DNA of 64,000 nucleotides, from NCBI RefSeq assembly GCF_011045215.1, contig NZ_CP049201.1; one strand, 5' to 3'. The position numbers and the translations under genes were made by a program. Positions 1 through 64,000 of this stretch are shown here, in pieces. The DNA comes from Escherichia coli. GTDB lineage: Bacteria; Pseudomonadota; Gammaproteobacteria; Enterobacterales; Enterobacteriaceae. The notes beneath the pieces were generated by a model that was not told where the DNA came from, made no database searches, and worked only from the letters and a program-made list of their open reading frames with translations. Position 1 is the first letter of the stretch. Every line of letters starts with the position of its first letter.

Positions 1-1
1 T

Positions 2-784
2 ACCACCATTAATCCGGATACCAACGGCGATCTCTCCACGCTCGCCCAGCTTCTTTCCGGCTTTAGCGGTACGGCGGTTGGCGTGGTGAAAGGCGACTGG
101 ATGGCGCTGGTACAGGCGGTTAAAAACGACTCCAGCTCGAACGTTCTCTCCACGCCGAGCATCACCACGCTGGACAACCAGGAAGCCTTCTTCATGGTGG
201 GTCAGGACGTTCCGGTATTAACCGGCTCTACCGTTGGCTCCAATAACAGCAATCCTTTCAATACAGTAGAAAGGAAAAAAGTCGGCATCATGCTGAAAGT
301 CACGCCGCAGATTAACGAAGGTAACGCGGTACAGATGGTGATTGAGCAGGAAGTCTCGAAGGTGGAAGGACAGACCAGCCTCGACGTGGTGTTTGGTGAG
401 CGAAAACTGAAAACCACCGTGCTGGCTAACGATGGTGAACTGATTGTGCTTGGTGGTCTGATGGACGACCAGGCGGGAGAAAGTGTGGCGAAAGTGCCGC
501 TGCTTGGCGATATCCCATTGATTGGTAACCTGTTTAAATCGACGGCGGATAAAAAAGAAAAACGTAACCTGATGGTGTTTATCCGTCCGACCATTCTGCG
601 TGACGGTATGGCGGCAGACGGCGTGTCGCAGCGCAAATATAACTATATGCGCGCCGAACAGATCTATCGCGATGAGCAAGGCTTAAGCCTGATGCCGCAC
701 ACCGCGCAGCCGGTACTGCCAGCGCAAAACCAGGCCTTACCGCCGGAAGTACGTGCGTTCCTTAATGCCGGGAGAACGCGTTAA
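2..784 (+). CDS. gspD: Type II secretion secretin GspD, C-terminal part (5' end lies outside window)
   Basis: Open frame from window start with no stop; conserved secretin C-terminal motifs ([14 protein letters not shown]...); followed directly by gspE with overlapping stop/start. Confidence 0.85.
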
Positions 785-2277
785 TGGTGCCTGTAGCACA
801 GGAAACCACCGCCAACACCGTGCGTCTGCCCTACAGTTTCAGCCGTCGGTTTAGCCTGGTGGCATGGTGCGAAGCGTCGCTGGAGATCCTCCACGTTCAT
901 CCGTTGTCGCTCTCTGTTTTGCAGGAGCTGCAGCGGGGGCTGAACGCGCCCTTTACGCTGCGGCAAATCGACGAGGCCGAATTTGAACAGCGGCTGAATG
1001 CGGTCTGGCAGCGGGACTCTTCCGAGGCCCGCCAGCTGATGGAAGATCTCGGTTCTGCTGAGGACTTTTTTACTCTCGCTGAAGAACTGCCGGAAACGGA
1101 AGATCTGCTGGAAAGCGACGACGACGCGCCAATCATCAAACTGATCAACGCTATGCTGGCAGAGGCGATTAAAGAAGGCGCTTCGGATATTCACATCGAG
1201 ACATTTGAAAAGAGTCTGGTGATCCGTTTTCGTGTTGACGGCACATTACATGAAATGCTGCGCCCGGGGCGCAAACTGGCCTCGCTGCTGGTATCGCGTA
1301 TTAAGGTGATGGCGCGGCTGGATATTGCCGAAAAGCGCGTACCGCAGGATGGGCGTATTGCGCTGCTGCTGGGCGGTCGGGCGATTGACGTGCGTGTCTC
1401 CACCATGCCTTCTGCCTGGGGCGAGCGCGTGGTGCTGCGACTGCTGGACAAAAACCAGGCCCGCCTGACGCTGGAGCGTCTGGGGCTTAGCCAGCAACTG
1501 ACCGCGCAGTTGCGCCAGCTGTTACACAAACCGCACGGCATCTTTCTGGTGACGGGGCCGACGGGTTCCGGCAAAAGCACCACGCTGTACGCCGGATTGC
1601 AGGCGCTGAACAACCATTCGCGCAACATTCTCACGGTTGAAGACCCCATCGAATACATGATTGAAGGGATCGGTCAGACGCAGGTTAACACCCGCGTCGG
1701 CATGACCTTCGCCCGTGGCCTGCGCGCGATTTTGCGTCAGGACCCGGATGTGGTGATGGTCGGTGAAATCCGCGATACCGAAACCGCAGAAATTGCCGTC
1801 CAGGCATCGCTTACAGGGCACCTGGTCCTTTCCACGCTGCATACCAACACGGCGGTGGGGGCGATCACGCGTTTGCAGGATATGGGCGTGGAGCCTTTCC
1901 TGCTCTCTTCCAGTCTGACAGGTGTGATGGCGCAGCGGCTGGTTCGGACGCTGTGTCCCGACTGCCGTCAGGCCGCGCCTGCGACTGACGAAGAAAAACG
2001 CCTGCTGGGAATTACCGACGCCCGTACCGTCACTCTGTACCATCCACAGGGCTGTCCCGCCTGTAATCACAAAGGTTTTCGCGGACGGACTGCCATCCAT
2101 GAGCTGATCGTGGTGGATGCCACATTGCGTGATTTGATCCACCGTCAGGCCGGGGAGCTGGAGCTGGAACGTTATGTCCGACAACACTCTGCGGGTATCC
2201 GCAGTAACGGCATTGAGAAAGTGCTCGCCGGAGAAACCTCTCTCGATGAAGTTCTGCGGGTAACCATGGAGGCGTAA
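784..2277 (+). CDS. gspE: Type II secretion ATPase GspE
   Basis: 497 aa; Walker [10 protein letters not shown], GspE-type C-terminal CxxC pairs (CPDC...CPAC); operon position. Confidence 0.9.
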
Positions 2278-3500
2278 TGGCACTGTTTTACTATCAGGCG
2301 CTGGAGCGTAATGGTCGCAAAACCAAAGGTATGATTGAGGCGGATTCCGCGCGTCATGCCCGCCAGTTGTTGCGCGGTAAAGAGCTTATCCCCGTGCATA
2401 TTGAAGCCCGGATAAATACTTCGTCAGGGGGGATGTTGCAGCGTCGGCGGCACGCACATCGTCGCGTGGCGGCGGCAGATCTGGCGCTGTTCACGCGCCA
2501 ACTGGCAACGTTAGTACAGGCAGCAATGCCGCTGGAAACCTGCTTACAGGCGGTCAGTGAGCAAAGTGAAAAACTGCATGTAAAAAGCCTCGGAATGGCG
2601 CTGCGCAGCCGGATTCAGGAAGGTTACACCCTGTCGGACAGCCTGCGCGAACATCCCCGCGTCTTTGATTCCCTGTTTTGTTCGATGGTGGCTGCCGGAG
2701 AAAAATCCGGGCATCTCGACGTGGTGCTTAATCGCCTGGCGGATTACACCGAACAGCGACAGCGCCTGAAATCACGTCTATTGCAGGCCATGCTCTATCC
2801 GCTGGTTCTGCTGGTGGTGGCAACGGGCGTGGTCACTATTTTGCTGACGGCAGTGGTGCCGAAAATCATCGAACAGTTCGATCACCTCGGACACGCGCTG
2901 CCCGCCACCACCCGCGCGCTTATCGCCATGAGTGACACGTTACAGGACAGCGGCGTTTACTGGCTGGCGGGATTGCTGGGGCTTCTGGTGTTGGGGCAAC
3001 GGCTACTCAAAAATCCTGCGATGCGCCTGCGCTGGGATAAAACCTTGCTGCGCCTGCCTGTGACGGGGCGTGTTGCGCGCGGGCTGAATACGGCGCGTTT
3101 TTCCCGCACATTAAGCATCCTCACCGCCAGCAGTGTTCCGCTACTGGAAGGCATTCAGACCGCTGCCGCCGTGTCGGCAAATCGTTATGTCGAGCAACAA
3201 CTGCTGCTGGCGGCAGATCGCGTCCGCGAAGGAAGCAGTCTGCGCGCTGCGCTGGCGGAGTTGCGCCTGTTCCCCCCGATGATGCTGTACATGATCGCCT
3301 CCGGCGAACAGAGCGGCGAACTGGAAACCATGCTTGAACAGGCCGCAGTTAACCAGGAGCGGGAATTTGATACCCAGGTGGGGCTGGCGTTGGGGCTGTT
3401 TGAGCCGGCGCTGGTGGTGATGATGGCGGGCGTGGTGCTGTTTATCGTCATCGCCATCCTCGAGCCGATGCTGCAACTGAACAATATGGTTGGAATGTAA
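2277..3500 (+). CDS. gspF: Type II secretion inner-membrane platform protein GspF
   Basis: 407 aa, polytopic membrane protein with GspF-like duplicated domains; start overlaps gspE stop. Confidence 0.9.
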   Translation: MALFYYQALERNGRKTKGMIEADSARHARQLLRGKELIPVHIEARINTSSGGMLQRRRHAHRRVAAADLALFTRQLATLVQAAMPLETCLQAVSEQSEKLHVKSLGMALRSRIQEGYTLSDSLREHPRVFDSLFCSMVAAGEKSGHLDVVLNRLADYTEQRQRLKSRLLQAMLYPLVLLVVATGVVTILLTAVVPKIIEQFDHLGHALPATTRALIAMSDTLQDSGVYWLAGLLGLLVLGQRLLKNPAMRLRWDKTLLRLPVTGRVARGLNTARFSRTLSILTASSVPLLEGIQTAAAVSANRYVEQQLLLAADRVREGSSLRAALAELRLFPPMMLYMIASGEQSGELETMLEQAAVNQEREFDTQVGLALGLFEPALVVMMAGVVLFIVIAILEPMLQLNNMVGM

Positions 3501-3516
3501 TTTACGGAGTTATCAC

Positions 3517-3972
3517 ATGAATTCGTTATCCCGCACACAAAAACCACGGGCAGGTTTTACCCTGCTGGAAGTGATGGTGGTGATTGTTATTCTTGGCGTC
3601 CTGGCAAGTCTGGTGGTGCCTAACCTGTTGGGCAACAAAGAGAAAGCCGATCGGCAAAAAGCCATCAGCGATATCGTGGCGCTGGAAAACGCACTGGATA
3701 TGTACCGACTGGATAACGGGCGTTATCCGACCACAGAACAGGGGCTTGAGGCGCTGATCCAGCAACCGGCCAATATGGCGGATTCCCGCAACTACCGTAC
3801 CGGTGGGTACATTAAACGACTGCCAAAAGATCCGTGGGGCAATGATTATCAGTATCTCAGTCCGGGTGAAAAAGGACTGTTTGATGTTTACACCCTGGGG
3901 GCGGATGGTCAGGAAAATGGGGAAGGCGCTGGCGCAGATATCGGTAACTGGAATTTGCAGGAGTTTCAGTAA
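3517..3972 (+). CDS. gspG: Major pseudopilin GspG
   Basis: Prepilin leader and GFTLLEVMVV motif; ATG at 3517 with GGAG 8 nt upstream (ORF track begins at a TTG at 3490). Confidence 0.9.
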   Translation: MNSLSRTQKPRAGFTLLEVMVVIVILGVLASLVVPNLLGNKEKADRQKAISDIVALENALDMYRLDNGRYPTTEQGLEALIQQPANMADSRNYRTGGYIKRLPKDPWGNDYQYLSPGEKGLFDVYTLGADGQENGEGAGADIGNWNLQEFQ

Positions 3973-3975
3973 GCA

Positions 3976-4539
3976 GTGCCTGAACGCGGATTCACACTTC
4001 TGGAAATCATGCTGGTGATTTTCCTTATCGGCCTTGCCAGTGCGGGCGTGGTACAGACGTTTGCGACCGATTCTGAATCGCCCGCGAAAAAAGCGGCGCA
4101 GGATTTTCTGACTCGCTCTGCGCAGTTTAAAGACAGGGCAGTGATCGAAGGGCAGACACTCGGTGTACTAATCGACCCGCCGGGATACCAGTTTATGCAG
4201 CGTCGTCAGGGGCAGTGGTTGCCCGTTTCTGCGACCCGGTTATCGGCACAGGTTACGGTGCCGAAACAGGTGCAGATGCTGTTACAACCCGGAAGTGATA
4301 TCTGGCAGAAGGAATATACGCTGGAGCTGCAACGTCGCCGCCTGACGCTGCACGATATTGAACTGGAGCTGCAAAAAGAGGCGAAAAAGAAGACGCCGCA
4401 GATCCGTTTTTCGCCTTTTGAACCCGGTACGCCGTTTACGCTGCGCTTCTACTCGGCGGCGCAAAACGCATGTTGGGCGGTAAAACTGGCACACGATGGC
4501 GCGTTATCCCTCAATCAATGTGATGAGAGGATGCCATGA
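3976..4539 (+). CDS. gspH: Minor pseudopilin GspH
   Basis: GTG start; N-terminal GFTLLEIMLV prepilin motif; operon position. Confidence 0.8.
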   Translation: MPERGFTLLEIMLVIFLIGLASAGVVQTFATDSESPAKKAAQDFLTRSAQFKDRAVIEGQTLGVLIDPPGYQFMQRRQGQWLPVSATRLSAQVTVPKQVQMLLQPGSDIWQKEYTLELQRRRLTLHDIELELQKEAKKKTPQIRFSPFEPGTPFTLRFYSAAQNACWAVKLAHDGALSLNQCDERMP

Positions 4540-4907
4540 AGCGCGGATTTACCTTGCTGGAAGTGATGCTCGCGCTGGCGATTTTTGCGCTGGCTGCCAC
4601 GGCGGTGTTACAGATTGCCAGCGGTGCGCTGAGTAATCAGCACATTCTTGAGGAGAAAACGGTAGCTGGCTGGGTGGCTGAAAACCAGACCGCATTGCTC
4701 TACCTGATGTCCCGCGAGCAGCGGGCGGTCAGGCATCAGGGCGAGAGCGATATGGCAGGAAGCCGCTGGTACTGGCGAACCACACCGCTGAATACAGGTA
4801 ACGCGCTGCTCCAGGCGGTGGATATTGAAGTCAGCCGTCACGAAGACTTTTCGTCGGTGATTCAGTCACGACGCGCCTGGTTTAGCGCCGTGGGAGGCCA
4901 ACAGTGA
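4536..4907 (+). CDS. gspI: Minor pseudopilin GspI
   Basis: 123 aa, N-terminal GFTLLEVMLA prepilin motif; overlaps gspH stop. Confidence 0.8.
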   Translation: MKRGFTLLEVMLALAIFALAATAVLQIASGALSNQHILEEKTVAGWVAENQTALLYLMSREQRAVRHQGESDMAGSRWYWRTTPLNTGNALLQAVDIEVSRHEDFSSVIQSRRAWFSAVGGQQ

Positions 4908-5509
4908 GAAGGACTCGCGCTGGTTTCACGTTACTGGAAATGCTGGTGGCGATAGCCATTTTTGCCTCGCTGGCACTGATGGCTCAGCAGGTGACAAACG
5001 GCGTCACACGCGTGAATAGCGCCGTCGCCGGACACGATCAAAAACTAAACCTCATGCAGCAAACGATGAGTTTTCTGACCCACGATCTGACCCAAATGAT
5101 GCCGCGTCCGGTAAGGGGCGCTCAGGGCCAGCGTGAACCAGCGTTACTGGCGGGCGCTGGCGTGCTGGCGTCTGAGAGTGAAGGGATGCGCTTTGTACGC
5201 GGCGGCGTGGTTAATCCGTTGATGCGTCTGCCACGCAGTCATCTGCTCACCGTCGGTTACCGCATTCATGACGGTTATCTCGAACGGTTAGCCTGGCCGC
5301 TGACCGACGCAGCTGGCAGTGTGAAGCCAACAACGCAAAAGTTGATTCCGGCGGATTCGCTCCGTTTGCAGTTTTACGACGGCACGCGCTGGCAGGAGAA
5401 CTGGTCATCACTTCAGGCGATCCCAGTGGCGGTGCGCATGACCCTGCATTCGCCGCAATGGGGCGAGATTGAACGCATCTGGTTGTTACGCGGGCCGCAA
5501 TTATCATGA
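4904..5509 (+). CDS. gspJ: Minor pseudopilin GspJ
   Basis: 201 aa, N-terminal GFTLLEMLVA prepilin motif; translationally coupled to neighbours. Confidence 0.8.
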   Translation: MRRTRAGFTLLEMLVAIAIFASLALMAQQVTNGVTRVNSAVAGHDQKLNLMQQTMSFLTHDLTQMMPRPVRGAQGQREPALLAGAGVLASESEGMRFVRGGVVNPLMRLPRSHLLTVGYRIHDGYLERLAWPLTDAAGSVKPTTQKLIPADSLRLQFYDGTRWQENWSSLQAIPVAVRMTLHSPQWGEIERIWLLRGPQLS

Positions 5510-6483
5510 TCACCTCACCACCAAAACGCGGAATGGCACTGGTCGTGGTGCTGGTATTGCTGACGGTCATGATGATGGTAACCATCACGCTTTCCGGGCG
5601 GATGCAGCAACAACTTGGGCGAACGCGCAGCCAGCAGGAGTACCAGCAGGCGCTGTGGTACAGCGCCAGTGCAGAAAGCCTTGCGTTGAGCGCACTCAGT
5701 CTGAGCCTGAAAAATGAAAAGCGCGTGCATCTGGCACAACCGTGGGCTTCTGGCCCTCGTTTTTTCCCACTGCCGCAGGGGCAAATCGCCGTCACTCTGC
5801 GTGACGCACAGGCCTGCTTTAACCTGAATGCCCTCGCTCAGCCGACGACGGCGTCGCGTCCGCTCGCGTTACAACAATTGATTGCCCTGATCTCGCGCCT
5901 CGATGTGCCTGCTTATCGGGCCGAACTGATAGCCGAAAGCCTGTGGGAGTTTATTGATGAAGACCGCAGCGTGCAGACGCGTCTGGGCCGTGAAGACAGC
6001 GAATATCTCGCCCGCTCGGTGCCTTTCTACGCCGCCAATCAACCGCTGGCCGATATCAGCGAGATGCGCGTGGTGCAGGGAATGGACGCCGGGCTTTATC
6101 AAAAACTGAAACCGCTGGTCTGTGCGCTGCCGATGACCCGCCAGCAAATCAACATCAATACTTTAGACGTCACGCAAAGTGTGATTCTTGAGGCGCTGTT
6201 TGACCCGTGGTTAAGCCCTGTTCAGGCGCGGGCGTTATTACAACAACGTCCGGCGAAGGGCTGGGAAGATGTCGATCAGTTTCTTGCACAGCCGCTACTT
6301 GCTGACGTCGATGAGCGTACTAAAAAACAGCTAAAAACCGTCCTGAGCGTGGAAAGCAATTACTTCTGGCTGCGTTCAGATATCACCGTGAATGAGATTG
6401 AACTGACGATGAATTCGTTAATTGTCCGCATGGGCCCACAACACTTTTCTGTTATCTGGCATCAGACAGGAGAAAGTGAGTGA
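5506..6483 (+). CDS. gspK: Minor pseudopilin GspK
   Basis: 325 aa, N-terminal hydrophobic segment, size and position typical of GspK. Confidence 0.75.
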   Translation: MITSPPKRGMALVVVLVLLTVMMMVTITLSGRMQQQLGRTRSQQEYQQALWYSASAESLALSALSLSLKNEKRVHLAQPWASGPRFFPLPQGQIAVTLRDAQACFNLNALAQPTTASRPLALQQLIALISRLDVPAYRAELIAESLWEFIDEDRSVQTRLGREDSEYLARSVPFYAANQPLADISEMRVVQGMDAGLYQKLKPLVCALPMTRQQININTLDVTQSVILEALFDPWLSPVQARALLQQRPAKGWEDVDQFLAQPLLADVDERTKKQLKTVLSVESNYFWLRSDITVNEIELTMNSLIVRMGPQHFSVIWHQTGESE

Positions 6484-7658
6484 GTTCCATCCTTGAGATT
6501 TTTTTCCCACTTTGCGCCGCTAATCCCATCCGTTGGCAGCGCCGTACTCCCGACGTGGAGCACGGTATCTGGCCTGACGTTGCTGACGAACGTCTCCAAC
6601 AATGGCTGCAAACTGATGCGATTCGACTCTACATTCCCGGCGAATGGATCAGCATCTGGCAGGTTGAACTGCCTGATGTCCCTCGCAAGCAGATACCAAC
6701 TATTCTGCCCGCCTTACTGGAAGAAGAGCTGAACCAGGATATCGATGAACTGCATTTCGCCCCGTTGAAAATCGACCAGCAACTGGCAACCGTGGCAGTG
6801 ATTCACCAACAGCATATGCGCAACATTGCGCAGTGGTTGCAGGAAAACGGCATCACCCGCGCTACCGTCGCGCCAGACTGGATGTCTATTCCTTGTGGAT
6901 TTATGGCTGGCGATGCGCAACGGGTTATCTGCCGCATCGATGAATGCCGGGGATGGAGCGCCGGGCGGGCGCTGGCTCCGGTCATGTTCCGCGCCCAGCT
7001 AAATGAGCAGGATTTACCGCTTTCGCTAACCGTAGTCGGCATTGCACCGGAAGAGCTATCAGCATGGGCTGGCGCAGATGCTGAACGCCTGACCGTTACG
7101 GCTCTGCCCGCCATTACCACTTATGGCGAACCGGAAGGGAACCTGCTAACAGGGCCGTGGCAGCCTCGCGTCAGCTACCGAAAACAGTGGGCGCGCTGGC
7201 GAGTGATGATTCTGCCGATATTGCTGATTCTGGTTGCGCTGGCAGTGGAACGGGGCGTGACGTTATGGAGCGTCAGCGAACAGGTGGCGCAAAGCCGCGA
7301 CCAGGCTGAGAAACAGTTCTTAACGTTGTTCCCGGAGCAGAAGCGGATTGTGAATTTACGCTCTCAGGTGACGATGGCGCTGAAAAAATATCGCCCACAG
7401 GCCGACGATACCCGGCTGCTCGCCGAGTTGTCAGCGATAGCCAGCACCCTGAAATCAGCGTCACTTTCCGACATCGAAATGTGTGGTTTCACCTTTGATC
7501 AAAAACGCCAGACGCTTCACCTCCAGTTGCGGGCAGCAAACTTTGCCAGTTTCGACAAACTGCGTAGTGCACTGGCAACCGATTATGTTGTGCAACAGGA
7601 CGCGTTACAGAAAGAAGGTGATGCGGTTTCCGGCGGCGTAATGTTGCGGAGGAAATAA
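6480..7658 (+). CDS. gspL: Type II secretion protein GspL
   Basis: 392 aa, single central TM segment, position between gspK and gspM. Confidence 0.75.
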   Translation: MSSILEIFFPLCAANPIRWQRRTPDVEHGIWPDVADERLQQWLQTDAIRLYIPGEWISIWQVELPDVPRKQIPTILPALLEEELNQDIDELHFAPLKIDQQLATVAVIHQQHMRNIAQWLQENGITRATVAPDWMSIPCGFMAGDAQRVICRIDECRGWSAGRALAPVMFRAQLNEQDLPLSLTVVGIAPEELSAWAGADAERLTVTALPAITTYGEPEGNLLTGPWQPRVSYRKQWARWRVMILPILLILVALAVERGVTLWSVSEQVAQSRDQAEKQFLTLFPEQKRIVNLRSQVTMALKKYRPQADDTRLLAELSAIASTLKSASLSDIEMCGFTFDQKRQTLHLQLRAANFASFDKLRSALATDYVVQQDALQKEGDAVSGGVMLRRK

Positions 7659-7659
7659 C

Positions 7660-8196
7660 ATGTTACGCGATAAATTTATTCACTATTTTCAGCAATGGCG
7701 TGAACGCCAGTTAAGCCGTGGCGAACACTGGCTGGCACAACACCTGGCGGGGCGTTCTCCGCGTGAAAAGGGCATGTTACTGGCAGCGGTGGTGTTCCTG
7801 TTTAGCGTCGGATATTACGTCCTCATCTGGCAGCCGTTGAGCGAACGGATAGAACAACAGGAGACGATGTTGCAGCAGCTGGTGGCAATGAACACCCGAC
7901 TGAAGAACGCCGCGCCGGATATTATTGCAGCGCGAAAATCTGCCACAACAACGCCTGCGCAGGTATCGCGGGTCATCAGTGACAGTGCTTCCGCGCACTC
8001 GGTGGTCATCAGGCGGATAGCCGAGCGTGGGGAGAATATTCAGGTCTGGATAGAACCTGTGGTGTTTAATGACCTGCTGAAATGGTTAAACGCACTGGAT
8101 GAAAAATATGCGCTGCGGGTGACACAAATTGATGTCAGTGCTGCTGAGAAGCCTGGGATGGTGAATGTGCAGCGGCTGGAGTTTGGACGGGGGTAA
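7660..8196 (+). CDS. gspM: Type II secretion protein GspM (K-12 YghD-like)
   Basis: 178 aa, N-terminal TM helix, last gene of operon; sits 148 bp from the tRNA-Phe remnant, matching my recollection of the K-12 yghD-pheV spacing. Confidence 0.75.
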   Translation: MLRDKFIHYFQQWRERQLSRGEHWLAQHLAGRSPREKGMLLAAVVFLFSVGYYVLIWQPLSERIEQQETMLQQLVAMNTRLKNAAPDIIAARKSATTTPAQVSRVISDSASAHSVVIRRIAERGENIQVWIEPVVFNDLLKWLNALDEKYALRVTQIDVSAAEKPGMVNVQRLEFGRG

Positions 8197-8222
8197 AGTA
8201 TCAGGAGATTAATATCAATAAC

Positions 8223-8251
8223 ATTACTCTCGTTAACGTGGCGAGAGTAAT
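8223..8251. other. Perfect 10-bp inverted repeat (ATTACTCTCG / CGAGAGTAAT, 9-nt loop) after gspM
   Basis: Read directly; no U-run follows, so function as terminator is unproven. Confidence 0.3.
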
Positions 8252-8299
8252 TCCCCCAGACTTTATAAGCTAATTTTTTTCGTGAAGGTTATTGTCAGA

Positions 8300-8332
8300 T
8301 CCAAAAGCAAAAACCCGCCTTGTGGGCGGGTT
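8300..8332 (-). terminator. Rho-independent terminator downstream of the tRNA-Phe remnant
   Basis: GC stem CCCGCC/GGCGGG (8314-8330) followed on the minus strand by TTTTGCTTTTGG. Confidence 0.5.
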
Positions 8333-8343
8333 CTTAAGAATTA

Positions 8344-8362
8344 GTGGTGCCCGGACTCGGAA
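8344..8362 (-). repeat. 19-nt remnant of the tRNA-Phe 3' end (attachment-site core); not an intact tRNA
   Basis: TGGTGCCCGGACTCGGAAT is the reverse complement of the last 19 nt of E. coli tRNA-Phe including CCA; the match stops at nt 20. Confidence 0.65.
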
Positions 8363-8550
8363 TGAAACTGGTTATATAACCAATTGTTTTGTATTGACTG
8401 TTTTGCCTTTGCTGTTTTCGGGGCCACCAATGAGGCCCCCATGTGCAATTCGAATTCTTTTGACGCTATAATCCCTCTTTTTTGTGCTTTGCTGTAATCA
8501 TTTTGTCTGGTTCGATGTGTTGATGCGCGGAGTCGTACTTAACGCATTTG

Positions 8551-9498
8551 TTAGCTGGTCAGAACACTCAATGCTGTTTGTCTGAAACAGGAGTAGGCTT
8601 CTTCCCAGTCAATCTGTGTATTACCAAATACCATCGGTTTAACAAACCGTTGAAAACGCAATTTGTGTACAGGATCATCCCGGAGTGCATCCAGCCCTTT
8701 CTTAAGTTCATCAACTGGTGAGCTACAAAATTGTGGGTACTGGTTACCATAGCGTTCAATATCCTGTTGAATACATATCTGAACAAAATTTTTCAATACA
8801 GGAACATTCACACCTTTTTCCCTGACAATGCAGTAGTTGTCGTAAATGTGACGTACCAGGAACTCATCATCCTGTTGTTCGGGATTACGAAGATGTGCTG
8901 CTGTTCTTCGCATCATGGAGATGAGCTTTTCAGCCTGAGTGGACAAAATGGTGGCACAGGGGAATGCTGTTACAGGTGTACCTTTACCCGTTAACTCCGT
9001 GACAAGTGAATAAATATCTCTGCTTTCCGGATGTTCCAGCAGGGTGCTTTCCATCAACTCCAGCTTAATAAATGGACGAAGACAGGGGACTTGCGCAAAT
9101 GTCTGGGGATAACGTACCGAGATTTCGTTATAACGATACTCATCACGTGTTATACGGGCGTTTTCATTATCCAGGCTGAAAATGTCAGAATTATTAATAA
9201 CATCCGTGATTATTTGCACGATTTTCTTGCGAATTTTTCTTCTCTTGTCTCTGCCATTTTGCATAAAGTTCTCTGTTGGCACGAGCTTTATATCAATATC
9301 TTCTGACATTCTGTTCAATGAGATACCTGCTTTTGACAATGCGGTACCTCCTGCAAACACGAGAGTATGTGTTTCTGGTTTTATTTCTTTTAGTAACTTT
9401 AAAAGATTAACCACAAAATAATCTTTTTCGACGATAGCGACAGATTCAATATCCAGTGCGTTGGCAACGTCAGGAAATAATGATGTTAATTCAGGCAT
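8551..9498 (-). CDS. AbiEii-family nucleotidyltransferase (toxin of an AbiE-type TA/abortive-infection pair)
   Basis: 315 aa with the GGTAL...R.SEDIDI nucleotidyltransferase signature; overlaps the upstream AbiEi-like gene by 8 nt. Confidence 0.7.
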   Translation of the reverse strand: MPELTSLFPDVANALDIESVAIVEKDYFVVNLLKLLKEIKPETHTLVFAGGTALSKAGISLNRMSEDIDIKLVPTENFMQNGRDKRRKIRKKIVQIITDVINNSDIFSLDNENARITRDEYRYNEISVRYPQTFAQVPCLRPFIKLELMESTLLEHPESRDIYSLVTELTGKGTPVTAFPCATILSTQAEKLISMMRRTAAHLRNPEQQDDEFLVRHIYDNYCIVREKGVNVPVLKNFVQICIQQDIERYGNQYPQFCSSPVDELKKGLDALRDDPVHKLRFQRFVKPMVFGNTQIDWEEAYSCFRQTALSVLTS

Positions 9499-9886
9499 TG
9501 ATTTTACTTTTCCCTACAACTAACACTCTTTTAAAGCGAGGAGGTGTTTTGAACTCCGGAGACACCGGAATCTGTGTGGACTGACCTTTATTGTAGCATT
9601 CTGTTGCGCCGATCAAGCTGTATCTGATATTCAAAAGATCCAGGGCTTCGGTGATTACAGCAGCAGAGCCACCAGGTGCTGCAGGCATTATTTTTCCTGT
9701 AATAACGTTGCGACGGGCTTTGGTGTAAACACCATAGCCCACCTTCATCAACTTACCTTCGTTTACCAGTGTACGAAGAGCTCTGCCAACCTGATCATAG
9801 CCAGCGATATCCCTGAAGTCATCCCGGGTGAACACATAACGCTTTGAACGGTTCAGTCGGGACTGAATACGGTCTTTTGTAGTCAT
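9491..9886 (-). CDS. AbiEi-family antitoxin / winged-helix regulator
   Basis: ~131 aa from the ATG at 9886 (GGAGG upstream); wHTH-like N-terminus; operon partner of the AbiEii gene. Confidence 0.55.
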   Translation of the reverse strand: MTTKDRIQSRLNRSKRYVFTRDDFRDIAGYDQVGRALRTLVNEGKLMKVGYGVYTKARRNVITGKIMPAAPGGSAAVITEALDLLNIRYSLIGATECYNKGQSTQIPVSPEFKTPPRFKRVLVVGKSKINA

Positions 9887-9954
9887 GCTTCCTCCGAAAA
9901 ATATTAAGAATGATAGCAACAATACGGCATGTTTAATAGCGGGGCAGGGTCACA

Positions 9955-10803
9955 TTACCTTTCGGTCAATACATTTGGATAGTATTTCTCAATAATATCA
10001 TTAAGCCTGTCAACCAGTTCTGGTTTCCTGAACGTGATGTGTGCGGAGCCCTTCTTAAAGTATCTGATGCTGAACATCTTATCTTCATAGTCCTCTTTAC
10101 CCTGAACAGACTGGATGTGGTCATCCAGATGAATGGTGATGTTTTCCCGGTTGTCGGGGATCGGTTTGCCGCTGAACAGATACAGCATTCTTTCCAGGTC
10201 GGCAAGTCGATCTGCCTGTTGCCCGGTGATAAGATGAAACCCCCACCGGTCCCATCTCACCAGATTGTTGACGATAATTTTACTGCCAAATTTGCAGGGT
10301 GAGTTGGTTTTGTAATCCCAGCTCAGTCCCCTGAAGACGTTGATCACCCCTCGCTCAAACACCTCATCCTTATTCTGGTGCAGTTGTTCAAATGTGCTCA
10401 GGATATTCGCTTCACTGATTTCCGGAAAATTATCATATTCCAGTGACCGGTACCATGTATCACGGGCCTGTGCATCCATTAAGGACAGCATCCCGGAGCG
10501 TTGCATCAGGTCACGCCAGATTTCGCGGTCAAGATTCCGGGTAATGGCTTTCATTGCCGTTTCAGGTTTCTCCATCAGCCAGCAACCGCAGCGAAAATCC
10601 TGTTTCATGGCCCAGTCCAGAGCAGTTTTACCGCCAATACTTTCTGTCATTGCTGATATTTCTGCCAGTTGCCGGATAAGTGTGTCGATTTGCAGCAGCG
10701 TACTCTTTCGTACAGCCAGAATGTGGCGGATACTGGTTGAGCAGATAACGTCCATATGCCCGTTGACCACTTCCGGACGGGGGATTGTGATATCTGACAT
10801 CAT
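9955..10803 (-). CDS. Conserved island protein (DUF4942-like by recollection)
   Basis: 282-aa ORF with coding-like composition, lying downstream of the CbtA/CbeA module as in many E. coli islands; family name not verifiable here. Confidence 0.5.
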   Translation of the reverse strand: MMSDITIPRPEVVNGHMDVICSTSIRHILAVRKSTLLQIDTLIRQLAEISAMTESIGGKTALDWAMKQDFRCGCWLMEKPETAMKAITRNLDREIWRDLMQRSGMLSLMDAQARDTWYRSLEYDNFPEISEANILSTFEQLHQNKDEVFERGVINVFRGLSWDYKTNSPCKFGSKIIVNNLVRWDRWGFHLITGQQADRLADLERMLYLFSGKPIPDNRENITIHLDDHIQSVQGKEDYEDKMFSIRYFKKGSAHITFRKPELVDRLNDIIEKYYPNVLTER

Positions 10804-10884
10804 CGGTTTTCCTTCTTGTCTGTAAATGAAAAGGCCAGCCGTGTTCAGGCTGGCGTCAGTGGAATGAAGTCTGGTGAGTGAGAC

Positions 10885-11082
10885 TCACCGGTTCTGGTGC
10901 AGAAGCTGCAACTGGCGCAGTGTACGGATATCTTCCCTGGCCTGTTCAATGCAGGGCAGCAGTGCTGCCGAATCCGTTTTATCCTCATCGTTGTCAAAGA
11001 TAATTCCCGATTCGCAGTCGATATTGTCCTGCAGCCACGCAATCAGAATATCCAGCGCTGTTTCCGTGGTTAATGATTTCAT
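10885..11082 (-). CDS. Small hypothetical protein (YeeW-like position)
   Basis: 65 aa from internal Met MKSLTTETALDIL...; conserved position after the toxin module. Confidence 0.35.
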   Translation of the reverse strand: MKSLTTETALDILIAWLQDNIDCESGIIFDNDEDKTDSAALLPCIEQAREDIRTLRQLQLLHQNR

Positions 11083-11093
11083 GTTGTTTCTGG

Positions 11094-11582
11094 TTACCAG
11101 TCGAAAGTGGGTAAACCCGGCAGGCATTCAGCGCTGGCATCCAGATGAATGAGACTGACGCCATAACGTCGGGTAAGTGTGACAACCAGACGACGGAACG
11201 TTTTTGACAGGCCCAGGCGCTTAAGCCGCAGAACCGGGTATGACCACGCATCGGTACGTAACAGATATCCGCTACCTGTGAAATGAATCCATTCTGATTC
11301 GCCGGTGTCATTCGTCTGATGTGACAGCGAGTACAGCCAGGCGTTGTCCTTTTCCGTGATATGTGCGGTACTGCAGCGTATGCCGGTAAGGGCAGCAAAT
11401 GGTGGCGTGCAGTCTGCTGAGGTCCGGTCAGATTCATCAACAACACGAAGGGAGTAGCCGTTATCGCAGACCATGTTAATCAGTTCAGCGAGCTCAATAC
11501 CATCAACGTCAACGACAATGCGCCCCATGTTCAGTGCCTGCACGTTAATGCTGTCGGCTTCCAGCGTCAGGGCCAGTTTCAT
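11094..11582 (-). CDS. Hypothetical protein co-transcribed with the cbtA-like toxin
   Basis: 162 aa; its ATG overlaps the toxin stop codon (ATGA overlap). Confidence 0.5.
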
Positions 11583-11956
11583 TGTTTCGCCCCCGGATGT
11601 TTACCCTGGGTAATGTTATTTACCGTTCTGTAGTTGTCGCGTGTCATCAGGCCGGTTGCCCGGCGTGCCCGGAGGATATCGATGCTGTTTATTAACTGAG
11701 AACGGGTACAGGCGCTGAATCCCGGCTGGTCGGTACGCACCAGCGCGTATTTTTCCACGAGAAAGTTCACCGCATCACACAGTGAAATGCCAGCTTCAAT
11801 ATGCTGCTCAATCACACGTTCATCAGCGAACGGTGTGTCATTCAGTGTGAGACCGTAATGCTGGTCCAGCAGTCGGGTGAGCAGTGTCTGCCAGATGGTG
11901 ACGGGAGACGGGCAGCGCGATGCCTCCCGTACGTGTGTGTCAGGTAATGTTTTCAT
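11579..11956 (-). CDS. cbtA: CbtA/YeeV/YpjF-family toxin (cytoskeleton-targeting, type IV TA)
   Basis: 125 aa from MKTLP...; long near-identical stretches to recalled YeeV ([52 protein letters not shown]...). Confidence 0.85.
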
Positions 11957-12002
11957 CTTAAGTTCTCTGTAACTGGTAGTGCTAAAGGTGAGATATTCGG
12001 GG

Positions 12003-12377
12003 TTATGAGGTGGTTGCGGGTGCCAGTGTCGAATAAACAGCCATATAAACGTAACCACAGCTGCCGAGGGTGTCGGCTTCGCAGGTCAGCCCTCTGGCAT
12101 ACAGCGTGACGGTATGCTGATGGCGGGGATTCAGTTCACCGCTGGTGAGCATGAGTTCCAGTTGTTTCATCAGCAGCGGAAAGGCCTGGTCCAGATGATA
12201 CGCATCCGCGTCGCTAAACTGCCCCCTGATACCGGCGCGGTCGGCAAGGTAATGCAATTGATTGCCCTCCTGCACCAGACGTGCCCCGAAACAGGGCGTC
12301 ACGGTGCAGGGGAGCCCCCACCAGGGGCGGTCGTTGTTGTCGTTGGGATAATTTGTCACATGGAGTGTGTCTGACAC
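12003..12377 (-). CDS. cbeA: CbeA/YeeU/YfjZ-family antitoxin
   Basis: 124 aa; [23 protein letters not shown]...GELNPRHQH motif block; immediately upstream of the toxin. Confidence 0.85.
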
Positions 12378-12452
12378 GATAAAATCCTCACAAAAAAATC
12401 AGTTAAGAATGGTCCGGTGGCAGCGATAATTCTGCTCATCATTTCTCCTGAC

Positions 12453-12674
12453 TCAGTTCAGTGTGACGCTCATCAGCCGGACATACGGGCCAAAACTGTC
12501 CTTACGGCGTTCTGCAAACACGGCCAGCACACCGGGAATATCCTGCACTTCACGACCGGTATACGCCTCAGCACTGCCGTGCCAGCGGTATTTGCCGGTA
12601 CAGAACGGAAAAAGACGGGATGCAGGATGTTGTTGGTGAATACGCATGGCTTCACCACGGGTGATAATTTTCAT
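12453..12674 (-). CDS. yeeT: YeeT-like small protein (DUF987)
   Basis: 73 aa, MKIITRGEAMRIHQQHP... essentially as recalled for YeeT. Confidence 0.75.
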   Translation of the reverse strand: MKIITRGEAMRIHQQHPASRLFPFCTGKYRWHGSAEAYTGREVQDIPGVLAVFAERRKDSFGPYVRLMSVTLN

Positions 12675-12742
12675 GGTGGGATACCTCTGAAGACAGAAGA
12701 TAAAAGTGAAAACAGGTGTGATGTGGTTGTGACGGTGACGGG

Positions 12743-13219
12743 TTAAAGCAGACCGTGTTCCGCAAAGGAGAAAACCTGGTTGCCTCCGACTATCAGATGG
12801 TCCGGCACCCGGATGTCCACCAGGGCCAGCGCCTGTACCAGACGTTCGGTGATAAGCCGGTCTGCCTTACTGGGTGTGACTTCACCGGACGGATGATTGT
12901 GTGCCAGCACCACGGCTGCGGCATTGTGATACAGGGCGCGTTTAATCACTTCCCGGGGATGGACTTCCGTGCGGTTGATAGTGCCGGTGAAGAGGGTTTC
13001 ACCGGCAATCAGCTGATTCTGGTTATTCAGATACAGCACCCGGAATTCTTCACGCTCCAGTCCCGCCATGTTCAGAATCAGCCATTCCCGTGCCGCATGC
13101 GTGGAGGTGAAGGCCACGCCGGGTTCATGAAGATGGCGGTCCAGGGTTTTCAGGGCCCGCTGAATGAGACTGCGCTCGCCGGGCGTCATCTCTCCGGGCA
13201 GAAAGGAAAGCTGTTGCAT
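12743..13219 (-). CDS. RadC-like JAB/MPN-domain protein (YeeS/YfjY family)
   Basis: HNHPSG JAB metalloprotease motif; ATG at 13219 (ORF track extends to 13234). Confidence 0.8.
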   Translation of the reverse strand: MQQLSFLPGEMTPGERSLIQRALKTLDRHLHEPGVAFTSTHAAREWLILNMAGLEREEFRVLYLNNQNQLIAGETLFTGTINRTEVHPREVIKRALYHNAAAVVLAHNHPSGEVTPSKADRLITERLVQALALVDIRVPDHLIVGGNQVFSFAEHGLL

Positions 13220-13234
13220 TGCCCCTGCCTCCAT

Positions 13235-13720
13235 TCAGTCGATGATGCGCATAATGGCGCTGCATTCCGGATGTTGCAGGGCGTAATCCCGCAACCGATA
13301 ATAATGGACCGTCATGGCATAACACTCCGTACGACAGGCATGATGACTGTACGTCATCAGACAGGCGGCAATGCCGGCGGCTTCCGGACTCATTTCAGCG
13401 CGGTTACCGTTCATGGCATTGAACAGTACCCATGTTTCGTCATCATCGTCATCCGGTTCGGGTGCCATAAATGCCCCGCCGTTGTTCAGGGTGTACAGAT
13501 TCCAGATACCACCGCAGTAGTCTTCGCACAGACGGTCCATCCAGCCGAAGACACGGGGTTCCAGGGTCACCCACTGTGGAATGAGGCCAAAGTGCTGCGG
13601 CCAGAAGCTGATGCGCTGTTCATCAGGGACGGGAGTGGCAACCAACTGAGACTGGTTATTCCCTGATGCAGTAGTTACGGAAACAGAAGGTGTGGTGGAG
13701 CTATGCGAAAAGGTTGTCAT
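13235..13720 (-). CDS. Antirestriction protein (YfjX/KlcA-like)
   Basis: 161 aa, acidic stretch EPDDDDDETW, conserved position upstream of the RadC-like gene. Confidence 0.7.
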   Translation of the reverse strand: MTTFSHSSTTPSVSVTTASGNNQSQLVATPVPDEQRISFWPQHFGLIPQWVTLEPRVFGWMDRLCEDYCGGIWNLYTLNNGGAFMAPEPDDDDDETWVLFNAMNGNRAEMSPEAAGIAACLMTYSHHACRTECYAMTVHYYRLRDYALQHPECSAIMRIID

Positions 13721-13811
13721 GAGATGATTCCTTATAAAAAGTAAATGAATGGAAGAATGCCTGGGGATTGGTACAGACGTGAGTCAGGGCTGCACTTTCA
13801 GGGAAACAGCA

Positions 13812-14630
13812 TTAGCGCATGCTCTCCAGCAGCGTTTCTGCCATCACCCACAATGCGCGATTGAGCTTAATGTCCGTGTCGATGCTGTGAATGGCACGGG
13901 TGTGGATACGTTTTCCTTTAGCGCTGCGACCGGAAATTCCGCCTTTCAGCATATTCTCCTGAATGGTCTGATAAGCACTCCACAGGTCCTTACCGTAATC
14001 CTCCCTGCGTCGTGGTGTCAGAATGTCGGCGGTGGTGACGGGCTGATGTTCGTCACCATAACGGTAAGTCAGTGCCGCCTGTGCCAGCGCCTGGTGTGCC
14101 GGTGGCGGCAGAATCAGCGACTGCATGGCATCACGCTTTTCCTCAATCCGGTCAAAAACCCCCACCACCTCGTAAGCCCCTTCAATAACTTTCTCCACCA
14201 CATTTCCCCGGTGTGGAACACGCAATTCTCCCAGAGACTGACCGCAGACCAGTCCATTGGTACAAATGGCACGAAAATATCCGGGTAACATCTGGTAGCT
14301 GGATGAACCGTCATGGGAGTTGAGCAGAATAATTTCAGGGACATGCTGACCGGTTATCTGTCCGGCCCGCCGTAGACGCAGCATGTGTTTTGTGTATTCC
14401 CGGCGGCTCTGGTCGCGCACGCGGGTCTGGCAGGCAAAGAACGGCTGAAAGCCTTCCTTCTGCAGACTTTCCAGCACGGTGATGGTGGGGATCCAGGTAT
14501 AGTTCTCGCTTCTGGATGTGTGCTTATCTTCCCCGAATACGCTGGGAACGACCTGTATCAGTTCTTCGCGAGTTAAGGGGCGATCACGGCGTATCTGGTT
14601 TGCATAACCAAAACGACTTGCTAATCGCAT
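13812..14630 (-). CDS. DUF932-family protein (YfjQ/YafZ-like)
   Basis: 272 aa; size and position in the conserved module. Confidence 0.65.
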   Translation of the reverse strand: MRLASRFGYANQIRRDRPLTREELIQVVPSVFGEDKHTSRSENYTWIPTITVLESLQKEGFQPFFACQTRVRDQSRREYTKHMLRLRRAGQITGQHVPEIILLNSHDGSSSYQMLPGYFRAICTNGLVCGQSLGELRVPHRGNVVEKVIEGAYEVVGVFDRIEEKRDAMQSLILPPPAHQALAQAALTYRYGDEHQPVTTADILTPRRREDYGKDLWSAYQTIQENMLKGGISGRSAKGKRIHTRAIHSIDTDIKLNRALWVMAETLLESMR

Positions 14631-15016
14631 GATTTGCTCCTTATGAATGAGTTAGCGATATAAATGAAAAAGCCGCGTCTTGCGGAGAAGACGCGGCCTG
14701 ATGGGTGAAATGAATGACGTTTATTGTCTGAGAAACCCTTCACTGGCGAGCCACACATTAAGCTGTTTTCCGGCGTCAGACTCAAAATTCCAGCACCGCC
14801 AGCGTAGCTGCCCTTCAGCATTACGGATAACCCGCCGGAAATGCGTTCCCTGGTCATTTTCGATAAACACATTGCAGTAAGCTGTTGTGATGGTAAGTGC
14901 CTGTTCGCGAGAGAAGGACTTTCGGGTAGTAAACGGGACATATGTTTTGCAGAAGAAATCAGAGAAAAACGCCACCAGTACGGTGGCGCCAGTAATGAAA
15001 TAAATACAAGGATATA

Positions 15017-15556
15017 TTACTGAGGTGAGTTATCCCGGGGACGGGAGTCAGGCTCACCATAAATTATCCGGTGTTTTGCCAGCGATTCCGGCATGGTATT
15101 AATACAGTAATTGATGTAGAAAATGTGAAATAAAAATGTCCATACCGGATTCATTTTTAATTCAAAGCGGAACTGTGTCAGCGCATATTGTTGCAGAGCC
15201 GTTCTGGCTCTGAAAGCCCAGATGATGGTGAGGATAATCCAGACCAGTGAGATCAGCGTGGCAATGCCGTACATGGTTTCAGCACCGCGGCTGTAACCAT
15301 AGACGTCACCGTATTCGTCGATCTGAACCGGAAAAGCCATTTTCAGCATGGCGGATATTCCCAGGCATACTGCCATCCAGATAATCATTGCAGGAGAGGA
15401 GAATCGCTGACGGGTTTCATCCATGATGGTATCCTGATATTTATACAGCCACATCAGTGGATAAACACCATATGTGGCGGCTCCCAGTAATACCAGATGC
15501 CATGTGGATGTATTCAGTTTTTCTTTTAACGATGAAATAGTGGAATCATTCATCAC
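15017..15556 (-). CDS. Hypothetical inner-membrane protein
   Basis: 179 aa with about four hydrophobic helices; no family recognised. Confidence 0.45.
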
Positions 15557-15615
15557 GGTTTCCTTATCATTAATTACGTGTGTGGAATTTTCAGAAATAA
15601 AATATTGTGTTGTTT

Positions 15616-16917
15616 TTAGCGGACTGCTTCTCCTCTCACAGTGTAACCTTCAATAAAATTAGCCATATCCTCGTTGTCTTTGTGGCTGTTGTCAGGGAAC
15701 TGCTCAATGGCGAACAATTCAGAGAAAGTATTTCTGCAGTTCAGGGTGGCAATCCGGGTTCCCTGGTTAAACACGAGAATGCCATCAAATGCCGGTGTTT
15801 CTCCGTCGTAGCGCTGCACAACCACATAGTCGTATGAACCTTTATGAAAACGCAGATATTTCAGTTTTCCTTTACCCCGGTTAAGATCGCGCCAGTAATG
15901 AAAGGCACTGACGCCAAACATACCTTCTTTTAATTCCAGCTCCAGCGTGCCGTCTTTTTTGAGAAGGTGGTAGGTGTAGGGAAAACCATCCTGTGCAAGA
16001 ACAGACAGAGCCTTACCGTTTGTGAGCGTACAGTCTGCCAGTGCTGTCGCCGGGATCGCAGATTGCGAATCAGGTGCTGCTGGCCTGGCTTTTTCCGGTT
16101 CAGGGGGATTTTGCTCCCCGGACCCGGTATCGGTTTTCCCGGGAGAAGTGACGGTGGCATCGTAAGCCGGCGTCTGAATACGTGTATCCGGTGGATTGTT
16201 ATCGGCGTCATTAAAACGCTTTGTCGTTGATGAATAGCCTGCCTGTTCGTTGGTGTAGCCGCCTGTAGGCATCCGTGATTTCTTACGCCATTCTCCATTC
16301 ACTTTTTCATACCCGGATTCTGTCATCATCCGTTCCTGCAGACTGGTGATTTCTGTTTCAGGGGAGTGCGGTTGCCTGTCCCCGGAATACAGAAACTCGT
16401 CCAGTGTCATCTTTTTGTTCTTCCGGGTATCCGTGTGGATGAGAGATTTCGGAATAAATGTCTTACAGGCTTCGGTGAAGTTACCTTTACGGAAAGTGGC
16501 CGTTTTCCCTTCAATGGTAACGGTTGCTCCCATGAAGTGTGTGAAAGCCGGTATGGCACGGGCTGCCATATCCGGCGCTGCACGGGGGGTATCCCCCAGC
16601 GTCACCATTCTGCGAAATCCCGTGGCGCTGTTACATACCATGAGAGATTTCCAGGTCTGGTCGTTGATTCTGGTAGTGATAAAGCGGGTTCCCGGAAAAT
16701 CGAGATTATCCGGACATCCCTTGTCCATGCTCATAAAAACCATACCTTCATCAGAAATGAGGGCAGTTTCATTTCCTTCACTACTGATGGCCTGGCATGC
16801 GCCGTTTCTGATTTCCCAGTTGTCGGTAAAATAGTCGCAACCGGTAAGAACGGATATTGCCGAAGCTATCATCAGGGAATGACGTAATACCCGCATGTTC
16901 AGTTTTTTGTTCAGCAT
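15616..16917 (-). CDS. Hypothetical lipoprotein
   Basis: 433 aa; signal peptide ending in lipobox LTGC; Pro/Thr-rich linker in the middle. Confidence 0.5.
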   Translation of the reverse strand: MLNKKLNMRVLRHSLMIASAISVLTGCDYFTDNWEIRNGACQAISSEGNETALISDEGMVFMSMDKGCPDNLDFPGTRFITTRINDQTWKSLMVCNSATGFRRMVTLGDTPRAAPDMAARAIPAFTHFMGATVTIEGKTATFRKGNFTEACKTFIPKSLIHTDTRKNKKMTLDEFLYSGDRQPHSPETEITSLQERMMTESGYEKVNGEWRKKSRMPTGGYTNEQAGYSSTTKRFNDADNNPPDTRIQTPAYDATVTSPGKTDTGSGEQNPPEPEKARPAAPDSQSAIPATALADCTLTNGKALSVLAQDGFPYTYHLLKKDGTLELELKEGMFGVSAFHYWRDLNRGKGKLKYLRFHKGSYDYVVVQRYDGETPAFDGILVFNQGTRIATLNCRNTFSELFAIEQFPDNSHKDNEDMANFIEGYTVRGEAVR

Positions 16918-16959
16918 ATTGTCTCCATACCTGTCGGAACGGCTTTGGCAGGCCGGCGA

Positions 16960-17640
16960 TCACAGGTTAAAGGTGTTGATAAGTTTATGGATGAAAGGGA
17001 AATGTGGCAGAGCGGAGATAAAACGCTCTTCAGCGACCAGACTGTGGATGTGGTCTCTCCGTTCAAACCGTTCTGATGTCAGGCTGACCGATTTGATGTC
17101 TGCCAGGGGAAAGACCCGCAGTTTTTCCTTCTGTAACGCGATCAGATACCAGCTTCCGCTGTAATAAATGAGCCGGCAGGGTTCCAGTGACGGATACCAT
17201 TGCTCAGTCACCAGCGAGATGTGGATGCACTGTCTTATTGCCAGGATGAGTTGCGAGAAACACTCGGGGAGTGTTGCAGTGATATCCGGCGCCGGTAGCC
17301 AGATAAGGCAGGGAGAGGGCTCCTGGTTGTCGGTAAGACAGGTTATCAGTCGTCCGTTCCGGAGCGGAAGTATCCGTGCGATCCCCGTATTCTGTATAAA
17401 TGAAAGCATTTCAGGGAGCGCGCCCGGGTTGCTCTGCCGTCTGAGACTGTACCGGCCATTTCTGTACTCTAAGTCCAGGTGAACCAGACGCTGATGAAAA
17501 TCGCGCTGTAAGGTACGTTCTGTAACACCAAATTCATCTGACAGTGTTTTTAGTGACAGAGATTCTCCGGCCATCAGTCGGCTGATAATGAGTGATAAGC
17601 GAACCGCCAGGCGATCATGCCGGGAACGATTATCAGACAT
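16960..17640 (-). CDS. HTH plus WYL-like domain transcriptional regulator (YfjR-like)
   Basis: 226 aa; N-terminal HTH (LKTLSDEFGVTERTLQRD), C-terminal WYL-like segment (YYSGSWYLIA). Confidence 0.65.
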   Translation of the reverse strand: MSDNRSRHDRLAVRLSLIISRLMAGESLSLKTLSDEFGVTERTLQRDFHQRLVHLDLEYRNGRYSLRRQSNPGALPEMLSFIQNTGIARILPLRNGRLITCLTDNQEPSPCLIWLPAPDITATLPECFSQLILAIRQCIHISLVTEQWYPSLEPCRLIYYSGSWYLIALQKEKLRVFPLADIKSVSLTSERFERRDHIHSLVAEERFISALPHFPFIHKLINTFNL

Positions 17641-17842
17641 AGATGTGTACTCCGTAAGAAAACATCTTTTATTTCATGATGTTATTATGCATCATGATGT
17701 TGAAAGGATGTGTCGTATCCGAATCATCAGGAATAAAATGCAGCAGAAAAAATATTCCTTTAATTATCTGATTTTTAAGCAGGGTCTCATAAAAAGAAGA
17801 ATGCTTGTTAATCCAGCGACACATCCTGTCGGCGTGAGTGTG

Positions 17843-18727
17843 TCAGAACAGACGATCCCACAGTGTGACCAGCAGGTGGATAATGCGGTCCCGGGCCTTA
17901 CGCAGAAGCTGTAACATCCAGGCCGGAAAGCTGAACCGGGCAACGGTGTCGTCAAAGCTTTTCCCGATGGCGTCACCAAAAGTTTGTTGTGCGTGTTTCC
18001 GGGTCTGTTCAGAGCGGTTTTCCCTCCGGATATGTGAATAAACCGCGCTGGTTGCCTGTGGTGGCAGTGCGTGGATCATCAGCGATACCAGTGCCGGAAG
18101 ATTCCAGCCGACAGGTGCAGCAACGGAGAGTACCGGAAATGATGAAGGGAACAGGGTTGCCACCCGGGCTGTTACTGTTGCCAGTGAGAGTTCCTGCTGA
18201 CGGGACGGGCATTTTTCTGTGTCGTTCCATTCTTCAGCAGGAAACACGCGATCGGCATGGCTGAGAACAAACAGAAAACGCGAGGGATCTGCACCTTCAT
18301 TCAGTAAAAACTGATGCATGGCAATATCAGCAGCATACGCACGTTCATCACTCCGCAGGATCCAGATAATCAGATCCAGTTCCGGTAGCAGCTGACGATA
18401 AAGTGTCCGGTATTCCTGATCATGCTGCGGTGTTTCACCAATGCCGGGCAGATCGACCAGCGTCATTCTGTGTTCACCGAGCTGCAGGGTAAGACGATGA
18501 GCCTGGCGGGTGCAGCCGTTCAGAGGATGTGTGGCGCAGATACGGGACTGAAAAATGGCATTACACAGACTGCTTTTGCCTGTGCCGGATTTACCCATAA
18601 TGCCAATCACGGGCTCGTAATGAATAACACCGTGGAGATGTTCAAGGATTTTCTGGCGAATTTCTTCAGGAAGAAACGTCAGATATGATTTCACTTGTGC
18701 GGAGAGGGAAGAATGGCTGAATGACAT
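17843..18727 (-). CDS. YeeP/YfjP/YkfA-family GTPase
   Basis: 294 aa; G1 P-loop GKSGTGKSS; first gene of the conserved leftward module. Confidence 0.8.
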   Translation of the reverse strand: MSFSHSSLSAQVKSYLTFLPEEIRQKILEHLHGVIHYEPVIGIMGKSGTGKSSLCNAIFQSRICATHPLNGCTRQAHRLTLQLGEHRMTLVDLPGIGETPQHDQEYRTLYRQLLPELDLIIWILRSDERAYAADIAMHQFLLNEGADPSRFLFVLSHADRVFPAEEWNDTEKCPSRQQELSLATVTARVATLFPSSFPVLSVAAPVGWNLPALVSLMIHALPPQATSAVYSHIRRENRSEQTRKHAQQTFGDAIGKSFDDTVARFSFPAWMLQLLRKARDRIIHLLVTLWDRLF

Positions 18728-18911
18728 ACCGTTATCCTGTTGATTTCGCTGAACCGGATCACACTAATCCGGTTTATCATTCATGTAATATGGACGTGAA
18801 AAATGATGGAATGTCTGAATTACGGACATGATTGTTAAAGTGTAATGGAGTATGAAGTGAGTTTTTCCGAACGGGAACTAATGACATACTGCGGTTTCAG
18901 GAGATGAGAGG

Positions 18912-20042
18912 ATGACCGGACGTAAAAACAAATGTGTCAGAAAAAATTGTAACAATCAGGTTTTCTCAGTAAAAATGGCAGTGGAGAAAAGACTGTGCAG
19001 AAAACATTATGAGAGGTTTTGTGAGCTCAAAAAAAGAAGAGAGCAAAATCCTGTTCACAGATTAAATGAAGCATTGCCAAGAAAGATAAAAGAACCCAAA
19101 AGTAAGAAAAAATTAGTAAAAGAAAGAGAAATCATTAACAGCAGAAAAAAACATAAACAGGAGCAGGGACCATCGCTGGCTGAACTTAATAAAAAAGTTC
19201 GTGAGATACTGAAAACTCCGGCATGGAGAACGCTGGAAACGAGAATTCGAAGAAATGGCATCACATTTAAGTCAAAAGCAGAGTTAGATGCGCTTTCTGA
19301 ACTTTATGCAATTTATTCATGGGTTTCATATTGCAAACGGGGCGATAATTATTCTGTGTGGTTTTTGAATTGTCCGGATGTAAATATAAATCTTCATGTG
19401 TGCGAATGCCGGTCTTCTGAAAGCGATTGTTATCTGCCATCCCGTTTTATTATCCTCCCAGCTCCATTAAGGCAAAAAGTAAAAAGAAAATACTCTGCTA
19501 ATTCGTCTGGGGTACCAGGACATAATGATTCAAAAAGTCTTTATAAGACAGTTTTGTCTGTTTGTGGTGGGAAAAGAGAAACCGAATTGTTCTTTTATTC
19601 ACTGCCAGTAAAGACTAATCATCATCCTTACTGGATTAAAAGTGGTGTGGTTAAAAGATTTTCTCCTGTTTTTGGTTTGTTGTTTTATGAGCAGGAAAGG
19701 TTAACAGGAGGTGTTTTTCGTTATGTGTTGATAAGGTTTTATAATACTTTTAAGGAGAATTTGTTTTTTGTTGAGATTGTCTCGTGCTGTTTTCTTGTTG
19801 AGCTTTTTCATGATATTGATTCGTTTTTTATAAATCAACGATTAAGTAAGCTTGAAAGTTTTATAGATAAGTGGAAGGAGGGTAAAGAAATCTGGATAAA
19901 AGCATATCTACAACTTATACATAATACATTGGGAATAACTGAAACAGAAAAACTCGTCAATCTATATAATTCATTTTTTACTGATAAAGTGGTTCTCTGG
20001 GATGAATCAGTAAAAAAAGTTAAGTGGATTTATGAGAAATAG
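18912..20042 (+). CDS. Hypothetical protein, Cys/His-rich basic N-terminus, AT-rich gene
   Basis: 376-aa ORF; N-terminal C-x4-C-x15-C-x2-H-x4-C then a Lys/Arg-rich stretch; no family recognised. Confidence 0.4.
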   Translation: MTGRKNKCVRKNCNNQVFSVKMAVEKRLCRKHYERFCELKKRREQNPVHRLNEALPRKIKEPKSKKKLVKEREIINSRKKHKQEQGPSLAELNKKVREILKTPAWRTLETRIRRNGITFKSKAELDALSELYAIYSWVSYCKRGDNYSVWFLNCPDVNINLHVCECRSSESDCYLPSRFIILPAPLRQKVKRKYSANSSGVPGHNDSKSLYKTVLSVCGGKRETELFFYSLPVKTNHHPYWIKSGVVKRFSPVFGLLFYEQERLTGGVFRYVLIRFYNTFKENLFFVEIVSCCFLVELFHDIDSFFINQRLSKLESFIDKWKEGKEIWIKAYLQLIHNTLGITETEKLVNLYNSFFTDKVVLWDESVKKVKWIYEK

Positions 20043-21576
20043 TACCATTTAACTGAAAGCCACCATAACGTCTTTTTGATTACATTCATGATAATGCATC
20101 TCATTTTGTTTTCGTTTTTTTGTTCAGGGAAATTTTCCGAACATCAGTGATAATGAGGGTTTTGTTGTTTTTGTTTCTGCAATGTTTGAGGGCTGTTCCT
20201 GGAGATGATTCGTTGTTTGTGAGCAAGAGGTGGTCCGCTTTTCTGGACAAGTTTTGTATTTGTTGAGTGGTGAAATGGAAGTAAAAAGAGCCCCTTTCTG
20301 GCAATGACTGAAAAAGTCAGTAGCGTGTGACAGTAAAAACTAACATAAAGTGATTATCGTATGATTATGACAATAACTTATAACTTTTATGAAAAGAATA
20401 ACAGAAACTACGAGGCCATAGCAGATTCCTGAGATCATGTTTTCTGAGGTAGAGAAAATAATTCCAGAGTAAATCTGTTCTGTTTTTAGGACAGAAAACT
20501 CCATGTTGGCTGTAAAAGTGAAAAATCAACACCCAGTATGCATGGATGTCTGAAGATGTTGAGAATGTCGGTATGATACTATATACACATATTTTACTCA
20601 GTATTTTTACTAAGCATTTCAGTAAGTGTTATACACGTATTTTCATAAACAATTCTACAAGTGTTTTCATTAAGTATTGTTATACACATTGCTTTGTCTG
20701 ATACACATCCAGTTTAGTAAATTTGTTAGTCCTGTTTTTACGATAGCTAAAATCAGTTAACGTCACTACAAAACTCCCTGTCCTGTTTAAGCAGTCAATA
20801 TGCTATTCGATTTTACTGATGTTACATTTAACCTTTTATGAGTTTTCGTGTTTTTAGTCGTTAACCTGAGACAAGTGTTTTTATGTAAAACGCAAATCCG
20901 GCTGAGATAACCTGGCGTGATTTACTGTGTGCTTACGATGATTTTGTTAAATGGTTTTATAGATGATTTTGTAGCAATGAGATTGATGAGATGATTAACT
21001 GGCCCTGGTGTTTTTTCTCAGCGCAAGGTGATTATCTTCATCATAAGGCTCTTTTCAGGAAAAGCGTGATGATTGGTTCTGGTGTTTTGATTCAGATGAG
21101 ATTTACGTTATTGATGGTTAATCGTTTTTATGGTGTGTTGAAAAGTAACGTTTTCAGGATAAGAAAATCGATTCTGATATTGGTGGTTTTTGTTCTTGTG
21201 GCGGGGTTATCTGTAAACAGGTTTTAAGCGCGCTATTCGGCTCTGTGATTGAGTTGTGTGGTTAAGCTGTAGGTTTTGGTGTTGTTGTTGATTTACAGAG
21301 CCAGAAAGCGTTCTGATTGCGTTTTTGGTGTTTTGTTTGTACGTTCTGTGGATCCGTTTCCCTTCTGACTTTTCTCGTCGTCCATGTCGTTTTTAAATCC
21401 ATTCATGCTGTTGTTGCGTGTTTTGTTGTCGTGTGCAGGATTATCTTTTCGTTACGGGACGATTCATTCCGTTTTAATCAGGAGCTATTGGCGTTGCTCA
21501 TTGGTGGGATGCCGTAAAGTTTTACCGCGGCGATTAATGATGTGAAGTCAATCCAAATCAACGGAGATCTCTCATC

Positions 21577-22308
21577 ATGAATCAACCAATACACAATGCT
21601 TACTGGTTATCCCGTTTTGAAAGTATTCTCAACAGTGACCTGGTGCAACACCTTGCCGTTTCGTTAATCCGGGTGGATTTACGTTTCCCTGAGTATATGC
21701 CTGCCAGCATCATGGATACCGATTTAGATTCAGCGGTGATTTCTCGTTTTTTCGAATCCCTGAAAGCCAAAATCCAGGCTTACCAGCGGAAAAAACGACG
21801 TGCCAACAAGCGTGTGCGTGCAACCACTCTGCGTTATTTCTGGTGTCGGGAGTTCGGCAAGATGTATGGCAGGAAACATTATCACGTGATATTACTGCTC
21901 AACAAAGATACCTGGTGCTCGCTCGGGGATTTCAGCGAACCATCTTCGCTGGCGACGCTGATCCAGCTGGCATGGTGCAGCGCTCTGCATCTTGAGCCCT
22001 GGCAGGGTAATGGACTGGTTCATTTTTCCAGGCGGACTTCTTTCCGTCAACCGACTTCATCTGATGCTCCCCCTTCTTCCGATGATACGCCTTTGCCAGG
22101 TGGATGCTCTGATACCAGGAAGGCTTCTGACAAAAAATCTGGTGGATCCGCTGTACTCTGGGTCACGCGTGGTGATGTGGAAGCGGTACAGAAAGCCATG
22201 GAGAGAGCCCTTTATCTCGTGAAGTATGAGACGAAGCAGCATGACGGTTCAGGTCAACGTAATTATGGTTGCAGTCGTGGGGCGGGGCGTCTACTGGATG
22301 GCAGGTGA
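21577..22308 (+). CDS. YagK/YfjJ-family protein (inovirus Gp2-like by recollection), paralog 1
   Basis: 243 aa; shares block pattern with the three ORFs at 26673, 27467 and 28641 (R.DL.FP..., HYH.hLL..., ALYL.KY). Confidence 0.55.
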   Translation: MNQPIHNAYWLSRFESILNSDLVQHLAVSLIRVDLRFPEYMPASIMDTDLDSAVISRFFESLKAKIQAYQRKKRRANKRVRATTLRYFWCREFGKMYGRKHYHVILLLNKDTWCSLGDFSEPSSLATLIQLAWCSALHLEPWQGNGLVHFSRRTSFRQPTSSDAPPSSDDTPLPGGCSDTRKASDKKSGGSAVLWVTRGDVEAVQKAMERALYLVKYETKQHDGSGQRNYGCSRGAGRLLDGR

Positions 22309-22389
22309 ACCCGGTAAAATGGCATCCGGTGCCTGAGCATACGTCACGTAATTAACTGTCTTGACCAACAAAATTATGGAGTAACCTGA

Positions 22390-23042
<653 letters not shown>

Positions 23043-23064
23043 TATTGCCCATTCTTGCTAATGT

Positions 23065-23102
<38 letters not shown>

Positions 23103-23478
23103 TGGCTCAGCGTATGCGCCATTTGCTTACATACGGGCTTAAACCCTAAGGGGCACCAGGCTGCATACGTTTTGCCAAATCTGTTCTCTGCTCATGATAA
23201 CGAAGAACCAGGATACAAGGTGAAAGAAGATCCTCAACGCTCAGGGGCGTAATGTTCCCTGTGTTTCATGCCCCCATCGTTTGTTGCTGTGGTGCCAGAC
23301 TTCCGAGGCACTTCCATGTCGTTTTGTTTTTGTCAGCATCATAAATGCGTCGGGACTGGTGAATGGAGATAAGCCGTTTTATTATCGGGATCAGCGAACA
23401 TACTCACAATGTCGGAATGTTTCTGAACTGAACAATAAGTTTTGTGCTGATTACAGTATGTGAAGGAGGTCAGGCACA

Positions 23479-25083
23479 ATGAATCCTGCTTATATGCAAG
23501 CCTTGCAGATATCCCCCCACTTCCCCGCCAATATAACCAGGCGATTATTTCCTGGTGAGCTTGCATTCCTCATTGAAGACTTATATGCAAGTACCCAACT
23601 TCCGCTGGAGCTCATTTTTAATACTGTACTGGCAACGCTCTCACTCTCCTGTCAGTCACTGGTTGACGTTGTTCATCCTCACACCAACATGCCGGAACCC
23701 TGCTCACTTTATCTGTTGGCAATCGCAGAGCCAGGCGCGGGAAAAACAACGATAAACAGACTGGTGATGAACCCCTGTTACGAATTTGCTGATCGACTCA
23801 TTCAACAATACGAAGAGAGAAACAAAGATTATAAGACTGAACTACAGATCTGGAATACCCGGCAGAAAGCGCTTGCTGCCAATTTAAGAAAGGCTGTTAA
23901 CCGGGGGTATCCGGGGGAACAGGAAGAAGAGGCACTGCGTAATCACGAAAGAAATAAACCGACACGTCCGGTTCGACCGAATTTTATCTATGAAGATGTT
24001 TCGCTTAAAGCGCTTGTGGAAGGGCTCAATGAACATCCTGAGGTAGGGGTTATTTCTGATGAGGCGGTCACTTTTTTCAGAAGCTATCTGAAAAATTATC
24101 CGGGCCTGTTGAATAAAGCATGGAGTGGGCAACCGTTTGATTTTGGACGGGCTGACGAGAAATACCATATCACGCCACGACTGACATTTTCGTTAATGTC
24201 CCAGCCGGATGTCTTTACGAATTATATAAATAAAAATGACGTACTGGCGTGGGGAAGCGGATTTCTTTCCCGGTTTCTGTTCAGTCAGGTTGTAAGTTCT
24301 TCCTGGATACGTGATTATACGAGAGGCGAGTTCAGAACAATACCAACCCTGGAGAAATTTCATAAAAAGATTAACGGATTTCTGTTAAGCCATAACATTA
24401 ATTCCCCCGGCACGAGCACCGAAAGGAAGACATTAAAACTTGCGAAAAAAGCGTTGGGGGAGTGGCAGGAAAACCAGATTAAGATTGAAAGAAAAACGCT
24501 TGCAGGAGGGGAGTGGGAACACATCAGAGATATTGTGCTGAAAGCAGGTTCTAATATACTGAGGATAGCGGGTTTATTCACCTGCTATTGCTATAAAGAT
24601 GCTGAGGAAATTGAATCAATTGCGCTTTTTAAAGCTATGCATCTCATGGACTGGTATCTGGAGGAAGCGAGCACAATATTTTATCCCATGTCTGAACGAT
24701 GCCAGTTTGAACAGGATAGCCGTGAGCTGTATACATGGATTATGACCCGAATCAGACAGAATAACTGGTGTGCTATCAGGAAAACAGACATTGAAAGATA
24801 TGGTCCCAATCGTCTGAGAAGAGCAGAAAAACTTACACCTGTGCTCAATCAGTTAATCTGTCAGGGGTATTTATGTATCATCAGAATGCGAACGCATCAG
24901 ACACTTTATGTTTCTGTTCGTTATAATAATGGTTGCATCCCTCCTTTTGGCGCAATGTCTTACGAATCATTTGAGATTATTCCACCCGAGAATAGCCATA
25001 ATGCGAAAACATATCACGTTAATATTCCACCGGAATTAATTCCGCCATTTGCGTTACCTTTTTCAACCCATGGCTTATTTTGA
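23479..25083 (+). CDS. YfjI-like P-loop protein (DUF3987-like)
   Basis: 534 aa; Walker A AEPGAGKT; AGGAGG RBS upstream; integrase-proximal module gene in CP4-57-like islands. Confidence 0.55.
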   Translation: MNPAYMQALQISPHFPANITRRLFPGELAFLIEDLYASTQLPLELIFNTVLATLSLSCQSLVDVVHPHTNMPEPCSLYLLAIAEPGAGKTTINRLVMNPCYEFADRLIQQYEERNKDYKTELQIWNTRQKALAANLRKAVNRGYPGEQEEEALRNHERNKPTRPVRPNFIYEDVSLKALVEGLNEHPEVGVISDEAVTFFRSYLKNYPGLLNKAWSGQPFDFGRADEKYHITPRLTFSLMSQPDVFTNYINKNDVLAWGSGFLSRFLFSQVVSSSWIRDYTRGEFRTIPTLEKFHKKINGFLLSHNINSPGTSTERKTLKLAKKALGEWQENQIKIERKTLAGGEWEHIRDIVLKAGSNILRIAGLFTCYCYKDAEEIESIALFKAMHLMDWYLEEASTIFYPMSERCQFEQDSRELYTWIMTRIRQNNWCAIRKTDIERYGPNRLRRAEKLTPVLNQLICQGYLCIIRMRTHQTLYVSVRYNNGCIPPFGAMSYESFEIIPPENSHNAKTYHVNIPPELIPPFALPFSTHGLF

Positions 25084-26672
25084 AATAAACTAACACAGAT
25101 AAAACGAAAAAAATCAACCTTCATTCGAAGGTTGGTGGTAAGGCGTTTTGCATATCCCGCATCTGTGCAAATGTTCACCATCTATGGGGCATGAACGAAA
25201 ATTTCTCTGAAAAAATCGCTACGGTAGCAACAGTAGCAGCACATGCACTATATATGTGATTTGATTTTGTTTTCATAATGACCTGCTGTCAGAGTTGGTT
25301 GAATACAGGAGTGTGCGCACTGGTGGAAGAATGGCTTTCGTTTTTTATAAAAAGAAAGTGAACAGAAATGCTATTTTTAACATGTCTGAAGCTAATCATA
25401 TAACCATATTATGTGAGTTTTTATATATAACTTTTTTTGATTCTTGTCGTGATGAGTGCCGGCGTATATGACGATGTTGGTCTCTATTATGAATAATGAA
25501 TGGTTATCAGTCTGTTACTGGCAAGAGATGCTGTTCAGGTTTCAATGGGAGATTGAAGAAAAACGATTTGATCTTTTTCTGTAAGAGAATGTTTTTCTTA
25601 GGCTTGTATTCAGGACGTAGGATTTCTTATTTTTACTCATCAGATATGGATAATTTTAATTTAGGTTTATTACTATAATTAATATCTGTCTCTTTATTTT
25701 CTATCCATCTTTGTCATTCATCTCTCCTCTCTATCTTTACACATTCCATTACTATTATTTTCATCCAGTTATACTCACTCATGTCCTTCTCCAGTCTTCA
25801 CTGTCACTATTATAACAATATCCTCTCCATCCATATCTCAATCATGACGATTGTAACTCATATGATATTCAGGTGTATTCTCTACCATTCTACTGACAGA
25901 TATTCATCTGTTCTCATGTTCAGTGAGACAGTAATTGATTTTAATCTTGTCCGTCATGCGTTATCATTGTTTAACAATAATTGTTTATCTGAAGTGTTTT
26001 AACTATTCTGGTGAACATCAATTCTTCTGTCATCACTGATTAACTGAATGTTTACTCTTTGATAAGGTGTCTATGATTCCGTCATGTTTAACAGCGCAGG
26101 ATAAACAATGAAATTAACAGGGTGAATTCCTGATTATGTCTGTTCGTTTCTGATTATCTTTTATGTTAAACAAAATGAAAATTATCCATCAATGGTATGT
26201 TTCATTCTGGTACCGTGTACCCGTTAACGTTCATATCTTGAACATGAGTTGTTTTTAACAGATTAAATGAGAGTGTATGATTTTATCAGGTTACAGATAT
26301 GTGTTGGCCTTGTACACGTTTTTTCAGACTCACTGAGAGCAAGTTTGTAGTTTATGATGTTATTGGTCGTAATATGTTTCTTAATCTCCTGGTAGTGGGG
26401 GTTTATTGCGTATTTTGCAGTGTTTCATTGTGTTTTATTGAATCTGTATTTTTTTACTCCTCGTTTATCTCATTTCTTTAGTCAATGCCATCAGATGACC
26501 CATTCCCTTCAGCACAACGTTGCGTGTCGTTAATAACCGACGTATCCATTCTGTTACAGCATGCCTGATAAATACCGTCTGTAAGTTATTACCGTTTTAG
26601 ATCTGATTATGAGCGAAAGCATTAATTCGCTTACAGCACTTAAAACGTCATTAACTTTCAGGAGTCATCAGC

Positions 26673-27239
26673 ATGCCTAAATCTTACACACCAAACTGGT
26701 TTTTTACCGCTTTATTTGACAATCACATCAATCAAATGATAGCACGCTATTCCTGCCTGCGGGCCTTACGCATGGATTTCTTCTACAGGAAAGATACGCC
26801 TGATTTCTTACAACCTGATCATCGCTGGCTTGAATTACAGTTGCGTATGCTACTGGAGCAGGTGGAACAATTTGAAAATATCGTTGGCTTCTTCTGGGTG
26901 ATTGAATGGACGGCTGATCATGGTTTTCATGCGCATGCGGTTTTCTGGATCGATCGTCAGAGGGTTAAAAAAATATATCCCTTTGCGGAGCGGATTACGG
27001 AATGCTGGCGGTCTATTACGCATAACTGTGGTTCGGTGCACCGTTGTACATATCAGCCGCATTATGCATACAACATCAACATCCCCGTGCGCCATAACGA
27101 TCCTGAAAGCATCGATAATATTCGAGGTGTCCTGCATTATCTGGCGAAAGAAGAGCAAAAAGACGGACTGTGCGCATACGGTTGCAGTGAAGTTCCTGAA
27201 CGACCTGCTGCAGGGCGTCCTCGTAAGCCTCACTTCTGA
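26673..27239 (+). CDS. YagK/YfjJ-family protein, paralog 2
   Basis: 188 aa; motif blocks shared with the other paralogs; AGGAG RBS. Confidence 0.55.
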   Translation: MPKSYTPNWFFTALFDNHINQMIARYSCLRALRMDFFYRKDTPDFLQPDHRWLELQLRMLLEQVEQFENIVGFFWVIEWTADHGFHAHAVFWIDRQRVKKIYPFAERITECWRSITHNCGSVHRCTYQPHYAYNINIPVRHNDPESIDNIRGVLHYLAKEEQKDGLCAYGCSEVPERPAAGRPRKPHF

Positions 27240-27466
27240 AACTTAAATCCTGAGCTTCCTGTCCTGGAAACATTCCGTCGGTAAAACCTTACCACCTTGC
27301 TTAATGATGTGAACTGAAGTCAACGGAGATCATTCACTCTGAACCACATCCGGTGTTCTGTCCCTTGTCGGTGACCTGATCTTCCCGTTCTGCTTCGGTT
27401 CTTCACTTATTCCATCAACCCCATCCGCAAGCTATAACACGTCAGCTCATTCACGGGCAGGACGCA

Positions 27467-28072
27467 TTGTGGGCTGCGCATAACGGAGCATATCTTATGA
27501 ATGCTATTCCTTATTTCGACTATAGCCTGGCACCCTTCTGGCCATCTTATCAGAGCAAAGTTATCGGCGTCCTTGAGCGTGCGCTACGTGAGCAGTCCGG
27601 CTCCCGGATACGGCGGATCCTGCTTCGTCTACCGTGTGAATATGACAGTACCTTCAGCAGCAGAAAGACCTGGTTTGGTATGGATTTTATCGAAACCGTC
27701 AGTGCGCTGATGAATGCAACACCCGGACGTGACCTCTGCTGGCTCCTGACCCGTCATCCTGAAAAACCGGAATACCACGTGGTGCTGTGCGTCAGACAGG
27801 AGTATTTCGATGGCCCTGAGCTGGATCGGTTGATTCTGGATGCCTGGAGTAACGTGCTGGGCTTCGCGTCACCAGGTGAAGCAAAGCCGTACCAGAAGCA
27901 GATCACCCGGGATGTGGTACTGGATCGCCGGTCACCGGACTGCGAAGCCCTGTTTAAAGACCTTATCTGGGCGTTCAGTGATTTCGCCCGCGCTCGTCGT
28001 GATGTGTGCGATCCGGAAGCCCGTTGCCTCGCCGGTAATCCCGGGTATCCCGGATCTGCAGGGCCGTTCTGA
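27467..28072 (+). CDS. YagK/YfjJ-family protein, paralog 3
   Basis: 201 aa; shared motif blocks (LLRLPCEY..., YHVVLCVRQEYF). Confidence 0.5.
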   Translation: MWAAHNGAYLMNAIPYFDYSLAPFWPSYQSKVIGVLERALREQSGSRIRRILLRLPCEYDSTFSSRKTWFGMDFIETVSALMNATPGRDLCWLLTRHPEKPEYHVVLCVRQEYFDGPELDRLILDAWSNVLGFASPGEAKPYQKQITRDVVLDRRSPDCEALFKDLIWAFSDFARARRDVCDPEARCLAGNPGYPGSAGPF

Positions 28073-28140
28073 AAACACGGCTCAGCATCTTTCCCCGCAT
28101 TCGCACAACCTTCATAAATCTTACAGAGGATATTCTGACC

Positions 28141-28374
28141 ATGTTGACCACAATAAGCCACGACAGCGTGTTGCTGCGTGCCGACGATCCCCTGATCGAC
28201 ATGAACTACATCACCAGTTTCACCGGCATGACCGATAAATGGTTTTACAGGCTGATCAGTGAAGGCCATTTTCCTAAACCCATCAAACTGGGTCGCAGCA
28301 GCCGCTGGTACAAAAGCGAAGTGGAGCAGTGGATGCAGCAGCGAATCGAAGAATCACGAGGGTCAGCAGCATGA
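28141..28374 (+). CDS. alpA: AlpA-family phage/island transcriptional regulator
   Basis: Small HTH protein with the AlpA-like C-terminal W..E.E.W motif; alternative start at 28201. Confidence 0.7.
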   Translation: MLTTISHDSVLLRADDPLIDMNYITSFTGMTDKWFYRLISEGHFPKPIKLGRSSRWYKSEVEQWMQQRIEESRGSAA

Positions 28375-28640
28375 AACGTGTTGGGATGCCGGTACGCTGG
28401 CAATGTGCGAAATGCCGGCGCTGGTATTGTGGAACCCGGCCCTGTCCCTGGTACCGGTTACTCTCCCGTTAACCTTCCTGGTGGTATCCTCCGGTCAGTG
28501 AACGGTTTGTCATCATTTCCTGACTGATTCGTCCTTCCGTTCTTATTGTTTGTAACTGGCATTACACCGGTGCAGGCGTGTTTTCCTGCGTGTCTGTACC
28601 GGATCAGTAAAATTCAACAGGATTCGAAAAGGAACATTTC

Positions 28641-29204
28641 GTGCAAATAACCGAAGTATTACTTTCAGAGCCGGGAGACATCCGGCGTTTTGTTCAGCAG
28701 GCGGTGGACCACTGGCCGCGTCTGCTGGCAGTCCACTTCACGCTCCATTCGGCTGAAGGAAACATCAACGGACAACAGGTTCAGACATTCTGTACTTCCT
28801 TTTACCGACAGGTACACGAACGTATTACTGAACGTAATCACACGGTCAGTCCATCATCGCCGATGGTATTACGCTGGCTGCGGGAACAACATGGAGGAGC
28901 AACAATACGATGCCTGTTGCTGCTCAGTCAGACGAGCATTTGCCATCCGCGAGCCAGTGCCACGGTTGATGAAGAATGTTCGCAACTGGTGGATTTACTA
29001 CAACAGACCTGGCGGGTGATAAGTACTGGTGGACAATGCCGGGGGGAAAGGTGTTTTATGGTTGTCCGGCCTGATACATCAGGCCAGTATGATGCGTTAA
29101 AAACAACGGCGATGTGTTTTACATCACCGGTGATGTCCACCACAATCCGGTGTGGCGTTACCGGCGATGATGACGAAACATTACGGCGCAGAGCGCTTTT
29201 CTGA
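28641..29204 (+). CDS. YagK/YfjJ-family protein, paralog 4
   Basis: 187 aa, GTG start; shared motif blocks (AVHFTLHSAEG..., IRCLLLLSQT). Confidence 0.5.
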   Translation: MQITEVLLSEPGDIRRFVQQAVDHWPRLLAVHFTLHSAEGNINGQQVQTFCTSFYRQVHERITERNHTVSPSSPMVLRWLREQHGGATIRCLLLLSQTSICHPRASATVDEECSQLVDLLQQTWRVISTGGQCRGERCFMVVRPDTSGQYDALKTTAMCFTSPVMSTTIRCGVTGDDDETLRRRALF

Positions 29205-29302
29205 CTGCCACATCTGATTTCGGGTGTGTTTCGGCAAGGTTGTTCAGTAAGGCATTCCTTCGTAAAATCAGCCTGTTTTTTGCACGACGGAAACCGGCAG
29301 CC

Positions 29303-32152
29303 ATGAAAATCTGTCTTTATCATACCCTGAATCCAGAGATCATCCCGGGCTATAAAAAATTTGCACAGGCCATTGCGGCTGATAACTTTGTTCAGGCTGA
29401 TGTTCGTAAAATTGATACCAATCTTTACCGTGCACGGCTCAGTATCCGGGATCGATTGCTGTTTTCGCTGTATCGTTATCATGGTGAAACTGTCTGCCTT
29501 GTACTGGAATATATTCGCAATCATGCCTATCACACTTCACGTTTTCTTCGCAAAAATGTGGTTATTGATGAAGACTGCGTACAACAACAACCTGTGCCGG
29601 ATCCTGTTGATATAGCGACTGAAACACTGACGTATATCAATCCGTCTCACGGGCGTTTTCATCGTCTGGATAAAATGTTGTCCTTTGATGATGAGCAGCA
29701 GGCGTTGTACGAACATCCGCTACCGCTGGTGATTGTGGGATCTGCAGGGAGTGGTAAGACGGCGCTGGTACTGGAAAAAATGAAGCAGGCCGCGGGTGAT
29801 ATACTGTATCTCAGCCTCTCCACATTTCTGGTGGAAAAAGCACGAACGCTTTATAACGCGTCGGGGGAAGGGAGTGATGCGCAGAATATTGACTTTCTGT
29901 CACTGACGGAATTCCTGGAAACCCTGCGCATTCCGGAAGGCCGGGAGGTGACCTTCAGGGCATTCAGCGACTGGCTGCCCCGCAACAGGACCACCGTTGC
30001 GCTGGGGTCTGCCCATACCCTGTATGAGGAGTTCCGGGGTGTGATTGGTGCGGCCGTTTCCGGCAACGGACCACTGTCCCGGGAGGTGTATCTGTCGCTG
30101 GGGGTACGGCAGTCGCTCTACAGTATGGATGATCGCCCGACGGTCTATGCCCTGTTCGAACGTTATACGGCATGGCTGAAACAGTCGCGTCAGTATGACA
30201 GTAATCTGCTCAGTCATCAGTACCTGCCGCTGGCAGAGCCCCGTTACGATGCCATTTTTGTCGATGAAGTTCAGGATATGACGCCTGTTCAGTTGCAACT
30301 GGTACTGAAAACATTGCGTCATCCCGGCCAGTTTTTGCTTTGTGGTGATGCCAGTCAGATTGTTCATCCCAGCTTTTTCTCATGGAGTTCACTTAAGAGC
30401 CTTTTTTTCCGGCAACACCAGGGGAACAATGCTGCCATTAATATCCTGCAGGCGAATTACCGTAACGGGCACCATATCACCGCACTGGCTAACCGTCTGC
30501 TGAGACTCAGACAGGCCCGGTTCAGCGCCATTGATCGGGAAAGCCACCATTTCGTCAGAAGCTGTGGTCAGACGGAAGGCGCAGTCCGGTTACTGGAAGA
30601 CCGGGAAGAAAACCGACAGGAGCTGAACACCAAAACCTCACGTTCGAATCGGGTGGCGGTCATTGTGATGCATCCGGAACAGAAAGTACAGGCACGTTGC
30701 TGGTTCAGTACACCGCTGGTTTTTTCAGTTCAGGAGGTTAAGGGGCTGGAATACGAAACGGTGATCCTCTACAACATGGTCAGCGGTGTCCGGCAGGCGT
30801 TTGATGATATCTGTGAGGGGATTTTTCTGGCGGATCTTGAGGGTGAGTCCCGTTATTCCCGTCCGCGGGACAGGCAGGATCGTTCAGCGGAAATCTACAG
30901 GTTTTTTATCAATGCGCTGTATGTTGCGTTCACCCGTGCCACGCACAACGTGTATCTTGTTGAACAGCAGGTGGCGCATCCGTTGTGGCGCCTGCTTGCG
31001 CTCACGCATCAGGAAGAGCAACTGAATCTGCAGGAGGAGATTTCCAGCCGTGATGAGTGGCAGAAAACTGCACATTTGCTTGAGAAACAAGGGAAGCAGG
31101 AGCAGGCGGATACCATCCGCAGCCGGCTCCTGCAGCAGTCTGAAGTACCGTGGCACATCATTACCGCAGAGGAAGCCCGGCAGTGGAAAGAACAGATCCT
31201 CGCAGGCACGGCCAGTAAAGCCACACAACTGCAGGCGCTGGAGTACAGTCTGATTTACTCCCTGTTTCCGCTGTATAATGCGCTGTACCGGGAAGATTTT
31301 AAGCCCACCAGACAGTCCAGGGCGAAGAGTCTGCTGTTGCTGGAGCAGAAATATTTCCGGCCATACTCGGTGAATAACCCGGTTGCGGTGTTGCGGGATA
31401 TTGAGCGTTATGGTGTTGATCACCGCTCGCCGTTTAATCTTACTCCGCTGATGTCAGCAGCCCGGGCAGGCAACATTGCACTGGTTCAGTTACTGCTTGA
31501 CCGTGGTGCAGATCCCTTGCTAATCGGTAATGACGGGCTGGCAGCTTATCATCACGTCCTGTCAGCGGCGGTCAGTACGCCCCGTTATGCGCAACAGAAA
31601 AGTGCGCAGTTGTATACCCTGCTGAGACCAGAAAGTCTCTCACTGCAGGTGGAAGAACGGCTCATCAAACTGGACAACCGGCAGATGGCAATGTTTCTGG
31701 TGCTCCTGATGCAGGCACTGTTCTTCACGCATCTGGGGAGTGCTCTGGCCTTTTCGGAAGCTTTCAGTGCGGCACGACTGGCAGAGTGTGTGGCTCACCT
31801 TCCTGAAGCGTTGTTGCCGGAGCGCCGCAAAAGAAGGAATTATATCAGCAGCCAGCTTTCTCAACATGAGGTTAACAGCAAAAACCCTTATGGAAAAAAG
31901 CTCTTTCTGAGACTGAATCATGGGCAGTATATTCTTAATCCGGGGCTTAAAATCAGACAGGGTGACGTGTGGTGTGCGGTTTATGAGTTGCAGTCACCGG
32001 AAGATCTCGGTCATGATTTGCAGACTTATCTGCAGGACATGTCTCCGGAATTCGTGGAGATTCTGGGGGGGAGGAAGGATTTTTACAAACACAGTGAGGA
32101 GGTTGTCGGATACTGGGTGGAGGTGATTCGTCGTGCTGGTCTGAAAGCGTGA
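29303..32152 (+). CDS. Large SF1 (UvrD/RecD-like) helicase with unknown N-terminal domain and C-terminal ankyrin-like repeats
   Basis: Walker A GSAGSGKT, Walker B FVDEVQD, motif III GDASQ, motif V KGLEYETV, motif VI VAFTRAT; ankyrin-like LTPLMSAARAGNIALVQLLLDRGADPLLIGNDG; ATG at 29303 (ORF track starts at a TTG at 29240). Confidence 0.7.
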   Translation: MKICLYHTLNPEIIPGYKKFAQAIAADNFVQADVRKIDTNLYRARLSIRDRLLFSLYRYHGETVCLVLEYIRNHAYHTSRFLRKNVVIDEDCVQQQPVPDPVDIATETLTYINPSHGRFHRLDKMLSFDDEQQALYEHPLPLVIVGSAGSGKTALVLEKMKQAAGDILYLSLSTFLVEKARTLYNASGEGSDAQNIDFLSLTEFLETLRIPEGREVTFRAFSDWLPRNRTTVALGSAHTLYEEFRGVIGAAVSGNGPLSREVYLSLGVRQSLYSMDDRPTVYALFERYTAWLKQSRQYDSNLLSHQYLPLAEPRYDAIFVDEVQDMTPVQLQLVLKTLRHPGQFLLCGDASQIVHPSFFSWSSLKSLFFRQHQGNNAAINILQANYRNGHHITALANRLLRLRQARFSAIDRESHHFVRSCGQTEGAVRLLEDREENRQELNTKTSRSNRVAVIVMHPEQKVQARCWFSTPLVFSVQEVKGLEYETVILYNMVSGVRQAFDDICEGIFLADLEGESRYSRPRDRQDRSAEIYRFFINALYVAFTRATHNVYLVEQQVAHPLWRLLALTHQEEQLNLQEEISSRDEWQKTAHLLEKQGKQEQADTIRSRLLQQSEVPWHIITAEEARQWKEQILAGTASKATQLQALEYSLIYSLFPLYNALYREDFKPTRQSRAKSLLLLEQKYFRPYSVNNPVAVLRDIERYGVDHRSPFNLTPLMSAARAGNIALVQLLLDRGADPLLIGNDGLAAYHHVLSAAVSTPRYAQQKSAQLYTLLRPESLSLQVEERLIKLDNRQMAMFLVLLMQALFFTHLGSALAFSEAFSAARLAECVAHLPEALLPERRKRRNYISSQLSQHEVNSKNPYGKKLFLRLNHGQYILNPGLKIRQGDVWCAVYELQSPEDLGHDLQTYLQDMSPEFVEILGGRKDFYKHSEEVVGYWVEVIRRAGLKA

Positions 32153-53500: not shown

Positions 53501-53770
53501 ATGCGATTAATACCACCCGTGACAAGAACAGTGTATAATATTAATAACCTACATTTGTTTGCAGATGGTTGTAAGATTATAAAAAACAGCCTGAAGGAAC
53601 AAAGGGAACAATGTGGTCAGATAGCGTTTTCAATAAATGAAATAGCACGAATAACGGATATGAATATCCGCCATGTCTGTGTATGCTTAAGTATTCTGGT
53701 TTGCGCTGAGGTGATGAGCTGTATTACCAATGAATGTGGGGAAAGAAAGTGGTTTCTTGTAACGAAATAA
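53501..53770 (+). CDS. PapI/FaeA-like small winged-helix regulator (putative)
   Basis: ~89 aa, GGAGG RBS; C-terminus ...RKWFLV like the PapI-family ...YWFLK ending. Confidence 0.45.
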   Translation: MRLIPPVTRTVYNINNLHLFADGCKIIKNSLKEQREQCGQIAFSINEIARITDMNIRHVCVCLSILVCAEVMSCITNECGERKWFLVTK

Positions 53771-53806
53771 AACTATAAGAGAAGGGGACTACACAGAGGG
53801 GGGATT

Positions 53807-54022
53807 ATGCATTTAAAATATGATGGTTGTGAAGTAATCATTAAATTTATGGCGGAACGTGATACAACATTATTACCATTAACTACACGACAGATTGCGG
53901 ATGGTTGTGCCATGTCTGTTTATGCTGCGCGTTATTATTTACAGAAACTCAGCAAGCTGCATGTTGTTGGGTCTGACAGAGTCGGTAAAGGTAGTGCTGT
54001 TCGGTGGTATTTGCAGATATAA
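53807..54022 (+). CDS. PapI/FaeA-like small winged-helix regulator
   Basis: 71 aa; VYAARYYLQKL...AVRWYL matches the PapI block DYQARYYLLLL...ATYWFL. Confidence 0.55.
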   Translation: MHLKYDGCEVIIKFMAERDTTLLPLTTRQIADGCAMSVYAARYYLQKLSKLHVVGSDRVGKGSAVRWYLQI

Positions 54023-54176
54023 TGAGTGTATCGCAGGAGTGTGTGTTTTGTTGTGAATTTCTGAGCTTGTAGTAAATATACGAACATAATTTTTAAAATT
54101 TAAACATTTAATATTAAATACCAGAGCTTTTTTTTGTGTAATAACTCAGAGGGGATTATATGGTCCGGAGGCTGTA

Positions 54177-55019
54177 TTGTATATGACTATGGCTGATGCG
54201 CGTCATTTACCTGTATTAATGTATCACCATATCAGTAATAATCCAGGGCTGGTGACGCTTTCACTCCGGACTTTCCGTGAGCAGATGCAGTGGCTGGCTG
54301 AAAATGGCTGGAAAACTGTTTCGGCAGCTGAAATGGAATTCTTTTATTGTGGCGGGAAACTGCCACGCAAAAGCGTCATGCTGACCTTTGATGACGGCTA
54401 CCTGGATAACTGGTTTTATGCCTTTCCGGTGTTACAGGCATTTGGTCTCCGGGCTCATATCTTTCTTGTCACGGGGCTTATCGGTGATGGTCCCGCCCGG
54501 CAACATGAAGAAAGCGGGGGGCGTCATATGTTTTCTCACCGGGAATGCGAGACCCTGATTGCACAGGGGCGGGCTGATGATGTCATGCTGCGCTGGTCTG
54601 AGGTCAGGGAAATGAGCCGGAGCGGGCTGGTCGAGTTTCATCTGCACACACATACCCACCGTCGCTGGGATCTGCTGGATAACGTCCGTGAGCCGTCCGT
54701 CTTTCTTGAGTCCGATATTCTTCTCGGACAGGCGCGAATGAGGCAAATGACCGGTTCATGCAGTCGTCATTTATGCTGGCCGGAGGGGTATTACAATCCG
54801 GACTATATCAGGGTGGCGGAGAAACTGGGATTCACCCACCTCTACACCACTGAGCGGCGGATGAATTCACCGGTGGCGGGTCCCCGGCGTATCGGGCGTA
54901 TCAGTACAAAGGAGCGTGAACATTCCGGCTGGCTGAAGCGCCGTCTCTTTTATTACACCACTCCGTTTTTTTCATCGCTTCTGGCCCTTCATAAGGGGCC
55001 CCGGCTGAATGATGACTGA
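54177..55019 (+). CDS. Polysaccharide deacetylase-family protein (Shf-like)
   Basis: NodB-type motifs (LMYHHI, MLTFDDGY); followed by glycosyltransferase and VirK-like genes as in shf-capU-virK loci. Confidence 0.7.
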   Translation: MYMTMADARHLPVLMYHHISNNPGLVTLSLRTFREQMQWLAENGWKTVSAAEMEFFYCGGKLPRKSVMLTFDDGYLDNWFYAFPVLQAFGLRAHIFLVTGLIGDGPARQHEESGGRHMFSHRECETLIAQGRADDVMLRWSEVREMSRSGLVEFHLHTHTHRRWDLLDNVREPSVFLESDILLGQARMRQMTGSCSRHLCWPEGYYNPDYIRVAEKLGFTHLYTTERRMNSPVAGPRRIGRISTKEREHSGWLKRRLFYYTTPFFSSLLALHKGPRLNDD

Positions 55020-55022
55020 GAG

Positions 55023-56126
55023 GTGGTGATGAAAATTCTTTATACCGAATCCTCTCCCAATATTGGTGGTCAGGAGTTGCAGGCGCTGGCTCAGATGGCT
55101 GCAATGCAGCGTGCCGGGCACAGTGTCATGCTGGCATGTCGCGAAAACAGCCGGATAGCCGCGGAAGCGGTCAGGCAGCAGACTGCGGTTACATATATTC
55201 CTTTCAGGAACAGTCTGCATTTTTCATCAGTCTGGCGACTCCGTCGTCTTGTTCTGACTTTCCGGCCGGATATGGTGGTGTGTCACAGCGGACATGACAG
55301 TAACACAGTGGCTCTGACCCGGGCCACGCTTACCGGAGGGGCGGGCAGGTTCAGTATTGTCCGTCAGAAGACATATCTGACCCGAAAGATGGAGGTGTTT
55401 TCGCTGAATCACTTCTGTGATGCCGTTGCTGTCCCCGGACAGGCGATGAAGGAGGCGCTGCAGGCTGCGGGATGTACAAACACCATCCGGGTGGTTTCAC
55501 CGGGATTTGATTTTGATGCAATCCGGGAAGCCATGAGCATGCCCCTGCCGGAACATGTTCGTGAATGGCTGGAAGCGAGAGCACCTCATCCGGTCATTGT
55601 TCAGATCGGAATGTTACGTCCGGAGAAAGGCCTGGATTTCATGCTGAAAACACTCTTTCATCTGAAACGTGAGGGAGGCCAGTTTCACTGGCTGATAGTC
55701 GGTGGCGGGCGTCCGGAAGAGGAGCGCCTGTTACGCCGTAAAATTCATGCGCTGGGGATGGAAGGGGGTGTACTGATATGCGGTTATCTTACGCCGGTAT
55801 ATCCGCTCTACAGGGTGGCTTCCCTGATGGTGATGCCTTCCACCTGTGAATCATTTGGTATGGCTGCAGTGGAGGCTGCTGCATGTGGTGTGCCGGTAAT
55901 GGCCAGTAATACAGGAGGGTTATCTTCCGTCATTCATCATGAGCGGACCGGTATTCTGCTCCCGCCGGATAACCGGCAGGCCTGGCTGGAAGCCCTGCGT
56001 GCGTACCTGTCCGCACCGGCCGGGTTCGCGGAAATGGCGGCCATGGCCCGCAGGGATGTGATGAGTCGTTTCAGTATGGAGGTAACCCTTGACAGGCTGT
56101 TGTCGCTGGGCTGTCTGCCCTTCTGA
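55023..56126 (+). CDS. GT4-family glycosyltransferase (CapU/RfbU-like)
   Basis: 367 aa; C-terminal GT-B donor-binding region (ESFGMAAVEAAACGVPVMASNTGG). Confidence 0.7.
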   Translation: MVMKILYTESSPNIGGQELQALAQMAAMQRAGHSVMLACRENSRIAAEAVRQQTAVTYIPFRNSLHFSSVWRLRRLVLTFRPDMVVCHSGHDSNTVALTRATLTGGAGRFSIVRQKTYLTRKMEVFSLNHFCDAVAVPGQAMKEALQAAGCTNTIRVVSPGFDFDAIREAMSMPLPEHVREWLEARAPHPVIVQIGMLRPEKGLDFMLKTLFHLKREGGQFHWLIVGGGRPEEERLLRRKIHALGMEGGVLICGYLTPVYPLYRVASLMVMPSTCESFGMAAVEAAACGVPVMASNTGGLSSVIHHERTGILLPPDNRQAWLEALRAYLSAPAGFAEMAAMARRDVMSRFSMEVTLDRLLSLGCLPF

Positions 56127-56207
56127 TGTTGCCTGTACAGGAGACGGGTATTTTGTTTTTGAGTTATGGACTGTGTTATCTGATATCTGACATACCATCT
56201 GAATATT

Positions 56208-57149
56208 ATGAGTAATCTGTCTGTTATTTCGCTTGTTGTGAAACTGATGACTGGCCGTACTTTCCACAGAGGGAAGTGGGAGGACAGAAAGTTTCGTTAT
56301 AAATTTCTGCTGCGTTGTTGTTGTCATCCTCTGATCACAACCCATTATTTTCGTGCCCTGTGTGAACTGAGCGATATCGACGATCTTCTTGAGGTCAACC
56401 CGACCTTACCGGCCAAGATTCACCGTCCCTATCTCTTCCGGAACAGTCGCACCGGATTCCGGGTACAGGCAGTTCTTGACCATTATCATCTTATCCGGAG
56501 CCTTCCGCAGGAGGTCAGGCGAATGCTGAACGTCAGCCGGGAAACATCGCTTGTCCGCACCGAAGGGAAGGACGGCAGGTGGCTGGATATCAGTTGTTCC
56601 CCCTGTGGCTTTGACCGCGAGGGGGAGCTGATGCTGATACTGCGTTTTAATGGTGAGGTTATCACCCGTATTTCCTTCACACTTCTTTACTGGCAGGGGC
56701 ACCGGATGGTGTTTGTCGGGGGATTGCAGGGGCCTGCAGCGGGGACGGGCACAGCGATTATCCGGGAGGCCACCCGTGCCTGTTATGGCCTGTTTCCGCG
56801 CCGTCTGCTCTGTGAGGCACTGAGTGTGGTGGCAGGGATGTGCGGAGCCGGGGGGATAGTGGCTGTCAGTGAGGACAATCATGTGATGCGGCAGTTGCGT
56901 TATTTTTACCAGAAAAAGGGCCGGTTTGTTGCCCGTTACAGTGAGTGCTGGAAGTCTGCCGGAGGAAAATATTTTGATGGGTTCTGGTACCTGCCTCCGG
57001 AACTACCCCGTAAAGATGCCGGTGAAATCCCTGCAAGAAAACGGGCTGAGTACAGAAGGCGAAATGCCCTGCTTGATGAGGTACGGCGAGGGCTGATGGC
57101 TGCACAGCAGAATGGCTGTGATTTCAGAAACACAATAACGCTGATGTAA
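56208..57149 (+). CDS. VirK/YbjX-family protein (DUF535-like)
   Basis: 313 aa; size and position after the deacetylase and glycosyltransferase; family recalled, not verified. Confidence 0.55.
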   Translation: MSNLSVISLVVKLMTGRTFHRGKWEDRKFRYKFLLRCCCHPLITTHYFRALCELSDIDDLLEVNPTLPAKIHRPYLFRNSRTGFRVQAVLDHYHLIRSLPQEVRRMLNVSRETSLVRTEGKDGRWLDISCSPCGFDREGELMLILRFNGEVITRISFTLLYWQGHRMVFVGGLQGPAAGTGTAIIREATRACYGLFPRRLLCEALSVVAGMCGAGGIVAVSEDNHVMRQLRYFYQKKGRFVARYSECWKSAGGKYFDGFWYLPPELPRKDAGEIPARKRAEYRRRNALLDEVRRGLMAAQQNGCDFRNTITLM

Positions 57150-57154
57150 CCAGG

Positions 57155-58108
57155 ATGATGATGAAAAGCTGTATTCAGGCGGCCCTGATGGCTGCTGTTC
57201 TGCCGGGGGTATTCAGTCACCAGGCGGGGGCTGCTGAAGTGTCTGCTGCTCCGGAAGTCAGACGTGAACAGTCTGTACTGCCGTTTTTCCGGGAGCTGGC
57301 AGAAGGTTATGAACTGCCGGAACCATTTGGTGTTAATCTGAATTATATGCAAATCCGGCAGGGGATATCGGTGGACAGTATCCGGTTTTCCGGGTTACAC
57401 CTGGGCAGACTTCCTCTGGATAATATTGTACATATTGATGCCGGAAAGACCCGACAGAAAAGTCATACCGGAACACTCCGGTTTGATGCATGGGTGTTTC
57501 CTTTTATGAATCTGTATGGGCTTCTGGGAAAAACAACCGGACAGTCTGTATCAGATATCCGGGTCCGAACACCTCTGTTTACCGGCGGGGCGTTTCCGGG
57601 GGCCGGTACACAGAACCTGAAGTTCCGTCTGGATTTTCAGGGAACCACATATGGTGTCGGCACCACCCTGGTGGGCGGGATGAATAACTGGTTCACCTCG
57701 CTGGATGCCAATTATACGCAGACACGCTTTGATATTCTTGATGGTCATATTGATACTGTCACATTCTCACCCCGGGTGGGGTATTACTTTGATGTCCCTT
57801 CGGTACCGGTACTGCAGAGTTCTGCGGGCAGAATGAGTGTATGGGTCGGGGGGATGTACCAGGATGTTGAACAGCGCTTCAGGGGTAAACTGAATGACCT
57901 GAATATGCCATCACCTGCACTGCAGGCGGGGTTGTCACAACTGAATAAAACGGGGGATGCGCGTTTTGATGTCAGGCAGCATCTGAAAAAACCGTGGAAC
58001 ATGCTGGCTGGCATACGCTATGACCCCAGCCGGCACTTCAGTCTTATCGCCGAAGCGGGGTTTGAAAAGCGGAAAAGTTTTTTTGTTTCCGGTGAATACC
58101 GGTTCTGA
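57155..58108 (+). CDS. Putative outer-membrane beta-barrel protein
   Basis: Signal peptide, alternating beta-strand pattern, C-terminal aromatic residue (...GEYRF). Confidence 0.55.
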   Translation: MMMKSCIQAALMAAVLPGVFSHQAGAAEVSAAPEVRREQSVLPFFRELAEGYELPEPFGVNLNYMQIRQGISVDSIRFSGLHLGRLPLDNIVHIDAGKTRQKSHTGTLRFDAWVFPFMNLYGLLGKTTGQSVSDIRVRTPLFTGGAFPGAGTQNLKFRLDFQGTTYGVGTTLVGGMNNWFTSLDANYTQTRFDILDGHIDTVTFSPRVGYYFDVPSVPVLQSSAGRMSVWVGGMYQDVEQRFRGKLNDLNMPSPALQAGLSQLNKTGDARFDVRQHLKKPWNMLAGIRYDPSRHFSLIAEAGFEKRKSFFVSGEYRF

Positions 58109-58305
58109 ACCTGGAGAAGACAGCCCGGTGGATACGGCGATAATATAATTATCGCCGTATCAGGATAAATACCATGATTAGATTCAGCGGGTGCACAAAA
58201 AAGAAATAATGCCGGGCTGACGATAATAAAATTTAATATATTAATATCTTTGTGGAATATTTGTTGCAATGTGTATGTTATTCCCGCATGCACAGGAGAT
58301 TATCT

Positions 58306-58557
58306 ATGTGTGACAAAACCATGAAACGCAGGGACAATACCGCATTATATCAGGATGACTGTGAAGCACTGCTCCTCTGGATGAAATTCCGGGAGGATAA
58401 ATATGGTGAAGTCTTGTTTCGTGTTATTGATATTGCGTACGGACTGGATATGTCTGTGCGCCAGTGTTGTATCTGTCTGAATTTTTTGTATGAAGCCGGA
58501 CTGGTGGATTACGACGAAAATAATAACAGGTTGTCCAGACAGTGGTTTCTTGTCTGA
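58306..58557 (+). CDS. PapI/FaeA-like small winged-helix regulator (putative)
   Basis: ~83 aa from the ATG at 58306 (AGGAG RBS); paralogous to 53501 (DMSVRQCCICLNFL...QWFLV). Confidence 0.45.
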   Translation: MCDKTMKRRDNTALYQDDCEALLLWMKFREDKYGEVLFRVIDIAYGLDMSVRQCCICLNFLYEAGLVDYDENNNRLSRQWFLV

Positions 58558-58649
58558 CAAAGACAGGACGGAAATCTGATATCCGGTAATATCTGAAACG
58601 GCATTCATATATTACTGCGGAGTGAATTTCATAACCGGAATAATGCAGT

Positions 58650-59795
58650 ATGGGATATATTACTGACAGACAACAGAAAATAAAATGGTTGTTATTTTTG
58701 TTGTTATGGTGTTGTCAGGCGCAGGCCGCACTTCCGCTTCCTTTATGGCTGGACGGGAAGGAAATGACAACGAGTGCCTGGCCGGTTATGCCTCCGTTAT
58801 CCCCCCCGGAGGGGTTACGGGCCTGCTGTGCGTTTGGGTATGACCTGGGGGTGAGGGTGCCGTGGCTCCGTACACCATTGCCATTCTTTCATCTGGACAA
58901 TGTGGTGGAGGCCGGCAGTACCGGGGGACACCATTACAACGACAGTTTTGTTTCCGGCATGTTGTCTCTGACAGGGGGCGGAAGAGAGCATAACGGTATC
59001 ATTTTCACCACGCAGGGGGGATTTGTTGATACGGCGCATGTCCGTGATACGGCGGATATGACGGTGTTTATTTTTACCCGTCTGTGGCCACGTCTGGGGC
59101 AGGCGTTTGTGTTGTCTCCGGGCAGAGATGAACTGGCACAACGGCGGCTGGTTTTCCGGGCATTCACTCCCCCGTCTTCCGTCCGGGACCGTTATGTGCT
59201 GGCCGCGGAAATATCAGCCCGTCTGGCATACCAGCTGGCGGTATGGCATGAAATTGCACAGTGGTACGGCTTCGAATCCGTACCGGGTTATCCTGAAACT
59301 GTGTCGGCATTTTCACCGGAGGATCTGTGGTCCAATCTTCTGGGGGCAAGAGTGGCCCTCTCTCTTATCTTCAGCGGACAGACGGCAGACAGGCGAATGT
59401 ATGAAACGGCCATGCAGAATGCGCTGAAACAGGTGCTGGTTCATCTGGGAGGTGGCGCGGTGTCCCGTACCCGTTTTCAGCTCCGTATGCTGGACAGGGT
59501 GTGGTGGAACAGCCGGTGTCTTCTGCCGGACAAGTGGCTGGTGATAAAGCGCAATTATGATGTTGATGCGGACCGGCTTCCCGTATCTGTTCCGGGGGGC
59601 GATATGAAGCCACTGCGCCTGTCGCTCCCTCTCAGACCGGAAGCCGCGGTGCTGGCGGAATTACAGCTCTGGCCCGGACAGGACATGAAGCGTCTTCCGG
59701 TACCGGAAGGGTATTACACCGGGAAGGATTTTGCGGGGCTGGCGTCCCGGGCCCGGGCCGGGGACAGTGTCTCCCGTGACAGATTCTGTCCGTGA
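58650..59795 (+). CDS. Hypothetical exported protein
   Basis: 381 aa; N-terminal hydrophobic signal-like segment; no family recognised. Confidence 0.45.
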   Translation: MGYITDRQQKIKWLLFLLLWCCQAQAALPLPLWLDGKEMTTSAWPVMPPLSPPEGLRACCAFGYDLGVRVPWLRTPLPFFHLDNVVEAGSTGGHHYNDSFVSGMLSLTGGGREHNGIIFTTQGGFVDTAHVRDTADMTVFIFTRLWPRLGQAFVLSPGRDELAQRRLVFRAFTPPSSVRDRYVLAAEISARLAYQLAVWHEIAQWYGFESVPGYPETVSAFSPEDLWSNLLGARVALSLIFSGQTADRRMYETAMQNALKQVLVHLGGGAVSRTRFQLRMLDRVWWNSRCLLPDKWLVIKRNYDVDADRLPVSVPGGDMKPLRLSLPLRPEAAVLAELQLWPGQDMKRLPVPEGYYTGKDFAGLASRARAGDSVSRDRFCP

Positions 59796-59829
59796 GAGGG
59801 TGTGTTTTGGGTTGCAGGGAGTGGATGTT

Positions 59830-60708
59830 ATGAACATTCAGGTGGAACATCACAGGGGAGCATGGCGTCTCATTTTACTTCTGGCAGGTATTGTCATACC
59901 GGTTTACGGGTACAGTCATGAACTGTCAGGCACTTATGCCAGAATATTAAGTATGCATTTTTCGGATGACATCAGTGCTTCCGGATTGCGGACAGAGGGA
60001 GGGGGGAAATATTCCCGCTGGACTGTTCCCTGGCACAGCGAATGTCTGTATGACACGGGGATGGTCTGCTCCGGGGTGTACCTCAGGGGAAGTTATATTG
60101 ACCTGAAAGGGGATGTTGATGATGGTGCCGTGGTTCACTGGCGGTCATATGGCACGCTTGTGGGGACAGATGTCACCGTCAGGTTGTCTGAACATGTTTC
60201 AGTCAGGGGAGGTCTGGGCGTGGGATATGCCCGGGTTCGCAACATGAGTCGCGGGATGGAAGGTGATGAAAATTATGAAGAGGTGCTGGGGTGGGAGCGA
60301 AAAAATGCCCTGATTGTTTCCCCCGAAATCAGCAGTACGATAACGTCCGGTAATTTTACCCTGAGTCCGGGTCTCTCATTTTTATCCCTGCGTGAATTCT
60401 CATCATCCCGTCATGATATTGGTTCGCACGCGGGAAGTTATTCCGTCAGGATGACTTATACGTTCCGGGATGTGTTCCGTGTGATGGGGCGCGGAAGTGA
60501 TGTCATTGTGGAAAACAATACCGGAGGTTTTTACGGTCCGGGCTGGAAAGAAGACCTGGGATTCAGTCTGGTGAATGAGACGCAACTGTTGTTCAGTATT
60601 CCCTTCTGTGTTGGTGGTCATGTTTTCTCTCTGCGTGCCGGGCCGGGCTTCATAAAGGGGAACGGGGGAGTCAGAGGGGTGTCATTTTCTTTTGGTCTGA
60701 AAACATGA
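59830..60708 (+). CDS. Hypothetical exported beta-rich protein (possible outer-membrane protein)
   Basis: ~292 aa from the ATG at 59830; signal-like N-terminus; Gly/Ser/Tyr-rich alternating pattern. Confidence 0.4.
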   Translation: MNIQVEHHRGAWRLILLLAGIVIPVYGYSHELSGTYARILSMHFSDDISASGLRTEGGGKYSRWTVPWHSECLYDTGMVCSGVYLRGSYIDLKGDVDDGAVVHWRSYGTLVGTDVTVRLSEHVSVRGGLGVGYARVRNMSRGMEGDENYEEVLGWERKNALIVSPEISSTITSGNFTLSPGLSFLSLREFSSSRHDIGSHAGSYSVRMTYTFRDVFRVMGRGSDVIVENNTGGFYGPGWKEDLGFSLVNETQLLFSIPFCVGGHVFSLRAGPGFIKGNGGVRGVSFSFGLKT

Positions 60709-60728
60709 TGTGAAATCAGAAAAACAAC

Positions 60729-61568
60729 ATGAATGATAAAAAGACAGGGACGGCGCTGATACGGAAAATGACCATTGACAGGATTATCGAATATATCGAA
60801 CTTCATCTTGAAAGTGGTAAACGGATGAGCATTCATTCACTGAGTGCTTATTCCGGTTACTGCCGCAGACATCTGCAGCGTATTTTTCTGCTGGAGACGG
60901 GAATGCGGCTGGGCGAATATATTCGTCGCAGGCGACTGAGTCGGGCTGCCCTGCTCTGTCGCCTGTCGTTACGTGGGTTTCAGGATATTGCCTGTAGTCT
61001 GGGATTTGATTCCCAGCAGACATTTAACCGTGAATTCAGGAAAACAGCCGGCGTGACGCCCGGACAGTACCGCAGCCAGCCGGAATGGCGGCTTTTGCCG
61101 CTGGCAGGTCGTGCCGGCATCTCTTTTTCTGTTCCGGTCCCGGAGAGGGTTCATCTTCCGGAAGGCCGTATTGTGGGACGACCACTGACGTTTTCCGGCC
61201 GTATACATGAGGTCCGGGATAACGGGGCGGCGGCATTTTCCGAAAGTGTGTTTGCCTGTCAGCAGGAGGCTCAGTGGTTGGTGGTGACGGCAATAACGCC
61301 GGTGGGAGGCAGGAAAGGGGATTATGAGGTCCGTTGTGGTGTGGGCGCACCGGATAACCCGTGCGGAAACGTCTTCTCATGGGCCGAGGGGGATTACCTG
61401 TCTGTCACGTTTGAGACCACAACGACCACCCATGCGGCCCGTGCAGATTACATTTATATGAACATCCTGCCCGCTCATGGAGTTGTCCGTACGCCCGGGG
61501 TGGACATACTCGTCTTTCGTTACCATGAGGAGCGGGTGTTCTGTACGCTTTACATCCCGGTCAGTTAA
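60729..61568 (+). CDS. AraC-family regulator, Rob-like (N-terminal HTH, C-terminal GyrI-like domain)
   Basis: 279 aa; N-terminal AraC HTH pair; C-terminal ~150 aa effector-binding-like domain. Confidence 0.65.
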   Translation: MNDKKTGTALIRKMTIDRIIEYIELHLESGKRMSIHSLSAYSGYCRRHLQRIFLLETGMRLGEYIRRRRLSRAALLCRLSLRGFQDIACSLGFDSQQTFNREFRKTAGVTPGQYRSQPEWRLLPLAGRAGISFSVPVPERVHLPEGRIVGRPLTFSGRIHEVRDNGAAAFSESVFACQQEAQWLVVTAITPVGGRKGDYEVRCGVGAPDNPCGNVFSWAEGDYLSVTFETTTTTHAARADYIYMNILPAHGVVRTPGVDILVFRYHEERVFCTLYIPVS

Positions 61569-61786
61569 CCGGAAGGGCGGTGCCGGAGACAGACATTCAG
61601 GGGGGAGTAGTGAAATTTCGCTGATGCTGAATGATGAGTCCGGGGAGGGGCATGAGAAAGAAAACGGCCGGAGATTGTCAGGCGCGTTATCAGTGGGAGG
61701 GAGCGGAGAAATAATGTTTTATAAAAGATTAAAAAACCGGGCATGTGGTTCTGATTAACAGGAGTAATGTTTTACGGTGTAATATT

Positions 61787-62032
61787 ATGTTCAGGAAAAG
61801 ATGTTTATTATGTTACCCGGTACTGACCGTGTTATTCTGTATTACATCCTGTGTTCCGCCAGATGAAGCGATTTACAGCGGCAGGGAACAGATTATAACA
61901 GGAGGGGCAGGTACACCGATATATAAAGAGGACAGTAAAGGACATCAGAAGCGCGATATACGAATGGAACGAATCAGGGACCATGGGTGTGAAGATAACA
62001 GTACAGACTGTGGCAGACCATTTGGCTGGTAG
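61787..62032 (+). CDS. Small putative lipoprotein
   Basis: ~81 aa; signal peptide with lipobox-like ITSC. Confidence 0.3.
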   Translation: MFRKRCLLCYPVLTVLFCITSCVPPDEAIYSGREQIITGGAGTPIYKEDSKGHQKRDIRMERIRDHGCEDNSTDCGRPFGW

Positions 62033-62200
62033 TTATTGTCAGGAAGCGTCTGGTGTTTATTATTTTTATGCACACGTCGTGGCAGGGGATTAACAGAAGA
62101 TGATTTCTGATATGTGTTATTCCTGATTTTTCTCAGGGTTGCGCCGGGTGCTCAGGATATATAGCCAGGAGAATTCTTCGGGAAGAGGAGAGCCTCTTAT

Positions 62201-63451
62201 TTGTTAATGAGAAAAGCAGAAGTGAATGACTCTTTCATCACAAAAATCCTGACAGGTAATAACGTTCTGCGTGCTGCAATTGCCCGCATTGAGTGGGTTT
62301 TTGAAACATTTCCGTCGGTATGTCTGTCTTTTTCAGGTGGAAAGGATTCCACCGTACTGTTCCATCTTGTGGCAAATGTGGCCCGCAGGAAAAAACGTCG
62401 ATTCTCTGTACTGTTCATTGACTGGGAAGCCCAGTACCAGTGTACCGTTGAACATATTCAGAAGATGCGGAATATGTACGGGGATGTGACGGAGACCTTT
62501 TACTGGGTGGCACTTCCCCTGACCACGGTAAACGGTGTCTCACAGTTTCAGCCGGAGTGGATATGCTGGGAACCTGGTGTGACCTGGGTCCGTCAGCCAC
62601 CGGAAGAGGCCATTACGGATATGGCGTATTTTCCCTTCTACCGGTATGCCATGACCTTTGAAGAATTTGTTCCGGCATTTTCTTCCTGGTTTGCCGGTAA
62701 CCGGTGCGGTGTGGCGATACTGACTGGTGTCCGTGCGGATGAATCCCTCAACCGCTTTATGGGACTGGTGTCTCAGCGTAAGCTCAGATATGCCGATGAT
62801 AAACCCTGGACCACGGCATCACCTCAAGGGTTTTACTACACCATGTATCCATTGTATGACTGGAAAGCCCGTGATATCTGGATATATAACGCCAGAACCC
62901 GTGCCATCTACAATCCCCTGTATGACCTGATGTACCGTGCCGGTGTGCCGTTACGTAACATGCGTGTCTGTGAGCCTTTTGGCCCGGAACAACGTAAGGG
63001 GCTGTGGCTTTACCATGTTCTGGAGCCGGAAACCTGGGCCAGGATGTGTGAGCGGGTGTCAGGGGCTGCCAGTGGGGCGCGTTATGCCAATGAAAGCGGT
63101 GCCTATTTTGCCCTGCGTAAACGTATATCAAAACCGGCTCATCATACCTGGCGCAGCTATGCGATGTTCCTGCTGGATGTGATGCCGGAAAGAACGGCAG
63201 AACATTACCGTAACAAAATTGCTGTCTACCTGCGCTGGTATCAAACGCGGGGCTTCCCGGACGATATCCCGGATGAACAGGAAAATGACCTGGGCTGCCG
63301 GGATATTCCGTCCTGGCGACGTATCTGTAAGACACTCATAAAGAATGATTTCTGGTGCCGGACCCTCTCCTTCAGCCCGAACAAACCCCGGCACTATGAA
63401 CGTTACCTGCAGCGTATGAAAGAAAGGAGGAAGGAATGGGGGATTCTGTGA
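62201..63451 (+). CDS. PAPS-reductase-family (PP-loop) protein, IbrA-like
   Basis: PP-loop motif SFSGGKDS near the N-terminus; ~415 aa; stop overlaps the start of the downstream ParB-like gene; start TTG at 62201 or ATG at 62207. Confidence 0.7.
   Translation: MLMRKAEVNDSFITKILTGNNVLRAAIARIEWVFETFPSVCLSFSGGKDSTVLFHLVANVARRKKRRFSVLFIDWEAQYQCTVEHIQKMRNMYGDVTETFYWVALPLTTVNGVSQFQPEWICWEPGVTWVRQPPEEAITDMAYFPFYRYAMTFEEFVPAFSSWFAGNRCGVAILTGVRADESLNRFMGLVSQRKLRYADDKPWTTASPQGFYYTMYPLYDWKARDIWIYNARTRAIYNPLYDLMYRAGVPLRNMRVCEPFGPEQRKGLWLYHVLEPETWARMCERVSGAASGARYANESGAYFALRKRISKPAHHTWRSYAMFLLDVMPERTAEHYRNKIAVYLRWYQTRGFPDDIPDEQENDLGCRDIPSWRRICKTLIKNDFWCRTLSFSPNKPRHYERYLQRMKERRKEWGIL

Positions 63452-64000: not shown

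Follow-up and report, generated by a model that had tools for sequence, protein, structure and literature searches.

A diverged shf/ecf-type locus with an outer-membrane module, probably for cell-envelope remodelling, in Escherichia coli

In this study, we analysed a 64 kb stretch of E. coli DNA, hereafter the window, and found that it carries what is probably a horizontally mobile cell-envelope remodelling locus, a diverged member of the shf/ecf family whose 3′ slot is filled by an outer-membrane module of OMP317, DUF4056 and P292. All functions assigned to the proteins of the locus are predictions from sequence, and envelope (LPS/lipid) remodelling is the likeliest of them.

Gene organisation of the locus

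The six cluster ORFs were all intact on the + strand, exactly where a sequence-only reading of the window had placed them. The genes run in the order shf-GT4-virK-OMP317-(small ORF)-DUF4056-P292 across positions 54177-60708, with an AraC regulator next. The features of the region are as follows:

53480..53770, + strand: orf96 (96 aa), a paralogue of the 83-aa ORF and possible FaeA/PapI-like winged-helix regulator; its status as a gene is uncertain
53807..54022, + strand: FaeA/PapI-family small regulator, directly 5′ of shf (Pfam FaeA, E 4e-10)
54177..55019, + strand: Shf/SfPgdA/Ecf1-like CE4 deacetylase (Pfam Polysacc_deac_1, PF01522, E 5e-23)
55023..56126, + strand: GT4 glycosyltransferase, relative of CapU/RfbU(WabB)/SfGtr4/Ecf2 (Pfam GT4 families, E 6e-31)
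56208..57149, + strand: VirK/YbjX (DUF535) protein (Pfam DUF535, E 3e-75)
57155..58108, + strand: OMP317, predicted outer-membrane beta-barrel of about 10 long strands (structure model)
58306..58557, + strand: small 83-aa ORF, distant FaeA/PapI-like paralogue, between OMP317 and DUF4056
58650..59795, + strand: DUF4056 protein, predicted CapCone-DUF4056 family of the Lipocone superfamily (Pfam DUF4056, E 2e-105)
59830..60708, + strand: P292, predicted 12-stranded outer-membrane barrel of a very rare family (structure model)
60729..61568, + strand: AraC-family regulator of the MarA/SoxS/Rob class, HTH N-terminal (Pfam HTH_18, residues 39-116)
62201..63451, + strand: IbrA-like PAPS-reductase-family protein; an IbrB-like gene follows and is cut by the window end

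The shf stop codon lies 3 nt from GT4, the virK stop codon 5 nt from the OMP317 start, and P292 20 nt from the AraC regulator. The GC content is homogeneous from shf through araC (51-57%), against 39% for faeA, which resembles the fimbrial operon preceding it, and 37-40% for the distal fimbrial genes. A weak terminator-like hairpin was found 3′ of GT4, and AT-rich, promoter-like gaps precede both the small 83-aa ORF and DUF4056.

The Shf, GT4 and VirK proteins

The sequence-only reading had recognised the shf-GT4-virK order of Shigella and enteroaggregative E. coli (EAEC), and BLASTP against the proteins of the Shigella flexneri pINV plasmid (L003) bore this out: the relatives are full-length and the synteny is kept, so that the similarity is not merely generic at the family level. 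Shf was 69% identical to pINV Shf over 274 of 280 aa and 67.5% identical to Ecf1 of pO157; GT4 was 52% identical to pINV SfGtr4 over 361 aa and 53% identical to pO157 Ecf2; VirK was 46% identical to pINV VirK over 292 aa and 65% identical to the VirK of an S. salamae plasmid. In pINV and in the window the three genes stand in identical order on one strand. Nearer relatives of Shf, GT4 and VirK (up to 77, 65 and 65% identity, respectively) occur on Salmonella and Escherichia plasmids.

The Shf translation shows the TFDDG and HxHTH metal/catalytic motifs, and the E-x7-E motif (ESFGMAAVE) of GT4 is intact. The N-terminus of Shf has neither a signal peptide nor a hydrophobic segment, and VirK likewise has no signal peptide. 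RefSeq places the start of Shf at the ATG at 54189. Published roles for Shf disagree, with peptidoglycan deacetylation proposed in Shigella and a biofilm function in EAEC (PMC7355660, PMC2808357). RfbU has WabB activity, by which heptose III of the R3 core receives an alpha-1,7-GlcN(Ac); this activity is established for the enzyme of pO157 and Shigella alone (PMC2808357; bioRxiv 10.1101/536201). At 52% identity, the predicted donor and acceptor of the window GT4 may differ from those of WabB. Shigella VirK is a cytoplasmic, GNAT-like protein required for the outer-membrane barrier and for cationic-peptide resistance (PMC12562796).

The earlier proposal for the cluster was a surface modification or a biofilm function, and the results favour its first half. 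In an exopolysaccharide/biofilm locus, Shf would act like IcaB/PgaB and de-N-acetylate a PNAG-like polymer that GT4 helps to build and the barrels export or anchor. Points in its favour are the family-level matches of Shf to the PgaB N-terminal domain (NCBIfam E 2e-28) and to IcaB (E 1e-14), the biofilm defect reported for an shf mutant of EAEC and the altered biofilm of mutants in Shigella (PMC7355660, PMC2808357), and the arrangement of one related locus (L014), where shf-GT4-OMP-DUF4056-P292 lies just downstream of genes for an Acyl_transf_3 protein and a processive GT2 of the PgaC/NodC-like type. As a PgaB/IcaB PNAG deacetylase, Shf was rejected, its scores of 99 and 54 bits lying far under the curated NCBIfam cutoffs of 322 and 248. 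Since Shf lacks a signal peptide and the window contains neither a polysaccharide synthase (pgaC/icaA type) nor an exporter, LPS/lipid modification is favoured, and we consider the biofilm reading unlikely.

The downstream trio OMP317, DUF4056 and P292

A beta-barrel and two further exported proteins had been reported downstream of virK, and OMP317, DUF4056 and P292 correspond to them. Structure models predicted closed antiparallel barrels for both OMP317 and P292; each protein carries a signal peptide, and OMP317 ends in an aromatic residue. The P292 model, built from 7 sequences, is of moderate confidence (pLDDT 65). Close relatives of P292 are found essentially only in shf-type loci of Escherichia and Citrobacter. 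P292 was also considered as an autotransporter and rejected: it had no Pfam match at E <= 0.01 and no passenger domain plus linker helix, only about 30 residues separate its signal peptide from the first strand, and the likeness is one of fold, at 7-11% identity.

The DUF4056 protein bears a Sec-type signal peptide, and its Pfam match spans 264 of the 266 profile positions; no relative of solved structure was detectable by sequence. In our family alignment (A3), it keeps the invariant residues G124, H130, R132, D133, D136, H200, E201 and C59-C60. A recent preprint assigns DUF4056 to the soluble CapCones within the Lipocone superfamily, whose members are predicted to act on lipid head groups and whose prototype, TelC, is a lipid II phosphatase (bioRxiv 10.1101/2025.01.14.632903). 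The window protein has the features described there for the CapCone motif: the helix-2 His with a Gly six residues upstream (G124...H130), and S/GxxSxx before the helix-4 Asp (S219-A-F-S222-P-E-D225, S-xx-S-xx-D), both invariant in A3. In the preprint passages covered, linkage of CapCone-DUF4056 to shf loci or OMP barrels, as in the window, is not described. We predict from sequence that the window DUF4056 is a secreted, periplasmic lipid-head-group enzyme.

A secreted effector or toxin is a further reading, in which DUF4056 would be exported via a translocator-type barrel in the outer membrane (Omp85-like in the chromosomal triads described below, the autotransporter-like P292 in the window) and attack lipids of competitors or host cells, an action proposed for other CapCone Lipocones. 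Its CapCone-1 and CapCone-2 relatives are toxin tips of polymorphic toxins (bioRxiv 10.1101/2025.01.14.632903), a Salmonella DUF4056 ORF has been flagged as a candidate T6SS effector (PMC11669294), and the modelled partner barrels belong to fold classes used in protein translocation. However, the near-universal, single-copy chromosomal conservation of the family in Enterobacterales is that of housekeeping envelope genes rather than of polymorphic toxins, and no candidate immunity gene is evident. In addition, homologues from Photorhabdus, Xenorhabdus and Enterobacillus carry a lipobox (A3), which together with the Sec-type signal peptide suggests that DUF4056 stays in the cell envelope. We regard the toxin reading as very improbable.

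Genomic setting and distribution

The cluster had been taken to be chromosomal. This agrees with the left flank, where window positions 1-8196 hold gspE-gspM/yghD of a type II secretion system, followed by a CP4-57-like island that is present on E. coli chromosomes at 94-95% identity; yet plasmid A of E. coli C5 matches the window from about 25.9 to 64 kb at about 99% identity. Among 5426 complete E. coli genomes, the cluster (54.2-61.6 kb) was found on no chromosome and on two plasmids, and PLSDB holds it on seven plasmids of ruminant E. coli and E. fergusonii at about 99% identity. Those seven plasmids are the only places outside the window where the module was seen at that identity.

Three other, diverged loci (L102, L103 and L104) keep the whole order shf-GT4-virK-OMP-DUF4056-P292, with 48-73% amino-acid identity and overlapping or near-overlapping genes. 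Four more have it in decayed form: L010/L011, L015 and L007 through deletion or frameshift, and L014 without virK. The 3′ slot of shf loci is variable: it holds lpxM (msbB2) in L003 and L006 (pINV and S. Give), cptA+lpxM in L002 (pO157) and ail in L004 (S. salamae), and in L007 the AraC regulator stands directly in it. The reported lack of an msbB2-like gene was confirmed, as tblastn of the 64 kb window with LpxM queries from pINV and pO157 gave no match, nor were there CptA or Ail homologues.

Away from shf loci, 69 of 80 Enterobacterales species carry DUF4056 and OMP317 in a chromosomal triad whose third member is an Omp85-like barrel, and shf, GT4 or virK was a neighbour in none of the 80 species-level loci, so the OMP317-DUF4056 module works without shf genes. 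Coupling of the two halves is also not obligatory, because one or the other is deleted in L007, L015 and L010. Both observations, together with the hairpin after GT4 and the promoter-like gaps within the module, fit an unrelated insertion in which a mobile OMP-DUF4056 copy hitch-hikes beside shf-GT4-virK with no shared function. Against this, at least five lineages that differ by 35-50% in protein sequence share the gene order, with overlapping or few-nucleotide junctions such as the virK-OMP317 gap; close P292 relatives are essentially limited to shf-type loci; and the GC content of the block is uniform. An unrelated insertion is improbable. These results indicate that the downstream exported proteins are not random passengers but a conserved, unstudied trio that forms a unit with the shf genes. 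The sequence-only reading had overlooked this unit, as well as the membership of DUF4056 in the recently defined Lipocone superfamily.

Regulators and neighbouring genes

The FaeA gene 5′ of shf, which the annotation of C5 plasmid A lists as a regulator of the FaeA/PapI family, occupies the same position in L007, L015 and L104. BLASTP aligned orf96 with the 83-aa ORF at 30% identity (E 1e-12) and the 83-aa ORF with FaeA71 (E 3e-4), and Pfam and NCBIfam searches with orf96 gave no match. The 83-aa ORF is labelled hypothetical in C5 plasmid A and is missing at this position in L102, L103 and L104, where the OMP and DUF4056 genes are directly adjacent. The AraC regulator matched NCBIfam RobA (E 4e-32) under the curated cutoff, with homologues of 36-37% identity in the equivalent position of L007, L010 and L104. 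A scan for PhoP boxes with at most 2 mismatches found none within 330 bp upstream of the window shf, and the pINV box has 1 mismatch, so pINV-style regulation cannot be assumed by analogy.

To the right of loci of this kind, the IbrA-/IbrB-like pair recurs (C5 annotations 'phosphoadenosine phosphosulfate reductase' and 'IbrB-like'): the IbrA-like protein is 94% identical to its L007 homologue, and the pair also occurs in L015, L017 and L104. The pair is a candidate member of the functional unit.

Discussion

The first three genes of the Shigella pINV/pWR100 operon shf-rfbU(wabB/sfgtr4)-virK-msbB2 match those of the window in order and strand (69/52/46% protein identity), and envelope modification is the shared theme. 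The window differs in lacking msbB2/lpxM and a recognisable PhoP box, and in the four genes added after virK (OMP317, the small ORF, DUF4056 and P292), followed by the AraC regulator; judged by their divergence, the two are not alleles of one locus. In the pO157 ecf operon (ecf1-ecf2-cptA-lpxM), the deacetylase-GT4 pair is 68% and 53% identical to that of the window, the phosphoethanolamine transferase gene cptA takes the place of virK, lpxM follows, and OMP, DUF4056 and P292 are absent. For that operon, an LPS modification that serves survival in cattle and in the environment has been proposed (PMC2811833), and the window locus is likewise ruminant-associated. EAEC 042 carries a chromosomal shf-rfbU-virK-msbB2 locus and a pAA2 shf-capU-virK copy without msbB2 (PMC2808357), so neither a chromosomal location nor the msbB2-less form is new, and msbB2/lpxM is no strict criterion of the shf/ecf family. 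The EAEC 042 shf copies have 93% DNA identity to the Shigella genes (PMC7355660), whereas the window genes reach only 46-69% protein identity to them and are joined by the extra outer-membrane module.

That module resembles the uncharacterised OMP - Omp85-like - DUF4056 triad of Enterobacterales in the relative order of OMP317 and DUF4056, with Salmonella and Edwardsiella copies 47-54% identical for OMP317 and about 55% for DUF4056. In the triad, an Omp85-family barrel separates the two, P292 is absent and the neighbours do not include shf, GT4 or virK; in the window the Omp85-like gene is missing and the 12-stranded P292 follows DUF4056.

For envelope remodelling, we propose the following route. 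By analogy with RfbU/WabB, the cytoplasmic GT4 would place a HexNAc on the LPS core or a lipid acceptor, and Shf, having no signal peptide, would de-N-acetylate the added sugar to give a cationic amine. In Klebsiella, the glycosyltransferase WabH adds GlcNAc to the LPS core and the deacetylase WabN converts it to GlcN; the likeness to GT4 and Shf is one of mechanism only. VirK may work in the cytoplasm as a GNAT-like factor and tighten the outer-membrane barrier, as described for Shigella. The Lipocone classification and the gene linkage suggest that exported DUF4056 acts on a phosphoester-linked lipid head group in the periplasm or outer membrane, where the two barrels would be its membrane partners or conduit. 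The surface would end up with altered charge and permeability. The FaeA/PapI-like and Rob-class AraC regulators, rather than PhoP, probably link expression to the neighbouring chaperone-usher fimbriae.

More speculatively, it is possible, though doubtful, that the six genes form one inside-to-outside pathway, in which Shf, GT4 and VirK make an amino-sugar-modified lipid or LPS at the inner membrane and barrel-docked DUF4056 then transfers, trims or releases the head group at the outer membrane. If true, the OMP-Omp85-DUF4056 triad found in most Enterobacterales would gain a first substrate and physiological role, and no Lipocone pathway linked to the outer membrane would precede this one.

Gene content of the cluster

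At 53.8-61.6 kb of the window, a tight series of intact genes was found on the + strand:

53807-54022, +, FaeA/PapI-like regulator (Pfam FaeA)
54177-55019, +, CE4 deacetylase, Shf-like (Pfam)
55023-56126, +, GT4 glycosyltransferase (Pfam)
56208-57149, +, DUF535/VirK protein (Pfam)
57155-58108, +, OMP317, 317-aa exported protein
58306-58557, +, 83-aa ORF
58650-59795, +, DUF4056 protein (Pfam)
59830-60708, +, P292, 292-aa exported protein
60729-61568, +, AraC-family regulator (Pfam HTH_18)

None of the cluster genes received an equivalog-level name from NCBIfam, and the NCBIfam matches of GT4 to BshA, MshA and GlcNAc-PG-synthase were far under the cutoffs and count at family level only. The GC content was even from shf to araC (51-57%), 39% in faeA and 37-40% in the distal part of the upstream chaperone-usher fimbrial operon. 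The Shf, GT4 and VirK group keeps its catalytic motifs (TFDDG, HxHTH and E-x7-E). Read from the sequence, export signals are absent from these three proteins and present on OMP317, DUF4056 and P292, in agreement with an earlier sequence-only reading, which had placed three exported proteins after virK. OMP317 starts 5 nt past the virK stop codon. The 83-aa ORF is a paralogue of an ORF at 53480-53770 (E 1e-12), with FaeA as a distant relative, and a FaeA-like small ORF between OMP317 and DUF4056 was found in the window lineage only.

At the end of the fimbrial operon lie three successive ORFs of 314-319 aa (50579-53483; GC 37-40%) with signal-like N-termini, annotated as 'hypothetical protein' in the near-identical plasmid record of bovine E. 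coli C5. They showed no BLASTP similarity to one another and are candidates for novel tip adhesins. On its right-hand side (62201-64000), the cluster is followed by a pair of IbrA-like (PAPS-reductase/DUF3440) and IbrB-like (ParB N-terminal) genes, which also follows shf-type loci in L007, L015, L017 and L104; a few kb past this pair, C5 plasmid A encodes a YadA-family adhesin.

Kinship with shf and ecf operons

The shf-capU-virK order proposed earlier was borne out by comparison with Shigella flexneri pINV, where the three proteins have relatives of 69%, 52% and 46% identity over nearly their full length and in the same order. The deacetylase shares 68% and GT4 53% identity with its counterpart in the pO157 ecf operon. 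Because the three proteins have full-length pINV relatives in shf order, the similarity is not a generic one without synteny, and the cluster is very probably a shf-family locus. Relatives of Shf were detected by tblastn on more than 1100 plasmids, chiefly of Escherichia and Shigella; beyond the near-identical set, plasmids of Salmonella and Citrobacter carry the closest relatives, those of S. salamae reaching 77/65/65% identity.

The known loci differ at their 3' end. In pINV and S. Give, virK is followed by lpxM, whereas OMP317 takes this place in the window; pO157 has cptA and lpxM and lacks virK, S. salamae has an Ail/Lom barrel after virK, and plasmid CP057208 has the AraC regulator directly in this slot. 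Homologues of LpxM, CptA and Ail were found nowhere in the window, consistent with the reported lack of msbB2. EAEC 042 already has a chromosomal shf locus and an msbB2-less shf locus (PMC2808357), so neither feature is new. The locus is an extended shf variant whose last slot is filled by a mobile OMP-Lipocone-OMP module.

Chromosomal location and mobility

A chromosomal location had also been proposed, and the left flank is consistent with it. Positions 1-8196 carry gspE-gspM/yghD of the T2SS-beta locus, followed by a CP4-57-like island (AbiEii, CbtA/YeeU, YfjI), both with 94-95% identity to E. coli chromosomes. An identity of only 94-95% suggests that the lineage of Escherichia, or else the allele, is a divergent one. 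The part of the window that runs from about 25.9 kb to its end matches plasmid A of bovine E. coli C5 at about 99% identity. Among 5426 complete E. coli genomes, no chromosome carries the 54.2-61.6 kb block; in PLSDB it is present on seven plasmids, whose E. coli and E. fergusonii hosts came from cattle and sheep. Clearly, the module is a mobile one. A tRNA scan of the window found none, so no island attachment site is visible.

The island by yghD/gspM (1-25083) shares its AbiEii, CbtA/YeeU, antirestriction and YfjI backbone with E. coli 23CRST030, which past YfjI has IS1-qacE-sul1 where the window has fimbrial and shf cargo. At 29240-32152 is a 970-aa ORF, an ankyrin-repeat protein by the C5 plasmid annotation, followed by genes for an MFS transporter, an M20 aminoacylase, a 774-aa HTH protein and an EAL-domain protein; in bovine E. 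coli RM8082, part of this stretch lies on the chromosome as well.

Coupling of the shf and DUF4056 halves

The order shf-GT4-virK-OMP-DUF4056-P292 is intact in three further diverged loci (L102, L103 and L104), whose proteins are 48-73% identical to those of the window and whose genes overlap or almost abut. The same order is still seen in decayed forms. In Escherichia sp. E4742, stubs of shf and virK precede OMP-DUF4056, after which come a frameshifted P292 and araC; in E. coli L015, shf-GT4-virK is followed by the OMP317 N-terminus fused to P292; plasmid CP057208 retains a 32-aa OMP317 remnant between virK and araC; and L014 has shf-GT4-OMP-DUF4056-P292 without virK, downstream of a PgaC/NodC-like GT2. 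That this order recurs between loci whose proteins have diverged by 35-50% speaks for a functional link rather than a chance insertion, and pure hitch-hiking of the downstream genes beside the shf half is weakened by this conserved order. We consider it rather probable that the two halves work together. Judging by the loci in which either half is deleted, the link is dispensable.

In L014 (1-7632; contig labelled Citrobacter freundii, UNVERIFIED_ORG), the block is immediately preceded by a gene resembling UDP-GlcNAc 2-epimerase, an Acyl_transf_3 gene and a processive GT2 of the PgaC/IcaA/NodC kind. This setting is a hint that some versions of the block may serve a polysaccharide pathway. Genes for DsbA-like thioredoxin-fold proteins flank the OMP-DUF4056 block in Escherichia sp. 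E4742 (L010:4975-5796 and 11327-11965) and in L104 (8098-8736); DUF4056 itself has an invariant Cys-Cys pair.

The DUF4056 protein and its chromosomal relatives

DUF4056 has been classified as the 'CapCone-DUF4056' family of the recently defined Lipocone superfamily, with soluble members whose predicted targets are lipid head groups and with the lipid II phosphatase TelC as prototype (bioRxiv 10.1101/2025.01.14.632903). All residues that are invariant in an alignment of 16 sequences are retained by the window protein, among them G124, H130, S219-xx-S222-xx-D225 (the CapCone motif) and the Cys-Cys pair. Our literature search on DUF4056 function returned this classification, one T6SS-candidate mention and one figure label, and found no experimental data.

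DUF4056 occupies the third position in an operon of Salmonella and Edwardsiella, after an OMP (54% and 47% identical to OMP317, respectively) and an Omp85-family barrel. We scanned one genome per species for DUF4056, obtaining 263 relatives, and counted arrangements in the best 80. The OMP317-Omp85-like-DUF4056 triad was present at 69 of these 80 loci, OMP317-DUF4056 at 5, Omp85-like-DUF4056 at 2 and DUF4056 alone at 4; shf, GT4, virK, P292 or araC stood beside DUF4056 at none (0/80). With these counts, the triad is a widespread chromosomal module independent of shf. It was located at L012:5846-9128, L013:5792-9134 and 69 loci of L019-L098. Its Omp85-family barrel is POTRA-less, and the triad is conserved on the chromosomes of most of the sampled Enterobacterales (Salmonella, Citrobacter, Edwardsiella, Serratia, Photorhabdus, Xenorhabdus, Providencia and others). 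No functional study of the triad was found in the literature.

A role of DUF4056 as a secreted toxin would be in line with other CapCones and with one T6SS-candidate report (PMC11669294), but it fits poorly with near-universal single-copy chromosomal conservation (best 80 loci) and with the lipobox that replaces the plain signal peptide in several Photorhabdus, Xenorhabdus and Enterobacillus homologues.

The two barrels

In a set of 5.8 billion proteins, P292 matched seven clusters, exclusively of Escherichia or Citrobacter, and an exhaustive profile search returned only 33 representatives among 1.84 billion. Its remote full-length relatives are solitary in unrelated contexts and therefore say nothing of function. 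P292 was rejected as an autotransporter or LpxR/PagL-type lipid A enzyme (fold-level likeness only, no Pfam match, no passenger domain), and OMP317 as an omptin protease (4% identity to OmpT, no Pfam Omptin match). OMP317 matches the first gene of the Salmonella triad by BLASTP; neither barrel had a significant BLASTP match to its Omp85-like barrel. Sequence searches against solved structures with OMP317, P292 and a DUF4056 profile yielded nothing usable.

Proposed function and regulation

RfbU/WabB attaches alpha-1,7-GlcN(Ac) to the R3 LPS core at heptose III (PMC2808357; bioRxiv 10.1101/536201). Shigella SfPgdA and SfGtr4 interact, and their mutants are sensitive to lysozyme and neutrophils (PMC7355660). 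VirK of Shigella, cytoplasmic and GNAT-like, is required for outer-membrane impermeability and cationic-peptide resistance (PMC12562796). For the ecf operon of pO157, a role in LPS remodelling that aids survival in cattle and water has been proposed (PMC2811833). By analogy, HexNAc would be added in the cytoplasm to LPS or a lipid acceptor and then de-N-acetylated. DUF4056 with its barrels would next carry out a periplasmic or outer-membrane head-group reaction; this specific chemistry is tentative and may well be wrong. Of the surface-modification or biofilm role suggested initially, we retain LPS/lipid envelope modification. A PNAG/biofilm role is weakened: one relative (L014) adjoins a PgaC-like GT2, but Shf lacks a signal peptide and the window lacks a synthase or exporter.

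A motif scan found no PhoP box within 330 bp upstream of shf in the window, whereas pINV has one, so PhoP control analogous to pINV was dropped. The window instead has FaeA/PapI-like genes, together with an AraC regulator of the Rob class that holds the same position in L007, L010 and L104; regulation probably differs from that of pINV. Loci of the shf type recurrently lie just downstream of varied chaperone-usher fimbrial operons.

The shf/ecf operons of Shigella, EAEC and O157 are long-known, poorly understood envelope modifiers, tied to lysozyme, cationic-peptide and neutrophil resistance and to persistence in cattle. The window variant shows that the 3' end of the shf operon is a swappable slot for envelope-modifying genes, which in a ruminant-associated Escherichia lineage holds a mobile copy of the OMP + DUF4056 module. 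Conserved across Enterobacterales, DUF4056 is a member of the newly defined superfamily of predicted lipid-head-group enzymes, and its repeated physical coupling to LPS-core-type enzymes gives a testable lead to its substrate and to the function of the Enterobacterales triad. Chaperone-usher fimbriae accompany the locus as it moves between plasmids and a chromosomal island; this bears on the colonisation traits of livestock E. coli and E. fergusonii.
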